A DNA stretch of 63,605 nucleotides, the filler included. It is 5 parts of 5 records of this genome, joined end to end, with 100 filler letters (N's around TTAATTAATTAA, not from the genome) between each part and the next. Parts side by side here need not be neighbours in the genome. Positions count along the whole stretch, not along the records: positions 10,292 to 22,048 come from DRR723986_9905; 4 more parts are not named here. One strand, 5' to 3'. Below are positions 1-63,605 of this stretch, one piece after another; positions within the stretch are counted from its first letter, which is position 1, and each line of letters starts with the position of its first letter. A program made the translations under genes and the position numbers. The notes beneath the pieces were generated by a model that worked only from the letters and a program-made list of their open reading frames with translations, was not told where the DNA came from and searched no databases.

Positions 1-1431
1 CGCCCGGGCGATATTTCCAATCTGGCTCAAAGCAGTGAAAGGGCGTTCCGGGTAACTTTCGGGAGCGAGTCGCCGCCGTATCGGGAGCGTTACTGGCGGG
101 GTCTTATTCTAGATTATCTGGATGACGAAACCTGGCGCCAGAGGGACCCAGACGGTTTCCGACGACCCGCAAGAGTAGACAACGACGGTGGCGTCGGGCC
201 GTTGGAAAGTAATGAGTACGATATCCTGATGGAGCCGACGGATGAGCGCTGGGCGTTCTCACTTGAGAACTCGGTGGCGGTCTCGGGCAACGTGGTGAGC
301 ACGCCGGAGGACTTGTTCCGGTTCCAGCGGCCAGCTGACAGCCCGGTGCGTTATCGCCTGGCACAGGTTTCACCCAAGCCGGCGCAAGCTGGCGCCCTTT
401 CCTCAGAAGAAGCGCAGCGATATCTCCAGCTTCCCCCAGCCGGCAACCCAAGGGCCAGGGAGCTGGGGCACAAACTTTCTGAAGACCTGCCTCCTTCCGA
501 GGTCGTCAACGCGTTGCTCCGCCGTTTTCGAGAAGAGGCTTATTACTATACGTTACGCCCACCCACCATGCCGGTCGACGGCATTGATGGGCTGTTGTTT
601 GATGAAAAACGGGGCTTTTGTGCCCACTATGCCGGTGCGGCTACCTTCGTCTTCCGGGCAGCCGGAATTCCGGCCCGAGTTGTTGTTGGTTATCAGGGCG
701 GTGATGCCGGAGCAGGCGGAGATTACCTGATTGTCCGTCAGTACGATGCCCACGCCTGGGTGGAAGTCTGGCTGGATGGTACAGGCTGGGTGAGGGTGGA
801 TCCGACTGCTGCGATTGCTCCCAGCCGGATTGAATCCGGATTGCGGGATGCGGTGGCCGATGAGGGCTCCTTTTTGGAGAATGAATTGATTTCACCTCTG
901 CGATACGGTGATGTTGCAGTTCTGCAATGGGCGTCGCTCCAACTGGATCGCATCAACTATAACTGGCAGCGTTGGGTGGTGGGTTACCAAGGCCAGAGTC
1001 AGATGGATCTGATGTCCCGGTTGCCGGGTGGTTTCGGGCTCAAGGAGCTGGGTTACCTGACGGCTGGCGTGGTTGGTGCCGCCCTGCTGATAGCATGTGT
1101 TGTCTCGGCTCTTTCGATTCGCCGCGGCGCCCGTAAGGATGCTTTCAGTCGGGTGGTTTTGGGCTGGCATCGGCTGTGCGAACAGGTGGGCGTGCCGGTC
1201 CGTACCGGTGAAACCCCAACGACGCTGGCAGAACGCCTGGCGGATGCGCGCCCGGAAGTCGAATCTTCGGCCCGCCTCTTTGCCCGGGCCGTTAACAGCC
1301 ATTACTATACGGCCTCAACTCAGGAAGTTTCCGCGCACGAAGCGCGCAGGCTTACCCGGCTATTGAAAACGATGAAACGGCAGTTGCGCCGTAAACCTGA
1401 ACCCGCTTCACGGACGCTCCGACATGACTGA
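1..1431 (+). CDS. Transglutaminase-like TgpA/DUF3488 membrane protein, 5'-truncated
   Basis: Frame is open from base 1 (RPGDISNLAQSSERAFRV..YWRGLILD). Contains Cys-His-Asp motifs GFCAHYA, AHAWVEVW and VDPT, plus a C-terminal TM helix. Confidence 0.88.
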   Translation, partial: RPGDISNLAQSSERAFRVTFGSESPPYRERYWRGLILDYLDDETWRQRDPDGFRRPARVDNDGGVGPLESNEYDILMEPTDERWAFSLENSVAVSGNVVSTPEDLFRFQRPADSPVRYRLAQVSPKPAQAGALSSEEAQRYLQLPPAGNPRARELGHKLSEDLPPSEVVNALLRRFREEAYYYTLRPPTMPVDGIDGLLFDEKRGFCAHYAGAATFVFRAAGIPARVVVGYQGGDAGAGGDYLIVRQYDAHAWVEVWLDGTGWVRVDPTAAIAPSRIESGLRDAVADEGSFLENELISPLRYGDVAVLQWASLQLDRINYNWQRWVVGYQGQSQMDLMSRLPGGFGLKELGYLTAGVVGAALLIACVVSALSIRRGARKDAFSRVVLGWHRLCEQVGVPVRTGETPTTLAERLADARPEVESSARLFARAVNSHYYTASTQEVSAHEARRLTRLLKTMKRQLRRKPEPASRTLRHD

Positions 1432-2455
1432 TATTGCGAAGGATATGCCCTGGCTCGGCCGCGCCTGGAACACGGTGCAGCAACGCCTTACCCAGGATCG
1501 GTTGCCTCACGCGCTGCTGGTCGTTGGTGAGCAGGGCGTCGGGAAAAGGGCGTGGGCAGAAGCCGTCGCTGGGCTGCTGTTGTGCGACCAGCAGGTCGGC
1601 CTTGACAACGGAGCACCGATTGCGTGCGGTCAGTGTCGTCAGTGTCAGTTGATCGCGGCGAACAGCCATCCCGATGTCCGGGTGTATTCGCCGGAAAAGT
1701 CCCGGATGGTGAAAGTGGATCAGATCCGCGCGCTCTCGACGTTTGCCGTGGCCTCGCCACAGGTTGCACACCGCAAGGTGGCCATAGTCGACCGGGCGGA
1801 TCAGCTCAACATCAACGCCGCCAACGCATTGCTGAAAACCCTGGAAGAGCCTTTGCCGGATGTGACCCTGTTGCTGCTCCAGGAATCCGGGCGGCCGGTA
1901 CTTCCCACCATACGATCCCGCTGCCAGGCCCTGACAATACCGTTACCTGATGCCGAGGATGCCGGGCGATGGCTGTCTGCCCGGGTATCCGAGTTGGAGG
2001 AATCCATCCGCCCGTCGCCGGACACTCTGGCCAAAAGCCTGATGCTGGCGGGTAATGCTCCCAGGCTGGCGCTGGAGTATGCCACTGGCGAGTTTCTTGC
2101 GCAGAGGGATGAGGCCTTCGAGGCATTTCGACAGTTCATGAAAGGCCAGATGACGGTAGGGGACGCCGCCCGCCGCTTCAAAACGCTGGGACTGGACGAT
2201 ACATTATGGCTGTTTGAAAGCTGGGCCGCGGACCTGGCCCGGTGCAGTGCCGGGGGCGAAGTTCAGGACCCGGAGGCAGTAGACATGTTGGGCTATCTGG
2301 CCAGATCCAATCCGCCGTGGCGCGCTCATCAATTGCTGGAGCGGGTTCGGGAAAGCCGGAGTGCGGGCATATATAACGCAAGCCCGGAGCTTGAGGCCAC
2401 TCAGCTTCTACTGGCCTGGCGGGAGTTGATGCCCCGGAAGCGGCAGACAACGTGA
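1424..2455 (+). CDS. holB: DNA polymerase III delta' subunit
   Basis: Walker-like GEQGVGK, Zn motif CGQCRQC, HPD, NAANALLKTLEEP, TIRSRC; followed by pilZ. Confidence 0.93.
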   Translation: MTDIAKDMPWLGRAWNTVQQRLTQDRLPHALLVVGEQGVGKRAWAEAVAGLLLCDQQVGLDNGAPIACGQCRQCQLIAANSHPDVRVYSPEKSRMVKVDQIRALSTFAVASPQVAHRKVAIVDRADQLNINAANALLKTLEEPLPDVTLLLLQESGRPVLPTIRSRCQALTIPLPDAEDAGRWLSARVSELEESIRPSPDTLAKSLMLAGNAPRLALEYATGEFLAQRDEAFEAFRQFMKGQMTVGDAARRFKTLGLDDTLWLFESWAADLARCSAGGEVQDPEAVDMLGYLARSNPPWRAHQLLERVRESRSAGIYNASPELEATQLLLAWRELMPRKRQTT

Positions 2456-2520
2456 GCGTTGTTCAGGATCAACTGCTATCATTGCGAAATATCAGTAAAT
2501 TTGCGTAAAAGGTATTTGAT

Positions 2521-2871
2521 ATGGGGCCCGGATTCGGAGCACGCAGCGGTATTCTAACCCTGACGATCAAGGACAAGGCGGTTCTCTATGCGGCGTACAT
2601 GCCCTACATCCGCCAGGGAGGCCTGTTTATTCCTACCCAGAAGCAATATCAACTGGGCGATGAGGTGTTTCTGCTGCTCAACCTGATGGATGAGCCGGAG
2701 AAAATCCCGGTGGCTGGCAAGGTGATCTGGATTACCCCCAAGGGTGCTCAGGGAAACCGGGCCGCAGGCATTGGCGTGCAGTTCAATGGCGATGACGAAA
2801 CTGCCCGCACCAAGATTGAATCCTACCTGGCCGGCTCGCTGAGTTCCGATCGTCCCACCCACACCATGTAA
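2521..2871 (+). CDS. pilZ: Type IV pilus assembly protein PilZ
   Basis: LYAAYMPYIRQGGLFIPT...RPTHTM, typical of PilZ; lies downstream of holB. Confidence 0.93.
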   Translation: MGPGFGARSGILTLTIKDKAVLYAAYMPYIRQGGLFIPTQKQYQLGDEVFLLLNLMDEPEKIPVAGKVIWITPKGAQGNRAAGIGVQFNGDDETARTKIESYLAGSLSSDRPTHTM

Positions 2872-2883
2872 GGCCGCTACCGA

Positions 2884-3804
2884 ATGACGGAGACCTCGTT
2901 GCCCGGTAGCGTTCCAGAACCACAGGCCGGCTGCCATGAAATGCACTGGCCCCTGGATAACATAACTCTTTCGGGTCTGACCTGGCCGAGCTCCAGCGAG
3001 GAAAGTTCACGACCACCGGCTATCCTTCTGCACGGCTGGCTCGACAATGCCATGTCTTTTGCCCGACTGGCGCCGTTGTTGGCCGAGAGCACCACGATAC
3101 ATGCGGTGGATATGGCAGGGCATGGACACTCGGGCCACCGGCCACCGGGTTACAGCTATTGGCTGATGGACTACGTCGGGGATCTATCCGAACTGGTGGA
3201 ACGGCATTTTCCTGAAAGCGAACGTTACCCTCTGGATCTTGTGGGGCATTCTCTCGGCGGGATTGTCTGCGCACTTTACGCCGCCGCATTCCCGGAACGG
3301 GTGCGCAGACTGGTGATGATTGACAGTCTGGGCGCGCTCAGTCGGCCAGCACGTGAGACGATCCCACAGTTGCGGCGGGCATTACAGAAACGCAGGGCTG
3401 GTTCGGCTGCTCCGGCGGTCTATCCGGATATTCAGAGCGCGGCCCGAATCCGTGAGGGCGGGCTGAGCCCCCTGAGCCCCGAGGCGGCAAGAACGCTGGT
3501 GCCCAGAAACATGCGCATGGAAACTGGCGGGTTTATATGGCGCACGGATGCCCGTTTACGCCACCCGACACCGCTGATGATGACCGAAGAACAGGTGAGG
3601 GCGTCTTTGTCTGCCATCCAGACACCCACTTTATTCGTAAGGGCAGAAGAAGGGTTGCTGGTTTCCCGCGGCGGGCTCGATAGTCGTGCCGGTCTGGTCC
3701 CCAACCTTGAAACAGTCGATGTGCCCGGTGGGCATCATTGTCATCTTGACGGGGAGGTGACTCCCGTTGCCGAAGCGATTAACAGGTTTCTCTTACATGA
3801 TTGA
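2884..3804 (+). CDS. Alpha/beta hydrolase
   Basis: HGWLDN, nucleophile motif GHSLG, C-terminal GGHHCH. Confidence 0.88.
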   Translation: MTETSLPGSVPEPQAGCHEMHWPLDNITLSGLTWPSSSEESSRPPAILLHGWLDNAMSFARLAPLLAESTTIHAVDMAGHGHSGHRPPGYSYWLMDYVGDLSELVERHFPESERYPLDLVGHSLGGIVCALYAAAFPERVRRLVMIDSLGALSRPARETIPQLRRALQKRRAGSAAPAVYPDIQSAARIREGGLSPLSPEAARTLVPRNMRMETGGFIWRTDARLRHPTPLMMTEEQVRASLSAIQTPTLFVRAEEGLLVSRGGLDSRAGLVPNLETVDVPGGHHCHLDGEVTPVAEAINRFLLHD

Positions 3805-4705
3805 TCGTGGTAATTCCTCGATGGTCGGTGCGCTGGCCGGCCTTGTGTGGTTATGTTTTACCATTCCTGCAATGGCGGCGTGGCCTGAAGACGCGCCAGC
3901 CCCTTTTCCGCAGTCAACGCTTGAATCCACGGTCGAGATACAGTCTGCTGGCCATCTGGTGCTTTTTAGTCCGGTTCGGGAAATCCGTGATGAAATCCGC
4001 TCCGAGACCATGGCTCGTTTGCCGGTGCAGGGGCAGGGCCAGCTGTTTGAAATCTCCAGGGATGCGAATCGTCAGGCTGCGCGGGCCCATTACTACCAGC
4101 AATTGTCTGCCGGTGGTGCGAAAATTCTATTTGAGTGTGCCGGCATCGCCTGTGGCCGCAGTAATGTCTGGGCCAACCAGATTTTCCAGCAATCCCGCCT
4201 TCTGGGGCGGGGCGCCACTCAGGATTACCTGGTTGCCGCCACAACGGCAGAGGACGGACAGCAGTGGTTGACCCTTGTCTACACCGTGACAAGAGGCAAC
4301 CTGAGAGAGTATGCCTGGGTTGAGCATCTGAATGTTGGTTTCGGTGCGGCCATTCCCGGGTATACCATTGGAGTTGGCCCGATTCAGGGGCCTTTGGTGA
4401 TCCCTTGGTCCGGCGGAGTGACGTTTCGTTTTGAGTGGTCAGCGGATGATCGGCGAACCCTGAATGACTGGGCTGGCGATGATGCGGAAGTGGTGCTGGC
4501 CTCGTTCACCGATCTCGAGCAGGATGAGCCGCTCGAAGCGGCTTTGGAGCGTTCCCGCGCTGCGGCCGAAAGCCTGGCCGCGCTGCTGGGCAAGACGGGT
4601 ATTTCGCTGAGTCAGATACGCATTGTTCCGGTTGGGCCGGCCGTCCCGATGAATGACCCGACTCGGCAGGGTAACCGGGTTGAGGTGCTGGTTATCAAGA
4701 GGTAA
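3798..4705 (+). CDS. DUF4892-like exported protein
   Basis: Signal-peptide-like N-terminus (AMAAW), LFECAGIACGRSNVWAN motif, OmpA-like NRVEV ending. Start chosen at ATG 3798 is uncertain. Confidence 0.65.
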
Positions 4706-4709
4706 GGAA

Positions 4710-5918
4710 ATGGCAGAAAAGGATAGCCCGGAAAAGGAAGCGTCCGGCAGAACCGCAGCCGCGCAGGACGGCGTCACGTCGGTAGTGACCAGTTCAGGTA
4801 TCTCTGCGGCGTCAGCGCCGGCCAGTACCGAGCGCATGGAGCCATTGCCTGGTAAGGGCAAAACCGTTGCACTCACCCTTGGTAGCGGCGGCGCCCGTGG
4901 CTATGCCCACATCGGTGCGATTGAAGTCCTTCAGGAGCGTGGTTACGAGATCGTTGCCATCTCCGGCTGCTCCATGGGCGCCCTGATCGGTGGCATGTAC
5001 GGTGCCGGTAAGATGAAAGACTACAAGGACTGGGTGACCGGGCTCGGCCAGTTTGATGTCTTGCGATTGCTGGATGTGACCTTCACTTCTGTCGGCGCTA
5101 TTCGTGGAGAAAAAGTCTTTTCTGTGGTGCGGGATATTCTGGGCGATACGCGTATTGAGGATCTGCCCATTGCTTACACCGCCGTAGCAACAGATCTTCT
5201 GGCCCATAAGGAAATCTGGTTTCAGGAAGGCCCGCTGGACCAGGCTATCCGCGCCTCCATTGCCATACCCAGCGTGGTGACGCCTCTGGTGCTCAACGGT
5301 CGGGTATTGGTGGATGGCGCACTGCTAAATCCGTTGCCTATTATTCCCACCATCTCAGCCCATGCAGATCTGGTAATGGCCGTTAACCTGAGCGGTGAGG
5401 ATGACCAACAAAGGCGCATTCCAGACGCCGCGTTTGCTCCGGAAGAAACCAGTAGCGATATGGATGAATGGGTCGATGCCATTCGCGAAAAGGCGTCCCG
5501 CTGGTTTGATTGGGATACCCTGAAAACCTTGGGTTCACGAAAATCCGAGAGCGGCGAGTCGCCGGAACAGAAAATAAGCCGGGAAATGGCAAAAAAGACG
5601 GCGCCCGAGAAAAAGCGTGAAGACGAATCGGGGCGGTCCAGACATCGTGACGAGCACGAGACCATCGACTGGGACAAGCTGGGCATTGGCAAATTCGATG
5701 TAATGAACCTGACCATCGAGACCATGCAAAGCGCGTTAGTGCAGTACAAGATTGCCGGCTACCCACCCGATCTGTTGGTTAACATTCCCAAAAATGCCTG
5801 CAGAAGTTACGACTATCACAAGGCCCCGGAGCTGATACAACTGGGCCGGGAGCGAATGTTGGCCGCTCTGGACCGGTTTGAACAAAGCCGCAGCAGCTCC
5901 GGCCCGTTGGCTCTCTGA
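4710..5918 (+). CDS. Patatin-like phospholipase (RssA-like)
   Basis: LGSGGARGYAHIG, GCSMG nucleophile and DGA motif. ATG 4710 follows TAAGGA. Confidence 0.88.
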   Translation: MAEKDSPEKEASGRTAAAQDGVTSVVTSSGISAASAPASTERMEPLPGKGKTVALTLGSGGARGYAHIGAIEVLQERGYEIVAISGCSMGALIGGMYGAGKMKDYKDWVTGLGQFDVLRLLDVTFTSVGAIRGEKVFSVVRDILGDTRIEDLPIAYTAVATDLLAHKEIWFQEGPLDQAIRASIAIPSVVTPLVLNGRVLVDGALLNPLPIIPTISAHADLVMAVNLSGEDDQQRRIPDAAFAPEETSSDMDEWVDAIREKASRWFDWDTLKTLGSRKSESGESPEQKISREMAKKTAPEKKREDESGRSRHRDEHETIDWDKLGIGKFDVMNLTIETMQSALVQYKIAGYPPDLLVNIPKNACRSYDYHKAPELIQLGRERMLAALDRFEQSRSSSGPLAL

Positions 5919-5952
5919 GCCACAAGAGCTGCAGCCCGCGCCGCAATGCGCG

Positions 5953-5958
5953 TATAAT
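5953..5958 (+). promoter_or_regulatory. Putative sigma70 -10 (TATAAT) with GC-rich discriminator upstream of prmB
   Basis: Perfect TATAAT followed by GCCGCGC, about 35 nt before the prmB start. Confidence 0.5.
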
Positions 5959-5993
5959 GCCGCGCACCATTAGCCAGACCAGGAAGCTAAGTT

Positions 5994-6899
5994 TTGACCA
6001 GTCCCGTTGACGACCTGCACTCCATCCGTGACCTGCTTCGGTTCACGGTTTCCCGTTTTGCGGCTTCGCCAATCTACTTTGGCCATGGCACTGATAACGT
6101 CTGGGATGAGGCCGTTCAGCTGGTATTGCGCAGCCTGCATCTGCCGCTGGAAAACAACAATCTGTTTCTGGATGCGCGACTGACCCGTTCAGAGCGGGAA
6201 CTGATTCTCGAGCGCGTAGAGCGTCGGGTCAACGAGCGTATTCCGATTGCTTACCTGCTTGGCGAAGCCTGGTTTATGGGGATGCCGTTCAACGTTGATG
6301 AGCGCGTTCTGGTTCCCCGTTCGCCGATTGGCGAACTGCTGGAGAACGGTCTTCAGCCCTGGTTGGGCGCTACGCAGGTTCAACGAATTCTGGATTTGTG
6401 TACTGGCAGCGGCTGTATCGGTATTGGCGCGGCGACGGTTTTTGACGAGGCGGAAGTGGATCTGTCTGATATTTCGGCGGATGCCCTCGCCGTAGCTGAG
6501 TCCAATATTGAACTTCATGGACTGGAGGGTCGCGTACGCGCGATTCAGTCGGATGTTTTCGACAACATTGAAGGTCGCTACGACGTGATCGTCAGTAATC
6601 CGCCTTATGTGGATGCGGAAGACCTTGCAGACATGCCGGCCGAGTATCACCATGAGCCCGAACTGGGCCTGGCCGCCGGAGACGATGGGCTGGACATTGC
6701 CCACCGCATAGTTGCCCAGGCTGCCGATTACCTCACCGACGACGGACTCCTGATTGTGGAGGTTGGCAACTCCTGGGGTGCCATGGATGATGCCTACCCG
6801 GATTTGCCGTTAACCTGGCTGGAATTCGAGAACGGCGGCGATGGCGTATTCCTGGCCACTGCCCGGGATCTGCGTGAATGGCAGGCCCGAAAAAGCTAA
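5994..6899 (+). CDS. prmB: 50S ribosomal protein L3 glutamine methyltransferase
   Basis: [27 protein letters not shown]; directly upstream of aroC; TTG start. Confidence 0.95.
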
Positions 6900-6936
6900 G
6901 ATCGTAAATTACAAAACCTGTATAAAGTGCTGAATT

Positions 6937-8031
6937 ATGTCGGGAAATACATTCGGAAAGCTGTTCACCGTCACCACCTTTGGTGAGAGTCACGGCGCGG
7001 CCCTGGGCTGCATTATCGACGGTTGCCCTCCGGGCCTGGAGCTGTCAGAAGAAGATATGCAGCGGGACCTGGATCGCCGCAAACCCGGTACTTCCCGGCA
7101 TACGACCCAGCGTCGTGAGGCGGACGAGGTTCGGATTCTGTCTGGTGTGTTTGAGGGCAAAACCACGGGCACACCGATTGGTCTGATTATCGAAAACACC
7201 GACCAGCGTTCCAAGGACTATTCCAAGATTGCTGCCCAGTTCCGTCCGGCCCACGCAGACTACACCTATCACCACAAGTACGGTGCCCGGGATTATCGTG
7301 GGGGTGGCCGCTCTTCCGCTAGGGAAACCGCCATGCGGGTTGCTGCCGGCGCCGTCGCCCGGAAGTTTCTTGAGCAGCGTCTCGGGATCAAAGTGCGGGG
7401 TTATCTTTCCCAGTTAGGGCCAATCAAGGCAGACAAGCTGGATTGGGAGCAGGTTCACCAGAATCCGTTCTTTTGTCCGGATGCAGACAAGATCTCCGAG
7501 ATGGAAGCCTACATGGATGCTTTGCGTAAAGAAGGGGATTCGATTGGCGCCCGCATCAATGTGGTTGCGGAGGGAGTTCCCCCAGGCCTCGGTGAGCCGA
7601 TTTTTGATCGTCTGGATGCCGATCTTGCCCACGCCCTGATGAGCATCAACGCGGTCAAGGGTGTGGAGATCGGTGCCGGTTTTGATTGCATCGAGCAGAA
7701 AGGAACAGAGCACCGGGATGAGATGACGCCAGAGGGCTTCCTTTCCAACAATGCCGGTGGTGTTTTGGGCGGCATTTCCTCCGGTCAGCCGATTGTTGCC
7801 AGCATTGCACTAAAGCCAACATCAAGCTTGCGCCTGCCCGGCAAGGGCATTGATGTAGACGGCAATCCGGTGGAGGTGATCACCACTGGTCGGCACGACC
7901 CCTGTGTAGGTATCCGCGCCACGCCCATCGCCGAGGCCATGATGGCGATCGTCCTGATGGACCATTACCTGCGTCATCGCGGCCAGAACGGCGATGTAGA
8001 AGTCACCACGCCGGTCCTCGGCCAGCTCTGA
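6937..8031 (+). CDS. aroC: Chorismate synthase
   Basis: [34 protein letters not shown]. Confidence 0.97.
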
Positions 8032-8049
8032 TTCAGGGGAGGCGCTACC

Positions 8050-9204
8050 ATCTACTGGCGGCTGTCGAACCTCTATTTCTGGTTTTTCGCCCTCCTTGGA
8101 GGGCTTTTGCCCTATTGGTCCCTCTATCTTGAGGGGCAGGGCTACTCCTATCTCCAGATTGCCACATTGATGGCGACCATCCAGCTAACCAAGATCGTCG
8201 CACCCAGCGTTTGGGGTTACATCGGTGACCGGACCGGCCAGCGGGTCCGCCTGGTACGATTTGGTGCTATTTTCGGCTCGCTGTTTTTCGCCGGCGTGTT
8301 TCTGGAACCCGGTTTCTACGGTCTGTTGCTGGTCATGCTGGTGTTCACCTTTTTCTGGAACGCCATTTTGCCGCTGTATGAAGTCATTACCCTGCGGGTA
8401 CTCGGCAAGCATCGGGACAAGTACGGCAAGGTTCGTCTTTGGGGCTCTGTAGGATTTATCGGCGCAGTGGCTCTGGTCGGCGGGCTACTGGAACTGGTGG
8501 AGATTCAGTACTTGCCGTGGCTGTTATTGCCGGTATTTGCAGGGATTGCCGTCTCGGCATTTCTGGTGCCTTCCGAGCGTGGCGAGCGCAAGCAGCAATC
8601 TGCACCTGTCGGTAGCCTGAAAGCAATTGTCACTCATCCGGCTGTGATCGCTTTTTTCGCGATGAATTTTCTGCTTCAGGTATCACATGGTGCCTACTAC
8701 ACCTTCTTCAGTATCCACCTGGAACAACATGAGTACGGCAAACTGGCCATCGGGTTACTGTGGTCACTCGGAGTCATCGCAGAGATAGGCTTGTTTCTGG
8801 TTATGCACAGGCTATCCCGGCGCTTTAGTGTACGGCAGGTGGTGCTGGGGGCGCTGGTACTGACAATGATCCGCTGGGGTCTGATCGCCGAGCTGACGTC
8901 GGTATTGCCGGTACTGATCTTTGCCCAGCTGCTGCATGCGGCTTCTTACGGCGCGTTGCATGCAGTATCCGTCCAATACATTCAGGGTTTTTTCGGTAAA
9001 CACCATCATGGCCAGGGTCAGGCTCTATACAGTGGCCTGACCTTCGGCGCCGGCGGGGCGCTCGGTGCATGGTTATCCGGTTTCCTGGTGGATGGTTTCA
9101 GTACCTCCGCGGCGTTCTGGGGTGGTGCCGCCGCGATGGCCTTTGCCATTATTGTGACCTGGCGGGGTTTGCAGCCGCCACCGCAGCCCCAGCACGATCA
9201 TTGA
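8050..9204 (+). CDS. MFS transporter (HcaT/MFS_1-like); probable ATC start at 8050
   Basis: Multi-TM protein with YGKVRLWGSVGF. The frame extends upstream of TTG 8107 as (I)YWRLSNLYFWFFALLGGL, with GGGGAGG 7 nt before ATC 8050. Confidence 0.85.
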   Translation: MYWRLSNLYFWFFALLGGLLPYWSLYLEGQGYSYLQIATLMATIQLTKIVAPSVWGYIGDRTGQRVRLVRFGAIFGSLFFAGVFLEPGFYGLLLVMLVFTFFWNAILPLYEVITLRVLGKHRDKYGKVRLWGSVGFIGAVALVGGLLELVEIQYLPWLLLPVFAGIAVSAFLVPSERGERKQQSAPVGSLKAIVTHPAVIAFFAMNFLLQVSHGAYYTFFSIHLEQHEYGKLAIGLLWSLGVIAEIGLFLVMHRLSRRFSVRQVVLGALVLTMIRWGLIAELTSVLPVLIFAQLLHAASYGALHAVSVQYIQGFFGKHHHGQGQALYSGLTFGAGGALGAWLSGFLVDGFSTSAAFWGGAAAMAFAIIVTWRGLQPPPQPQHDH

Positions 9205-10085
9205 CTGGACTCTGGTCGCGTTTCTTCCTCTTCCACTATCTGCAGCAATGCCTGCGCGGCACTACCCAGTTGTCGGCGGGACAGCGCCACGGCACCCAGA
9301 ACCCGGGTAACAGGGTGGGGCACTTCAAGCACTTTCAGGCTGTTATCGAGCATGCTGACCGGCAAAATGCTCCACCCGAGGCCAACGCTCACCATCATTT
9401 TTATGGTTTCCAGGTAGTTGGTGGGCATCAGGGGTTTCAGGGTGAGGTTGGCTTCCAGGAACAGGCGGCTGACCACCCGGTAGGTTGCGGTGCTGGTATC
9501 CGGTAGCAGCGCCGGGTGTGGCGCGAGGTCATCAAGCGTTGGGTTGGCCAGTGTTGCCAGAGGATGTTCTTTTCCAACCACGAAGGCCATGGGGTCTGGC
9601 CACTGGGCGAGGATGGAGAACTCCGGGTTCATGCTGTCGCTGAGGGTGACGAAGGCCAGTTCAGCGTTGCGTTTGTTCATCTGGTCGTAGGCAGCATCGG
9701 ATTCCATGAATTGCAGGTGCAGGTCCACCTGGGGGTATTCCCGGCGATAGCGGCGTAGCCAGTTGGGCAGGTGGTGCAGGCCGATGTGGTGGCTGGCGAT
9801 GGCGTGGAGTTCGCCTTCTATGCTGTCGGCGCTGGTGGTGAGGGCCATGCGGGCGTTGTGGATTTCGTCGAGGATTTTGCGGGCATGGGGGAGGAGCCTT
9901 GTGCCGGATTCGGTCAGGCGGATTTCGCGGTTGCTGCGGTCGATCAGTCGGGTGTCCAGTTGGGTTTCCAGGGCGGCCAGACGTTTGCTGATGGCTGGCT
10001 GTGTCAGGTGCAGGGTTTCAGCGGCTTCTGAGAAGGAACCCTGGTCGACGATTGTCAGGAATGCTTTCAGGGAGTTTGCGTCCAT
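9198..10085 (-). CDS. LysR-family transcriptional regulator
   Basis: N-terminal HTH GSFSEAAETLHLTQPAISKRL plus substrate-binding domain. Confidence 0.93.
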   Translation of the reverse strand: MDANSLKAFLTIVDQGSFSEAAETLHLTQPAISKRLAALETQLDTRLIDRSNREIRLTESGTRLLPHARKILDEIHNARMALTTSADSIEGELHAIASHHIGLHHLPNWLRRYRREYPQVDLHLQFMESDAAYDQMNKRNAELAFVTLSDSMNPEFSILAQWPDPMAFVVGKEHPLATLANPTLDDLAPHPALLPDTSTATYRVVSRLFLEANLTLKPLMPTNYLETIKMMVSVGLGWSILPVSMLDNSLKVLEVPHPVTRVLGAVALSRRQLGSAAQALLQIVEEEETRPESSQ

Positions 10086-10191
10086 AGTTGCTGCTCCAAT
10101 TGATGCTTGGATTCCACATTGGTGCAGGTTTCAGGACTTCCCGACTCATGTTGGGGGAGCGAAAGGGCGGGTAAGGCTTTTCAAAACCGCT

Positions 10192-10291
10192 NNNNNNNNN
10201 NNNNNNNNNNNNNNNNNNNNNNNNNNNNNNNNNNNTTAATTAATTAANNNNNNNNNNNNNNNNNNNNNNNNNNNNNNNNNNNNNNNNNNNN
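10192..10291. other. Artificial contig spacer
   Basis: N-run, TTAATTAATTAA (stops in all frames), N-run. Confidence 0.99.
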
Positions 10292-10358
10292 CAGGCTCTT
10301 TGATTTTTTTGTTTGTCACTGGGTCTTCAGTAACAATCCGGCCAGTTGTTTAAGAGTC

Positions 10359-11900
10359 TCAGTTGTCAGCATGCCGTTCCAACAATTCAATCACGGCAGC
10401 GTGTTCGCCAGTTTTGGCGTCCTGCAGTGGCGTGCCGTCCCAGCGGTCACGCGGGTTCACATTCACACCTTTGTTTAACAGGAACTCGACAGCGGCATAC
10501 TGTCCTTGTGCGGCTGCCAGGTGCAGGGCTGTGCGTCCGTCGTAATCTCCTGTATTGAGATCAAAACCAAGCGCCTCAATCCGCTGAAGCTCTTCGATGT
10601 CACCGGCAGCGGCGGCCCAAAGCAACTGACTGACACTTTCCAGTTTATTAACATATTTATGCCGTCGCGGGTCTTTTTTACTCTTGTTATCGAATAGAAG
10701 ATCGTACTTGTGAAAGTTATACTGCTCACCCAGCTGCCGGCAAAATTCAAGTCCACGCACTGAATTGCCTAGCTCGTCGAGCCGTGGCGACCAGATACAG
10801 ATACCCATCACCTTCGGAATCACAACCATGATAGCGCCGGACACACTCGATTTGGCAGGCAAACCAATCTTAAACGCAAACTCACCTGAGAAATCATACA
10901 TGCCGCAAGTGTTCATCAGCGAAAGGCAGTTTTTGATGGTCGCGGCATCAAAGACCTTAACAGCCGAAAATGGATTAACACCGCCATTGGCCAGCGTCGC
11001 GGCTGCAATCGCCATGGAGGGTGCCGTCAGTTCCATCGCACAGCATTGAAAGTAGAATTCAAGTGTCTCGACCACATCCGTGTTCGGCGGAAAGGCCTTA
11101 TTTTCACGCATAAAGTACGCAAGTGCAAAATTGCGATCCGCCGTCTGCCGTTCTGAGAGATAAACTGAGTTGTTAAATGTGGGCCGCACGCCCCCAGTGA
11201 GTGCTGCCCAGGTAGACAGAACATGCTCAAAACGGTCGGCCTGCTGCAGCTGACGTTTAATGAGGGCGGCGCACATAATAGCCCCAGAATTTATCAGCGG
11301 GTTATGCGGCAAACCTTCATTGTTAAGTGCCATCTCGTTAAACGCCCGTCCGCTCGGTTCGCGGCCGATATGGCTGTGGACCTTGCTTTCACCCAGTTCT
11401 TCATGCGCAATGCAGTAGTTAACGGGTTTGCAGGTAGACTGCAGCCCAAAGTGTTTATCGCAGTCGCCATAGGCAAATCGCTGGCCATCGACGGTGCAGC
11501 CGGCTACGGCAAACTGCTCGGGGTTAACACGCGCCAACTCTGGAATATAGTTTGCAACCTTGCCATGTCCATTGCCGGCACTGGACTGATAAATCTCGTG
11601 TATTTCCTGGCGGAAAGTGGCGAAGTCGGGGATGACAACTGCATGCATCAACGCTTTTTTAACACATGCCGCCGTGGTAACGATAGATTGAAACTCGGAA
11701 AATTCAATCTGTTGCGCATAATGCTCGGAACGAGTGGCAAACTGGTCGAGTCGCTCCGCAAAGTGCTGCAGGCGTGGATCGTCGCGCGTGATTCCATGGC
11801 GTGCCAGCGCCGTCCAAATCTGGTCGGCAGTCAGGTATTCGCGGTTGTGAGTATCCAGCGCCGTGAATAATTTGCGCAATTCTTTATCTTCGGTCTGCAT
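10359..11900 (-). CDS. glsA: Glutaminase with N-terminal EF-hand-like region and C-terminal ankyrin repeats
   Basis: GKVANYIPEL, catalytic QSTCK (SxxK), PHNPLINSGAI, GMYDFSG, GLPAKS; ankyrin DYDGRTALHLAAAQG and DRWDGTPL. Confidence 0.93.
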   Translation of the reverse strand: MQTEDKELRKLFTALDTHNREYLTADQIWTALARHGITRDDPRLQHFAERLDQFATRSEHYAQQIEFSEFQSIVTTAACVKKALMHAVVIPDFATFRQEIHEIYQSSAGNGHGKVANYIPELARVNPEQFAVAGCTVDGQRFAYGDCDKHFGLQSTCKPVNYCIAHEELGESKVHSHIGREPSGRAFNEMALNNEGLPHNPLINSGAIMCAALIKRQLQQADRFEHVLSTWAALTGGVRPTFNNSVYLSERQTADRNFALAYFMRENKAFPPNTDVVETLEFYFQCCAMELTAPSMAIAAATLANGGVNPFSAVKVFDAATIKNCLSLMNTCGMYDFSGEFAFKIGLPAKSSVSGAIMVVIPKVMGICIWSPRLDELGNSVRGLEFCRQLGEQYNFHKYDLLFDNKSKKDPRRHKYVNKLESVSQLLWAAAAGDIEELQRIEALGFDLNTGDYDGRTALHLAAAQGQYAAVEFLLNKGVNVNPRDRWDGTPLQDAKTGEHAAVIELLERHADN

Positions 11901-12218
11901 CTCTATCCGCTTTGGGCCTGTTTGATTGATTGGTTCTGTCCAAACAACTTAAGAATTACCGGAGCCTTTCACAATTACTCGCAGGCAATTACTCTGAAAG
12001 TCCAGTTACTGCGGTGTAGGATAACACTATCAAATTTCTTGAGGCGCGGCGCTTACAACATCGACGTACGACCTCTGCCCCGGCACTCCGAGACAAGCAT
12101 AAAAATAAGAGTCAGCCCGCAAGCTCAGCTAAGGGCGCAGCGGTGTATGCTCAAGATAACATACGATAATTTACTTGCGGCACTCCATACGCAAAGAGAC
12201 TGCCTCCCCAAACTTAAC

Positions 12219-12821
12219 TCACTTTTGCATGCCGGCTGTGTTACGATCAAACAGGACCTGTTCAATATCCGAGAGTGCCAGCGACCTTGCGCGTAGCAGG
12301 ACTAAAAAATGATAGAGCAAGTCAGCCGCTTCAGCCATAAACAACTCATCTGCGCCGCTCTGCGTTTCCAGAGCCAGTTCAATTGCTTCCTCGGCGACTT
12401 TCTGTGCAATCCGCTTTTTACCGGACTTAAACAACTGACAAGTGTAGGATGCGGAATTGTCGTCCAAAACACGCTGTGCCACAATTGCCTCCAGTTTGTA
12501 TAAAAAGCCCAATGATTCATCCTCGCCAAAACAAGCAGTAGCCCCCGTGTGACAGACTGGGCCGCTTGGCCGTGCAATTACAAGCAGCGCATCCTGATCG
12601 CAGTCCGGTTTGATATCGACAAGACGCAAGGAGTTCCCGCTCGTCTCGCCTTTTACCCAAAGTGCTTGCCGCGAACGCGAATAAAATGTTACAAGTCCGG
12701 TCGCCATAGTACGCGCAAGCGATTCAGCATTCATATATGCAAACATCAGGACCTGTCTGGTATCTGCATCCTGCACAATAGCCGGAACCAAGCCATCATC
12801 TGATTGGAATTGTATTTTCAT
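12219..12821 (-). CDS. hisIE: Bifunctional PRA-CH/PRA-PH
   Basis: [42 protein letters not shown]. Confidence 0.95.
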
Positions 12822-13612
12822 CTGACTGCCAGCCCTGCCGTTTTAAGAACACTTTTAAGATCTGATATGTTAAGTTCACCATAATGAAAAATGCCGGCAG
12901 CCAATGCGCCTGTAGCAGCTGAATTCTGAAACAGTTCAATGAAGTCTTGTGCACTTCCGGCACCACCGGAGGCTATCAGCGGCACCGATACTTGTGCGGC
13001 CACAGCATTAGTTAACTCCAGCGCAAATCCAGTCCTGGCACCGTCATGCTGTATGGATGTAAGCAAAATCTCTCCGGCTCCCAGCTCCACAGCCTGGACA
13101 GCCCAATCAATAGCATCCAGTCCTGTGTCTTCGCGTCCACCCTGGACTGTGACAATCCAATTGCTTGAGTCCTGATCTTCAGAGTTAATATTTGGAGATT
13201 GAATTGAGGCGCGCAGCTTGGCGTCTATCGCTACAACTACACTTTGCGTGCCAAAATGATTCTGCAATTCGTGAATCAACTGAGGCCGCGCGACTGCTGC
13301 GGAGTTAACACTTAACTTATCGGCACCGGCCTGCAGCAGCGCAGCTGCACTTTCCACGGAACTGATTCCGCCACCCACGGTAAAGGGAATATCAATTGCG
13401 CCGGCAACACGACGGACAACATCCGTAAATGCGTGGCGGCCTTCATTACTTGCACTAATGTCCAACAGAACCAACTCATCAGCACCATCTTCGGTATATC
13501 TAGCGGCCAATTCTACGGGGTCTCCGGCATCGCGTATATTCACAAAATTCACACCTTTGACGGTCCGGCCATTCTGCACATCCAGGCAGGCGATGATACG
13601 TTTTTTTAACAT
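12818..13612 (-). CDS. hisF: Imidazole glycerol phosphate synthase cyclase subunit
   Basis: [33 protein letters not shown]. Confidence 0.96.
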
Positions 13613-14322
13613 AGTTCGGCCAGCTCCTGTAATGTAACCTTCCCTTCAAACAGGGCCTTACCAATAATGACACCTGCGACTCCGGCAGCTTTTAGCGCAC
13701 GGATATCCTGCATAGATGTAACACCGCCACTTGCGGTTAACTCAACTTGCGGCGCTTGCCTGCGAATCTGCGCATACAGTTCAAACGCCGGCCCGGACAG
13801 CATTCCATCGCGCTCAATATCCGTGCAGCAGACACGGCGCAGTCCCTTTTCGACAAACTCAGCAATGTACGTGAACACATCACATTCACTTGTCGATTGC
13901 CATGCCTGTGCGGCAACGCGTCCTGTGCGCGTATCAGCCGCCAAAATGATGCGTTCGGGGCCAAAGAGCCGGATCCACTTAACAAACTCAGCCGGATTGG
14001 TGAGTGCCAGACTGCCAACGTTCAGGCTATCAGCACCGGCATCCAGCGCGGCCTGTAAATCCGCTTGCGTCTGAATTCCGCCGCCAAAATCGACTATCAG
14101 ATTTGTTGCACTACAAATATTCTGCAGGATGTGCAGATGATGCGGTCGGCCTGCACGGGCACCATCTAGATCCACCAGATGCAGGTATTTCAGTCCATGT
14201 GACTCAAACTCACAGGCCAATTCAACTGGGTCCGCCAGGTAGCGGGATGCGCGGGCAAAGTCACCCTGCACCAGACGCACACACTTGCCGCCGATTAGGT
14301 CAATTGCTGGAATAATATTCAT
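13606..14322 (-). CDS. hisA: ProFAR isomerase
   Basis: IIPAIDLIGGKCVRL, HLVDLDGA, CTDIERDGMLSGP. Confidence 0.96.
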   Translation of the reverse strand: MNIIPAIDLIGGKCVRLVQGDFARASRYLADPVELACEFESHGLKYLHLVDLDGARAGRPHHLHILQNICSATNLIVDFGGGIQTQADLQAALDAGADSLNVGSLALTNPAEFVKWIRLFGPERIILAADTRTGRVAAQAWQSTSECDVFTYIAEFVEKGLRRVCCTDIERDGMLSGPAFELYAQIRRQAPQVELTASGGVTSMQDIRALKAAGVAGVIIGKALFEGKVTLQELAELC

Positions 14323-14897
14323 AACTCAAGAAAGTTTTGCAGGACGCGGCGGCCAACATGCGCGGATTTCTCCGGATGAAACTGCACACCGTAAAAATTG
14401 TTTTTTTGCAGCGCGGCACTGAAGCGACCACCGTAGTCACACTCTGCACTTGTTGCGGCAATGCATGGAACGTGATAACTGTGCACGAAGTACAGGTTCG
14501 ATCCGGGCACCACTCCCTTAAACAATTCACCGCGCATCGATTCAAGGGCATTCCACCCCATGTGCGGCACACGCAGGTTTGCCGGAAAACGCGGCACGTC
14601 GCAGTTAAATATTTGCATTCCCGTACAGTTGTCTTCATGCAGCAGACAGCACATCAGCTGCATACCGAGGCAGATGCCCAGGAATGGCTGTGTTAAACTG
14701 GGCAAGATTTCCGTCAAAGCATTATCATTCAGATGCTGGAGGGCGCTGCCGGCGCGGCCGACTCCGGGAAAAATCACTTTATCGGCTCGACGTAGTTCAA
14801 TCGCCGAATCCGTCACTTGAGACTCCACACCCAGACGCTGTAATGCAGCCTGCAGCGAGCTTGTGTTGCCCGCATTGTATTTAACCAGCGCAATCAT
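14319..14897 (-). CDS. hisH: IGP synthase glutamine amidotransferase subunit
   Basis: PGVG, GICLGMQ, PHMGWN, YFVHSY, QFHPEKS. Confidence 0.96.
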   Translation of the reverse strand: MIALVKYNAGNTSSLQAALQRLGVESQVTDSAIELRRADKVIFPGVGRAGSALQHLNDNALTEILPSLTQPFLGICLGMQLMCCLLHEDNCTGMQIFNCDVPRFPANLRVPHMGWNALESMRGELFKGVVPGSNLYFVHSYHVPCIAATSAECDYGGRFSAALQKNNFYGVQFHPEKSAHVGRRVLQNFLEL

Positions 14898-16027
14898 AGA
14901 ACACCTTTGGAACTTACGGGGGCATTGAGTAGTGAGCGTTTAACAGCCGCTCCTAAGACTTTGCCAAAAGCCTTAAACACTGCTTCAATTTTGTGATGTT
15001 CGTTTTCCCCGGAACAACTGATGTGCAGATTGCAGCGTGCCGCATCACAGAATGATTTAAAAAAGTGCTTAAACATTTCAGTTGGCATTTTACCCAGCAT
15101 TTCGCGCTGAAACTGTAGATCCCACTCCAGCCATGGGCGTCCCCCCAGGTCCAAAGCCACTGTTGCAAGAGACTCATCCATTGGCAGCAGGAAGCTGTAT
15201 CGCTTTATATTCCTGCGACTGCCCAGTGCGCGGTCAAAAGCCATTCCAAGTCCCAGAGCAACATCTTCGATAGTGTGATGTTCATCCACCTGCAGATCAC
15301 CTTTGACTTTGAGTGAGATATCAAAGCCGCCGTGCACCGCCACCTGGGTTAACATGTGATCAAAGAATCCTATCCCGGTATCAATCGGGAACCTGCCACT
15401 TCCATCCAGGTTAACTTCAGCCTCGATTTCAGTCTCTGTGGTTTTACGCAGCACCCTGCCAACTCGCGCACTGCCTACCAAGGTCTGATAGACTTCATTC
15501 CAGGTACTAACCACAACATCTGCCTGCAATTCCGGCTCAGGCCGAGCCCCGGGAACAAGTTTGGACACAAGCACGGAATCCGGCTCCAGCAGATGAATCG
15601 CACGACAGCCCAAATTTTGCGCAAGCTGCAAATCACTCCACCGGTCACCTACAACCCAGGAAGTCGATAGGTCATAATCGCCATAAATGTATTTTCCCAG
15701 GAGCCCAGTGCCCGGCTTGCGCGTATTGGCACCCTCATGTTCAAAAGTTTTGTCAATCAAAATATCGGCAAATGCAACACCTTCGCCGGCCAGTACATTA
15801 ACAATATGCTCCTGCACCGGCCAGAATGACTCTTCGGGGAAGCTGGCGCTTCCCAAGCCATCCTGGTTCGTCAGCATGACTAACTCAAAGTCAAGTTCGC
15901 GGCAGATACGCGCCAGGTTTGTAATCGCTCCTGCAACAAACTTTAGCTTAGAAAAACAGTCGATTTGCTCATCCGCCGGCTCTCTGATAATTGTTCCGTC
16001 ACGATCCAGAATCAAGACTCGTCGCAT
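14894..16027 (-). CDS. hisB: Bifunctional histidinol-phosphatase / IGP dehydratase
   Basis: HAD motif DRDGT at the N-terminus; IGPD motifs FFDHML, DEHHTIED, NEHHKIE. Confidence 0.96.
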   Translation of the reverse strand: MRRVLILDRDGTIIREPADEQIDCFSKLKFVAGAITNLARICRELDFELVMLTNQDGLGSASFPEESFWPVQEHIVNVLAGEGVAFADILIDKTFEHEGANTRKPGTGLLGKYIYGDYDLSTSWVVGDRWSDLQLAQNLGCRAIHLLEPDSVLVSKLVPGARPEPELQADVVVSTWNEVYQTLVGSARVGRVLRKTTETEIEAEVNLDGSGRFPIDTGIGFFDHMLTQVAVHGGFDISLKVKGDLQVDEHHTIEDVALGLGMAFDRALGSRRNIKRYSFLLPMDESLATVALDLGGRPWLEWDLQFQREMLGKMPTEMFKHFFKSFCDAARCNLHISCSGENEHHKIEAVFKAFGKVLGAAVKRSLLNAPVSSKGVL

Positions 16028-17058
16028 TACGCCAGCTCCCGCAATACAGTTAACAGTTTTGTCATCTCCGGTTCTGTTCCCACACTGATTCGCAGGCTGC
16101 CCGGAACATGCTCGCGGCGGTCACGCACCACAATTTTTTGCTCCAGTAGATGTTGATACACACTGCCGGCGTCTTCAAATTCGATGAGCAGGAAATTGGC
16201 ATCTGAAGGATATACCTTGCGCACATTCTTCAAAGAGTTAAGCGCCTGCCTTAAAGACTCACGCGCCGTCACGATAGCAGCAATGCGTCGTTCGAGTTCT
16301 TCCTCACGCTTTAGCTGATCAATAGCATATTCCATTGCCGGCACACCAACATTGTATGGCGCGCGGATACGATTCAGAATGTTAATAATTGCGGATGAAG
16401 CCAAGGCATAACCGAGACGGATACCCGCAAGTCCGCGCGCCTTGCTGAAGGTGCGCAGCAGAATTAGATTGGGAAATTCACTGAGGCGTGGCAGCAGACT
16501 GGCATGCGGTGCAAAGTCAATATAGGCTTCATCCACAAGCAGCAAGACACGTTTATTTTCGGCGAGTTGTAGCAGGTCAACTTCACGAATCAGATTTCCC
16601 GTCGGATTATTGGGTGAGCAGGCAATTACAAGCTTAAACTCTTGAGTTTTTAGCGTCTGCAGAACGCGCGGCATATCCAGCTGGAACTCACGCGTCAGCG
16701 GCACAGTTGCCACCGAGACCTGGTTAAGATCAGCCCAGACGCGGTACATACCGTAGGTCGGCGGGAATGTCAGGATCGCATCCTTACCCGGGCAACAGAA
16801 CGCGCGCAAAACCATATCGATCAATTCATCGCTGCCATTGCCCAGAATTACCTGCCCGGCCGTGAGTTTAAGTTGTGCGGCCAGGGCAGCCCGCAGACTG
16901 GTTCCGGCCGAGTCAGGATAGCGGCTTAGGCAGCTGTCAGCTGCGAATTCGTTAGCATGTAGATAGGTCATTCGACTGCTATGTTCCTGCCCGCGCGCAC
17001 ATTCGTAGGACTTTAGTGTTTGCACATTTGGACGTGCCAGTTCTTCCGGATTAAACAT
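16027..17058 (-). CDS. hisC: Histidinol-phosphate aminotransferase
   Basis: GNGSDE, CSPNNPTG, DEAY, RTFSKA. ATG 17058 overlaps the hisD end. Confidence 0.94.
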   Translation of the reverse strand: MFNPEELARPNVQTLKSYECARGQEHSSRMTYLHANEFAADSCLSRYPDSAGTSLRAALAAQLKLTAGQVILGNGSDELIDMVLRAFCCPGKDAILTFPPTYGMYRVWADLNQVSVATVPLTREFQLDMPRVLQTLKTQEFKLVIACSPNNPTGNLIREVDLLQLAENKRVLLLVDEAYIDFAPHASLLPRLSEFPNLILLRTFSKARGLAGIRLGYALASSAIINILNRIRAPYNVGVPAMEYAIDQLKREEELERRIAAIVTARESLRQALNSLKNVRKVYPSDANFLLIEFEDAGSVYQHLLEQKIVVRDRREHVPGSLRISVGTEPEMTKLLTVLRELA

Positions 17059-18358
17059 ACTTGGCCTCCGGACCGGCGCACTCAGCCCGCAAATCAGACA
17101 GGCGTACATCAACCGCACGCGCATGCCCTTCCAGCTGTTCGGCGCGTGCCATAGTTGCCACAGCCGGGCTTATCGCCAACAGTCCCTGCCCACTTAATTG
17201 CTGAAACGTGATATTCTTGACAAAACTTTCCAACGAGACTCCCGCGCAGGCGCGCGCCGCACCATTGGTTGGCAAACTATGGTTTGTGCCGGACGCATAG
17301 TCTCCGGCACTTTCACAACTGTATGGACCGACAAATACACTCCCAGCGTTTTTAACATTGTACACCCAGCTTTCAGCATCGGCACAGTTCAAAATCAAGT
17401 GTTCCGGAGCGTAGAGGTTGCTAAACTCCATCGCAGTACTTAGTGATTCAAATGCGACGGCACGGCTGTTTAGGAGTGCCTGGCTCGCAATGTCTCGCCG
17501 CGGTAAGTCTTTCAGTTGACGCACGAGAGCTGAGTTAACTTCCTGCAGAACACTGCGACTGTCGCTCAGCAGCAGTACTTGTGAATCCGGTCCGTGTTCA
17601 GCCTGGCTGAGCAGGTCAGCGGCTACGAACTCAGGCTTGGCACCGGCATCAGCAATGATCAGAACTTCACTTGGGCCGGCGGGCATATCGATTGCCAGTC
17701 CTTCGAGCTGGACGAGTAGTTTTGCGAGCGTCACGTACTGATTTCCCGGCCCGAATATTTTATCAACCGCTGTTATCTCTCCTGCTCCATAGGCCATAGC
17801 GCCAATTGCCTGCGCGCCGCCGACTGTAAAGATTTGTTTAATTCCCAGGCGGCCGGCCGTGTACAGAATCGCCGGATCAACACTTCCGTCAGGTCGCGGC
17901 GGTGTGCACACTATAATTTCGCGGCAGCCCGCCAGGGTTGCCGGTACTGCTAACATCAGCAGCGTTGAAAATAGAGGCGCACTGCCACCGGGAATATATA
18001 GGCCAACCCGCTCTATAGCGGTCGTGCGCCGCCAGCACTTAACTCCGGGCATTGTCTCAATTACGGACTCGGAGCCCCGCTGCGCGGCGTGAAAGCGCTC
18101 GATGTTGCTTCGGGCAATTTCGATTGCCGTGCGCAATCCGGCATTTAGCTGAGCGCCGTCGGTTGAAGTCTTAAGACTGAAGTCTTTTAAGTCGACATTG
18201 TCATACTTGCGGCTGTAGTAGCGCAGAGCTTCTACGCCCCTTGACTTAACATTTTCAAGAATTTCACTTACGCGCGTACGCGCATTCTTAGACAGGGCCG
18301 GGCGCCGAATCAGTTCCGACCAGTCGGCCCGCAGCGGATTGGTGATTATTTGTAACAT
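17051..18358 (-). CDS. hisD: Histidinol dehydrogenase
   Basis: GLYIPGG, GPGNQYV, IDMPAGPSE, SQAEHG, GDYASGTNH. Confidence 0.97.
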   Translation of the reverse strand: MLQIITNPLRADWSELIRRPALSKNARTRVSEILENVKSRGVEALRYYSRKYDNVDLKDFSLKTSTDGAQLNAGLRTAIEIARSNIERFHAAQRGSESVIETMPGVKCWRRTTAIERVGLYIPGGSAPLFSTLLMLAVPATLAGCREIIVCTPPRPDGSVDPAILYTAGRLGIKQIFTVGGAQAIGAMAYGAGEITAVDKIFGPGNQYVTLAKLLVQLEGLAIDMPAGPSEVLIIADAGAKPEFVAADLLSQAEHGPDSQVLLLSDSRSVLQEVNSALVRQLKDLPRRDIASQALLNSRAVAFESLSTAMEFSNLYAPEHLILNCADAESWVYNVKNAGSVFVGPYSCESAGDYASGTNHSLPTNGAARACAGVSLESFVKNITFQQLSGQGLLAISPAVATMARAEQLEGHARAVDVRLSDLRAECAGPEAKYV

Positions 18359-19212
18359 TAGACCACCATCTTTTCAATTGGACTGACAAGAATCCCCTGC
18401 GCACCGGCCTGTTTTAGGCCTTCAATCAATGTCCAGAAGTCGTCTTCAGGTACAACACTGTGCAGGCTACTCCAGCCGCTGCGCGCAAGTGCTACGATCG
18501 TGGGACTGTATATTCCGGGCAACATGTCACAAATTTGTGCGAGCGCTGAATCTGGAGCGTTTAAGCGAATGTACTTGTTGCGCCGCGCCTGTGCCACAGC
18601 ATTGATGCGCAGTATTAGCATATCGAGCACAGTACGTTTGGCGGCGGAGAGCTGCGGAGCGTTAATTAACACAGCCTGGCTATAACAGACCGTTTCAACC
18701 TCGCACAGGCCATTGGTCAGCAGTGTACTTCCACTACTGACGATATCACAGATACCGTCGGCCAGGCCGATTCCCGGGGCAATTTCGACGCTGCCGCTGA
18801 TCTCTTCGATTTCGGCATTAACGCCCTGCTCACTCAGGAATTCACGTAGGATGTTGGGATAACTGGTGGCGATTTTGCGGCCTTCAAACCAGCTCAGACC
18901 AGTGTAGGACTCCTCGCGACGCACCGCCAGCGCCAGACGGCATTTACCAAAATCGAGTTCTGCCGCGGTTGTGACGGACTTAACACTTTCACAGAGGACA
19001 TCCCGCCCCACAATGCCACAGTCTACCACACCGTCACTGACATACTGCGGAATGTCGTCATCGCGCAGATACAGGAACTCCAGTGGGAAGTTAATTGCAT
19101 CGGACTTGAGCGCACCGTCACTGCTGCGTCGTATCCCGCAAGAATCAAATAGAGATTGGCTTGCCTGGCTAAGCCGCCCGGATTTTTGGAGTGCAATACG
19201 TAATCGTTGCAT
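18358..19212 (-). CDS. hisG: ATP phosphoribosyltransferase (long form)
   Basis: LRIALQKSGRL, LRDDDIP, IATSYP, GSVEIAP, PIEKMV. ATG 19212 or GTG 19233 are possible starts. Confidence 0.95.
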   Translation of the reverse strand: MQRLRIALQKSGRLSQASQSLFDSCGIRRSSDGALKSDAINFPLEFLYLRDDDIPQYVSDGVVDCGIVGRDVLCESVKSVTTAAELDFGKCRLALAVRREESYTGLSWFEGRKIATSYPNILREFLSEQGVNAEIEEISGSVEIAPGIGLADGICDIVSSGSTLLTNGLCEVETVCYSQAVLINAPQLSAAKRTVLDMLILRINAVAQARRNKYIRLNAPDSALAQICDMLPGIYSPTIVALARSGWSSLHSVVPEDDFWTLIEGLKQAGAQGILVSPIEKMVV

Positions 19213-19249
19213 GGCCTCGCTTGATGCGTCCACGCGAACCAGAGGGCAT

Positions 19250-19282
19250 AAAAAAACCCGCCTGATTCACTCAGACGGGTTT
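19250..19282 (-). terminator. his operon attenuator (terminator hairpin)
   Basis: Minus strand reads AAACCCGTCTGA-GTGAA-TCAGGCGGGTTT-TTTT, between the leader peptide and hisG. Confidence 0.88.
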
Positions 19283-19314
19283 AGAAATTGTGCGAAATTT
19301 TAGCTCAAATCACA

Positions 19315-19386
19315 TCATATCCACCACGCCTGTGAGAACAGGTATGCATGTACATGATGACGATGATATTTCGGCGCTGTAAACAT
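19315..19386 (-). CDS. hisL: His operon leader peptide MFTAPKYHRHHVHAYLFSQAWWI (23 aa)
   Basis: Manually translated. Four His codons in HRHHVH, directly upstream of the terminator and hisG; absent from the ORF track. Confidence 0.82.
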   Translation of the reverse strand: MFTAPKYHRHHVHAYLFSQAWWI

Positions 19387-19393
19387 TGGATGC

Positions 19394-19422
19394 AACTTAA
19401 CGGGACTTTTGGACCTGCGCAA
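19394..19422 (-). promoter_or_regulatory. Putative sigma70 promoter of the his leader
   Basis: TTGCGC-N17-TAAGTT preceded by an A-rich tract; the -10 ends 7 nt before the leader ATG. Confidence 0.6.
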
Positions 19423-19499
19423 GTATTTTTTGATTTCAGAGAATTTTTGTCGCTGTGGCTGCGGTCTCCGGATCTTGGCAATGACAGAAGCTCTTCAGA

Positions 19500-20093
19500 C
19501 TAGCAACTCCCACGATGACATGCTCCAGAATTGACATTGCGTTCATCCGCTTTCCTTTCAGTGTACTCCATGATACTTCCCTTGCCACCCTGTGTTATCT
19601 CACAGCAAGTAGTAAACATATCTCTGATCTTTTTACGGCCGCGCTGGATTTTAGAACGCACAGTAACGTAGTTCATTCCGAGCTGGGCGGCAATCTCCTT
19701 TTGCGGAATGTCTTCAATCTCAGACAGCAGCATGATTGTACGATAATCCTCGGGCAGTTGATTGATATAGGGAACAACACATTCACTTAGCTGCCGCACG
19801 GCATCAGCTTCAGTTGGATAGTCGGCATCCGTCTGCATATCTTGTAAGGAGTCGGCAACATCTTCAGAGTCAAGACTTTCAGCTTGTGTCTTGCGAGTGC
19901 GGTAGTAGTCTGTAATAGTATTCCTGGCTATGGTGTAGAGCCAACTTTTAACATTTCTGACTTCGGCGACATCGTACTTCGCCAGTTTGTAGAATACATC
20001 CTGCGTCAAATCTTCCGCGTCTTCCGTGCTGTTAACGCGATTCTTAACGTAGTAAAACAAGGGGTTATACAACTGGGTGATTTGTGTTTCCAT
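19500..20093 (-). CDS. sigZ: ECF sigma factor, SigZ-like, with Cys-containing C-terminal extension
   Basis: DAEDLTQDVF, SWLYTIARN..DYYR (region 2); LPEDYR..QKEIA..KIQRGR (region 4); tail TTCCE...GACHRGSC. Confidence 0.8.
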   Translation of the reverse strand: METQITQLYNPLFYYVKNRVNSTEDAEDLTQDVFYKLAKYDVAEVRNVKSWLYTIARNTITDYYRTRKTQAESLDSEDVADSLQDMQTDADYPTEADAVRQLSECVVPYINQLPEDYRTIMLLSEIEDIPQKEIAAQLGMNYVTVRSKIQRGRKKIRDMFTTCCEITQGGKGSIMEYTERKADERNVNSGACHRGSC

Positions 20094-20221
20094 AGTGACT
20101 CAGTACACCTGGTAATTTTCGCAGCTACACGAAGTGCAGGTTGACAAATGCGCTCGATCTTTCAGTGTTCGCAACATCTACCGCTGACAATTTACACTTT
20201 TCACCGAAACATCGTCAAATC

Positions 20222-20270
20222 AAAAAAAACGCGAACAAACAGCTTCCCAGACTGGGAAACTGTTTGTGTT
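20222..20270 (-). terminator. Intrinsic terminator downstream of the Cys-rich microprotein
   Basis: Minus strand reads ACAAACAGTTTCCCA-GTC-TGGGAAGCTGTTTGT, then TCGCG and T8. Confidence 0.7.
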
Positions 20271-20308
20271 TCAAACTTGCGTGAGACTATTACTCCTGCG
20301 GGGCAGGT

Positions 20309-20446
20309 TTAACAGCAGCACTCACACTCACTTTCGGCGCAACATTCGCTCTCGCAGCAGGACGAAGTGTCTTGCATGCCGGCATCCGAAGCCGCCGTAT
20401 AAGTGTTGGCATATCCTGCAGTTGGTTTCAGTGTTGTCAGATTCAT
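20309..20446 (-). CDS. Unannotated 45-aa Cys/Glu-rich microprotein MNLTTLKPTAGYANTYTAASDAGMQDTSSCCESECCAESECECCC
   Basis: Manually translated. GGAG lies 9 nt before the ATG; 8 Cys in the last 16 aa; own promoter motif and terminator. An alternative in-frame ATG is at 20473. Confidence 0.72.
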   Translation of the reverse strand: MNLTTLKPTAGYANTYTAASDAGMQDTSSCCESECCAESECECCC

Positions 20447-20503
20447 TGTGTTGTTCTCCAGTCTTGAATTCATACGTGTAATAGTTTCCTACTCTCACCT
20501 ACT

Positions 20504-20531
20504 AAGACGTTAGCTTGTGAAAATGATGCAC
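20504..20531 (-). promoter_or_regulatory. ECF-type promoter motif, copy 1 (upstream of microprotein)
   Basis: Minus strand GTGCATCATTTTC-N9-CGTCTT, i.e. TGCATC-N15-CGTC. Confidence 0.7.
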
Positions 20532-20542
20532 TTTGCAGTTTG

Positions 20543-21859
20543 TTAACAGCAGCCGGACGCAACGCTAGTCTCTGATTCAGAAGCACAACAGCTGGTACTG
20601 ATCGTCAGTTGAGAGCTGCACACACCAGTTTCCGGCAGGTTTAACTCTACATTTTTGGCGGCTTCAATGTCACCGTCTAAATGCGCAACAATTGATCGTA
20701 CTTGCTCATAACCAGTTGCCATCAGGAATGTAGGCGCGCGCCCATAACTCTTGGATCCAACTATATAGAAGTTTTCCTCAGGGTGCCTTAGCTCTTTTTC
20801 GCCATGCGGCCGCACGGTTCCACAGCTGTGAATATTTGGGTCGATGAGCTCTGCGAGCTCAGCAACTGACTCAATCGAAGAATCAATATTTGTGCGTATT
20901 TCGCGAATCATTTCCAGATCGGGTCTTGAGCCGGTGTTACTTATGATTTCGTCGATGCTTTCAATTTGATGAGGCAGGCCATCCAACTCGCCTTCAACTC
21001 GAATTCCCTTGGGACCTGTCTCCAGCTTTAGAATATGCAAAGGAGTGAACACCTGCAACTTGCCACTGTTAACAAGTTCTTTTATCTGGACTCCCAGAGC
21101 ACCGCGAGCTTCCAGCGCGTCGTCTGCGCCGCCGCCATAGACAGTGCTCATATCACGTTTGCGCAACACCCAGTGTAATCGCGTTTGCGGATGACTTTTT
21201 TGTAGCTCGGCCAGGTCCAGCAAAACGTTAACTGCTGAGTGTCCGCTACCTACAACCAGAACACGTTTGTTTTTGTAACGCTCCAGCTGATCGTGTTTAA
21301 CATCTGGTATTCCATACACAATGTGCTCACGCGCTTCCAGCTCTCCGGCGGCGTACATTCCGCCTGAGCCGATCGGGTTGGGCTGATTCCAGGTACCGGA
21401 CGCGTCGAGTATCGCTCGTGCCTCATAGTAGCGAATCCCTTCGGGGGTGCGCACGGTTATGTTAAATGGCTTGGTGGCCCTACCCGCAGTCTTAACTTTA
21501 TCGAGCCCTTTACGACCAACCGACAGCACCTTTGTGTTTAAGTGAATATTGGGCCGAATCAAGGGATGTTCCGCCAGGGGACGAAAATACTGATCCAGCA
21601 ATTCTTGTCCGGTCGGCAAAACACCTGGGTCGGGCGCAGTCCAACTTGTCGTACTGAGTAGTTCCGCAGCGGCTTTATCGATGTTGTATTTCCATGGAGA
21701 AAACACCCTCACGTGTGCCCAGGAATTGATGTTTCCGGCAACAGTTTGCGCCATATCAAACAGGTGAAACGGAATTCCGCGTTTCGCTAAATGCGCCGCA
21801 GCGGCGAGTCCTACTGGTCCAGCACCGATTATGGCTATCGGCAAGTTTCTATTATTCAT
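20543..21859 (-). CDS. FAD/NAD(P)-dependent oxidoreductase (flavin monooxygenase-like) with Cys-rich tail
   Basis: GAGPVG (FAD), DASGTW, VGSGHSA (NAD(P)), IDPNIHSCGTVRPHG, KSYGRAPTFL, LPETGVC..SCC..GCC. Confidence 0.85.
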   Translation of the reverse strand: MNNRNLPIAIIGAGPVGLAAAAHLAKRGIPFHLFDMAQTVAGNINSWAHVRVFSPWKYNIDKAAAELLSTTSWTAPDPGVLPTGQELLDQYFRPLAEHPLIRPNIHLNTKVLSVGRKGLDKVKTAGRATKPFNITVRTPEGIRYYEARAILDASGTWNQPNPIGSGGMYAAGELEAREHIVYGIPDVKHDQLERYKNKRVLVVGSGHSAVNVLLDLAELQKSHPQTRLHWVLRKRDMSTVYGGGADDALEARGALGVQIKELVNSGKLQVFTPLHILKLETGPKGIRVEGELDGLPHQIESIDEIISNTGSRPDLEMIREIRTNIDSSIESVAELAELIDPNIHSCGTVRPHGEKELRHPEENFYIVGSKSYGRAPTFLMATGYEQVRSIVAHLDGDIEAAKNVELNLPETGVCSSQLTISTSCCASESETSVASGCC

Positions 21860-21904
21860 ATTCAGTTCGTTCCACGAATTTCAGATTTCAGTTCAGTGCC
21901 AACA

Positions 21905-21932
21905 AAGACGAAGTAGTGCGAAAATGATGCAC
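21905..21932 (-). promoter_or_regulatory. ECF-type promoter motif, copy 2 (upstream of flavoprotein)
   Basis: Minus strand GTGCATCATTTTC-N9-CGTCTT, same conserved blocks and spacing as copy 1. Confidence 0.7.
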
Positions 21933-22048
21933 AAAAACCTGATCTGGCGCACATGTTTTTATCGATTCATGATGACCGCTAGTAATCTAATCACATAATT
22001 GCTGTTCGGATGTCGTTTTGAGGCGCTGCGCTTCCCCTGCGGGTTGAG

Positions 22049-22148
22049 NNNNNNNNNNNNNNNNNNNNNNNNNNNNNNNNNNNNNNNNNNNNTTAATTAA
22101 TTAANNNNNNNNNNNNNNNNNNNNNNNNNNNNNNNNNNNNNNNNNNNN
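22049..22148. other. Artificial contig spacer
   Basis: N-run, TTAATTAATTAA, N-run. Confidence 0.99.
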
Positions 22149-22177
22149 GGGGGGGGGGCACTGGTTGGTGCACTGAC

Positions 22178-25100
22178 CACTCTTGATGCCCTGGCGATCG
22201 AACGCGTCGTGGGTGGAGGGGTCGGTGAGGTACGCCGAGTACAGGAAAGCGAAAAACGAGTGTGGCGAGATGCGCTGCGTGGCCATGCGGAAGAGGCGCC
22301 GCGCGGCCTTGGAGGCGGGGGTGTCGCCCGCGGAGGACACGCCGGACGAGGCCGCGCGCACAAAGTCCGACTCGGCAGCAGTCGCCTTGGACCGGAACAC
22401 GCGGTGGGTCAGCGCGCTGACGGTCACCGCGGCCTGGACCTGCTCGTCGAGACCCAGCATCTCCCGAAGCGACCCCGTGTCCAGCTCCCTGTTCCCGCGC
22501 ACCTTCTCGATGTAGTAGCCGGCCATCTCCCCGTCGAGCGCGGCCTCCTTCAGCGACGCCTCGTCCTTGGCAATGTCCAGTTGCAGCTTCACGGCCTGCT
22601 GCAACTCGGCGTTCCTTCCCCCCTTGTCCTTCTGCGACGCGAGGGACTCGGAGATGCTGGTGAGGATCTTTGCCATGGCATGCCGCGCCTGCTTGTTGAG
22701 CGGGCTTCCGCTCTCGCACGAGGACTTGTCCGAGGGATCGAACAGCGCCGTGCACAGCGCCTTGGTGGAGATGTGCTCCCGGCTCACCGACGACGAGCTG
22801 GACGACGCCAAAGAGAACTCCTGCACGTCGCAACAACAACAAACAACACCAAAAAAAAAAATGGCGCTTTCAGAGCTGGACCAACAACAAAACAACAGAC
22901 CAAGGAGGACAAGTTGGCGGCGGCGGGGGGGGGGGCAGCACCTCAAAGTGTCCCATGAGGCGGTCGAGCAGGTCGCGTGACGTCTTGGGCAGCTTGTCGC
23001 GGTCGTTGTTGAACAGGGCCTGCGAGACCTCGTTGACGGAGAGGATACCGTCCCTGTTGGGGTCGAGCTGGTACATCATGCTCTGCACGCTGGCGCGCTG
23101 GTTAGGGTTGCTGGACCCAACGATCTTGAAGAACATGGCGCGGTAGAGCTGCGACAGCTTGCTGACGCGCTCCGGGTCGGTGAGGCGAACGTAGTTGGCC
23201 CCGTGCGAATCCGGCAAGGCCTGGCGGAACGCGTCGTACAAGCGGCCCCTGCTCTCCAAGGGGACGTTGGACAGGAACTTCATCACGTTGACGGGGGACG
23301 AGAACACCTTCTTGAGCAAGCCCGTGAACAGCGGGGTGAACTTGTTGGGCTTGGCGCAGTACGGAGAGTTCATCCAGTCGTAGAAAAACTTGGTGGGGTC
23401 GTTCACCACGGCCTCGGCCGCGGCCACGCGCAGCGCCGTGACGCGCCGGTCCACCTCGTCCTTCGAGATGCGGTCCGTGCCGCTGGCCAGGTTGGATATC
23501 AGCCTCCGCACGGGGAGCTCGCCGGCAAGGCGAGGGAACGGGATGTTGGGCAGCTCAAAGGCGCTCGACTGCACGTCCAGGGCATCGGAAATCTTTGCCG
23601 CGCGGTCGTCCGCCCCGCTCAGGCAGTCCGCCGACTCCTCCTTGCACTGTTCCATGAGCTCGCTATCCGTGCCTGCCCACAGGCAATCCCAGTCGCAGTC
23701 GCAGTCGCAGTCGCGGTGGGTGTGGATTGGAAAAAAACCAAACAAGGAGAAGCACGCGTCAGGCGCGCAACACGCACCTTCCGCCTCTGCACTCTTCTTG
23801 CCCTGAACACAGGCGAGCACCTTGCCCTCGCACACGCTCCGGAGGCCGGCCAACAGGCCCTTCTTCAGCTCGCCAGGGGGGACGGCGGGTCCTGCAACGA
23901 GCAATGGTCCAACCAAGACGACGCGGTCAGCACACGCGACAAACGAACCACAGCAACTACCCCCTGGCGTTGCCACACACAAACGCACCCCCTGGAAGCG
24001 GCTTGGCCTCGCGCTTGTCGAGCTCCTTTTGGAGGAGGTGGCGGAACGCCCGGAAAGCCTTGACGTCGGTGGCCACGTCCCGGCTCGGGTCGTCCGAGTC
24101 AAGCAGTTTGGACACGTCCACTCGGTCCTGGGGCAGCCCCGCGATCACGCCGCTCATGTCCGCCCTGCGCAACAGTGGGGACAGTGCCTCCACGGCGGAC
24201 TCTGCCAACAAAGCGGCGTTGGCCTTGCAGGCCAGCTCGGGGCACTCCTTGACGTAGGCGCGCTTCAGCAAGCCCAGGGCCTCCTCCGGGGACAACACCA
24301 CCTCTTTGGACCGCTCTGGCAACAACCAAAAATAAAAAAAAGGGGGGGAAGGCACGGTTCGCAAAGGGGGTGGTGCTGGTGAAAAGCAAGGGGGGAGGAA
24401 CAGGTGAACGCACTCATGTCCTGCTCGTGCGAGTGTGCCAAGCGTTGCACAAAGTGGGAAACGGCAGCAACCTCGTCCTCGACTTCGTCCTTGCCCAGCA
24501 GGGCGCGCAGTTCAACGGCGCCCAAGGAACCGCTGTCCTTGTCGAGCGCCTCCATGATGTCGTCACGCGACCACGTTTGATGGTCAAAGTTGATCAGCAT
24601 CTCGAACAGGCTCATCAGCTGCGTTGCTCTAGGGGCCGCACGCGTGTCAAACCACGCGCGCGCATTGTTCGTTTCCTGCGCACGGAGCACGAAAAGCAAA
24701 AGGGGGGAGGGGTGAGGACGAGCAAAAAAGAAACAAGCGCTGGTTTGTGTGTGGGGGGGAGGGAGAAAGCGCGCCTGTGGGCTGATTTCCCCGTCCTTGT
24801 CGCTGTCGAAGAACCTGACGATCAGGTTGAAGCTGGCGCCCTTGTCGCCCCGCACGATGGCGCGCATGAGCTTCTCGACGTTGATGCTGTACTGCGAGCC
24901 GAAGCCGGTGAGGATGGCCTCTGCGATGGACTGCGCCGCGGTGGGCATGACGGACTGCTTGGCGTTGTGGTGCACCTCGGCCACGACGTCCTGCACCTCG
25001 GACAGGGAAATGCCGCCGCTCCCGTCCTTGTCCAGCGCGGTGCTGATCTGCTGCGGCTGGACGAAGAAGCTCATCAGGGTGGAGAAGAGGGGCAGCGCGA

Positions 25101-27327
25101 CGTGCAGGGCGCCGTGCTCGTTGAACGACTTGAGCAGGTGGGTGGCAAAGTCCTTCAGCGTCACCTTTTCCGTGGGGGCGACGGCCGCCTTGAACGCGGC
25201 GTAGTCCCCCACGGCGCCTTCCTTGCACAGCCCGTCGCACAGGCGCTCCATGGTGTTGGCGCCGGCGAGCACGGTCATCGGGTCGTCCACCTCGGCGTCC
25301 CGCTCGAACTTTGCCAGGAGCGACGCGGGGAACACCTTGAGCTCCATCACGAGCGTCAGCGCCTCCCACAGCGGGTCGGGGCGGTCGGCCAGCAGGCTGG
25401 CGACCTGCCCGAACGACACCATCACCACCTCCGACGCGAGCGCCTCCCCGCACACCTCCTCCTGGGCCCTGGGGTCCGCCTCGCACTGGGAGGGGGAGCA
25501 GTACGCGTCGAGCTTCTCGCCGAGCCTCTTGCGCGCGTCGCAGCACGGCACGAAGAGCTGGTTGGAGACGTGGAGCAGGTACAGCGCGTGCTGCACGTGC
25601 GAGGGGACGGGCGTGTAGCGCTTCAGGTCGCTGATGATGTTGCCCTCGTGGTCGAGGCCGTCCCCGTAGAGGACGAGCGCGAGCTCGCGCACGGTGAGGC
25701 GCCCGTCCTGGTTGATGTCGAGGTCGTGCGCGGTGAGCTCGCCGTCCACGGCGCGCGTGAACTTGTGCTTGGAGGAGCCGATGAAGTAGCGCAGCACGTC
25801 CACGGGGACCACGTTCGGCACGACCTCGTCCTCCTTCTTGGTCGCGAACGCGCGCACGAACCTTTCCACGCTGACCACAGAGTTGAACAGCCTTCGCCAC
25901 TCGACCGCGACCGGGCCCTGGGCGGCGTCGAAGATCACGGCGATGTCCTCCAGCGTGACCCACCCGTCGCCGTCCGCGTCGAGCGCCGAACGGAGCTGCG
26001 AGCTCTCGGCCTCCAGCGCTCCGCCGAAGCCGGTGAGCGCGTGCTCGGCCGTGCGCCTGCTGACCCCCAGCTCCCTCACCACCTCAGACGCGGTGACGAT
26101 GCCCGAGTCGTCCTCGTCGAGCAGCCTGCGCAGCCTCGTGGCGGGGATGTGCGCCGCGTCCTCGCCGATCCTGCGCGCCACCTCGCGCGTGGTGACCACG
26201 CCGTCGTTGTCCGGGTCCAAGCGCTTCCGCGCGACGTCCACGTGCCCGAAGATGCGCAGCCGGCCCAGGTCGCTCTGGCGCGACACCTGGTCGTCGCGCG
26301 ACACGGTCTCGAAGAAGGAGAACGCGCTGTTCAGGTCCTTGCGCAGGCGCTGGAAGTTGGTGGAGTAGTGCGTGAACATGCACTTGCGGTCGCGGGGGCC
26401 CTTCCACGTGGGGAGCTGCGTGAAGAAGCGCATGTCCAGCTCGAGCCGCGGCGGCACGGTGAGCTCCAGCTTGCCCACCAGCCCCGACGTCCACTCGTCC
26501 ACGAAGGGGAGGTCCGACATCCACCGCGCCGCCGCGTCGACCTCCTCCTGCGACACGATCCCGTCCTTGTCCAGGTCGAACAGCTCGCTCGCGATGTTCT
26601 CCAACGAGACGTAGCCGTCCTGGTCCACGTCAAAGTGCGCCGCCAGCTCCCGCGCGTCGATGATGCCGTTGTGGTCCTGGTCCACCATGCTGAACCACCG
26701 CTTCGCCGCCTCCACCTCTTCCCGCGAGAGCTCTTCGTTGCCGTCCAGGTCGAACATGGCCATCACCTCCTGCTCGCTCAGCTCCGCGTCGCCCTCGTGG
26801 TCGAACGCGTCCATGAACTCGCTGATCTTGACCAGCCCGTCCCCGTTCTCGTTCGGGCGGTCGATCACCCGGCACACGGGCGCTGCGTGGAGGGAGAGAG
26901 GGAGGGTTTGTGGCGCGATTCGGTCGGGCAGTCACGCAATCACACAAGCACAACACGCGCACAGAGCGCAGCGCGCAGCAAAAAGCAATTCCGGGCTCAC
27001 GTGCTGCCAACGCGGTCTCTGCCTCTGCAAAGCCCTTCTTCTGCTGTTCTTCGGGCAGGGGTTCGTCCAAAGAGTCCACTGCGTTGGAAGCGGCCGTGAC
27101 GTTGAGTGCGGGGTCAAACGCAAGGGAGGGGGGGGGGAATTACTCACGTTCGTCGTACATGTACCGCACGCCCTGGAACACTGCCTCCCCGGCAAGCGAG
27201 GCCACAGCACCACTGACCACCGTTTGTGCAACATCGGACCTGTCCGGACTGAGCTTGTCAAGGCCGTGCGCGACCATCACACCCGTGCCGGCCCCGACGA
27301 GACCAGAGAGCAGAGTCTTCGACAAGC
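22178..27327 (-). CDS. Eukaryotic spliced multi-EF-hand protein, partial at both ends. Predicted exons: 27327-27148, 27078-27001, 26882-24775, 24675-24414, 24315-23989, 23891-23778, 23672-22942, 22820-22178
   Basis: Donors GTGAGT, GTGAGC, GCGCGC, GTGCGT (x3) and GTGCTG; pyrimidine/low-complexity introns ending in CAG. The junctions keep one open frame of about 1480 codons with about 13 DxDxDG-type loops. The last donor at 22177 is less certain. Confidence 0.8.
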
Positions 27328-27383
27328 CTGCAAACAACAACAACAACAACAACGGGCAAGCTCGACGTCACAACGAATCCCCC

Positions 27384-27483
27384 NNNNNNNNNNNNNNNNN
27401 NNNNNNNNNNNNNNNNNNNNNNNNNNNTTAATTAATTAANNNNNNNNNNNNNNNNNNNNNNNNNNNNNNNNNNNNNNNNNNNN
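27384..27483. other. Artificial contig spacer
   Basis: N-run, TTAATTAATTAA, N-run. Confidence 0.99.
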
Positions 27484-27795
27484 CTTTGGTGTGAATGCAG
27501 GCAAGCTGCCTGCACTACGATGAGAGCCCACTCCCGGCGGCCGACCAGCGATGCGCGTCGGTGCCCGCTCCGCTCGCGATGCGGTGGCGGTGACAGGCTG
27601 TTGCATCTGAGGCGTGCGATTGGCGCTGCAGAGTGAGTGACCAAGTGCCATTCGTGGGTGCCCCCGATTGAATTATTGTAGTTTTCAGATTTCGTTTTCG
27701 CTGGGACTTCGACAATTGAGGCCGGTTTTCAAGCCTTGACTTGGATTGCCGGCACGTCAAAGCTGTCCCCGTTGCGAGCGGAGGAAGAGAAGCGT

Positions 27796-29697
27796 TCAGA
27801 ATTTCGGTATGGTGACTCTCTTGGTTTCAAATTCAAAACTCGAATTGATTTCGAGGTCCAGTTCGGTGTCTTCGTTGAGCACTACGTTCTTTGGCTGAGG
27901 CGTAGCCCGGAATGATCGCAGCGCCGAGAACACTTGTGATGACACCGAGTGATCGCCTGCATGCAAGCCCGTGATCTTGAACTTGCCTTCAGCGTCCGCG
28001 AATGTGGCGGCCGTGTGGTGATGGTTTTCGTCGAGTTGGCGTTGTGCTTGGACGTAGGCAAACGGTGACGTAGTGCCGGACAACGTCAGGTTGCCACCGA
28101 GGCGATTTAGATTGACGTGTTTGGTAGTGTCTTCGTCAAGTGTTATGGGAAGTGATAGGAGAGGGCCACCTGAGCGGTTGGTGTATACGGAGATTTGGTA
28201 CTCTCCGCCTTGCAAATTCGAGATCGCGAATTCCCCATCCCTGTCAACAGTTGTGTTGCCGTATTCGATCATCCAGTCTTTTCGGTTGGTAAGCTGAACG
28301 CGTAGTTCTGCCGGAGTAAAGCCAGAGATCGCAACCGTTCCCGTAATTTGTGATTCAGGACGGAGAGCGACTTTTAGCGGAGGCGTTTCTGGGTTGCTCG
28401 TCTTGCTTTGGATGTAATCACGGATTGTTGGAGAGTGGATGAGCTGCCGTTGGTAGCCCTTGGCCAATATTGCAATGATCCGTCCGTCGGCGGAGTCGGA
28501 AAACATAAACTCTCCGTCATCGTTGGACGCGGTTCGTTGGACGAACGAGAAGCCTCCGTGCCCGTCAATCATGGTGTCAAACGAGCCCCAGCGAAATCGC
28601 GAGGGTTTCAATGATTGACCGATGACGACTCGTGCACCGGAGATTGGTGAGTTATTTGCGTCGACAATGATTCCATGGATGCTGGGTTGTTTGGTAAGTT
28701 GGATTTCGATTTTTGTTCCGTGGGCAGCGGGTTGTATGCGGGTTGCCTGGGCTCGGTAGTTGTCGGCATAGAAGTAGTACTGTGTCCTTCGGCCCAGCGG
28801 TACGCCAGCGAGGTTGGCCCTGCCTTGCGCGGAGTTGACCTCCGTCATGTCCGGGCGATACCGGCGGGTGAATTTAAAGTTAGGGATCGGCTCGAAGGTT
28901 TCCGCGTCACGAACGGTGACTTGGATGGAAGTGCTTTCATCTGGCCATAGTCGCGAGGTTGTTAAGGTGTTGTCGGCTTCAGAGAAAGCCGAGCCAATCT
29001 TGCGAACTCCGCCGTTGTGATCGAGGAAGACGTCGTATTGAAATCCGTCTTCCGGGCGATCGCGGTCCTTTCTTGTTGGCGGCAGGTATCGCAGTCGGAA
29101 TCGCCCCTGGGAGTCCGTAACTGTCCTGCGGTCGGGGCCAGGGAATGGGAAAGAAGGTATCGGGTTGGAGAAGCTGCTCCAGACTCCGTGCGACGGGCTG
29201 CGAGCGGCAATTGTTACTCCGGCGAGAGGGTTGCCTTTGTCATTGAGTACGATGCCCTTCGCGGTGTGGGCTTTCGTGAGTTGCAGTGCAAACGAAGGAG
29301 GGGGCTCCGTAGGGTTTGCCAGCTCTGATTCCAGGGGAGGGATAACATTGTCAATCCAAACCGGTCCATGTCCGATCGCGTGAGCGCCAAGCCGGAAGTC
29401 GATACCGATCGATTGGGTTACGAGTTGAAAGCGTCCGTCTTCGTCCGTCCGTGTCGTTTCGCGATCTTGGCGATCGGCGGCGAAGTGCCCCCACTCGACC
29501 CATGCACCCCTGACGGGCTTTGAGTTTGCGTCGAAGACTTGTCCGGCAATTACTCGGTTGGGCATGCCCTCGGCTATTGGTCCGGCCGCATCGGCAGCAA
29601 AGGCGAGATGACAGGTGAGCGCAATCGTGGCGGCTACTTGGAACAGGAGTTTTTCAGTGTAGTCCGTTCTGAGGTCGTCTGTTTTGGGGTGTTGCAT
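27796..29697 (-). CDS. Exported protein with repeated carboxypeptidase-regulatory-like (beta-sandwich) domains
   Basis: Signal-like ALTCHLAFA and repeated G.V.D..G.P..GA.V / TD..GRF.L motifs typical of planctomycete proteins. The start is uncertain; the ORF-track extension to 30081 looks non-coding. Confidence 0.65.
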   Translation of the reverse strand: MQHPKTDDLRTDYTEKLLFQVAATIALTCHLAFAADAAGPIAEGMPNRVIAGQVFDANSKPVRGAWVEWGHFAADRQDRETTRTDEDGRFQLVTQSIGIDFRLGAHAIGHGPVWIDNVIPPLESELANPTEPPPSFALQLTKAHTAKGIVLNDKGNPLAGVTIAARSPSHGVWSSFSNPIPSFPFPGPDRRTVTDSQGRFRLRYLPPTRKDRDRPEDGFQYDVFLDHNGGVRKIGSAFSEADNTLTTSRLWPDESTSIQVTVRDAETFEPIPNFKFTRRYRPDMTEVNSAQGRANLAGVPLGRRTQYYFYADNYRAQATRIQPAAHGTKIEIQLTKQPSIHGIIVDANNSPISGARVVIGQSLKPSRFRWGSFDTMIDGHGGFSFVQRTASNDDGEFMFSDSADGRIIAILAKGYQRQLIHSPTIRDYIQSKTSNPETPPLKVALRPESQITGTVAISGFTPAELRVQLTNRKDWMIEYGNTTVDRDGEFAISNLQGGEYQISVYTNRSGGPLLSLPITLDEDTTKHVNLNRLGGNLTLSGTTSPFAYVQAQRQLDENHHHTAATFADAEGKFKITGLHAGDHSVSSQVFSALRSFRATPQPKNVVLNEDTELDLEINSSFEFETKRVTIPKF

Positions 29698-30398
29698 CTG
29701 ATCAACTCTTGGCGGTCTGTTGCTTCGCGGCTTACTGCTGATGCAATCTGTCGTTGTGGTCGCTTCCGGCGGTGGATTGTAGCATGCGACCGTCCGCCGC
29801 AGGTGAATAGGTGGTGTGATCGTCGCAGCGACTCCGAATGACCTCATCATTACGAGCGGCTGTTGCTTGAGTAGATTTCGAACGGGCGGTGGACTGCCGG
29901 TCGCGTGAAACTCGGTACTTTCGAGGTGGGCGGAAGCTGGGCTGGTCGGTCGTGGTTGGCGATTGTGCGTCAAAGTCGCTTGCGCCGCTGGGCGACGCTC
30001 CGGTAGGTTTTCCTTACCAGGAGCGCATCCAGGTTTCACTTTGGGCAAGCCCGCGTGGTTGGGGCGAAGCTGTGCGACCATTTGTCACGCAAAATGACAA
30101 CTGAATAGCCGCCTTGTGGTATTGAACAAACAATACCAATGGGGTGATACTAACGACCACCTAAGTTTTAAATTGACTGAGTGGCCATTGCTTCGGGGAG
30201 CTGTCGCTTGGTCGCTGATCGATGCTGAACGCTCGTTCGAGCACTAGACCGACATAAACATTCACTGGTTTTGTTGAGCTTTCAAAGCAGTTTCTCCTTA
30301 CTCTTTTGCTGTGAGGAGCAGTGGCTGCTTCAAGGACAGTGCCGCTTGATGAACACTGGACGTCCGCTCAATAAAGCGACTTAACTATCGTCAGGGCT

Positions 30399-31100
30399 AT
30401 GAATCGATTTCTATTTCCGCGCTGGATCAACAAGTTCCTCGCCGTGTTCGGGCTATTGGCTCTCGCAGGCGGTGGTTATGCAGGTACGTTGTTGCTTGGG
30501 CTGACCGATGATGTGACGCTGAATCCTGGCTACATGCCGACTCAGCCGGTGCCCTTCAGTCACAAGATTCACGCTGGTGAATTGAAAATGGACTGTCGCT
30601 ATTGCCACGTAAACGTTGAGAAGGCGGCACACGCGTCCGTTCCTCCAACGGCAACGTGTATCAATTGTCACAGCCCCCTTGGCGAAGATGGTGGTGCTCC
30701 CGCTTTGTCGGCAGTGCATCCCGCCAGTGAAAAACTGCGTCCGATCCACGAGAGTTGGTTGGGTGGTGAAGGCGGAGAAAGCGTTCCGTGGAAGCGAATC
30801 CACCGATTGCCGGACTTCGTTTACTTCGACCACTCAGCTCACGTGACTCGCGGAGTCAGTTGTGTTAGCTGCCACGGTCGGATCGACACGATGGATAAGG
30901 TTTACCAGGCCAAAGAGCTTTCCATGGCTTGGTGCCTGGAGTGCCACAACAACCCCGAAGAGCATATTCGCCCTGTTGAGCACATTACGAAGCTTGATTG
31001 GGAGCCAGAGGATGGCAGGACTCGTGCTGAGATTGGCGCTGAGTTGATTGAGGAGAAGGGGATTCACCCTCGTAGCAACTGTGCAGTGTGCCACCGCTAA
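30399..31100 (+). CDS. actA: Alternative complex III pentaheme cytochrome c
   Basis: N-terminal TM; five CxxCH motifs (CRYCH, CINCH, CVSCH, CLECH, CAVCH); QPVPFSHKIH. Confidence 0.9.
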   Translation: MNRFLFPRWINKFLAVFGLLALAGGGYAGTLLLGLTDDVTLNPGYMPTQPVPFSHKIHAGELKMDCRYCHVNVEKAAHASVPPTATCINCHSPLGEDGGAPALSAVHPASEKLRPIHESWLGGEGGESVPWKRIHRLPDFVYFDHSAHVTRGVSCVSCHGRIDTMDKVYQAKELSMAWCLECHNNPEEHIRPVEHITKLDWEPEDGRTRAEIGAELIEEKGIHPRSNCAVCHR

Positions 31101-31184
31101 CGGCGTGTTTGTTCTCTCGGCGGCGAGCTGCATGGCTCGCGTAATGAAAATCATCTGAAACTAACTTTCAGGCAAAATACAACG

Positions 31185-34100
31185 ATGCAGTCCAAGCAAC
31201 TTCCTATTACGAATGCTCGCGAAGAGTCAGTTGGTAGCGGGCAAGATGGGTACTGGCGGTCGATTGATCAGCTCGACGGTAATCCTGAGTTTGAGCAGTT
31301 TCTGCATCGAGAGTTTCCTCAGGCCGCGTCCGAATTCCCCGAAGGGGTTTCGCGTCGTCGCTGGTTGAAGCTGATGAGCGCTTCGCTGGCCCTCGGTGGG
31401 GCCGCAGGCTGCCGCTACGGACCAAACGAGATTGCTTCGCAGGTTGTGCGAGCTCCCAATACGGTTCCTGGCGTACCAAAGCAATATGCGACCAATTTTG
31501 AACTGGCTGGTCGAGCGGTTCAGCTCCTGGTTAGCAACGTTGACGGGCGTCCAATTAAGGCTGATGGCAACCCAGATCATCCGCTGATGAAGGCAACAGA
31601 ACCCAGAGAGGTTGTTGCTGAGAAGAAGCGTTTCGCCAGCGCTGGAACCGATGTCTACTCGCAAGCCTGTGTGCTTGGGCTCTATGATCCCGACCGTGCA
31701 TCTGGTGTGAAGAAACGCGTTGATGGGGCGATGGCTGATTCTTCCTGGGAGGAGTTCGCTGAGTACCTGAAAGAGCAGGCACCATCGCTGGGCTCTGGAG
31801 CGAAGCTTGGCGTACTTATGTCACCATCGCTTTCGCCAACTGTCAATCGCCTAGTCGGTGCCATCGCAAAGGCTTTCCCTGAGGCGACGGTCGCCCAGTA
31901 CCAGTCGGTCGAGGATAGTTGTCAGCGCGAAGCTGCTACTGAAGCTGCTGGCAAGCCAGCCGAGCTGCACTTGAATCTCGGTGAAGCGAAGATCATCTGC
32001 TGCTTGGACAGTGACCTTCTTGGTAACGATCACAACATGGCCGTTTATTCGCGGCAATTCTCAAAGGGACGCGAGCCTGTCCCGGGCAAGATGAATCGTC
32101 TGTACGCAGTCGAATCTCGCTATTCGGTAACCGGCTCAAGCGCTGATTCGCGTCTCGCCGTGCGAAGCTCGCAGATCGGTGGCTTTCTAAATCTGCTCGA
32201 AGCTCGCGTTGATGAATTGCTCGCTGGTGGCTCTGCCGCAACTGCAACCGAAGACGAAGCTGCCTTTGATAAAATCGACGCAGCCGAGAAGCTAGAGCGT
32301 ATGGTTGACGCCATGGCTGAAGACTTGGTCGCAAACAAGGGGCATGGAGTAGTTTCGGTCGGTGGTCATCAGCCGCTCGACGTGCAGCTAGCCGCCATTC
32401 GGTTGAATAAGAAGCTCGAGAACATTGGCACGACAGTCAACTTGATGCCAAGCCGCGCGAGCATCGATGTTGAGATTGCCACGCTGTCCGGCCTCGTGTC
32501 CTCTATCGACAGCGGTAGTGTCGACAACGTGTGGGTCCTCGGGGACAACCCCGTTTACGCTGCGACCGGAGATTTGGATCTAAAGGCTTCGCTCGAAGGT
32601 CTCGACCACGTCGTTTACTTCGCCGAGTTTGAAGACGAGACCGCGAAGGTTTCTTCCTGGTCGTTGCCACTTGCGAATCCGCTGGAGAGCTGGGGTGATG
32701 TGCTTGCAGCGGACGGAACTTACGGTGTTTGTCAGCCACAGATCCTACCGTTGCTTGGTGGTAAGTCCGTCGTCGATATCTTGGCGATGATCGCGGGCGA
32801 AGAAAAAACCGCTGAAGAGTTGGTTCAAGAAACGGTTGCCAGCGTCCAGGGTGGCGGGCTGTCCAAGCGGCAGTGGCAGCAGGTTTTGCATGATGGATTT
32901 TTGCCAGAGTCGGCGGTTGAGCCGCTCGCGGACGTTTCCGTCAGCGACGATATCAAGCCGACCGGCACCGTCGATTTGGAAGGCATCGAGAACGGTAGTC
33001 TCGAAGTCGTCTTCACGACCAGCGACACGCTTTACGACGGTCGTTTTGCCAAGAATGTTTGGCTGCAGGAGTTGCCCCAAGCAATCACCAAGCTCGTGTG
33101 GGATAACGCGGCTTTGGTCAGTCCGACGACAGCCGAAAAGCTCAGCTTGAAGCAAGGCGACATGGTTAAGCTTGTTGCTGGTGGCGCTGAACTGCAAGTT
33201 CCAGTATTCCTGGTCCCTGGTCACGCGGCTGGTTCAATCTCAGTTGCTCTGGGGTATGGTCGGGTTTGCCGCGATGAGGCGGTCGACAGCGACGAGCAAG
33301 TCACTGTTGGTCAGGACGTTGCTCCACTGCGTTCATCTGAGTCGAAGTTTATCCTCACTGGTGTCGAGGCACGTGGGACCGGGCGTCCATACAAGCTTGC
33401 AACGACTCAAGATCACTTCGCCATCGACGAACTCGGCAAGACCGAAGTTGAGAAGAGGGCACCTCGATTGGTCCGTGAGGGCACGCTCGAGAAGATCGAG
33501 GAGTACGGTCAGGACTACGTTCAAGGCCTTGGTATTCACTCGCCGCCACTGAAATCGCTCTGGGATGAGCCGATTGACGCGTTCGAAAAGGACGAGTCGG
33601 TCGAGTACCAGTGGGGCATGACGATTGACTTGAACAAGTGCACGGGGTGTAACTCCTGTGTCGTAGCTTGCCAAAGCGAAAATAACATCAGTGTTGTTGG
33701 TAAAGAGCAGGTCAGTCGCGGCCGCGAAATGCACTGGATTCGCGTCGACCGTTACTACCGCGGTGAGCGTGATGCTCCGCAGATGGTGCACCAGCCGTTG
33801 GCTTGTGCTCACTGCGAGACAGCTCCTTGTGAGCAGGTTTGTCCAGTCGCGGCAACGGTTCACACCGAAGAGGGTATCAATGCGATGGCTTACAACCGTT
33901 GCATCGGAACTCGTTACTGTGCCAACAACTGCCCATACAAAGTTCGGCGATTCAACTACTTCAATTACACCACCGAATACGGCTACTTCTACGGCTGGCA
34001 GCAAAAGGGCAAGCTTGAGGAAGCAAGCCGCAAGCTCCAGCAATTGGTGCTTAATCCAGAAGTGTCGGTTCGCGGTCGTGGTGTGATGGAGAAGTGCACC

Positions 34101-34508
34101 TACTGCATCCAGCGTGTCCAAAACGGCAAGATCGAAGCTCGCCGAGAGGATCGTTCGATCGTCGATGGTGAAGTCCAATCGGCTTGTCAGGCAGCATGTC
34201 CGACTCAGGCGATCACATTCGGCAATATCAACGATGAGAATTCAGAAGTCACCAAGCTTCAGCACTCTCCTCGCGCTTACGACCTGTTGGCTGAGCTGAA
34301 CATCAAGCCTCGTACGCGTTACTTGGCACGAGTCCGCAATACGCATCCGCGTCTGCAGACAACCGATCAGAAGGCTGAGCCTAACCTGCACGATCACGGC
34401 GATCACGGTCACGATGACCACGGCGGAGATCATGGCAGTGACGACCACGGTGACTCACACGGATCCGACGATCACGCTGGTGACAACCACGCTGCAGAAG
34501 CACATTAG
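31185..34508 (+). CDS. actB: ACIII molybdopterin-oxidoreductase-like / Fe-S subunit
   Basis: YWRS..EF..REFP, Tat SRRRWLK plus AAGC; ferredoxin motifs CTGCNSCVVAC, CAHCETAPCEQVCP, CIGTRYCANNCP, CTYC; His-rich tail. Confidence 0.92.
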   Translation: MQSKQLPITNAREESVGSGQDGYWRSIDQLDGNPEFEQFLHREFPQAASEFPEGVSRRRWLKLMSASLALGGAAGCRYGPNEIASQVVRAPNTVPGVPKQYATNFELAGRAVQLLVSNVDGRPIKADGNPDHPLMKATEPREVVAEKKRFASAGTDVYSQACVLGLYDPDRASGVKKRVDGAMADSSWEEFAEYLKEQAPSLGSGAKLGVLMSPSLSPTVNRLVGAIAKAFPEATVAQYQSVEDSCQREAATEAAGKPAELHLNLGEAKIICCLDSDLLGNDHNMAVYSRQFSKGREPVPGKMNRLYAVESRYSVTGSSADSRLAVRSSQIGGFLNLLEARVDELLAGGSAATATEDEAAFDKIDAAEKLERMVDAMAEDLVANKGHGVVSVGGHQPLDVQLAAIRLNKKLENIGTTVNLMPSRASIDVEIATLSGLVSSIDSGSVDNVWVLGDNPVYAATGDLDLKASLEGLDHVVYFAEFEDETAKVSSWSLPLANPLESWGDVLAADGTYGVCQPQILPLLGGKSVVDILAMIAGEEKTAEELVQETVASVQGGGLSKRQWQQVLHDGFLPESAVEPLADVSVSDDIKPTGTVDLEGIENGSLEVVFTTSDTLYDGRFAKNVWLQELPQAITKLVWDNAALVSPTTAEKLSLKQGDMVKLVAGGAELQVPVFLVPGHAAGSISVALGYGRVCRDEAVDSDEQVTVGQDVAPLRSSESKFILTGVEARGTGRPYKLATTQDHFAIDELGKTEVEKRAPRLVREGTLEKIEEYGQDYVQGLGIHSPPLKSLWDEPIDAFEKDESVEYQWGMTIDLNKCTGCNSCVVACQSENNISVVGKEQVSRGREMHWIRVDRYYRGERDAPQMVHQPLACAHCETAPCEQVCPVAATVHTEEGINAMAYNRCIGTRYCANNCPYKVRRFNYFNYTTEYGYFYGWQQKGKLEEASRKLQQLVLNPEVSVRGRGVMEKCTYCIQRVQNGKIEARREDRSIVDGEVQSACQAACPTQAITFGNINDENSEVTKLQHSPRAYDLLAELNIKPRTRYLARVRNTHPRLQTTDQKAEPNLHDHGDHGHDDHGGDHGSDDHGDSHGSDDHAGDNHAAEAH

Positions 34509-34611
34509 ATACACAGCCTAAAGTCAATTTCGATTTGCCGGCCGAATTCACTCTGCCAGCAAATCGGTGTTACGAAATCAATCCTAGTTCATTTTGAGTT
34601 TGGCACGGCCA

Positions 34612-36033
34612 ATGGCGAGCATAGCAAGTCCAGGCATCGATAATACGATCGACACTCCGGGTCGCCGTACCCCTTTGGTGACCGGGGATCAAACGTATTC
34701 AAGCGTGACGCACATGGTTTCGCGAATCAGCGAAGAAGCCCAGCCAATGATTTGGTGGATTTCTTTCGCGATCGCGTTTCCAACGTTGCTCATGTTCGGA
34801 GCATTGATTGGTTACCTGATCCTCACCGGTGTTGGGGTTTGGGGGAACATGTCGCCAGTCTTTTGGGGTTGGCCAATTGTCAACTTCGTTTTCTGGGTCG
34901 GTATCGGTCACGCCGGGACTCTGATTTCCGCGATTCTGTTCCTGTTCCGGCAAAACTGGCGTACGAGTATTAACCGTGCGGCAGAGGCGATGACAATCTT
35001 CGCCGTCATTTGTGCTGGTACATTCCCGGGCATTCACGTCGGTCGAGCTTGGTTGGCGTTTTGGTTGACGCCCTACCCTAGCCTGAACCTTTGGATGTGG
35101 CCTCAATTCCGCAGTCCGCTTTTGTGGGACGTTTTCGCGGTTGGGACCTACGCTTCGGTTTCGCTGGTCTTCTGGTACATGGGTATGATCCCTGACCTTG
35201 CGACCTTCCGAGATCGTTCCAAGAACAAATGGCGTCGGATGATCTACGGTATCCTTTGCCTTGGTTGGAGCGGTTCGTCGCGTCACTGGATGCGGTACGA
35301 AAAGGCCTATGGTCTGCTTGCTGCTCTTGCAACGCCACTGGTACTTTCCGTTCACACGGTTGTTAGTTTTGACTTTGCTGTTTCGCAGTTGCCTGGTTGG
35401 CACACGACGATCTTCCCGCCTTACTTTGTCGCCGGGGCGATTTTCAGTGGTTTCGGTATGGTGTTGACCCTGCTGATTCCAGTGCGAGCCATTTACAACT
35501 TGAAAGACCTGATTACCCCGCGTCACATGGACAACATGTGCAAGATTATTCTTGCGACCGGGTCGATGGTCGGTTTGGCTTACACGACTGAATTCTTCAT
35601 GGCTTGGTATAGCCAGAACCCTTACGAGTACTTCACGTTTGTGAACCGTGCCTTTGGTCCCTATTGGTGGGCTTACTGGGCCATGTTCTTGTGCAACGTG
35701 ATTTCACCGCAGTTGTTCTGGTTCCGGGTGTTCCGTACCAACACGATTTTGATGTGGATCGTCACGATCTTCGTCAACATTGGTATGTGGTTCGAGCGAT
35801 TTGTGATCACGGTGACGTCGCTCAGTCGAGATTTCTTGCCGTCCAGTTGGGGATATTTCTCGCCAACGTGGGTGGATATTTTGATGTTCGTGGGCAGTTT
35901 CGGACTGTTCACCACGCTGTTCTTGCTGTTCTGCCGTTACTTGCCGATCATCGCGATCAGCGAAGTTAAGGGCGTTATGAGTCAGCATGCTCACGCGGAG
36001 CATCGCCATGAGCACGGCGGTGATCACCACTAG
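34612..36033 (+). CDS. actC: ACIII NrfD-like quinol-binding subunit
   Basis: [49 protein letters not shown]. Confidence 0.92.
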
Positions 36034-36126
36034 TTGATCATTGGTTTGCGTCTATAAAGTCACTTGGGTTGGCCACAGGGCCACACGAAACCAAAGTAAG
36101 CATAGGTTTGAGGTCGAGCCTCCACG

Positions 36127-37629
36127 ATGAGTGAACATAAGCCTGTAAAGAAGTCTGCAGAACCGAAGGCCTTTGGCTGGGTGGCAGAATACGAAGACGA
36201 AAACCAGTTGCTCGATGCAGCTCGTAAAGTCCGAGATTCTGGCTACACCAAGACCGATGCGTTCACACCATTTCCGGTTCACGGAATTGATGAGGCATTG
36301 GGTATCAAGCCTACGGTCTTGCCATGGTTCACGTTGATCGCTGGTGCCACCGGGACCACAATCGCGTTGACGATGCAGATTTGGACCAACGCAATCGATT
36401 ACCCGTACATCATTTCGGGTAAGCCTTACGTATCGCTGCCTGCGTTCATTCCAGTTGCTTTTGAGCTGACTGTACTCTTCGCGGCGTTTACAACGGTCTT
36501 TGCGATGTTGGGCCTAAACGGCCTGCCGCGCTTCAGCAATCCGATCTTTACCAATCCAAAGTTTGACCGCGCCACCGACGACCGGTTTTTCTTGTGGGTT
36601 GATTCGCGAGATAAGTACTTCAATTCAGAAAAGGTCCACAGCCTGCTTTCTGATACCGGTGCGATTGGTGTCGACGAAGTCCGTGAGGACGATTCTTCCA
36701 CCGAGGTGCCACGCTTTTTGTACTTGGCTCTGTTCGCCTTGATTTTGGCAACATTGATTCCCGGTGCCATCGTGCTGAACATGCGAAACGCCAAGAGCGG
36801 TAGTTCGCGATTCCACGTCTTCTTCGACATGGACTTCCAGCCGAAGCGAAAGACGCAAACTCCGATCGGAACCGACATTTTCGAGAACGGTCGAGTGCAG
36901 CAACCTCCAGTACCTGGAACCATCGCTCGTGGTGACATCGGTGCTAACGACGAGTTCTTGCTTGGCTACACGCCGTCAGACGAAATGGCAATGTTGATTC
37001 CTGGCGACACCCGTATGGTCAGCTACCAAGAGGGAAGCTCGACCGAAGAGGAAGCTCAGGAAGGCGCAGACCAAAAGGAAACTGGCGAAGGCGAATCTGG
37101 CGATCAGGAAGCCGCTCAGCAGGAAGGTGACCCGGAGTCCACTAAAGCTGGTGACGCTGGCGAATCTGACGCGGAAACGGGCGAAGCAGACGCTGGCTCG
37201 GAGACGCAAGCAGAGACTGAAGATGGGGCAGAAGCAATGCCCGCTGACGGTGCCGGTGAACCCAATTACAACTGGGTTAAAGAGTTTCCGTTGGAAGTCA
37301 ATGATGAGCTCTATGCACTGGGTAAGAAGAAATTTGAACAGAACTGTGCCGTCTGCCATGGCTTTGGTGGGTACGGTGACGGCCTTGTTTCGCAGCGGGC
37401 GCAGAGCCTTGCACAAGGTTACTGGCTGCAACCAACCAGTTTGCACGAAGATCGAATTCAAAAACAAGACATTGGCCGCATCTATTACACCGTTGCTAAC
37501 GGCAAGGGGAAAATGGGCGGCTACAAGGCTTCCTTGACTCCGGAAGAACGTTGGGCAGTCGTGTTCTATGTACGAGCCCTGCAGCGAAGTCAAAATGCTT
37601 CCGAGGCGGATGCTCCCGGCAAGTTCTAG
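36127..37629 (+). CDS. Fused ACIII ActD (DUF3341)-ActE monoheme cytochrome c
   Basis: DAFTPFPVHG..FELTVLF (ActD), then DMDFQPK..PVPGTIARG, an acidic linker, CAVCH and GKMGGY (ActE). Confidence 0.85.
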   Translation: MSEHKPVKKSAEPKAFGWVAEYEDENQLLDAARKVRDSGYTKTDAFTPFPVHGIDEALGIKPTVLPWFTLIAGATGTTIALTMQIWTNAIDYPYIISGKPYVSLPAFIPVAFELTVLFAAFTTVFAMLGLNGLPRFSNPIFTNPKFDRATDDRFFLWVDSRDKYFNSEKVHSLLSDTGAIGVDEVREDDSSTEVPRFLYLALFALILATLIPGAIVLNMRNAKSGSSRFHVFFDMDFQPKRKTQTPIGTDIFENGRVQQPPVPGTIARGDIGANDEFLLGYTPSDEMAMLIPGDTRMVSYQEGSSTEEEAQEGADQKETGEGESGDQEAAQQEGDPESTKAGDAGESDAETGEADAGSETQAETEDGAEAMPADGAGEPNYNWVKEFPLEVNDELYALGKKKFEQNCAVCHGFGGYGDGLVSQRAQSLAQGYWLQPTSLHEDRIQKQDIGRIYYTVANGKGKMGGYKASLTPEERWAVVFYVRALQRSQNASEADAPGKF

Positions 37630-37686
37630 GCGGCAGACGCGCAGTTAACGAAAAATCACGCAGAGAATCGACTCAGGTAACTACCG

Positions 37687-38916
37687 ATGGCTTCCAATAT
37701 TCCCAACGACAACATCACGATGCCCGCCAGTTGGCGTAGCAAGGTGCCAGTCCTGTTTGGCGTCGGTGCAACTGGTTTGCTTGTGAGCATTGGTATCTTT
37801 GCTGCAAGCAATGGTGAGTCGGGCGTAATCAATGCATTTGCCCATTCTTACCTGGCGAACTACATGTTCTGCCTGAGTATTTGCCTCGGAGCGTTGTTCT
37901 TCGTCTTGGTGCAACATCTAACGCGAGCCGCGTGGAGTTCATCGATTCGGCGTCTGGCGGAACTGCTAGCGTTCACGATCCCCTGGTGGGCGCTGTTGTT
38001 CTTGCCGATTTTGGCAACCGTGTTGATGAAGCAGGATTACTTGTACGAGTGGGCGACCGGCTCCGATGATCTTTCCGCCCTGATCAAATCGAAGTTGGGC
38101 TATTTGAATCCAAGCTTCTTTGCGATTCGAGCTCTGGTTTACTTCGCGATTTTCATTGTTTGTGCACGCGTTTATTTCCTGATGAGTCGCAAGCAGGATG
38201 AATCGGGTGACACGGAGATCACTCTGAAGCTCCAGCGGTGGGCTGGTCCATGGATCATGCTTTTCGCCCTCGCACTGAACTTTGCCGCCTTCGACTGGAT
38301 GATGTCGACCGATGCTGCCTGGTTTAGCACGATTTACGGCGTTTACCTGTTCGCCGGAAGTATGCTCAGCTTCTTCGCCACGATGATCTTCCTGTGCCGC
38401 TCGCTTCAGAAGAGTGGGCGTATTGAGAAGCTCATCACCACCGAACACTTCCATGATATGTCCAAGTTCCAGTTTGGATTCATCGTTTTCTGGGGCTACA
38501 TCGCGTTTTCGCAGTTCCTGCTTTACTGGTACGGCAACATTCCGGAAGAAACGCTTTGGTACAAGCACCGAATGGAGCATAACTGGCAATACCTTGGGTT
38601 GTTGTTGATCGTTTTCCACTTTGCGATTCCATTTCTAGGAACCGTCTCGCGTCACGTTCGACGAAACCGCAGTCTGATGGGCTTCTGGGCTGTATTCATC
38701 CTGGTTGTTCACTGGTTGGACTTGATGTTCCTGATTATGCCAAATGTGAAAGATTCGTCCTTCGAGCCGATGTTGGTTCTCGGACACCTGACCTGCTGGG
38801 TGGGCATGGTATCGCTCTTTGCGGCCATATTCCTGATGCGGGTTGGTGAGACACCCGTTGTTGCCGTCAAGGATCCTTGGTTGCCAGAGGCATTGGCTTA
38901 CCAGGTTGGCCCGTAG
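37687..38916 (+). CDS. actF: ACIII membrane subunit ActF
   Basis: Multi-TM; DWMMS..WFSTIYG, EHFHDMSKF, FSQFLLYWYGNIPEE. Confidence 0.88.
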   Translation: MASNIPNDNITMPASWRSKVPVLFGVGATGLLVSIGIFAASNGESGVINAFAHSYLANYMFCLSICLGALFFVLVQHLTRAAWSSSIRRLAELLAFTIPWWALLFLPILATVLMKQDYLYEWATGSDDLSALIKSKLGYLNPSFFAIRALVYFAIFIVCARVYFLMSRKQDESGDTEITLKLQRWAGPWIMLFALALNFAAFDWMMSTDAAWFSTIYGVYLFAGSMLSFFATMIFLCRSLQKSGRIEKLITTEHFHDMSKFQFGFIVFWGYIAFSQFLLYWYGNIPEETLWYKHRMEHNWQYLGLLLIVFHFAIPFLGTVSRHVRRNRSLMGFWAVFILVVHWLDLMFLIMPNVKDSSFEPMLVLGHLTCWVGMVSLFAAIFLMRVGETPVVAVKDPWLPEALAYQVGP

Positions 38917-38971
38917 GTTGAATATCGAATCACGCTCGTTAACTAACTAGAACTAGTTGCAGATTGGTGCC

Positions 38972-39328
38972 ATGGCACGATACGACGATTTAAATACATC
39001 CGCGATTGCTTACGCGACCCTGATCAGCACGATTGTCTTCGTGATTGTGGTCCTGCTGGTAAGAGCGCTATGCTACTACTGGGTGGAAGGCGAAATCGAT
39101 CGCAAGCTGGTTGACGCCCACTATGTGTCGGCCGATGCGGAAATCAGTGATCAAAAGGCCCGAATCACCGGTTATGAAAAAGTAACCGAAGAGGTGCAGG
39201 AATCCGCTGGCGACGAAGAAGCCAGTGACGAGCCCAAGTCGATCGAGAAATTCCACATCCCCGTCGATGAGGCAAAGGCATTGCTGCTGGAAGAGCTGGC
39301 AGGAAGCGAAGACGAGCCTGAAGCCTAA
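38972..39328 (+). CDS. Small single-TM protein, ActG-like
   Basis: One TM helix and a C-terminal HIPVDEAK motif; sits between actF and SCO. Confidence 0.6.
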   Translation: MARYDDLNTSAIAYATLISTIVFVIVVLLVRALCYYWVEGEIDRKLVDAHYVSADAEISDQKARITGYEKVTEEVQESAGDEEASDEPKSIEKFHIPVDEAKALLLEELAGSEDEPEA

Positions 39329-39388
39329 GCCGCTTTCCTGAACCGTCCATTTAGAAGCACACAACGAATCGCTCGCATCCAAAACACG

Positions 39389-40330
39389 ATGAAATCCCAA
39401 CTCGCACTACTATTTGCCGCCTTGATGTGTCTAACGCACGTCCCGGCAGCACGTGCGCAGTTGTTGACCGACATACCTGCCGCTGCCAAGGGAATCGATG
39501 TCGAGGACCGCGTTGGCGAGTTTGTGCCGCTGGACTTGGTTTTCAGCGACGAGCGAGGAAATCGAGTTGGGCTTGGGAAGTTCTTTAAGAAGGGCAAGCC
39601 CATTGTCCTGACCTTGAACTACTCCGATTGTCCCGGACTTTGCATCGCACAGCTCGATAACTTGACGAGTCTTCTGCGTGAGCTGAACGGCGGTGGTATT
39701 GGTGAGAAGTTCGAAATCGTCACCGTCAGTATTGATCCAAGCGAGAAGCCAGATAAGGCGGCTCGAACGAAGTCGAAATACACGGGCATGCTACGAGGAA
39801 CCAAGGCCGAGGATGGCTGGCACTTCCTAACTGGCAAGCAGCGTGACATTGCCAAGCTCGCTGACGCTGTCGGTTTTCGCTACACCTATGACGCTGTCAA
39901 CAAACGTTACAACCATCCAGCGGCGACTTACTTCGTCAGTGAAGATGGCCGGATCTGCCGTTACCTATTGTCGTTAGGCGTCGAACCGGATCAGTTTAAG
40001 TTTGCACTCGCTGAAACTCGCCAAGGGAAACTTGCCCCTTCGCTGGCTGACGCGATCATCCAGTTTTGTTACCTGTACGATCCTGACGCGAATCGCTACT
40101 CGGCAGACGCGAGGCGATTGATGGCGTTTGGTGGCGCGGCATTTGTATTACTACTCGGTGCCTGTACTGCTCCGTTTTGGTTCACGAAAAAGCGAATGTC
40201 CAATGCTGAAGCTTCAGCTCAGGCCGCAGGCGAGTTGAAGAGTGACGCAGATGAGTCCAATCCCGACGACGGCAGTGGTACCGCAGTAAAGAGTGCGGCA
40301 GAGAGGCACAGTCCCGAAGTTGGGGACTGA
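39389..40330 (+). CDS. SCO-family copper chaperone
   Basis: YSDCPGLC (CxxxC), YNHPAA, C-terminal TM. Confidence 0.88.
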   Translation: MKSQLALLFAALMCLTHVPAARAQLLTDIPAAAKGIDVEDRVGEFVPLDLVFSDERGNRVGLGKFFKKGKPIVLTLNYSDCPGLCIAQLDNLTSLLRELNGGGIGEKFEIVTVSIDPSEKPDKAARTKSKYTGMLRGTKAEDGWHFLTGKQRDIAKLADAVGFRYTYDAVNKRYNHPAATYFVSEDGRICRYLLSLGVEPDQFKFALAETRQGKLAPSLADAIIQFCYLYDPDANRYSADARRLMAFGGAAFVLLLGACTAPFWFTKKRMSNAEASAQAAGELKSDADESNPDDGSGTAVKSAAERHSPEVGD

Positions 40331-40428
40331 AAATAGCAGTCTGTGTTCTAGAATGTTCACAGTTGCGGTTAAGCGACTAAACCAGTCACATTGAATCGAC
40401 GGTTCCCTTCGGACCTGAAGAGTTTGAA

Positions 40429-41547
40429 ATGCAATCACTTAGTTCTGTAATGTTGTTGGCTGACGAGAATGCAACATTTTGGTTTCCTCCAAAGGCATCG
40501 ACCTTTGCTGAGGAGACGGATGTATTCTTCATGTACATCATGTACATCTCGTTGTTTTTCTTTGTGCTGGTTGTCGGCGCGATGGTTTACTTCGTGCTGA
40601 AGTTCCGTCGTCGGCCCGGTTACAAGGGAGATTCGAGTGCACTGCACAACAACACCCTTGAGATCGCCTGGACGGTGATTCCAACTTTGATCGTATGCTG
40701 GATCTTTGCTCGTGGAGCCCACGGCTACCTCGACATGATGGAAGTTCCACCAGATACGTTGGACATCAATGTCACTGCTCAAATGTGGGATTGGTCTTTC
40801 CAGTATCCCAACGGTGCTCGCCACCCTGAGCTACACATCCCGAACAACACGCCGATTCGTCTGCGTATGCGTTCCAATGATGTTCTGCACTCGTTCTACG
40901 TTCCGGCTTTCCGAGCGAAAACGGACGTTGTGCCCGGTCGTGTGAATATCATGTGGTTCCAGCCCATCCTTGAGGGCAGTTACGACCTCTTCTGTGCTGA
41001 GTACTGTGGCGACCAACACAGCGAGATGATTAAGCGCAAGGGCGTCGTCGTTCACTCACCTGAAGACTACGAAAAGTGGGTGGCGGAGGCTGCGAAGCCG
41101 CCGGTCAATCCTCCGGCCCACGGTTACTGGCTGTACGAACGGATGGGGTGCAAGTCCTGCCATAGTTTGGAGGACGGTAAGAAAGTCGTCGGGCCAAGTT
41201 TCGCGAATTCCTACGGCACAACCTTCAAGAATTCGAAGGGTGCGGACGTCAAGTTTGATGAAAACTACATTCGTGAAAGTATCTTGAATCCGCAGGCACA
41301 ATACCGTGCCGGATACGAGACTGCCTCGCAAATGCCATCCTTCCAAGGCAAGCTGAAGGAAGACGAGCTGATAGCGCTTGAGGCGTTCCTGCAGGCTATG
41401 TCAGAACAAGAATTCATTGACGCCGTCGCTGACGGTGAACTATCCGATGACGACAAAATCAATCTTGGAATTGCCGACCCTGAAGAGGGGGAAGCTGAGT
41501 CCGAGGCTGATACTGAAAAAGAACCAGCAGAAGGCGAAGCTGGGTGA
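40429..41547 (+). CDS. coxB: Cytochrome c oxidase subunit II with fused cytochrome c (caa3-type)
   Basis: DVLHSF, CAEYCGDQHSEM (CuA), CKSCH heme site. Confidence 0.93.
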   Translation: MQSLSSVMLLADENATFWFPPKASTFAEETDVFFMYIMYISLFFFVLVVGAMVYFVLKFRRRPGYKGDSSALHNNTLEIAWTVIPTLIVCWIFARGAHGYLDMMEVPPDTLDINVTAQMWDWSFQYPNGARHPELHIPNNTPIRLRMRSNDVLHSFYVPAFRAKTDVVPGRVNIMWFQPILEGSYDLFCAEYCGDQHSEMIKRKGVVVHSPEDYEKWVAEAAKPPVNPPAHGYWLYERMGCKSCHSLEDGKKVVGPSFANSYGTTFKNSKGADVKFDENYIRESILNPQAQYRAGYETASQMPSFQGKLKEDELIALEAFLQAMSEQEFIDAVADGELSDDDKINLGIADPEEGEAESEADTEKEPAEGEAG

Positions 41548-41637
41548 TCGCCGAAACGGCGGCCATTGAACTCGCAAGAAAATGATTCAGCTCTACTTCG
41601 AGCTGGGTTTTAAACACAACGATTTGGGACGATAGCG

Positions 41638-43338
41638 ATGAGCGCGGTAGCAACCAGCCCGACATATTCGCAAGAAGACAAAGATAACTTCCTGGTGAAC
41701 TCTAAGGGGTTCCTGAGTTGGGCACTAACGCTGGATCACAAGCGTATCGGCTTGATGTATCTAGTTGGCGTAATGTCGGCGTTTTTCCTGGCTGGCATCT
41801 TGGCACTTGTTTTGCGTGCTGAGTTGCTGACTCCGACTGAGCTTTTTCTGACGAACCAGCAGTACAACCAGGTGTTCACCTTGCACGGTGCCATCATGGT
41901 GTTCTTGTTCATCATTCCTAGCGTGCCCGCGGCACTGGGGAACTTCTTGGTTCCTGTGATGCTAGGTGCGAAGGACGTTGCCTTCCCTCGGTTGAACTTG
42001 AGTAGTTTCTACTTGTGGGTTGCCGGAGCCATTTTCTTCCTCACAGCAATGCTGTACACCGGACTGGACACTGGTTGGACGTTTTACACGCCCTACAGTA
42101 CGGTCACGAAAGGCCCAGTTGTTGCGGCCACTCTTGGTGTGTTCATTCTTGGGTTTAGCTCGATTTTTACCGGGCTGAACTTCATCGTGACGATCAATAC
42201 AATGCGTCCGCCAGGAATGTCGTGGTTCAAGATGCCATTGTTCCTGTGGGCGACCTACGCAACATCCATCATCCAGGTACTGGCAACGCCCGTTCTTGGT
42301 ATCACTGTTTTGCTGCTAGCCGCTGAGCGGATTTTGAAGATCGGTATCTTCGACCCAGCTTACAATGGCGACCCTGTCACGTATCAGCACTTCTTCTGGT
42401 TCTACTCGCACCCTGCGGTGTACATCATGATTCTCCCTGGTATGGGAATCATTTCGGAACTAATGAGTGTTCACAGCCATAAGTCAATTTTTGGTTACCG
42501 CTTCATCGCATACAGCTCAATCGCGATTGCACTGTTCGGCTTCCTGGTCTGGGGACACCATATGTTCACCAGTGGTATGGCTGATGTAACGACGATCATC
42601 TTCAGCGCGTTGACGTTTACGGTCTCGATCCCGTCTGCGATCAAGGTCTTCAATTGGCTGGCCACGATGTATGGTGGAACAGTCCAACTGAACACGCCGA
42701 TGTGCTATTCGCTCGCATTCCTGTTCTTGTTCACCATTGGTGGTCTAACAGGATTGTGGTTGGGAGCTCTTTCAACCGACCGACCACTGCACGATACATA
42801 CTTTGTTGTCGCTCACTTCCACTACGTGATGGTAGGCGGAACGCTGGTCGGTTTCTTGGCCGGTGTGTTCCACTGGTGGCCGAAGATGACGGGCAAAATG
42901 TTCAATGACACATGGGGCAAGGTTTCCTGTGCAATTGTATTCGTCGGATTCAACCTGACGTTCCTGCCGCAGTTTGTTCTTGGTAGCCGGGGTATGCCTC
43001 GCCGTTACGCTCGTTACGTTCCTGAGTTCCAAGATCTGCACGAGATGTCGACCTACGGTGCATTCCTGCTCGGAATCGGATTGTTCGTCGGTCTCGGTGT
43101 GCTTCTGCATTCGCTCCTGCGAGGCATGAAGGCTCCCCCGAATCCTTGGGGTGGTGCAACACTCGAATGGCAGTGTGCTTCGCCGCCGCCGTACTTCAAT
43201 TTCGAGAACCCACCACGGGTCAACGATCCTTACAATTACAAGCCGCTTGAGTACCGAGGTGACAAGGCCGGATGGGAATACGTCCATCCAGAGTCGCCAG
43301 AGGTTCCAACAACCAGTCCAGAACCAGCTAAGAGTTAA
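41638..43338 (+). CDS. coxA: Cytochrome c oxidase subunit I, type A2
   Basis: [22 protein letters not shown] (YS motif marks A2), WGHH, AHFHY. Confidence 0.96.
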
Positions 43339-43344
43339 AGACGC

Positions 43345-44520
43345 ATGTCACACGCTGCAGACGCGCACGGACACGATGGTCACGGTCATGGGGATCATGA
43401 TCACCCTGAGTTTCTTGCGCACCACTTTGATGATCCAGAACAGCAGTTCGATTCTGGCAAGCTGGGAATGTGGTTGTTCCTGGTTACTGAAGTTCTGTTC
43501 TTCAGCGGTATGTTCTGCGCCTACGCGCTTTACCGTGCCCGAAACCCGGAAGTCTGGACATTCTCAAGTCAGTATCTGAACGCCACTTTGGGGGCTTTCA
43601 ATACCGGCGTGCTGCTGTTCAGTAGTCTGTCGATGGCTTGGGGCGTTCGTTGTGCTCAGTTGCGGCAGCGGACTGGGTTGGTGATCAGCCTAGCAGTCAC
43701 ACTCGCGTGTGCGGCAATGTTCTTGGGCGTGAAAGCGATCGAGTACACCCACAAATGGGACATCGGCCTTTTGCCTGCTGGGGCTTACCAGTCTCAATAT
43801 CTTCCAGAGAACGCACACCACGCGATTTCGCCGTGGTTGTATTGGATATGTGCCATCCCCGCCGTCTGCGTAGTTGGCTTTGCGATTTGGTATGTTCTGA
43901 CTCTCGTCAGTGGTCAGAAGCGGCGTGCTGAAGTAGCCGGTCCACTTCTAGTGACAGCTCTTTGTTTCTTCGTCGGTGTAGGCATTGGAATTATGTTCCA
44001 ACGTGCCGAGGAGAACGCACACGGTGACCATCACGCTGCCTCAGGTGCACACGCTGGCGAACATGATTCGCACGCTGATGGCGACCATGGTGAAGCACAT
44101 AAGGATGAATCGCACAGTGACGGCGCTGATAGCGATGAGGCTCATGGAGATGACGGTCACGCTGGTGACGATTCACACGAAGAGGGTGAACAAGCCGCTG
44201 CTGATCATGGCGACGCCGATGTTCCTGCCGGTCAAATGGTGGCCGTTACAGATGAAGCTGCTGAACCGGATGCCGAAACTGCCTTGGTCGATCAAGCGGG
44301 AGGTGCAGGTCTCTTCTTCAGCATCTACTACTGCATGACAGGCGTTCACGCGATTCACATTCTCGCAGGTATGGGCGTCCTTGCTTGGTTGCTCGTTCGA
44401 GCCACGAAGGATCAGTTCAACGAAGAGTACTTCGGACCTGTCGACTATGTCGGTTTGTATTGGCACTTGGTCGACCTGATTTGGATCTATCTCTTCCCGC
44501 TGCTGTACTTGATTAAGTAG
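43345..44520 (+). CDS. coxC: Cytochrome c oxidase subunit III with His/acid-rich insertion
   Basis: GMWLFLVTEVLFF, MTGVHAIH, GLYWHLVDLIWI. Confidence 0.9.
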   Translation: MSHAADAHGHDGHGHGDHDHPEFLAHHFDDPEQQFDSGKLGMWLFLVTEVLFFSGMFCAYALYRARNPEVWTFSSQYLNATLGAFNTGVLLFSSLSMAWGVRCAQLRQRTGLVISLAVTLACAAMFLGVKAIEYTHKWDIGLLPAGAYQSQYLPENAHHAISPWLYWICAIPAVCVVGFAIWYVLTLVSGQKRRAEVAGPLLVTALCFFVGVGIGIMFQRAEENAHGDHHAASGAHAGEHDSHADGDHGEAHKDESHSDGADSDEAHGDDGHAGDDSHEEGEQAAADHGDADVPAGQMVAVTDEAAEPDAETALVDQAGGAGLFFSIYYCMTGVHAIHILAGMGVLAWLLVRATKDQFNEEYFGPVDYVGLYWHLVDLIWIYLFPLLYLIK

Positions 44521-44593
44521 CAGTTCACGACAACAACCGTTGCTGAGAACCCTCGGTTAACGATTTGACGTTAGAAAGATTTGGAAATTAGTA

Positions 44594-44968
44594 ATGTCTG
44601 ATTCGCATGCACACGGTGACGGTCACGGCTTTGCACACCCGATGCCTGTTTGGCAGTTGTTGGCTGTGTTTAGCGCGTTGATTGTTCTGACGATCGCTAC
44701 CGTGTATCAATCGACGTTGGACTTGGGTGAGTTCGAGCTGATTGCTTCGCTGACCATTGCGACTATCAAAGCGGCACTCGTGATTCTGTTCTTCATGCAC
44801 ATGATTCACGACAAGCCTTTGAATGCGATCATTTTCTTGAGCTCATTTATTTTCGTCGCCTTGTTCCTGGCTTTCACATTGATGGATGCGGCGGCTTATC
44901 GCGATTCGATAGAGCTGCAAGAAGTTGACTCGCCGCGTCCCGTTGCTGCGGCGGATGCTGAAGCCTAA
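44594..44968 (+). CDS. coxD: Cytochrome c oxidase subunit IV
   Basis: Three TMs, IATIKAALVILFFMH. Confidence 0.85.
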   Translation: MSDSHAHGDGHGFAHPMPVWQLLAVFSALIVLTIATVYQSTLDLGEFELIASLTIATIKAALVILFFMHMIHDKPLNAIIFLSSFIFVALFLAFTLMDAAAYRDSIELQEVDSPRPVAAADAEA

Positions 44969-45055
44969 GGCTGGTTGCTGTTGCCGGTCGGCAATGGCAG
45001 TAGCTTTTCGGAAGCGGCACCATTTAACGCACGACCTCTTGCTCGGGCGATCTAG

Positions 45056-45409
45056 ATGCCTCGCGACTTATCAGTCAACTACGTCGAATTTCCCGCTTCC
45101 TCCTTCGACGATGTGAAGCGATTCTATGGTGCGGCTTTCGGCTGGACGTTCACTGCCTACGGTGAAGATTACCTAGCGTTCAACGACGGTGGATTCGACG
45201 GCGGCTTTTACCGCAGTGATTTGGCAGCAACGTCGAGCGTTGGTGCACCGTTGGTCATTCTTTACGCCAACGATTTGGAAGACTGCAGGGCGAAGGTTCT
45301 TGATGCCGGCGGCAAGTTGACGATGGATATCTTCAGTTTCCCCGGCGGTCGGCGTTTCCAGTTCAGTGACCCCCATGGCAATGAACTATCCGTTTGGTCT
45401 GACAAATAG
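45056..45409 (+). CDS. VOC/glyoxalase-family protein
   Basis: NYVEFP..FYGAAFGW, FPGGRRFQFSDPHGNEL. Confidence 0.88.
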   Translation: MPRDLSVNYVEFPASSFDDVKRFYGAAFGWTFTAYGEDYLAFNDGGFDGGFYRSDLAATSSVGAPLVILYANDLEDCRAKVLDAGGKLTMDIFSFPGGRRFQFSDPHGNELSVWSDK

Positions 45410-45866
45410 ACTGATGAATCGGTTAGTCTCACTTGGAATCGGTGCCTTGGTCACTCGGTCACGCCGCAAGTAGTGACACTCGTGGGACCGCGGTGGCTGA
45501 CCCAGATGCTTGCGGCGGTTAAGTCGTGTCGTTGGGTGGTCGCGCAGTCAAGCCAGGTCACGAGACTTCCCGGGATATATGGCATTGGTTGCCGAGCCCG
45601 ATGCACGCACAGTCGACGTTTATCGCGACTGATTGGTGTGATAACGCGAGTTGGGACCACTTGATTCTGCAGTCTCTACGTCACCTGCACGAACCCAACA
45701 AGTCTGGCGGCGGTCTTCGTTGTTATGTTGAGTGATCAGCGGAACGCACGAATCGACTACTACAAATCGCTGGACCTAGTGCGAGTCGCACGGACGTGTA
45801 GCGTGCCACACCCAATAACTAGCCGACTCAAATAGACGCAGAAACGCTAAATCCGAACTGGAAGCG

Positions 45867-45966
45867 NNNNNNNNNNNNNNNNNNNNNNNNNNNNNNNNNN
45901 NNNNNNNNNNTTAATTAATTAANNNNNNNNNNNNNNNNNNNNNNNNNNNNNNNNNNNNNNNNNNNN
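45867..45966. other. Artificial contig spacer
   Basis: N-run, TTAATTAATTAA, N-run. Confidence 0.99.
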
Positions 45967-45967
45967 C

Positions 45968-46801
45968 CAGACCACCCCGCGCGAGGGCTGGGACTATGAT
46001 GGTGTGAACGAAGTTGTCGCTTATACCGACCGCTCAGGTAACAAGCGCTTTGCGACGGCTGACCGGAATGGCTTTTTCTATGTTCTCAACCGTGAAGACG
46101 GGGAATTCGTCAGCGCGGCCCCCTTTGTCAAAGACATCACATGGGCGAAAGGGATCGATGAAACCGGGCGCCCAATCTTTAACGAAGACAACCGCCCGGG
46201 TAATCCAGCCGCCGCCGCAGATGGCAAAAAGGGCGAAGTCACCTTCTCCTCTCCATCGTTCCTAGGTGGTAAAAACTGGATGCCAATGGCCTTTAGCCAG
46301 AACACTGGCAACTTCTATGTGCCTTCTAACGAATGGGGCATGGATATCTGGAACGAGCCAATCACCTACAAAAAGGGCGCCGCCTATCTGGGTGCCGGCT
46401 TTACCATCAAGCCGAACTATGATGACCACATCGGTAGCCTGAAAGCCATTGATCCAGACACCGGTGACATCAAGTGGGAATTCAAAAACGATGCTCCGCT
46501 GTGGGCTGGTGTGATGACCACTGCGGGTGGCCTTGTGTTCACCGGCACCCCCGAGGGTCGTTTCATCGCCTTTGATGATGCAACCGGTGAAGAGCTTTGG
46601 TCGTTCCAGACCGGCTCTGGCATCGTGGGTCAGCCCGTCACCTGGGAACAGGATGGCGAACAGTACATTTCGATCATTTCCGGTTGGGGCGGCGCCGTTC
46701 CACTGTGGGGTGGCGAAGTGGCCAAAAAGGTCAACTATCTGAACCAAGGTGGCCTGTTGTGGACATTCAAATTGCCTAAAGCATTGGCAATGGCGAACTA
46801 A
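45968..46801 (+). CDS. PQQ-dependent alcohol dehydrogenase (ExaF/PedH-like, lanthanide motif), 5'-truncated
   Basis: [54 protein letters not shown]. Confidence 0.88.
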
Positions 46802-46823
46802 GCGACCTGTACATAGACAAAAG

Positions 46824-46851
46824 AAACGCGCGCCTATTTGGCGCGCGTTTT
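46824..46851 (+). terminator. Intrinsic terminator after the PQQ-ADH gene
   Basis: AAACGCGCGCC-TATTT-GGCGCGCGTTT-T. Confidence 0.75.
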
Positions 46852-46930
46852 CATTCTACGACTTAAGGCGTATATCTCCGCAAGGGTCCGATTGGTAGGC
46901 TCAGGTAACTCTTCTAAGTGCGGAATTCTG

Positions 46931-47629
46931 ATGCACCTTCAAACTGGTAAGCCTCTCTCGAACCCCTTGCTCTCGGCGTTGATTGTTGATGATCATCCGT
47001 TGTTTTGCGACGCGCTCTCGATGACCTTGCAAGCCGTTTCTTCGATCAACAGCATGCACACGGTGACCAACCTGCAGAGTGCGTTGGATCTGATCGCGCA
47101 GGGGATTCATATCGATCTTGTCGTTCTGGATCTGAACCTGCCAGACGTGAACGGGCTGGACGGGTTGCTGCGCCTGCGCAAAGCCATCAAATGCCCCATC
47201 GTCGTGGTCTCTTCGATGGCGGACAACCGGATCATCAGCTCGGTTGTACATGCAGGGGCTGCCGGGTTTGTACCCAAACACAGCCAACGCGATGTGTTTC
47301 ATCAGGCGATCAAGGCCATCAGTGACGGAGAAACCTTTGTTCCAGCGGGCTATGTTCTGCTCGAAGAGAGCGATATCACCGAAAAAAATGATGCCATGAA
47401 CCGCCTTGCCTCGCTGACCAATCAACAGGCGCGCATCCTTCAGTTGATCTGCGAAGGCAAGCTGAACAAACAAATCGCCTATGACCTGAGCATCGCGGAA
47501 ACAACCGTCAAAGCACACGTCACAGCCATCATGCGCAAACTGGGTGTGCAAAGCCGGACACAGGCGGTGCTGATTGCAAAGAAATCAAGCTTTGCAAATG
47601 TCTTGCATGACTCGCCGCCAACTGACTAA
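46931..47629 (+). CDS. NarL/LuxR-family response regulator
   Basis: REC (IVDDHP, LDLNLPD, FVPK) plus LuxR HTH (GKLNKQIAYDLSIAETTVKAHV); ATG 46931. Confidence 0.92.
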   Translation: MHLQTGKPLSNPLLSALIVDDHPLFCDALSMTLQAVSSINSMHTVTNLQSALDLIAQGIHIDLVVLDLNLPDVNGLDGLLRLRKAIKCPIVVVSSMADNRIISSVVHAGAAGFVPKHSQRDVFHQAIKAISDGETFVPAGYVLLEESDITEKNDAMNRLASLTNQQARILQLICEGKLNKQIAYDLSIAETTVKAHVTAIMRKLGVQSRTQAVLIAKKSSFANVLHDSPPTD

Positions 47630-47661
47630 TCTTGCACAAGCTCATTGGGGAGGGGCACGCG

Positions 47662-48831
47662 ATGGACCATGCACGTGGTCCCTTAGGTATGGGTACAAAA
47701 TTACCGCAGATTGTTAGATCCGGGTTTGTTGATTGCCACCGAGAAGACGCGGTTGAAGAGCTTGCCAAAGCTTTGCAACCCGGTGATTTGTCTTTGGTCG
47801 TCTTGTTCTTATCCCCAAATACAGACGTTTCCCGCCTGATCGATCAGGCGCAACGCACCTTTGCCCCGGCGCAGGTGGTTGGATGCACCACAGCCGGTGA
47901 AATTTCCGACGCGGGATATACGGAATCCGAAATCGTCGCGCTGGGATTTCCGCGCACATATTTTGATGCGCGTGTCATTCTGGTCGAAGATCTGGACGAT
48001 TATGACAGTCACAGCCTGAACGAACAGATGATTAAAAATCGCAACCAGATGGCGCGAGTCACGCCAGAATGGGAATCCGATTTTACATTCCTGCTGATCG
48101 ATGGGCTGTCGACCAAAGAGGATACATTAACCGCGGAATTGGCGATTGGCCTTGGCCCTGTCCCGTTCTTTGGCGGATCTGCTGGCGACGGCACTGATTT
48201 TTGCGAAACCTATGTTCTGCATGGCGGCAAGGCCTATCCCAATGGAGCTGTGTTGATCCAAGTCCGCACCAAATGCCCAATCCGGGTCTTCAAAACCGAT
48301 CACCTGATCCCAACGGAAACGCGGATGGTTGTGACCGGGGCCGACCCCGCACGCCGCATCGTTCATGAGATAAACGCCGAACCCGCAGGTCAGGAATATG
48401 CGCGTTTGTTGGGCAAGGATCCAAAGCAGCTCACCACCTTTACCTTTGCGGCGCATCCCGTTGTCGTTCAAATCGGCGAGCAACACCATGTCCGCGCGAT
48501 CCAACAAGTCGCCGAGAATGGCGAGATGGTGTTCTTTTCCGCCATCGACGAGGGGGTGGTGCTAACGCTTGCCGAACCTGAAAACATGGTCACACATCTG
48601 CAACGGGAAATGCAGGCGCTTTCACAGCCTGAACGGCCTGACATCATTCTGGCCTGCGACTGTATCCTAAGGCGGTTAGAGGCGCAGCAAACACAGGTTT
48701 CAACAGATCTGTCGCGGATTCTGGCTGAAAATCGCGCGGTTGGGTTTTCGACCTATGGCGAGCAAATCCACGCGATGCACGTCAACCACACTTTGACCGG
48801 GGTTGCGATCTACCCACCTGACGAGGACTGA
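47662..48831 (+). CDS. FIST-domain (NosP-like) sensory protein
   Basis: GCTTAGEI, IDGLS, FGGSAGD, EINAEPA, DCILRR, GFSTYGEQ..HVNHTLTG; ATG follows GGGGAGG. Confidence 0.88.
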   Translation: MDHARGPLGMGTKLPQIVRSGFVDCHREDAVEELAKALQPGDLSLVVLFLSPNTDVSRLIDQAQRTFAPAQVVGCTTAGEISDAGYTESEIVALGFPRTYFDARVILVEDLDDYDSHSLNEQMIKNRNQMARVTPEWESDFTFLLIDGLSTKEDTLTAELAIGLGPVPFFGGSAGDGTDFCETYVLHGGKAYPNGAVLIQVRTKCPIRVFKTDHLIPTETRMVVTGADPARRIVHEINAEPAGQEYARLLGKDPKQLTTFTFAAHPVVVQIGEQHHVRAIQQVAENGEMVFFSAIDEGVVLTLAEPENMVTHLQREMQALSQPERPDIILACDCILRRLEAQQTQVSTDLSRILAENRAVGFSTYGEQIHAMHVNHTLTGVAIYPPDED

Positions 48832-48835
48832 ATTT

Positions 48836-51043
48836 ATGGGGCACGATCTGATCAACCCCGCCGATAGCCTTGAACGCCAGAACGAAAAGCTGCTCAAGAT
48901 TACAGAGACCCTGATGCGGCGGGTGGAACAAAACTTTGACACCTCGGGCGCGGCTTACACGCAGTTTCAACGCGCGGTCATGCTCGAAGAAGAAGTGCGC
49001 ACCCGAACCAGCGAACTGGAACGTGCGCTGGACCTGCTCAATACCTCGAACTCGAAACTGGCCCTCGCCAACGCTGAAACCGAAGCGGCGCGCGCCAACC
49101 TCGCCAACGCGATTGAGACCATTCAAGAAGGGTTTGCGCTGTTCAATCCCCAAGATGAAATGGTCATGTGCAACACCCGGTTTGGCAAGCACATGCAGGA
49201 TATTTACACCCTGTTCAAACCGGGAATGATGTTCGAAGAATATGTGCATTTGGTCAGTGTCAGCCCGTTTCTGTCGCTCCCCGAAGGGGAAACGCCCGCA
49301 GGCTGGGCCGCCTATCGCATGTCGCGGCACAAGGACAATCACGCCGTATTCAACGTGCGGATGGCTGGCAGCAGGTGGCTACAGGTAAGCGAACACAGAA
49401 CCCCCGACCGGGGCACTGTCATCCTGCAAACCGACATCACCGATATGATGCGCCTCGAACGACGGGAGCGGGAACGGTTGCTGGATGATCAGGCCCACTT
49501 GATCAAGGCAACGCTGGAACACCTCAACCAAGGGATTTGCATTTTTGACGAACGGGGCCGGCTGGTTGGCTGGAACCGCCGCACCGGCGAGCTGCTAGCG
49601 CTCGAGGCAAACAAGCTGCAACTCGGGACATACTTCGCAACCCTGTATGACCAAATTCGCAACGACCTGCGGTTCCACGACGAAGATGATCCAAATATGG
49701 TCGAGCAATGGGTGGCTAGTAACTCGAAACGTGCGCCTTTGTCGTTCGAACTGGGTCTTGGTAACGACCGCACGCTTGCCGTCTTTGCCCAGCAAATGCC
49801 CGATCGCGGTTTTGTCATGAGCTTTACCGACGTAACCGCCGAACGCACCGCCGTGCGCGCCATTTCCCAAGTGAACGAAACCCTGGAAAAACGTGTCGCC
49901 GAGCGCACGCTAGAGTTAGAAGACGCGCTGTCAGAGGCAGAACGCGCAAACGCCTCTAAATCCCGATTTGTGGCGGCGGCCAGTCATGATCTGCTGCAAC
50001 CGCTCTCTGCTGCAAAGCTGTATGTCGCGTCTCTGGAAACCGAACTCGACACCCCCGAGCTGATTGATCGCGCACAGAAAGCCGGCAATGCCTTGGTCAG
50101 CGTCGAAGGAATCCTGAGCGCCTTATTGGACATTTCGAAACTGGATTCAGGGCAGGCTTTTGTCGACATATCTTCTTTCTCACTCAAGGATATCCTGACC
50201 CAACTTCATGACGAGCTGCAGCCTTTGGCAGTTCAAAAAGGGTTGGAATTCAACTTGGTATTTTCCGGTGCCGTGGTTCAAAGCGACGCCTCATTCCTGC
50301 GCCGCATCCTGCAAAATCTAGCCTCGAATGCCGTGCGTTATACCGAAACGGGCAAAGTTCTGATCGGGGTCCGCAACCAAAAGAAATCAGTTCGGATCGA
50401 AGTGTGGGACACCGGCCCCGGCATCCCAGAGGATCAACAAGGCAAGGTTTTTGACGAATTCCATCGCCTCGATACCTTTGCCAGCCCTGCCGAGGGGATG
50501 GGTCTGGGACTTGCAATCGTGGATCGGGCCTGTCGTTTGCTCAACTACCCGCTGCATCTGACCTCGACCGTCGACAAAGGCACGTGTTTCGCAATCGAAG
50601 TCCCCCGCGCCGCCTCGTCGGAAACGTGGTCAGCCCCTGCCCCCATCGGCCAATCCGACACCGACATCTGTATGGAACACAAAATTGCTGTGCTGATCGA
50701 AAACGATGCAGATCTACGGTCCGCCCTGACCATCACGCTCGAGGGGTGGGGGCTGGATGTTTTGCCCTGCGCCAGTCTGGCAGAGGCCCAGGATCTGTTA
50801 ACCGCAATCGATATCGCACCGGACGTGATTGTGGCCGACTATCAACTGGATGATCACGCCTTGGGAACAACCGCGATTGCGGATTTGCGCCGTCGATATG
50901 GGAACGTCCCGTCCTGCATTGTGACCGCCAATCGCTCCCCGGATCTGGTTGGACACTGCGAAAAGTCAGCGACGCAGCTCATCTATAAACCGATTGATCC
51001 GGTCCGCTTGCGTGGCTTTTTGGAACAGGTATTACACGGTTAA
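48836..51043 (+). CDS. Hybrid PAS histidine kinase with receiver domain
   Basis: Coiled coil, two PAS-like domains, H-box AAASHDLLQP, NAVRY, DTGPGI, GLGLAIV, C-terminal REC (ADYQLD). Confidence 0.92.
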   Translation: MGHDLINPADSLERQNEKLLKITETLMRRVEQNFDTSGAAYTQFQRAVMLEEEVRTRTSELERALDLLNTSNSKLALANAETEAARANLANAIETIQEGFALFNPQDEMVMCNTRFGKHMQDIYTLFKPGMMFEEYVHLVSVSPFLSLPEGETPAGWAAYRMSRHKDNHAVFNVRMAGSRWLQVSEHRTPDRGTVILQTDITDMMRLERRERERLLDDQAHLIKATLEHLNQGICIFDERGRLVGWNRRTGELLALEANKLQLGTYFATLYDQIRNDLRFHDEDDPNMVEQWVASNSKRAPLSFELGLGNDRTLAVFAQQMPDRGFVMSFTDVTAERTAVRAISQVNETLEKRVAERTLELEDALSEAERANASKSRFVAAASHDLLQPLSAAKLYVASLETELDTPELIDRAQKAGNALVSVEGILSALLDISKLDSGQAFVDISSFSLKDILTQLHDELQPLAVQKGLEFNLVFSGAVVQSDASFLRRILQNLASNAVRYTETGKVLIGVRNQKKSVRIEVWDTGPGIPEDQQGKVFDEFHRLDTFASPAEGMGLGLAIVDRACRLLNYPLHLTSTVDKGTCFAIEVPRAASSETWSAPAPIGQSDTDICMEHKIAVLIENDADLRSALTITLEGWGLDVLPCASLAEAQDLLTAIDIAPDVIVADYQLDDHALGTTAIADLRRRYGNVPSCIVTANRSPDLVGHCEKSATQLIYKPIDPVRLRGFLEQVLHG

Positions 51044-51393
51044 CGCATACAAATGTCAGACCGAGTTAAGAACCGCCGCCCCGTTCCGTTTTCAAGCGAA
51101 AACATTCCGCCAATCCCATCGATCGCATCAATCGTCAGGTCGGTATGTTTCCAGCGCGCGTATTGATCGGCATTCATGTAAAAGGGCACCGCCCCAATTT
51201 CACCGATCAACACATCCTGATCACCAATGATATAATCGCCCTGTTCAAACAACATCGGTGCCGATCCGTCACAGCACCCGCCCGATTGATGAAACAACAG
51301 GTTATGTCCGACCCGCTCTTTGATCGATCCGATCAATTCAAGCGCCGCTGGTGTAGCAGAAACGGTCATTTGTGCGGGGTCGTCGGTCATCAC
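51040..51393 (-). CDS. DUF779-family protein
   Basis: FHQSGGCCDGSAPM..GGMFSLENG..RFLTRS; follows aldehyde dehydrogenase as usual. Confidence 0.88.
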   Translation of the reverse strand: MMTDDPAQMTVSATPAALELIGSIKERVGHNLLFHQSGGCCDGSAPMLFEQGDYIIGDQDVLIGEIGAVPFYMNADQYARWKHTDLTIDAIDGIGGMFSLENGTGRRFLTRSDICMR

Positions 51394-51456
51394 AAAAATC
51401 CTACAACAAAAGGAAACCAGCCCCGCGAAAGACGCAGGGCTGGCGAAACAAAGGCC

Positions 51457-53001
51457 TTAGAAGAAACCCAATGCATTCGGGCTATAGGACACCAGCAGGT
51501 TCTTGGTCTGGCGATAGTGATCCAACATCATTTTGTGGTTCTCACGCCCGATGCCAGACTGCTTATAACCCCCAAACGCAGCGTGCGCCGGATACGCATG
51601 ATAGCAGTTGGTCCAAACCCGACCCGCCTGAATTTCACGCCCCATCCGGAAGGCACGCGCACCATCCCGCGTCCAAACACCAGCGCCCAAACCATAGAGC
51701 GTGTCGTTGGCAATTTCCAAGGCTTCGGCTTCGTCTTTGAACGTCGTTACTGACAGAACAGGGCCAAAGATTTCTTCCTGAAAAATGCGCATCTTGTTGT
51801 CGCCCTTAAAGACGGTGGGCTCGATATAGTTGCCGCCTTCGAGACCACCCAGATTGGCGACATTACCACCGGTCAACAGTTCTGCGCCCTCGTCCTTGCC
51901 CAATTGCAGATAGGACGCGATCTTTTCTTTCTGCTCGACCGAGGCCTGTGCACCGATCATGGTATCCATCGCAAGCGGGTTGCCTTGCTTGACCGCTTTG
52001 ACCCGTTCGATGGCGCGCCCGATGAAATCATCATAAATGGATTCCTGGATCAACGCCCGGCTCGGACAGGTACACACCTCACCCTGGTTGAGCGCGAACA
52101 TGGTGAACCCTTCAAGGCACTTATCAAAATACGCATCATCTGCGGACATGATGTCCTCAAAAAAGATGTTAGGTGACTTGCCCCCCAATTCCAGCGTGAC
52201 CGGGATCAGGTTCTGCGATGCATACTGCATGATCAGACGGCCTGTTGTGGTCTCGCCGGTGAATGCAATTTTGGCAATTCTGTTAGAGCTGGCCAAAGGC
52301 TTGCCCGCTTCCAGACCAAACCCGTTGACGATGTTCAAAACGCCGGCAGGCAGCACGTCTGCGATCAATTCCATCAACACCAAGATCGACGCCGGTGTCT
52401 GTTCCGCTGGCTTCATCACCACACAGTTGCCAGCAGCCAAAGCAGGCGCCAATTTCCATACCGCCATCAGCAGTGGGAAATTCCACGGAATGATCTGGCC
52501 GACAACGCCCAATGGCTCGGGGATGTGATAGGCATAGGTGTCGCCATCAATTTCCGAAATGCCACCTTCTTCGGCGCGGATACAACCCGCAAAGTACCGC
52601 CAGTGGTCAATGCACAGGGCAACGTCAGCAGCAATCGATTCACGGATCGGCTTACCGTTATCCAAGGTTTCTGCCGCCGCCAGTTTCTGACTGTTGGCTT
52701 CCATAATGTCGGCGATTTTCAGCAGCGCATTTGACCGTTCCGTGGTCGACGTTTTTCCCCAGGCGGGAAAGGCCGCGTGTGCAGCATCCAAAGCGGCATT
52801 AACATCATCTGCGTTGGATCTGGCGATTTCACAAATCACTTCGCCGGTAATTGGCGTCGTGTTCTCAAAATACTGACCCGAGCGCGGCTCAACAAATTCG
52901 CCGTTGATGAAATTGCCATAACGGGCGCGAAATGGAAACTCGACCTCCAGATGTGACGTATCCAGTGCGGCGCTGATATTCCGTGTTGTTTGAATGTTCA
53001 T
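51457..53001 (-). CDS. NAD-dependent acetaldehyde dehydrogenase (ExaC/AldB/AcoD type)
   Basis: [49 protein letters not shown] follows AAGGGAGG. Confidence 0.94.
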
Positions 53002-53408
53002 GTCATTCCTCCCTTTAATGTGTTCAAGAAAGGCAACGATGTCCAAGCCCCCAACCCCTGAGGGTCAGGCACCCGGTTCGGTGCTGGGGTCACCATAAAA
53101 ATCGCTATTGCCGGGGGAAATTGGACCTTGGTCGGTGCGACTTAAGTCTACCCAAAGGGCCACTAAGCCCTTCTTTGGTCGGCATTTAATGAAAATAATC
53201 TATGACTTTGACGTGGCATTCCGTTCTCAAGCCTTCTCTTCGCAACCAAGACTCTTGAAGGCTGAACCATCACCTGATTAACTCGCCTTATTGGCTTGGC
53301 GTCGCTCTAGAACAGGCGATGCGGGCAGATTTTTCAAACTGTATCAAACGATGGCGATTGACCAAAGCCGATCAAAACCAAATGAATAAAGACAAACAGG
53401 AACCGATA

Positions 53409-53879
53409 ATGAGCGCGCCAATTTCCTGGGATCTTCCTGTCCCTTTCACCGTGACCTTTGATGTTCAGGCGGACGACATTGATGCCTATGATCACGTCAA
53501 CAACACTGTCTATTTGCATTGGATCGACGCCATCGCCTGGGCGCATTCAGATGCCGTGGGGATGACAACGGCATATTGTCAAAGCATCGGCAAAGGCTTT
53601 GCCGTTCATCGACACGAGATCGACTATCTGAGGTCCGCTCATTTAGGCGATCGGGTGCAGGTGTCGACCTGGATCGTCAAAATGGATGGAAAACTGCGCT
53701 CTGATCGTCGTTTTCAAATTGTCAGGGAACAAACCGGTGAAACCTTGGTCCGGGCCCGGACGCAATACATCTGCACCGATCTAAAATCCGGTCGACCCTC
53801 AAGGATGCCCGACGCGTTCAAGACAGCCTATCGCGTTGATCCACGTGTCCAAGACGCTGTGATCGCATTGGACCAATAA
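53409..53879 (+). CDS. Acyl-CoA thioesterase (4HBT family)
   Basis: DIDAYDHVNNTVYLHW, HEIDYL. Confidence 0.85.
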   Translation: MSAPISWDLPVPFTVTFDVQADDIDAYDHVNNTVYLHWIDAIAWAHSDAVGMTTAYCQSIGKGFAVHRHEIDYLRSAHLGDRVQVSTWIVKMDGKLRSDRRFQIVREQTGETLVRARTQYICTDLKSGRPSRMPDAFKTAYRVDPRVQDAVIALDQ

Positions 53880-53984
53880 GTGTAAGGGACGGGGGCAGCG
53901 ACCTCTTTTAGGGTCGCGCGTTCTGTATTACAAAGGGGATCAGCGGGCGCGGCCCTCAGATTTGACACAACGACGGATCCGAAA

Positions 53985-54716
53985 ATGACACAGACAAACC
54001 TCACGATCGGTATCCTCGAAACCGGACGCCCCCCAGAAGAGCTCAAGCAAATCTATGGGGATTACCCCGGCATGGTGGCCTCGTGGCTTGGCGACTTAGA
54101 CGCCAGTTTTGTCAGCTATCCTGTTCTGGACAACGAACTCCCCGCCTCCCCGACCGAGGCGGATCTTTGGGTCATTACCGGATCCAAATTCGGGGCCTAC
54201 GAGGATCATCCATGGATCCCCCCGCTGGAAGATTTCATTCGGGCCTGTAAGCAAGAGAATGTCATGATGTTCGGCATTTGCTTTGGTCACCAGATGATCG
54301 CTCAGGCGTTGGGTGGTGTTGTGCGTAAATCGACCAAAGGCTGGGGATTGGGCGTACACGAATACGACTTCAAAAACTGGCCCTCAGAGTTGGGCCAACA
54401 ACCACATAATCTTGCGATCCAAGCCTACCATCAAGATCAGGTCGAAGAGATCCCGGATGGGGCCGAAATCCTTGCAAGCTCGCCATTCTGCGAAGCGGCG
54501 GCCTTGTGGTATCCGGGGTTTGCAATCACTGTTCAAGGGCACCCTGAGTTTGCCAAACCCTACGCAAGCGCTTTGCTGGAAAGCCGCCGGGGCACGGTGC
54601 TGAGCGATAAGGACGTCGATCAGGGGCAGGAAAACATGGCAATCGCGGACAACCGCGCGTCAATTGCAGCCCTTGTTGGCCAAATTCTGCGTAACAAACA
54701 AAGCCAGATGGCCTGA
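53985..54716 (+). CDS. Class I glutamine amidotransferase-like protein
   Basis: ITGS, GICFGHQ, QGHPEF. Confidence 0.88.
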   Translation: MTQTNLTIGILETGRPPEELKQIYGDYPGMVASWLGDLDASFVSYPVLDNELPASPTEADLWVITGSKFGAYEDHPWIPPLEDFIRACKQENVMMFGICFGHQMIAQALGGVVRKSTKGWGLGVHEYDFKNWPSELGQQPHNLAIQAYHQDQVEEIPDGAEILASSPFCEAAALWYPGFAITVQGHPEFAKPYASALLESRRGTVLSDKDVDQGQENMAIADNRASIAALVGQILRNKQSQMA

Positions 54717-54760
54717 ACTCAAATCTGGTGCCTAAAAGGCACCAGATCAAATGCCGGGAA

Positions 54761-56068
54761 TTACAGCCGGTCGCGCAGGCTAAACCACAGCATCGCCAAG
54801 ACCAGCAAAGGCCCACGCAACGCAACGCCCCCCGGAAAACGCGTTGTTGGAACAGCGGCCATCACATCAAACCGTTCAGCCTGACCCGCGATGGTTTCCG
54901 CAACGATCTGTCCCGCCAAGGTCGCCATCGCCACCCCATGTCCCGAGAACCCCGATAGGCTGAGGATGTTTCCGTTCAACCGCTCAAAATGCGGCATCCG
55001 ATTCATGGTAATCCCCAAGGTTCCGCCCCACGCATGATCCACACGCACGTCGGAAAGCTGTGGGAAAATCTCTAACATCGGCTTGCGCACGGCCGCCGCA
55101 ATATCTGTTGGAAACTTGTATCCGTAGCTTTCTGTCCCGCCAAAAAGCAGCCTGTGATCATCGGAAAACCGGAAATAATTGACCACAAATTTACTGTCGG
55201 CCACCGCGTGATTATTTCGGATCAAACTCTCTTGCCGGTCCGGGCTCAGCGGCTCTGTCGCGATGACAAAGTTATTGATCGGCATGACCCGTTCAGCGAC
55301 ATGAGAGTTCAACCGACCTAGATACCCATTGCAGCCCAACACAACAAAGTCTGCGGTTACCTTTGCCTGATCGGTGGTCACCCGCGCGGGGGTCGAGTCA
55401 AAAACGCTCTCAACTTTGGCCCCTTCGAAAATCCGAACCCCAGCGGCCTTGGCCATCCGTGCAAGACCCAGAACAAACTGCAACGGATCAATGTGCCCGG
55501 CGTCCTCGTAGATACTGCCGCCGTGATAGGCTGGGGAATTGACCAGATGGCGCAGCTCTTCCCGATCCAATGCGCGGATACCCTGATAGTCATAGGTGTC
55601 CTGTAGATGACGTACATAATCATGGCTGTTTTGTACATTTCGCGCCCGGTGTTCCGCATGGATGATGCCATCATGAAAATCCGCATGAACAAGGTCGGAT
55701 TTAGACAGGTCCCGTACCAAATCGACGGACTGGCGCGCAATCGTCCACAGCTCTCGCGCGTTCTCGAGCCCAACCAGATCTTCTAACTCGTCCTGCTCAC
55801 TGCGCTGGCCTTGCCCGACCTGCCCGCCATTGCGCCCGGATGCCCCAAAGCCGAGGCGCTGTGCCTCAAGCAAAATGACATCGTATCCGCGCTGCGCCAG
55901 ATGCAACGCAGATGAAAGCCCCATGAAGCCCCCGCCGACCACGCACACATCACAGGTCAAATCACCCTGCGCGCTGGGGAACCGGTCCAGCGCATTTGCA
56001 CCCGCGTTTATTGCGTAAAAGGAGTCAGGGTACTGACCCTGTTTGTCGTTGGCTGTGAGCAAGTCCAT
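54761..56068 (-). CDS. FAD-dependent oxidoreductase, PuuB-like
   Basis: VVGGGFMG, GASGRNGG, GFSGHGVA; adjacent to a GS-like ligase. Confidence 0.85.
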   Translation of the reverse strand: MDLLTANDKQGQYPDSFYAINAGANALDRFPSAQGDLTCDVCVVGGGFMGLSSALHLAQRGYDVILLEAQRLGFGASGRNGGQVGQGQRSEQDELEDLVGLENARELWTIARQSVDLVRDLSKSDLVHADFHDGIIHAEHRARNVQNSHDYVRHLQDTYDYQGIRALDREELRHLVNSPAYHGGSIYEDAGHIDPLQFVLGLARMAKAAGVRIFEGAKVESVFDSTPARVTTDQAKVTADFVVLGCNGYLGRLNSHVAERVMPINNFVIATEPLSPDRQESLIRNNHAVADSKFVVNYFRFSDDHRLLFGGTESYGYKFPTDIAAAVRKPMLEIFPQLSDVRVDHAWGGTLGITMNRMPHFERLNGNILSLSGFSGHGVAMATLAGQIVAETIAGQAERFDVMAAVPTTRFPGGVALRGPLLVLAMLWFSLRDRL

Positions 56069-56101
56069 ATCACACCTCTGTTCATCTGGTTCAGCGCAGG
56101 A

Positions 56102-57481
56102 TCAAGCGTTCAGCAATAGGTGCTGACGCTCCCATGGGGAAATCTCGCGCTGGTATTCCTCGTTCTCTGCCACTTTGATGTCGTGGTAAACACTGCAGAA
56201 TTCTTCGCCCAAAATCTCGCGGATTTCAGTTGCCGACTGGAATCGCGCCAAGGCCAACCCTAATCCAGCAGGCAGGGGATAGTCCGTTTCCCACACCTCT
56301 TTCTGTGCAGCGGGGCGCGGGTCAATTCCGTTGACCATGCCAAGATAGCCACACGCCAGTGACGCAGCGATCGCCAGATACGGATTGCAATCCATACCAA
56401 TCACCCGATTTTCAACGCGCCGCGCCACAGGGTCAGACACCGGAATACGCAAGCCCGTCGTGCGGTTGTCCGTCGCCCATTCCAGATTAGACGGCGCGCT
56501 TTGACCATCTACGGTAATCCGGCGGTATGAATTCACATAGGGCGCAACAAGGGGGACCACATCCAACAGGTGTTTCTGCGTCCCACCAATGAAATGATAG
56601 AACAGGTCCGTCGGACTGCCATCGGCATTGGAAAAGATATTCTCGCCGGTTTCGGCGTGAACAATGCTTTGATGCACATGCATGGCGCTGCCGGGATAAT
56701 CGCGCATTGGCTTGGCCATAAAGGTGGCGAAGATCCCGTTCTTTAGCGCTGCCTCCCGAATGGTCCGCTTGAAGTAAAACACCTGATCGGCCAACCGCAA
56801 TGGATCGCCGTGCATCAGATTGATTTCGATCTGACCCGGCCCGCCCTCTTGGATCACCGTATCAATTTCTAGGCCCTGAGATTCGGCAAAGTCATAGATG
56901 GTGTCGATCACCGGCCCATATTCATCCACCGCGGACATCGAATAGACTTGTGCCCCCAATCCAACACGCCCCGTGCGCCCCAACGGCGGCTCAATGGGTT
57001 CGTTTGCATCCGTATGCGGCTTGGTCAGATAAAATTCCAACTCTGGCGCAACGATGGGCTTCCAGCCTTTTTGAGCATAAAGATCCAACACCCGGCGCAA
57101 AACATTTCGCGGCGCAATGGCAAGCGGATCGCCATCGCGCGTGCTCATATCACAGATCACCTGAATGGTCGGATCGTCGGCCCACGGAACAACAGTCGCA
57201 GTGGACATATCGGGGCGCAGAACCACGTCTTTTTCAAGCCACTGGTCTTCGATCTCCATATCGACATAGCCGCCCGATACTGTTTGATAAAACAGCGAAA
57301 CCGGCAGAAAGAACGTGTCATCTGGCTTAAATTTATACGCAGGCATTGCTTTGCCGCGCGATGTCCCGACCGTATCCGGGATGATGCATTCGACCTCGTC
57401 CAAGCCGCGATTGTTCAGCGCGGCCTTTGTCACCTCAGGAAGCTGGTCCATCCAGTTTTTTTGCGTTTTGGTCACACTCAA
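56102..57481 (-). CDS. Glutamine-synthetase-like gamma-glutamyl-amine ligase (PuuA-like)
   Basis: APELEFY, GPGQIEIN, FMAKP..GSAMHVHQS, NRTTGLRIP, RVENR. Confidence 0.87.
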   Translation of the reverse strand: MSVTKTQKNWMDQLPEVTKAALNNRGLDEVECIIPDTVGTSRGKAMPAYKFKPDDTFFLPVSLFYQTVSGGYVDMEIEDQWLEKDVVLRPDMSTATVVPWADDPTIQVICDMSTRDGDPLAIAPRNVLRRVLDLYAQKGWKPIVAPELEFYLTKPHTDANEPIEPPLGRTGRVGLGAQVYSMSAVDEYGPVIDTIYDFAESQGLEIDTVIQEGGPGQIEINLMHGDPLRLADQVFYFKRTIREAALKNGIFATFMAKPMRDYPGSAMHVHQSIVHAETGENIFSNADGSPTDLFYHFIGGTQKHLLDVVPLVAPYVNSYRRITVDGQSAPSNLEWATDNRTTGLRIPVSDPVARRVENRVIGMDCNPYLAIAASLACGYLGMVNGIDPRPAAQKEVWETDYPLPAGLGLALARFQSATEIREILGEEFCSVYHDIKVAENEEYQREISPWERQHLLLNA

Positions 57482-57784
57482 CCTCTTTCCGCGTTCGGTT
57501 TGTTTTGGGGTTACTCAAATTTATGATCAAATTATTTCAAGAAATCCAGCCCCTATTTTTGCCGACACGGCGTCACCCTCAGACACGCACACGCACACGC
57601 ATCGGATAGTGCCCTACCAAATCTAAACCGTCAGAAACGCACCCTGCTGCCTCAAATCGAGCAAAGAAATTTGATCATTTTTGCGATCCTCACTCGGGCA
57701 CCAATGATTGACAACCCGCGCAACAAACCCCATTGAAAAAGGAGGGGCCAACGGCCCCGGTCAAGTTTCTGATGCAAGTGCCAC

Positions 57785-58435
57785 ATGACACGTGAACAGA
57801 TTGGATTTAAGGCAGCTTTCGCCCAAGACCCCGACAGCCTGATTGCCTGTCCCGCCTGCGATACGTTGCACAGTCTTGAACCAGTCTCGGCTGGGCAAAC
57901 CGCCTATTGCACCTGCTGTGGGTTCAAACTGATCGCGCCAAAAGCCAATACGTTTGATCGAACAATCGCGCTGGCGGTGACGTCCGCAATCTTGATGATT
58001 GCCGTGCTCAGTTTCCCGTTTCTCAAAATGTCCAAGTCTGGACTGTCGCACGAGGCATCGGTCCTCGACATCATATTTGGGTTGGCGCATGGGTGGTACA
58101 ACCTGTTGGCCTTTGCGGTTGCCATGTTTGTCGTCACTCTTCCGATGGCGCGGGCTGGGGCGTTGGTCTACGTGTTGTGGGCCCTCAAACACAACCGCGT
58201 CCCTTATCGGGCCAAAGAAGTTTTTCTGTTTGCTGAACGGCTGAACCCATGGGCGATGAGCGAGATCTTCATCATCGGAACCGGGGTGGCGCTGGTTAAA
58301 ATGGCCGGATTGGCAACGATCAGTTTTGGCAAAGCGTTTTGGCTGTATTGCCTGTTGGTCCTGATCATTGGGATGAAAAACGCAGCCCTATGCCGGTGGA
58401 CCGTCTGGTCCCTGATCCGAAAGGCGCAGACATGA
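57785..58435 (+). CDS. pqiA: Paraquat-inducible protein A, N-terminal half
   Basis: CPACD..CTCCG zinc ribbon, TMs, PWAMSEIF. Confidence 0.85.
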   Translation: MTREQIGFKAAFAQDPDSLIACPACDTLHSLEPVSAGQTAYCTCCGFKLIAPKANTFDRTIALAVTSAILMIAVLSFPFLKMSKSGLSHEASVLDIIFGLAHGWYNLLAFAVAMFVVTLPMARAGALVYVLWALKHNRVPYRAKEVFLFAERLNPWAMSEIFIIGTGVALVKMAGLATISFGKAFWLYCLLVLIIGMKNAALCRWTVWSLIRKAQT

Positions 58436-59043
58436 CCCGTGCCACAGATCTGGGATGGATCGGATGCCATACCTGCGGGGCCGTTCATCAATCCCATGTT
58501 CAGCATTGCCGCACCTGTGGGGCGCATCTGCATGCGCGATTGCCGCATAGTTTACAGAAAGTCTGGGCCTGGCTCATCACCGGTGTTCTGTTCCTCATCC
58601 CCGCGAACATCTACCCGCTACTGAGTAATCTGATCTTGGGCCACGAAGAAGGGCACACGATCCTCGAAGGGGTGGTGATCTTTTTCCAGACCGGCGACTA
58701 TTTCGTCGCCCTCGTTATTTTTGTTGCAAGTCTGCTGATCCCCTTTGTCAAAATCCTGATAATTGGGTTTCTGGCGCTGAGTATTCAGTTTGGGTGGCAA
58801 CTGAGCGAACACACACGCTTGTTGCTGTATGAGTTTGTCGAATTCATTGGACGCTGGTCGATGATTGACGTCTTTGTGGTTGCGCTGCTAACCGGCCTCG
58901 TAAATCTGGGTGCCGTCATCTCAATTCTACCCGGAGCGGGCGCAATCTGCTTTGCACTCTCGGTGATATGCACCATGATTTCGGCGCAGTGCATCGATTC
59001 CAAACTTATCTGGGACACAGGGAAAGGCCCCGAACATGACTGA
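58432..59043 (+). CDS. pqiA: Paraquat-inducible protein A, C-terminal half
   Basis: CHTC..CRTC, IPANIYP, IGRWSMIDVFVV; ATG 58432 overlaps the upstream stop. Confidence 0.87.
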   Translation: MTRATDLGWIGCHTCGAVHQSHVQHCRTCGAHLHARLPHSLQKVWAWLITGVLFLIPANIYPLLSNLILGHEEGHTILEGVVIFFQTGDYFVALVIFVASLLIPFVKILIIGFLALSIQFGWQLSEHTRLLLYEFVEFIGRWSMIDVFVVALLTGLVNLGAVISILPGAGAICFALSVICTMISAQCIDSKLIWDTGKGPEHD

Positions 59044-61129
59044 CACGCAGGGCCTGCCCAAGCCCGTCGTAAAGGATCAAAAGCCCGGATTGTTTGCCAA
59101 GATATCCTTGATCTGGCTTGTGCCGGTTCTTGCGCTAATCGGTGCGCTTGGATTGGCGTGGGACACCTATCGCCAGCGCGACGTGACCGTTAAAATCACA
59201 TTCCCCGAGGCCAGCGGAATCGAACCCGGCAAAACGCTGATCAAGTTTCGCGATGTCACTGTCGGAACCGTTGCTGAGTTGGGGTATTCCGAGGATCTGA
59301 CCCATGTGGTGGTGCAAGCCAACATTCACCGCAACATGGCCCAATATCTGGATGCTGACACGCAGTTCTGGTTGGTGACTGCAAAGATCACCGCCAGCGG
59401 AGTGACCGGTTTGAACACTCTGTTGTCGGGGTCACACATCAATGTGGAATGGGACGCTGATGTCGGCGAACCGAGCCGTGAATTCGTCGCCTTGGCAGAT
59501 GCGCCCATTATTCTGCCAGGTGCCAAAGGGGCTGAAATTCTGCTGACCAGCCCGGTCAGCGGCTCGGTCGCCGTTGGGGCGCCAGTCCTGCACAAGGGTG
59601 TCGCAATGGGCAAAGTCGAGGCGGTCAGCTTTGATCAGGCCAGCGACTCGGTTCTGATTACCGCCTTTGTGAATGAACCCTATGACGCGCTGGTAAACAC
59701 AGGAACGCGGTTCTGGAACGCATCTGGCATCAACGTCGAGTTGAGCGAAAGCGGTCTGCAGCTGAACGTTGGCAGCCTTTCGTCGCTCTTGCAGGGGGGG
59801 ATTGAATTTGACACCACGATTTCTGGCGGCAAACCCATCGGGCCCAAGGCGTCGTTTGACCTGTACGCGAGCAAAGATCTGGCCAAGGAGAGCCTGCTTG
59901 ACGATGATCTGCGCGCCACGGTCCATCTGACGTCCAGCTTTGCCGGATCGGTCAAAGGTCTGAAAGAAGGGTCTGATGTTTTGTTTCGCGGCCTGAAGGT
60001 TGGGCAAATCATCAATCTCGCGGCCAACGTCAGAACCGATGACACCGGCAAACCCGAGATTGTCATGGATGCCGCTTACACCGTTCAACCCGGGCGATTG
60101 GGGCTGGTGGACGTTCAGACCAAAGAGCAAACGCTGGACCTGCTGGCTGATATGGTTTCGAAATCAAACCTGCGCGCGCGTCTGGCCCCGAATTCCATTT
60201 TTTCGGGTGGTTTGCACGTAGAATTGTACGAAGATCCAGACGCCGCAAGCGCCACTCTGAACCGGGATCAGATCCCCTATCCGGTTCTGCCCTCGACACC
60301 AACGTCACCCGAGACGCTGACAATTGCGGCGGAAAGCGTTCTGAACCGCGTCGCCTCTCTGCCCATCGAAGAGCTGATGGATCGCGCCATCAAAGTGATA
60401 AGCGAAATTGATACGCTACTGGCAAACCAAGACACTCAGGCGCTGCCTGCAGATGTGCGTGCCTTGCTGAGCAACGTAAACACCATCGCCACCTCTGAGG
60501 GTCTCAAGAAACTGCCCGATGAGTTGCATGAAACGCTGGCCACGGTTCAGGGTCTGCTCGACACGTTCGAGGCCAACGATGGGGTGACCAACATTGTTGA
60601 CTCGCTCAAGGATGTACGGACGGCAGTTGCCTCGATCTCGACCGCGAGTGACAAGCTGCCTGCCCTATTGGAGGATATCGATGCGCTTGTTGGCAAAGCC
60701 AACGCGCTGCCTTTGGAAAGTGTCGTAACCTCGGCCGATGATGTGTTGAAATCCACCAATGACTTTCTCAGCAACGAAGATATGGAACAAGTTCCCGGCG
60801 CGCTGGCGGGCGCATTGGAGCAGGCCAACCTGACCCTGAAAGAATTGCGTGACGGGGGCGCTGTCGCACAGTTGAACCGCACGCTCAGTTCGGCGGGTGA
60901 GGCGGCGGAAAACATTTCGATCGCGGTCAAAGAGCTGCCGGAACTGGCGAAACGTTTGGATCAGCTTGCCGATACCGCAGAGGATACAATTGGGGCCTAT
61001 GGCCCCTCTTCGCCCGTCAATCGCGAGGTGCAGGCCGCCATTCAGGATCTGCGCAGTGCGGTCAAATCGCTGAACGCGTTGGTGCAGGCCATTCGACGCA
61101 AACCCAACTCTCTCTTGGTAGGACGTTAA
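59036..61129 (+). CDS. pqiB: PqiB-like multi-MCE protein with long helical C-terminus
   Basis: IWLVP TM; three MCE-like domains (GLNTLLSG, RFWNASG, GLKEGSDV); ends RKPNSLLVGR. Confidence 0.88.
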   Translation: MTDTQGLPKPVVKDQKPGLFAKISLIWLVPVLALIGALGLAWDTYRQRDVTVKITFPEASGIEPGKTLIKFRDVTVGTVAELGYSEDLTHVVVQANIHRNMAQYLDADTQFWLVTAKITASGVTGLNTLLSGSHINVEWDADVGEPSREFVALADAPIILPGAKGAEILLTSPVSGSVAVGAPVLHKGVAMGKVEAVSFDQASDSVLITAFVNEPYDALVNTGTRFWNASGINVELSESGLQLNVGSLSSLLQGGIEFDTTISGGKPIGPKASFDLYASKDLAKESLLDDDLRATVHLTSSFAGSVKGLKEGSDVLFRGLKVGQIINLAANVRTDDTGKPEIVMDAAYTVQPGRLGLVDVQTKEQTLDLLADMVSKSNLRARLAPNSIFSGGLHVELYEDPDAASATLNRDQIPYPVLPSTPTSPETLTIAAESVLNRVASLPIEELMDRAIKVISEIDTLLANQDTQALPADVRALLSNVNTIATSEGLKKLPDELHETLATVQGLLDTFEANDGVTNIVDSLKDVRTAVASISTASDKLPALLEDIDALVGKANALPLESVVTSADDVLKSTNDFLSNEDMEQVPGALAGALEQANLTLKELRDGGAVAQLNRTLSSAGEAAENISIAVKELPELAKRLDQLADTAEDTIGAYGPSSPVNREVQAAIQDLRSAVKSLNALVQAIRRKPNSLLVGR

Positions 61130-61131
61130 CC

Positions 61132-61701
61132 ATGTTCAAGTTTTTTCGCCCTGTCCTAACAGGTTTGATTTTTGCCGCCCTCGCGGGATGTTCAACCAAC
61201 GAAGAACGCTATTTGCTGCCCCCGGTTGAAAACGTCAAAACCTATCGATCTGGTGTGCGCACGGTAGAGGTTACGCGCCTTGACCTGCCGGCCTATGCCG
61301 AAGACAGCGAAATTTCCGTGCTCGGCGAAGACGGTGTTTTGCGCCCCACCAAAAGCGGATTCTGGGCCGATGCCCCGGATCGCGCACTGACCGAACTGTT
61401 GGCGGCGGGCTTGGATCAATCCCTTTCCGCGTCAGTTGCGTCTGAGCCGTGGCCCTTTGAAACACCACCAGACGTTCAGGTCGAAATCAAGGTGCACAAT
61501 CTGTCCGGGGTGCCCGGTCAGGTGCTGACCCTTTCGGGGCAGTATTTCCTGACCTCACCGGCGCACGGGCATCTGGAACGCGCGCACCGGTTTTCGTTTG
61601 CGGTTCCGATGGCGAATGACAGTTTAAACGCGGTCGCGGCGGCGCAATCACAAGCCATCAAGCTGTTGGTCGAAGACATCGCGCGTCGGATCGCCAGCTA
61701 A
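61132..61701 (+). CDS. pqiC: PqiC-like lipoprotein
   Basis: Lipobox LAGC, LPAY, WADAP. Confidence 0.82.
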   Translation: MFKFFRPVLTGLIFAALAGCSTNEERYLLPPVENVKTYRSGVRTVEVTRLDLPAYAEDSEISVLGEDGVLRPTKSGFWADAPDRALTELLAAGLDQSLSASVASEPWPFETPPDVQVEIKVHNLSGVPGQVLTLSGQYFLTSPAHGHLERAHRFSFAVPMANDSLNAVAAAQSQAIKLLVEDIARRIAS

Positions 61702-61715
61702 ATCCAGCAGGGCTG

Positions 61716-62705
61716 TCAGCTCATCACACCATCAAATGCGTGGCGTCGCACGGCTTGCGGGCTCATCCCGTATTCCGTGCGGATCCAACGGGCGAGGTTG
61801 GAGTGCGTGCCAAACCCGGTGGCCACGATGATTTCGGACAGGTTCAGGCTGGTATGAACCAGCAATTGATGCGCCCGCTCGATCCGGAGTGCGCGGTACG
61901 CAACCAATGGTCCTGTGCCCGTCTTTTCCAGAAAACGCCGTTGCAGTTTGCGCGTAGACACACCTTGGGCTTGAGCCAGATCGCAGATCATCAAAGGCTC
62001 TTCGATATGTTCCTGCATCAGGGCCAGCGTGTTGTCGATCAACTTGTCCCCGCGCGCACGATGGCGCAGATCCAGAACAACCTTGCTTTGGTTGCGCGTG
62101 TTGCCACTGCTCAATCCGACATAGTCCCCAAGCGATTTTGCAATGAACTGCCCATGATCGTTGCCAATCATTTCAATCAGCAAAGGCAGGGCCGCAAAGC
62201 CACTGATTGCACTGTGAACCTGTTTGGAAACCGTGTGATGCTTGCCCCGTCCCGCATCGGTCAAATTCTCTTCCACCGCTGCGGCGTAAAAATTTGGATG
62301 GATTGCGACGCTATGGTGATCCTGTACGCCGATTTCGCGTAGCAGAAAGACGGCCCCCCCAATCAAAACCGACCGCGTTGCCAATCGCAGGATTTGATGC
62401 ACCCGTTTCTGTTCAACCGAGGTCAGCCCCCAGCGCGAATGGATATCCCCCAGAAAGATCACAGATCGTCGGGTCCAGTATCGCGGATCCTCGGACGCGC
62501 GCGCCGCAAGGTTCTGAACTGTAATCCGGTAGGGCATCGTGTGGATCAGGTCATTGGCAGCCTGAAACAGGTCCGCAAACATCTGCGCGGCAGACGGCGG
62601 CATGTTGGCCGGCAGGATAATATCAATGTCGTGGACCTGCGTTGGGGCCACGGGGTACGTCACAACGGGCGATACAGCCTGAGGTACGGATGCGAAATAG
62701 GTCAC
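61716..62705 (-). CDS. AraC/GlxA-family regulator
   Basis: C-terminal double HTH (HIEEPL..STRKLQRRF..LRIERA..TGF); degenerate DJ-1-like N-domain. Confidence 0.82.
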   Translation of the reverse strand: MTYFASVPQAVSPVVTYPVAPTQVHDIDIILPANMPPSAAQMFADLFQAANDLIHTMPYRITVQNLAARASEDPRYWTRRSVIFLGDIHSRWGLTSVEQKRVHQILRLATRSVLIGGAVFLLREIGVQDHHSVAIHPNFYAAAVEENLTDAGRGKHHTVSKQVHSAISGFAALPLLIEMIGNDHGQFIAKSLGDYVGLSSGNTRNQSKVVLDLRHRARGDKLIDNTLALMQEHIEEPLMICDLAQAQGVSTRKLQRRFLEKTGTGPLVAYRALRIERAHQLLVHTSLNLSEIIVATGFGTHSNLARWIRTEYGMSPQAVRRHAFDGVMS

Positions 62706-62778
62706 GTCTGTCTCCTCTTGCGGGTATGGAAATGGGCGCGCCTCCTGTGCGCATCCGGTTCATCAAAGGGGATGAAGG

Positions 62779-62807
62779 TCACCCCGCCCACTGTGCGGGC
62801 GGGGTGA
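62779..62807. terminator. GC-rich hairpin after gcvP
   Basis: TCACCCCGCCC-ACTGTGC-GGGCGGGGTGA; weak U-tract. Confidence 0.5.
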
Positions 62808-62821
62808 GAGTGTGTCGTGGC

Positions 62822-63605
62822 TTATGCCACGTCGTCTTCGTAGTCCGACATTGGTGGGCAGGTGCAGATCAGGTTCCGGTCACCATAGGCGTTATCGACC
62901 CGGTTCACCGGAGACCAATATTTGTCCACGCCCAAGCTGCCTGCTGGGAAGCACGCCTGTTCGCGGGTGTAAGGACGATCCCAATCGCCAACCAGATCGC
63001 GCACGGTGTGAGGTGCGTTTCTCAGCGGGTTGTTTTCGGGGTCGATCTTGCCATCGATGATGTCCTGCGCCTCGGCCCGGATCGACAGCATCGCGTCGCA
63101 GAAACGATCCAGTTCAGCCTTGGGCTCGGATTCTGTTGGCTCTACCATCAGCGTCCCAGCAACCGGCCAAGACATGGTCGGAGCGTGGAAGCCGCTATCG
63201 ACCAGACGTTTGGCGATATCGTCAACAGAGACATGCGCTGCTGCATCCAACGGACGCGTATCAAGGATACATTCATGCGCAACACGACCGGTTTCAGACG
63301 TGTAGAGAATGTCATAGGCATCCTTAAGACGTGCCGCGATATAGTTGGCGTTCAAGATCGCAACTTTGGTCGCTTGGGTCAGACCCGCACCACCCATCAG
63401 CAGAACATAGGCCCAACTGACTGGCAGGATCGAAGGCGATCCAAACGGAGCCGCCGAAACCGGACCCACAGCTGTGCCGTATTCCGGGTGACCTGGCAGG
63501 TGCTCGGTCAGGTGTGCCTTAACACCGATCGGACCCATGCCGGGGCCGCCGCCGCCGTGTGGAATGCAGAACGTTTTGTGCAGGTTCAGGTGGCTGACGT
63601 CGCCG
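62822..63605 (-). CDS. gcvP: Glycine dehydrogenase (P protein), 5'-truncated
   Basis: [57 protein letters not shown]. Confidence 0.96.

Follow-up and report, generated by a model that had tools for sequence, protein, structure and literature searches.

Three neighbouring genes, for a sigma factor, a microprotein and a flavoprotein, raise the question of which signal the sigma factor answers and what the other two proteins do in response. An earlier note on this DNA had proposed an undescribed, self-contained metal or metalloid response module, in which the sigma factor would act in place of ArsR-type control. The window, meaning the whole 63.6-kb stretch of DNA analysed, consists of several contigs strung together with N44-TTAATTAATTAA-N44 linkers. 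The contig under study covers positions 10292-22048 only; its end is reached 189 bp before the start of the flavoprotein gene, so there is no context on that side.

Layout of the locus and its promoter boxes

ORF reading placed the sigma, microprotein and flavoprotein genes on the minus strand in the same orientation, each product carrying a Cys cluster at its C-terminus, as the earlier note had described. The features of the locus are as follows:

21907..21931, minus strand: promoter box P1, an exact match to TGCATC-N15-CGTC, with its CGTC end 47 nt upstream of the flavoprotein start codon
20543..21859, minus strand: flavoprotein, 438 aa, FAD/NAD(P)H, with a C-terminal vicinal-Cys arm (Pfam, conserved motifs)
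20506..20530, minus strand: promoter box P2, an exact match, with its CGTC end 32 nt upstream of the microprotein start codon
20309..20473, minus strand: microprotein, 54 aa, 8 Cys (ORF)
20235..20267, minus strand: intrinsic-terminator-like hairpin, 15 pairs and then a T run, 3' of the microprotein gene
20189..20218, minus strand: sigma-70-like promoter match, TTGACG-18-TAAATT, a consensus match only, about 95 nt upstream of the sigma start
19500..20093, minus strand: ECF sigma factor, SigZ/ECF238-like, 197 aa (Pfam Sigma70_r2 and r4_2)

P2 lies inside the 69-bp gap between the flavoprotein stop codon and the microprotein gene. The sigma gene is flanked by the microprotein gene on one side and hisG on the other, and the contig neighbours of the module are a his operon and a glutaminase gene. 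Canonical ars genes were absent from the contig (10292-22048), the module in the window contains no MFS transporter gene, and an Rfam search of the contig returned no RNA families. The ORFs between and beside the three genes have no anti-sigma character, in agreement with the claim that no anti-sigma gene is present. A 58-aa ORF downstream of the sigma gene (19305-19481, minus strand) was considered as an anti-sigma candidate and rejected; it has no family match, no H-x3-C-x2-C motif, and no counterpart in the conserved neighbour clusters of 80 related loci.

The motif TGCATC-N15-CGTC occurs in exactly two copies in the 63.6-kb window (0.26 expected; two copies were reached in 2 of 100 shuffles). 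P1 and P2 also share flanking bases, GTGCATCATTTTC...CGTCTT, and the suggestion that the flavoprotein and microprotein genes share an ECF-style promoter is upheld by these two near-identical boxes. No SigZ-type box was found upstream of the sigma gene in a search for TGCATC/TGCGTC-N15-CGTC.

The best 80 of the 481 flavoprotein relatives found in genome_contigs were used as related loci. Among these 80, a co-oriented SigZ-like sigma gene lies next to the flavoprotein gene in 58, and an MFS gene directly follows the flavoprotein gene in 58. All 47 relatives with both genes have the MFS gene between the flavoprotein and sigma genes, overlapping or abutting the latter. The description of the module as self-contained holds for this window and fails for the relatives, where the MFS gene intervenes. 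ArsK was considered as an identity for the MFS protein of the Bacteroidota relatives and was ruled out by NCBIfam and BLAST.

Of the 58 sigma-bearing loci, 42 have the box at a distance of 30-300 nt before the flavoprotein start, with the consensus TGCATCATTTT-n3-A-n6-CGTCTT. A CC-rich mini-ORF is present in 49 sigma-bearing relatives, and in 28 of these the strict box precedes its ATG by 5-120 nt. Across 1.06 Mb of loci (2.1 Mb counting both strands), 104 strict boxes were counted where about two are expected (10 fixed bases, both strands); 103 of them are on the gene strand, and they precede the flavoprotein gene, the mini-ORF and further genes. The box is absent from all 13 Bacillota loci, none of which has the sigma gene, and loci with more divergent sigma factors carry a TGCGTC variant, recognised by eye. 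Judged by these sequence counts, the TGCATC-N15-CGTC promoter is tied to the SigZ-like sigma factor. Synteny and motif are both kept in relatives, the outcome for which the earlier note had proposed to look. In marine Flavobacteriia, genes for a class I/II aminotransferase, a rhodanese, a secreted Cys-rich protein and a second flavoprotein, without a known arsenic role, lie under the same promoter.

The sigma factor and its class

The sigma factor contains the Pfam domains Sigma70_r2 (residues 5-68) and Sigma70_r4_2 (residues 109-156) and lacks regions 1 and 3, which is the ECF architecture. SigZ models are its best NCBIfam matches, as had been proposed, both below their cut-offs (153.7 bits against 212 for NF007215 and 142.1 against 168.65 for TIGR02959), and the protein is therefore SigZ-like and not a SigZ equivalog. 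Its relatives are up to 61% identical, some of them carrying SigZ as their source name. Where an organism name is given, the best relatives of the sigma factor belong to Bacteroidota, as do those of the flavoprotein (up to 71% identical). Cysteines are present at positions 105, 163, 164, 192 and 197. C105 is at the start of sigma-4, and the C-terminal extension begins with the C163/C164 pair directly after sigma-4, followed by about 33-34 residues that carry C192 and C197. Among 57 aligned sigma factors, Cys is conserved at C105 in 56, at C163 in 56, at C164 in 57 and in the C192 column in 49.

The ECF238 group, formed from the former ECF24 and ECF44 and including B. subtilis SigZ, is described in the excerpts of PMC7826278 and PMC8999054 used here as having a Cys-rich C-terminal extension (about 20 aa in PMC7826278) and no anti-sigma factor; CorE2, activated by Cd/Zn via its extension, is the metal-activated example. 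The present sigma factor likewise has a short C-terminal extension with conserved Cys, and no anti-sigma gene adjoins it, either among its flanking genes or in the conserved neighbour clusters across the 80 loci, which are MFS, peptide and regulon genes and nothing else. By its domains and cysteines it would be placed, as a SigZ-like member, in the SigZ/ECF238 type, and the model of a metal-sensing ECF factor without an anti-sigma suits it in so far as it fits the ECF238 description in these excerpts.

CorE and CorE2 of M. xanthus, both ECF238, share with it the restriction to sigma-2 and sigma-4, the short Cys-rich extension and the lack of an anti-sigma; their presumed switch is the binding of a ligand by the sigma factor itself (PMC7826278 and PMC8999054, in part). 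Unlike CorE, the present sigma factor has no CxC in the linker, the signature of CorE-like factors (former ECF44) according to the relevant part of PMC8999054, and C105 is its sole Cys outside the tail. Its apparent targets also differ, being a flavoprotein of an arsenic-operon family and a CC-peptide partner rather than Cu or Cd/Zn export. No study of this sigma branch, and no arsenic-linked ECF sigma factor, was found in the literature searched.

The only characterised ECF238-type sigma factors answer Cu or Cd/Zn, and not arsenic, through the Cys-rich extension, as far as the excerpts of PMC8999054 and PMC7826278 extend. Following that precedent from CorE and CorE2, the signal could be a different soft metal (Cd, Zn, Cu or Hg), with the peptide as a metallothionein-like buffer and the flavoprotein engaged in metal or thiol redox. 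The lack of ars genes on the contig is in keeping with such a signal, as are the regulons of the marine relatives, which include secreted Cys-rich proteins and no canonical ars genes. The missing CxC linker motif speaks against it (PMC8999054, in part), as does the failure of the peptide to match any metallothionein family, and further evidence comes from the flavoprotein.

The flavoprotein and the arsenic operons of its relatives

The flavoprotein matched Pfam Pyr_redox_3 (9e-15), NAD_binding_8 and Pyr_redox_2. Its glycine motifs G12/G14/G17 and G204/G206 are invariant among 26 aligned homologues and, together with the domains and the Foldseek fold class, indicate a two-dinucleotide-binding flavoprotein for FAD and NAD(P)H, as is ArsV. 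Five of its six Cys are in the last 25 residues (414, 424, 425, 437 and 438), and C346 belongs to the motif HSCGTVRPHG, conserved in the homologue alignment. The tail LPETGVC..CC..CC is invariant or nearly so in the 26 homologues. As far as the alignments go, the Cys tails of the flavoprotein and the sigma factor are family-wide features and not chance.

The flavoprotein family is very large. Its members in Bacillota, Proteobacteria and Actinobacteria stand behind ArsR or MarR, with ArsK, ArsC, Acr3 and ArsN1 as neighbours, and the family is found within arsenic operons in at least four phyla. The flavoprotein is 50% identical to the product of an Ensifer adhaerens gene lying between arsR and arsK, and 56% identical to that of a gene behind marR in a Paenibacillus arsenic island. 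Gene orders were ArsR-flavoprotein-ArsK in an Ensifer plasmid record (ArsK matching NF033733 with 513 bits), ArsR-flavoprotein-ArsO-like-ArsN1 in a B. cereus plasmid record and ArsR-flavoprotein-ArsK-like MFS in a Streptomyces plasmid record. The MarR-flavoprotein order of the Paenibacillus island agrees with the position of marR upstream of arsV in Paenibacillus given in the part of bioRxiv 10.1101/2021.08.12.456183 used here. All 13 Bacillota loci have ArsR, ArsB/Acr3 or ArsC genes, ArsR being directly upstream of the flavoprotein gene in nine, and 10 of the 58 sigma loci are within 7 kb of ArsR, ArsC or Acr3 genes. No czc, cop or mer genes were found beside the family in the annotated regions examined. 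This context of at least four phyla argues against a soft metal as the signal, and we regard that alternative as unlikely.

ArsV is a flavin monooxygenase that confers resistance to MAs(III), Rox(III) and Sb(III) (bioRxiv 10.1101/2021.08.12.456183, in part). The setting of ArsV, an ars operon with ArsR or MarR_ars and an efflux permease, was found in relatives of the flavoprotein and not on the window's contig. The flavoprotein probably belongs to the published ArsV methylarsenite/antimonite oxidase family, an assignment made through synteny; ArsV proteins are reportedly from Ensifer adhaerens ST2, Paracoccus sp. SY and Achromobacter As-55. As in systems of ArsV with an ArsK or ArsW permease, the family member lies between ArsR and ArsK in Ensifer adhaerens and follows MarR in Paenibacillus, and relatives of the present module likewise pair the flavoprotein with an MFS transporter. 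In contrast to those systems, the regulator here is a sigma factor, i.e. an activator, and not an ArsR or MarR_ars repressor; the window has no transporter gene, and the CC-peptide gene is an addition.

With an ECF238 sigma class already described and a flavoprotein that is probably of a published family, the word undescribed in the earlier note was too strong. Since ArsR or MarR controls this flavoprotein family in arsenic islands of other phyla, a sigma factor acting in place of ArsR-type control is a fair reading, and comparative genomics supports the idea of a regulon run by the sigma factor and not by ArsR.

The relation to ArsO, also a two-dinucleotide-binding flavoprotein of ars operons, is only distant. 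The ArsO model NF040505 gave 48.1 bits against a cut-off of 425 and covered residues 8-223 only, the N-terminal half, and a true ArsO-like gene adjoins the flavoprotein family in the B. cereus and Streptomyces cassettes; the two are therefore distinct. ArsZ was also considered as an identity for the flavoprotein; what we take to be the catalytic cysteines of ArsZ do not seem to agree with the Cys positions here.

The predicted structure of the flavoprotein is a moderate model (pLDDT 68.6, poor around C346 and the tail), and the fold search therefore gives a fold class only. The top Foldseek matches were bacillithiol disulfide reductase YpdA/Bdr (E 8e-16), TrxR-like FNRs and TrxRs, and also N-hydroxylases; since reductases and N-hydroxylases are both best structural matches, the fold does not say oxidase. 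A TrxR-like protein was the best PDB sequence match, and NCBIfam YpdA was weakly matched. Such matches would fit a regulon for thiol/disulfide or reactive-sulfur stress, in which oxidation of the vicinal Cys would activate the sigma factor, the flavoprotein would be an NAD(P)H disulfide or persulfide reductase, and the peptide would be a redox substrate or buffer. The rhodanese and class I/II aminotransferase behind the same promoter in relatives fit this scheme, and so does the terminal GCC/GCCG of the flavoprotein, which we take to resemble the mobile redox-active tail of large TrxRs. However, the TM-scores are low (0.24-0.42), with N-hydroxylating monooxygenases scoring almost equally, and the ars-operon context of the family would be left unexplained. 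A thiol stress signal is improbable on this balance, and is partly compatible with an arsenic signal because arsenic detoxification and thiol redox overlap.

The CC-pair peptide and the proposed regulon

All eight Cys of the microprotein are in its last 16 residues (39, 40, 44, 45, 50, 52, 53 and 54), arranged as CC, CC, C and CCC. It matched no Pfam or NCBIfam family at E values up to 0.1, including metallothionein and ArsD, a word search found no word-sharing homologue, and there was no usable Atlas match. These results, and the short, low-complexity sequence, would agree with an ORF of 54 codons that is not a gene, the second promoter producing a leader or a non-coding RNA and the run of Cys arising by chance. 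We consider this very unlikely in view of the ORF's own conserved box 32 nt upstream, the terminator-like hairpin directly 3' of it, and the CC-pair mini-ORF at the equivalent place in 49 of the 58 sigma-bearing loci. A profile of the CC-pair peptides also retrieved 51 clusters of short predicted proteins, and the three CC pairs of the microprotein align with three invariant CC columns of 28 relatives' peptides (alignment A2). The small Cys-rich ORFs anticipated in relatives are thus present, at the equivalent place and behind the same promoter. CC-pair peptides are mostly missed by gene callers.

The core of A2 is CC-x-QPxDG-x2-CC, in which Q, P, D and G are at least 90% conserved. The microprotein has the features of the CC-pair class, namely at least three Cys-Cys pairs, a SigZ-type box and a position beside the flavoprotein and sigma genes; it lacks QPxDG, reading CCAE-SECECC there, which makes it either an analogue of the class or a member that has diverged strongly. 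Both the microprotein and the flavoprotein tail are predicted to be disordered. At one locus (L056), the flavoprotein tail and the peptide core form a natural in-frame fusion from which the leader is missing.

A small peptide gene beside a flavoenzyme and an MFS transporter gene, and a peptide subgroup with a conserved N-terminal stretch (M-E-T..IPVLQKSK) before the Cys-rich core, recall the precursor of a ribosomally made natural product, which the flavoprotein would modify and the relatives' MFS protein export. This is extremely unlikely. The flavoprotein occurs without such a peptide in the Bacillota loci (0 of 13) and in the plasmid cassettes examined, and the small hypothetical protein after the B. 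cereus flavoprotein is not Cys-rich; the flavoprotein itself bears a CC arm, the L056 fusion joins it to the core without a leader, and no conserved protease, cyclase or other maturation gene is nearby. The regulation of the flavoprotein family by ArsR and MarR points to detoxification.

Our preferred reading, which we consider probable, is that the locus is a compact version of a conserved SigZ/ECF238-type regulon, most likely responding to As(III), Sb(III) or organoarsenicals (methylarsenite). The sensed ion and the individual roles of the three proteins are inferred. The sigma gene would be transcribed from its own housekeeping-type promoter, and the sigma factor would stay inactive until a thiol-seeking metalloid binds C105, the C163/C164 pair and one or two tail Cys. 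The metalloid-bound form would direct RNA polymerase to TGCATC-N15-CGTC promoters, of which the two sites observed in the window would drive the flavoprotein and the 54-aa peptide, respectively. The flavoprotein, using NAD(P)H and FAD, would bind the metalloid through its flexible arm of cysteines (C414, C424/C425 and C437/C438) and convert it by oxidation into the pentavalent form, which is less toxic. The peptide, resembling a free-standing copy of that arm, may buffer the metalloid or hand it over to the enzyme. Relatives would add an MFS exporter and have the sigma gene in the same transcript, which would give positive feedback there; the window has neither addition.

The As(III)/Sb(III) site of MarR_ars is likewise a vicinal pair with a third Cys (Cys36, Cys37 and Cys157; bioRxiv 10.1101/2021.08.12.456183, in part). 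The likeness of the microprotein to the Cys triads of ArsR and MarR_ars, and to ArsD, is chemical only, with vicinal Cys as As(III)/Sb(III) ligands, and there is no sequence or family relationship. ArsD is a metallochaperone with vicinal Cys pairs. A bolder form of the preferred reading, which we put forward tentatively as a possibility, is that this is the first sigma factor to sense As/Sb directly, via a Cys triad or tetrad made up of C105, the vicinal pair behind sigma-4 and the tail, with the peptide as a carrier that shuttles the metalloid to the Cys arm of the flavoenzyme. If so, metalloid binding would license promoter recognition, the detoxification genes would be activated and not derepressed, and the CC-pair peptide would represent an arsenic carrier of a new kind, peptide core and flavoprotein tail being fused in one genome.

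To our knowledge, the well-studied bacterial arsenic sensors are all repressors: members of the ArsR/SmtB family and, as a recent addition, MarR_ars. A metalloid-switched sigma factor, if confirmed, would bring another logic of control to a resistance trait of very wide distribution, and would give the large and almost unstudied SigZ/ECF238 group a second ligand class. The conserved TGCATC-N15-CGTC makes the regulon predictable from sequence, and in marine Bacteroidota it leads to further uncharacterised Cys-rich proteins. CC-pair peptides could be simple, testable metalloid-binding modules. Biosensors for arsenic or antimony are a possible use, the single-protein activator and its defined promoter being a candidate part.

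Three genes for cysteine-rich products and their putative promoters

The earlier note described three genes whose products have cysteine-rich ends, two of them sharing a promoter, and both descriptions were borne out.

Features of the window used in the analysis
10192-10291, 22049-22148, 27384-27483 and 45867-45966: linkers, N44-TTAATTAATTAA-N44
18358-19233, minus strand: hisG, in the complete his operon of contig 10292-22048
19500-20093, minus strand: SigZ-like ECF sigma factor gene, 197 aa
20309-20473, minus strand: Cys-rich peptide ORF, 54 aa
20506-20530, minus strand: strict box copy, CGTC end 32 nt before the peptide start
20543-21859, minus strand: flavoprotein gene, 438 aa
21907-21931, minus strand: strict box copy, CGTC end 47 nt upstream of the flavoprotein start

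Cysteines of the sigma factor lie at positions 105, 163, 164, 192 and 197. All eight cysteines of the peptide fall inside its final 16 residues, and the flavoprotein has six, with C346 in the sequence HSCGTVRPHG and the other five in the final 25 residues. The window of 63.6 kb has exactly two copies of the strict box, TGCATC-N15-CGTC, against a chance expectation of 0.26; two matches were reached in 2 of 100 shuffles, and neighbouring bases are also common to both copies. Downstream of the peptide gene is a 15-pair hairpin with a T run, after which a sigma-70-like hexamer pair, identified by consensus match, stands about 95 nt before the sigma gene. A SigZ-type box was looked for upstream of the window's sigma gene and none was found.

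The linkers split the window into five contigs of differing G+C, which may come from differing source organisms. Because the window is a chain of five joined contigs, synteny across the linkers is meaningless. Contig 10292-22048 carries a glutaminase gene, the his operon and then the three module genes, all on the minus strand. Upstream of the flavoprotein gene the contig runs for another 189 bp and stops, and with it the gene context on that side.

Several other features of the window were recorded. G+C shifts from about 0.50 to 0.58-0.65 across the linkers. The glutaminase on the module's own contig (10359-11900, minus strand, 513 aa) carries an EF-hand_14 domain at its N-terminus and ankyrin repeats at its C-terminus, a layout more familiar from the kidney-type glutaminase of animals. 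A 35-codon ORF with the His-rich run YHRHHVH (19315-19422, minus strand), situated between the sigma gene and hisG, could be a his-operon leader peptide; an Rfam search of contig 10292-22048 returned no RNA family. An 870-aa ORF (24265-26877, minus strand) with many EF-hand calcium-binding motifs lies on a contig of 61-65% G+C that, unlike the module contig, has very long ORFs on both strands.

The sigma factor, a promoter box and a mini-protein class in related loci

Pfam models detected only sigma-2 and sigma-4 in the sigma factor. Its best NCBIfam matches were two SigZ models, covering it up to residue 181-183 with scores under the cut-offs (153.7 versus 212 and 142.1 versus 168.65). The closest database relatives share at most 61% identity; those with names are Bacteroidota, and several were labelled SigZ at source. 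As described in PMC7826278 and PMC8999054, ECF238 is a merger of the former ECF24 and ECF44, includes B. subtilis SigZ, and is characterised by a C-terminal extension, Cys-rich and about 20 aa long, and by operation without an anti-sigma factor; Cd and Zn activate CorE2 through this extension, and a CxC linker motif is limited to a CorE-like minority. The window's sigma factor differs from that minority in having no CxC. When it was aligned with 56 sigma factors from related loci, C105 and C163 were each conserved in 56 of 57 sequences, C164 in all 57, and the C192 column in 49.

Related loci were collected by a pattern scan using one genome per species, which gave 481 stretches encoding flavoprotein relatives; the best 80 of these 481 were kept, and counts on the 80 loci are accordingly weighted towards the query's close relatives. 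The co-occurrence of sigZ and flavoprotein genes, which the earlier note had put forward as a check, was found in 58 of the 80 loci, where a co-oriented SigZ-like sigma gene was counted if it lay no more than 3.5 kb downstream of the flavoprotein gene or 1.5 kb upstream of it. The 22 loci with no counted sigma gene comprise 13 from Bacillota, in which there is no SigZ-like sigma gene, and others of which several are short contigs ending before its expected place. An MFS transporter gene immediately follows the flavoprotein gene in 58 of the 80 loci. Wherever a locus has both a sigma and an MFS gene (47 of 47), the two ORFs overlap or abut; in the relatives the sigma gene therefore belongs to the flavoprotein transcript. 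The window's order of flavoprotein, peptide and sigma, with no MFS gene, also occurs in three related loci (L014, L020 and L027).

The other two features for which the earlier note had suggested a scan, the box and small Cys-rich ORFs, were likewise present. Across the 80 loci (1,061,678 bp) there are 104 strict boxes, 103 of them on the gene strand; with both strands counted, ten fixed bases would give about 2 by chance. In 42 of the 58 sigma loci a copy precedes the flavoprotein start by 30-300 nt, 49 of the 58 have one anywhere in the locus, and the 13 Bacillota loci have none. The consensus over 103 sites is TGCATCATTTT-n3-A-n6-CGTCTT, to which both window copies conform. Several loci negative for the strict box, with more divergent sigma factors, have TGCGTC-TTTTT...CGTCTT instead, also before the sigma gene; this was seen by eye, and the count captured part of it. 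That box and sigma gene occur together, and that the -35 element changes in step with the sigma subgroup, is good if indirect support for the strict box as the sigma factor's own putative promoter.

Mini-ORFs were defined as ORFs of 35-100 aa that are not hydrophobic, contain at least two CC pairs and 8% Cys or more, and lie within 4 kb and outside the flavoprotein frame. A gene-strand ORF fitting this rule was present in 49 of the 58 sigma loci, immediately after either the flavoprotein or the sigma gene, and in 28 of the 49 the strict box precedes the chosen ATG by 5-120 nt. Of the nine remaining sigma loci, two or more have a candidate narrowly outside the rule; none of the 13 Bacillota loci has a mini-ORF. 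An alignment of 28 peptides has three invariant CC columns and a near-invariant QPxDG, and its profile matched 51 clusters among 1.84 billion representatives (36 at E ≤1e-10), all of 49-177 aa. Two members of the class were tested and matched no Pfam or NCBIfam family. In Dawidia cretensis (locus L056, 8132-8434, plus strand) the flavoprotein tail is in frame with the peptide core, the peptide's N-terminal part being missing, and this ORF is a natural flavoprotein-peptide fusion; a sister species (L058) has them as two distinct genes. Proteins of the class resemble a stand-alone version of the flavoprotein's Cys arm, its C-terminal vicinal-Cys tail.

The window's own peptide gave no Pfam or NCBIfam family, no word-sharing homologue and no usable Atlas match, and it fits the alignment by its CC pairs, without QPxDG. 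It is unlikely that the 54-codon ORF is non-coding, and also unlikely that its product is a ribosomal natural product. Taken alone the peptide lacks support, but the mini-ORF context, the box, the CC alignment, the profile matches and the L056 fusion support it well, and the most fitting view is that it is a compact analogue of a genuine mini-protein class that has mostly gone unannotated.

In marine Flavobacteriia the box also precedes genes for a second flavoprotein paralogue, a class I/II aminotransferase, a rhodanese and a secreted Cys-rich protein of 147-178 aa. The last is Cys-rich in its N-terminal part, contains a conserved TSGC.PSSCRGAKTKFGEAKV stretch and matched no Pfam or NCBIfam family.

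Secreted Cys-rich protein behind the box in related loci
L001:10678-11234
L015:7140-7731
L042:11302-11842
six more loci

A 337-aa membrane protein is often encoded next after it. Separately, in three loci with the order sigma-flavoprotein-MFS (L066:6655-6828, L076:6674-6847 and L078:898-1149, plus strand), another kind of Cys-rich mini-protein, its N-terminus resembling a signal peptide, is encoded between sigma and flavoprotein, behind the TGCGTC box variant. In a Cyclobacteriaceae locus (L006:10124-10917, plus strand), the gene behind the box encodes 244 aa with a Cys motif of the 4Fe-4S ferredoxin type, which suggests a molybdoenzyme electron-transfer subunit within the regulon.

The flavoprotein and arsenic resistance genes

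The flavoprotein is of the two-dinucleotide-binding type (Pfam Pyr_redox_3 and NAD_binding_8) and differs from ArsO, whose model it matched weakly and partially (48 bits versus a cut-off of 425). Its family is very large, with at least 8000 relatives at E 0.001 and a top identity of 71%. LPETGVC, a CC pair, the terminal CC pair and HSCGTVRPHG are invariant or nearly so across 26 aligned flavoproteins, and the Cys arm is therefore a feature of the whole family. A flavoprotein annotated on a B. cereus plasmid (L081:7911-9296, plus strand) has an additional N-terminal stretch bearing a CC pair.

A PDB sequence search found no close solved structure, the top match having E 2e-5. An AlphaFold model from the 26-sequence alignment had a mean pLDDT of 68.6 and was poor at residues 310-353 and 411-438. 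Foldseek matched it, at low TM-scores, to YpdA/Bdr bacillithiol disulfide reductase, TrxR-like ferredoxin reductases, thioredoxin reductases and N-hydroxylating monooxygenases. The predicted fold class, as distinct from the chemistry, is clear. As a rival reading, a thiol or reactive-sulfur redox role is made plausible by these structural neighbours and by the rhodanese and aminotransferase found behind the box.

Neighbours of the 80 loci were clustered and representatives scanned against family models, which identified ArsR (22 loci), thioredoxin-type ArsC (18 loci), ArsN1-like acetyltransferase (18 loci), Acr3 (10 loci) and ArsB (10 loci). All 13 Bacillota loci have at least one of ArsR, ArsB/Acr3 or ArsC, with ArsR directly upstream of the flavoprotein in 9; ArsR, ArsC or Acr3 genes lie within 7 kb in 10 of the 58 sigma loci. 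The flavoprotein family was also found in 155 records of a plasmid collection, and four annotated regions were examined.

Flavoprotein regions on plasmids
B. cereus: ArsR, flavoprotein, hypothetical protein, ArsO-like, ArsN1
Ensifer adhaerens: ArsR, flavoprotein (50% identity), ArsK (NF033733, 513 bits), with arsenite oxidase genes adjoining
Streptomyces: ArsR, hypothetical protein, flavoprotein, ArsK-like MFS
Paenibacillus urinalis: MarR, flavoprotein (56% identity), with ArsN1, TrxB, ArsR and an arsenic transporter adjoining

The Paenibacillus urinalis order matches a marR-arsV arrangement described in a preprint. According to that preprint (bioRxiv 10.1101/2021.08.12.456183), marR lies upstream of arsV in Paenibacillus and other genera, ArsV is a flavin monooxygenase conferring resistance to methylarsenite, roxarsone(III) and antimonite, and MarR_ars senses As(III)/Sb(III) through Cys36, Cys37 and Cys157. 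Review literature (PMC10080717) adds oxidation of methylarsenite as the ArsV reaction and names ArsW, ArsP or ArsK as exporters of the products or substrates. The flavoprotein family is probably ArsV, an assignment made by synteny.

Proposed mechanism and exchange of the flavoprotein's regulator

In the proposed mechanism, the sigma factor would be produced from its own promoter and switched on by a thiol-seeking metalloid binding C105, C163/C164 and the tail cysteines, for which CorE2 and the CC-plus-C site of MarR_ars serve as models. A competing explanation is that the signal is another soft metal. Under metalloid activation, the active sigma factor would direct transcription of the flavoprotein and the peptide; the flavoprotein would oxidise trivalent species bound to its Cys arm, and the peptide would buffer the metalloid or deliver it.

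A search of full-text literature on ECF238/SigZ and ECF sigma factors, with most subscription journals outside its coverage, found no arsenic-linked ECF sigma factor. The neighbourhood or promoter may already be listed in the per-group ECF supplement of PMC7826278. Both halves of the finding are of known kinds, an ECF238-type ligand-sensing sigma factor and an ArsV-type detoxification cassette. The comparison shows that the regulator of the flavoprotein has been swapped between phyla: Bacteroidota have a SigZ-like sigma factor in this place, whereas Bacillota, Proteobacteria and Actinobacteria have ArsR or MarR.

Follow-up and report, generated by a model that had tools for sequence, protein, structure and literature searches.

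Organization of the locus

The window, by which we mean the whole stretch of DNA analysed, spans 63.6 kb and consists of five joined contigs whose G+C content ranges from 0.51 to 0.65. The joints between contigs are N runs flanking a 12-base A/T block. The second contig (10292..22048, 11.7 kb; G+C 0.51) carries a small Cys-rich open reading frame (ORF), and its minus strand reads, in order, a flavoprotein gene, the small ORF, a hairpin terminator, an ECF sigma factor gene and a histidine biosynthesis operon. The flavoprotein gene (21859..20543, minus strand) encodes a predicted FAD/NAD(P)-binding protein of 438 aa that matches Pyr_redox_3 and ends in a tail with CC...CC pairs, predicted to be disordered. 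The SigZ-like sigma factor (20093..19500, minus strand; 197 aa) has a Cys-rich C-terminal extension that contains a CC pair and then C..C. No MFS transporter is encoded in the cluster, as in L016 and L017, two of the related loci described below.

An ECF-type promoter motif precedes the small ORF (20537..20496, minus strand); it is composed of TGCATCATTTT, a spacer and CGTCTTA, with the core GCATC-N15-CGTC at 20529..20506. A second copy (21938..21897, minus strand; core 21930..21907) lies 47 nt before the ATG of the flavoprotein gene. Downstream of the small ORF, an intrinsic terminator (20267..20222, minus strand) is formed by a 15-pair hairpin (20267..20235) and a T run, 41 nt past the stop codon, as had been predicted originally.

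The small ORF and its product

The original prediction described a hidden ORF of 45 aa (20446..20309, minus strand). This frame is present as written, but it opens 27 nt earlier, at an ATG at 20473, and the reading that we prefer covers 20473..20309 and encodes 54 aa plus stop, in agreement with frame, Cys density and the analogous CC ORFs of relatives; the internal ATG at 20446 is kept as a possible alternative start. A GGAG ribosome-binding site had been proposed as well, and such a sequence does sit 9 nt upstream of the ATG at 20446, where it falls within the 54-aa frame. It carries little weight if the host belongs to the Bacteroidota, as its best database matches suggest, since the ribosomes of this phylum reportedly do not use Shine-Dalgarno pairing, according to the available portion of the source (PMC9976891).

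The 54-aa peptide has a hydrophilic N-terminal half and a C-terminal segment of 17 residues that holds eight cysteines, arranged as CC, CC, C and CCC and separated by Glu, Ser and Ala. Inspection of the translation revealed no His at any position and neither a signal peptide nor a membrane segment. Eight cysteines within 20 residues is a density that no other of the 719 window ORFs of at least 30 aa attains, the runner-up having six, and an ORF reaching it appeared in 2/200 first-order Markov simulations of the 11.7-kb contig. The two units of the repeat, C-C-E-S-E and C-C-A-E-S-E, differ in their choice of synonymous codons (gag agc gaa vs gaa agt gag; tgc and tgt), and the pattern is therefore one of the protein rather than a DNA repeat. 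The small ORF and the flavoprotein gene had been said to end alike: both do finish in GCTGCTGTTAA, the same 11 bases, but what they share is codons only, the common ending arising because two ...C-C-stop ends use identical codons.

CC mini-proteins in related loci

Loci related to that of the window were collected around confirmed flavoprotein matches, taking the best 80 of 572 from genomes and the best 80 of 502 from metagenomes, 160 in all. Under a crude definition of a CC ORF (25-110 aa with at least two CC dipeptides), these loci hold 71 CC ORFs on the flavoprotein strand and 12 on the opposite strand. A SigZ-like gene lies downstream on the same strand in 52 loci, and a small CC ORF accompanies it in 43/52, counted on the same strand from the flavoprotein gene to 1 kb past the sigma gene; the CC ORF stands before the sigma gene in 17 of these loci and after it in 26. 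In 9/52 no CC ORF was found by this definition, although one of the nine, L009, does hold a CC ORF under a longer call. The other 108 loci include 13 with a CC ORF; two of these ORFs are spurious, and 11, located on truncated or rearranged contigs, clearly belong to the class. Many clusters also have an MFS transporter gene between the flavoprotein and sigma genes. The CC mini-proteins form an uncharacterised class that, in Bacteroidota, is found together with the CC-tailed flavoprotein and the SigZ-like factor.

The encoded mini-proteins fall into subtypes. That of Flavobacteriia is encoded directly after the flavoprotein gene and shows the pattern MKTR..., GGCCG, CC, GGCC. That of Cytophagia and Chitinophagia, usually encoded after the sigma gene, has four CC pairs and a CCAQPxDGSxCC motif, and hybrid ORFs connect the two. 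The CCAQPxDGSxCC subtype is under purifying selection, since its median dN/dS is 0.215 and every pair lies below 1 (36 ORFs, 67 pairs of usable divergence). Its N-terminal segment is moderately conserved (M-E-T-x-T-x-x-I-P-V-L-x-K-S-K), and the 13 invariant columns of the best-sampled subtype are concentrated in the Cys-rich C-terminal part. The 37 database members of the CCAQPxDGSxCC subtype are all called 'hypothetical protein' or left unnamed and have no Pfam domain; the mini-protein class as a whole matches no Pfam or NCBIfam model.

Searches with the window's own peptide gave a different picture. A word-indexed search of 5.8 billion clusters returned no candidate homologue, an exhaustive phmmer search of 1.84 billion representatives gave one weak match (E 1.3e-4) to a protein of 735 aa, the ESM Atlas provided no usable match, and no Pfam or NCBIfam family was matched at E up to 0.1. 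Aligned by hhalign with a profile of 25 sequences of one subtype, the peptide obtained a probability of 6%. Membership of the window's peptide in the class is thus assigned by analogy, because no alignable homologue was found: the ORF has the strand and cluster position of the class, its own promoter motif, a terminator and, in its C-terminal half, at least two CC pairs, and the resemblance of its sequence to other members is limited to a short N-terminal stretch. On these grounds of position, strand, promoter, terminator and architecture, the best reading is that the window's peptide would be a compact, sequence-divergent representative of the CC mini-protein class.

A shared ECF-type promoter

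Motif discovery by paired short words in the 240 nt upstream of flavoprotein genes identified GCATC ... CGTC in 47/62 distinct regions. In the 1.10 Mb that the 160 loci comprise, 146 copies of GCATC-N14-17-CGTC were counted on the cluster strand vs 14 on the opposite strand. Sixty-six of the 146 sites lie within 150 nt before a flavoprotein gene and 36 before a CC ORF; of the remaining 44, 11 more precede a CC ORF once its start is set 3' of the motif. Other sites precede genes for an MFS transporter, a PatB-type C-S lyase, a rhodanese, an EgtD-like histidine methyltransferase or a cytochrome c, and some precede genes for secreted Cys-rich proteins of no known family; part of the remaining sites look like chance occurrences. 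The spacer measures 15 nt in 117/146 sites, and the consensus reads TGCATCaTTTT, variable bases, CGTCTt. The TGCATC-N15-CGTCT motif is shaped like an ECF promoter.

A matrix was built from 103 unique sites, all of them from related loci, and applied to the window with a threshold of 12 bits. It reached this value at two window sites only, both on the minus strand, one before the flavoprotein gene (31.2 bits) and one before the small ORF (36.5 bits). Only the full matrix is specific: the loose promoter pattern taken by itself is insignificant, because it gives 8 matches in the window vs 3.9 expected. The original prediction had placed a promoter motif upstream of the small ORF. A scan for the sigma-70 consensus, which covers neither Bacteroidota nor ECF promoters, was blank between 20543 and 20473, whereas the ECF-type motif is present there.

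The distance between motif and gene bears on the choice of start codon. From the motif to the ATG at 20473 there are 32 nt, the corresponding distance in relatives being mostly 24-50 nt and up to 61; the ATG at 20446 lies 59 nt from the -10 element, still inside the range of the relatives. The N terminus of the peptide, M-N-S-x-L-E-N, resembles the starts of the ORFs of L121, L021 and L031. Because of this likeness and the 32-nt distance, both suggestive only, the start codon is probably 20473 rather than 20446.

With a dedicated promoter motif, a terminator and analogous CC-rich ORFs in most SigZ-linked loci, the small ORF is very probably a real gene with its own transcription unit, as originally proposed. 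The peptide that it would encode is presumably translated.

The SigZ-like sigma factor

Models of SigZ score best for the window's sigma factor, but under their NCBIfam cutoffs (153.7 vs 212 and 142.1 vs 168.65). In the accessible parts of two articles, SigZ and CorE2 are grouped in ECF238, whose members are described as metal-regulated through Cys-rich ends, as devoid of anti-sigma factors and as not autoregulated (PMC7826278; PMC6851896). The window's sigma factor matches this description of CorE/CorE2 and SigZ, as far as those parts give it: it likewise ends in a Cys-rich extension, and no anti-sigma-like ORF adjoins its gene in the window. It differs from the CorE-like subclade, which has a CxC linker motif that inspection of the window's translation did not reveal. 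The matrix scan found no copy of the motif before the sigma gene in the window, and this fits the lack of autoregulation reported for ECF238.

Of the loci with a SigZ-like gene, 44/55 have the motif ahead of the flavoprotein gene, vs 22/95 of those without, a comparison that leaves out 10 loci lacking upstream DNA and whose 22 include many short contigs from Bacteroidota. This co-occurrence suggests that the SigZ-like sigma factor would read the TGCATC-N15-CGTCT promoter. The available text of the ECF238 study mentions neither a conserved target promoter nor a Cys-pair mini-protein (PMC7826278).

The CC-tailed flavoprotein

Besides its match to Pyr_redox_3, the flavoprotein matches no curated NCBIfam family, the best model being ArsO with 48 bits vs a cutoff of 425. 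It has at least 8000 database relatives, mostly from Bacteroidota, the closest among those listed sharing 71% identity; in the loci that were fetched (again the best 80 of 572 and the best 80 of 502), full-length matches share at most 68% identity and one partial match 74%. At least three cysteines are found in the last 45 residues of 117/120 listed relatives. The typical tail follows the pattern LPxTGVC...CC...(G)CC(G), often ending in GCC, GCCG or SCC, and in an alignment of 49 sequences Cys346 (HSCG) and Cys414 (TGVC) are invariant while the first CC pair occurs in 92%.

An AlphaFold model of the protein has a mean pLDDT of 75.9, with residues 410-438 predicted as disordered and the tail below 50. 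Its best structural match is the bacillithiol disulfide reductase Bdr/YpdA (E 1.9e-18, target TM-score 0.80-0.82), followed by thioredoxin-reductase-like proteins and flavin monooxygenases. Assignment to the Bdr/YpdA family was rejected, the YpdA model reaching 36.7 bits vs a cutoff of 339.9, so that the similarity is one of fold only. As modelled, this fold class would fit a reductase and an oxygenase alike, and its best match, a disulfide reductase, suits a redox function no less than one in metal handling.

The original prediction had also seen in the peptide a resemblance to the flavoprotein's own tail. This likeness turned out to be generic: over 52 pairs, the cognate tail has a median rank of 0.53 among non-cognate tails, and mimicry of the cognate tail was rejected since cognate tails are no more similar than non-cognate ones. 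The window's pair ranks at 0.16, and 6/52 pairs fall in the top 10%. A complex prediction of flavoprotein, FAD and peptide obtained a score of 0.02.

Metal and metalloid context of flavoprotein relatives

Elsewhere, flavoprotein relatives are found among genes of arsenic and mercury handling. Directly upstream of the relative in L028 lie genes for ArsR, a MerTP transporter and a GDCCVxC protein; L034 has ArsB, ArsR, MarR, an ArsO-like monooxygenase and a second ArsR nearby; L020 has an ArsR with C-terminal CC pairs, an aquaporin-like channel and a MarR; and in L041 a MarR gene stands directly upstream. In Flavobacteriia, a full ArsO equivalog (487 bits vs a cutoff of 425) is encoded downstream together with a PatB C-S lyase and a rhodanese, and on a Bacillus cereus plasmid the context of the relative is ArsR ... 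ArsN1. A small ORF after the flavoprotein gene of this plasmid was dismissed as unrelated, as it is not Cys-rich.

The MarR proteins of L020 and L041 have an N-terminal CC pair and C-terminal Cys. They are in this respect like MarR(ars), which the portion of the preprint available to us places upstream of arsV in Roseateles and Paenibacillus as a sensor of As(III) and Sb(III) (bioRxiv 10.1101/2021.08.12.456183); a small Cys-pair protein is not mentioned in that portion. Tables of a review, in the part accessible, report that ArsV oxidises methylarsenite and that ArsW exports what is formed. The MFS transporter that pairs with the flavoprotein in many clusters recalls the ArsV/ArsW couple, a likeness of context and description alone. 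Taken together, the neighbour genes seen in these other genomes point to thiophilic metal or metalloid stress.

Comparison with known small Cys-rich proteins

Small Cys-rich proteins that handle metals under the control of a metal-responsive regulator are known. The original prediction had set the peptide apart from bacterial metallothioneins of the SmtA/BmtA type, and rightly so: assignment to this type was rejected, there being no family profile match at E up to 0.1 and no His ligands. The mini-protein would share with SmtA/BmtA a small size, a cytoplasmic location, a very high Cys content and, by analogy, an expected induction by the bound metal and a function as a sink; MymT, the small copper-binding protein of mycobacteria, is presumably comparable in being small, cytoplasmic and very Cys-rich. 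It differs from SmtA/BmtA in lacking His and zinc-finger-like CxC/CxxC motifs, in having mostly adjacent Cys pairs with Glu spacers, and in its control, which would be exerted by an ECF sigma factor rather than by an SmtB-type repressor. The further suggestion that the peptide is phytochelatin-like does not go beyond a likeness of composition.

Adjacent cysteines classically serve as ligands of As(III), Sb(III) and Hg(II), as in ArsD, MerA, MerT and some ArsR proteins. The arsenic metallochaperone ArsD is a folded protein of ~120 residues with three vicinal Cys pairs, whose partner is the ArsA ATPase. The mini-protein would have in common with it vicinal Cys-Cys pairs as likely ligands and a possible hand-off to a partner encoded by a neighbouring gene, and arsenic-type gene context likewise surrounds the flavoprotein relatives. 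It differs in having 54 residues and no family match, and in being encoded next to a flavoprotein rather than an ArsA ATPase; an identification as ArsD was rejected for lack of a fold or family profile match and because 54 residues are too short.

MerA has a C-terminal Cys-Cys pair and large thioredoxin reductases have a C-terminal redox motif. The flavoprotein shares with these enzymes a flexible C-terminal tail ending in adjacent cysteines, and the mini-protein looks like such a tail made free-standing, the likeness being again generic and not specific to the cognate tail. The flavoprotein itself, a Pyr_redox_3 protein with a Bdr/YpdA-like fold, belongs to another group. The mini-protein class, its Cys-pair architecture, its link to the flavoprotein and ECF238, and the promoter motif were not found in Pfam, NCBIfam or the open-access literature searched; that literature likewise yielded nothing on the CC mini-protein class or on SigZ in Bacteroidota.

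Possible functions of the mini-protein

We consider it about an even call that the product of the small ORF is a thiolate-rich binder made on induction, which would act as a sink or chaperone and may hand its ligand over to the flavoprotein tail. This reading is favoured because of the ars/mer-like context of flavoprotein relatives and because adjacent cysteines are metal(loid) ligands. Against it speak the failure to align the window's peptide with any homologue, the nine SigZ-linked loci in which no CC ORF was counted, the SigZ models that stay under their cutoffs, the loose promoter pattern not being rare in the window, and the disulfide-reductase match of the flavoprotein. That the peptide would bind a metal or metalloid, and which one, is suggested by analogy with these systems, and metallothionein-like binding of metals or arsenic, as originally proposed, is plausible on the same grounds. 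In such a scheme, a thiophilic metal or metalloid, or thiol-reactive stress, would activate the sigma factor via its Cys-rich end, the candidate inducers from gene context being As(III), Sb(III) or trivalent organoarsenicals and then Hg, Cu and Cd. The sigma factor would drive the TGCATC-N15-CGTCT promoters of the flavoprotein and mini-protein genes; the mini-protein, located in the cytoplasm, would serve as buffer or sink by binding the toxic species through its vicinal dithiols, and may pass it to the similar tail of the flavoprotein for redox conversion and export.

A broader version of this proposal, which we put forward tentatively and with considerable doubt, is that of an undescribed thiol-based defence regulon of Bacteroidota, in which a SigZ-like ECF238 factor, sensing via its Cys-rich end, would drive the genes preceded by TGCATC-N15-CGTCT and the mini-proteins would carry metal(loid)s to the flavoprotein tail. 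The gene set would comprise the CC-tailed flavoprotein, the MFS exporter and both cytoplasmic and secreted Cys-pair proteins, to which some lineages would add the C-S lyase, an ArsO-type monooxygenase, the rhodanese and the EgtD-like methyltransferase. The cargo would be trivalent (organo)arsenicals, antimonite or mercury, destined for redox detoxification at the flavoprotein tail.

The main rival to the binder reading, although unlikely in our estimation, supposes a redox relay, in which the flavoprotein would reduce disulfides and have in the mini-protein a dedicated dithiol/disulfide substrate: the adjacent cysteines would cycle between dithiol and strained vicinal disulfide, the peptide would serve as a redox buffer or electron carrier and the CC tail of the flavoprotein as the shuttle. 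Such a relay is consistent with the structural match of the modelled flavoprotein to Bdr/YpdA, with the invariant Cys346 and Cys414 and the CC pairs on a flexible tail, with tails ending in GCC, GCCG or SCC, which we take to resemble the C-terminal redox centre of large thioredoxin reductases, and with the theme of thiol metabolism given by the rhodanese, C-S lyase and EgtD-like methyltransferase that stand under the same promoter in some loci. It is weakened by the score of the YpdA model, far below its cutoff, by monooxygenases of the same fold class that match too, and by flavoprotein relatives of Bacillota and Proteobacteria that occur in ars-type contexts without any CC ORF. The mini-protein could instead be a regulatory decoy that tunes the sigma factor by negative feedback, competing with it for metal or binding its Cys-rich end. 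We regard this as improbable. The position of the CC ORF directly after the sigma gene in 26/43 loci speaks for it, as do the control through Cys-rich ends without anti-sigma factors that is described for ECF238 in the parts of the literature available (PMC7826278; PMC6851896) and the sigma gene's lack of a motif copy, which implies that this gene is not autoregulated and that feedback must come from elsewhere; but the window and 17 loci have the ORF behind the flavoprotein gene instead of the sigma gene, and the model overlaps heavily with that of a buffer.

The leader-plus-core alternative raised in the original prediction, according to which the flavoprotein would process a leader and Cys-rich core into, for example, a metal-binding natural product exported by the MFS transporter, has lost most of its ground and now seems very improbable. 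It could draw on the moderately conserved N-terminal segment of one subtype and on an oxidoreductase, a transporter and an ECF sigma factor as neighbours, but no known maturation enzyme or protease was found in the window or among 81 neighbour proteins from 12 loci, the window's cluster is without a transporter, and the flavoprotein bears like Cys pairs itself and occurs widely without such an ORF. Conservation in the best-sampled subtype, moreover, is highest in the Cys-rich 'core', with its 13 invariant columns, the opposite of what typical precursor families display. Hardly credible, finally, is a Cys-rich frame that arose by accident in untranslated leader or spacer DNA. Sequence searches found no homologue of the window's peptide, and equal Cys density does arise in the two simulated contigs mentioned above, yet the frame occupies the exact slot and strand where relatives carry CC ORFs, it lies 32 nt downstream of the best promoter-motif match of the window and 41 nt upstream of a terminator, and its repeat varies by synonymous codons.

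Implications

The case is a concrete one in which a promoter motif rescues a small gene skipped by gene callers. For ECF238/SigZ, it would provide a candidate target promoter and regulon, which are missing from the published literature as far as the accessible text goes (PMC7826278), and the inducer of SigZ-type factors, a long-open question, could then be addressed in culturable marine flavobacteria by means of a simple reporter. The family of CC-tailed flavoproteins, with its thousands of database relatives, would gain a partner and a physiological setting. If the regulon reading is true, the mini-protein would be a chaperone that serves an oxidoreductase and not a pump, and a widespread class of mini-proteins now unannotated or labelled 'hypothetical' would join the metal(loid)-handling repertoire of bacteria.

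Composition of the window

The five contigs of the window are separated by artificial spacers at 10192-10291, 22049-22148, 27384-27483 and 45867-45966, each made of 44 N, 12 A/T bases and 44 N. Their G+C contents, in order 0.58, 0.51, 0.65, 0.54 and 0.55, are widely spread, and the contigs need not come from a single source organism. Contig 22149-27383, whose G+C reaches 65% and whose two strands both carry long ORFs that overlap, looks different from the adjoining bacterial contig. It carries on the minus strand a frame of 870 aa (24265..26877) with repeated Asp-rich motifs of calcium-binding-like type, and may be of eukaryotic origin.

Control of the SigZ-like gene

The region 20094-20308, upstream of the SigZ-like gene (19500-20093), contains no match of at least 12 bits to the matrix of the cluster promoter motif, which fits the lack of autoregulation noted for ECF238 members in the literature. 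At 20218..20189 this region holds a sigma-70-like site (TTGACG, 18 nt, TAAATT).

Metal(loid) gene context of flavoprotein relatives

In an Ohtaekwangia MAG (L028:2061-5323), an ArsR-type regulator, a MerTP fusion transporter (219 bits), a GDCCVxC (seleno)protein-family gene (108 bits) and the flavoprotein gene follow one another in that order, and the last of these occupies the slot expected for a mercuric reductase gene. ArsR-family regulators also adjoin proteobacterial flavoprotein relatives (L020:1452-1781 and L018:1531-1869) and end at the C-terminus in two CC pairs (ENCC...CC), echoing a Cys-pair theme common to regulator, enzyme tail and mini-protein.

Secreted Cys-rich proteins and the possible extent of the regulon

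The cluster promoter motif also precedes genes encoding secreted proteins of 88-175 aa (L001:7357-7947, L006:7141-7731, L015:7228-7735, L019:2403-2895 and L103:712-1044), which possess a signal peptide and Cys-rich N-terminal regions and match no family in Pfam or NCBIfam. They may represent the periplasmic equivalent of the CC mini-proteins of the cytoplasm. In some loci, a second small ORF adjoining the cytoplasmic CC ORF (L012:7623-7823, L136:6254-6442, L154:6324-6524) begins with a stretch resembling a signal peptide and contains several motifs of the CC or CxxC kind.

In an uncultured Tenacibaculum (L005:1785-2678), the motif precedes a gene whose product resembles the histidine methyltransferase EgtD: it matches Pfam Methyltransf_33 at 268 bits and, scored on a start-truncated ORF, reached 233 bits against the EgtD model (cutoff 291). 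Genes for PatB C-S lyase, ArsO-type monooxygenase and rhodanese are likewise motif-bearing or lie within the cluster. Taken together, these genes hint that the synthesis of a thiol-histidine compound is part of the regulon.
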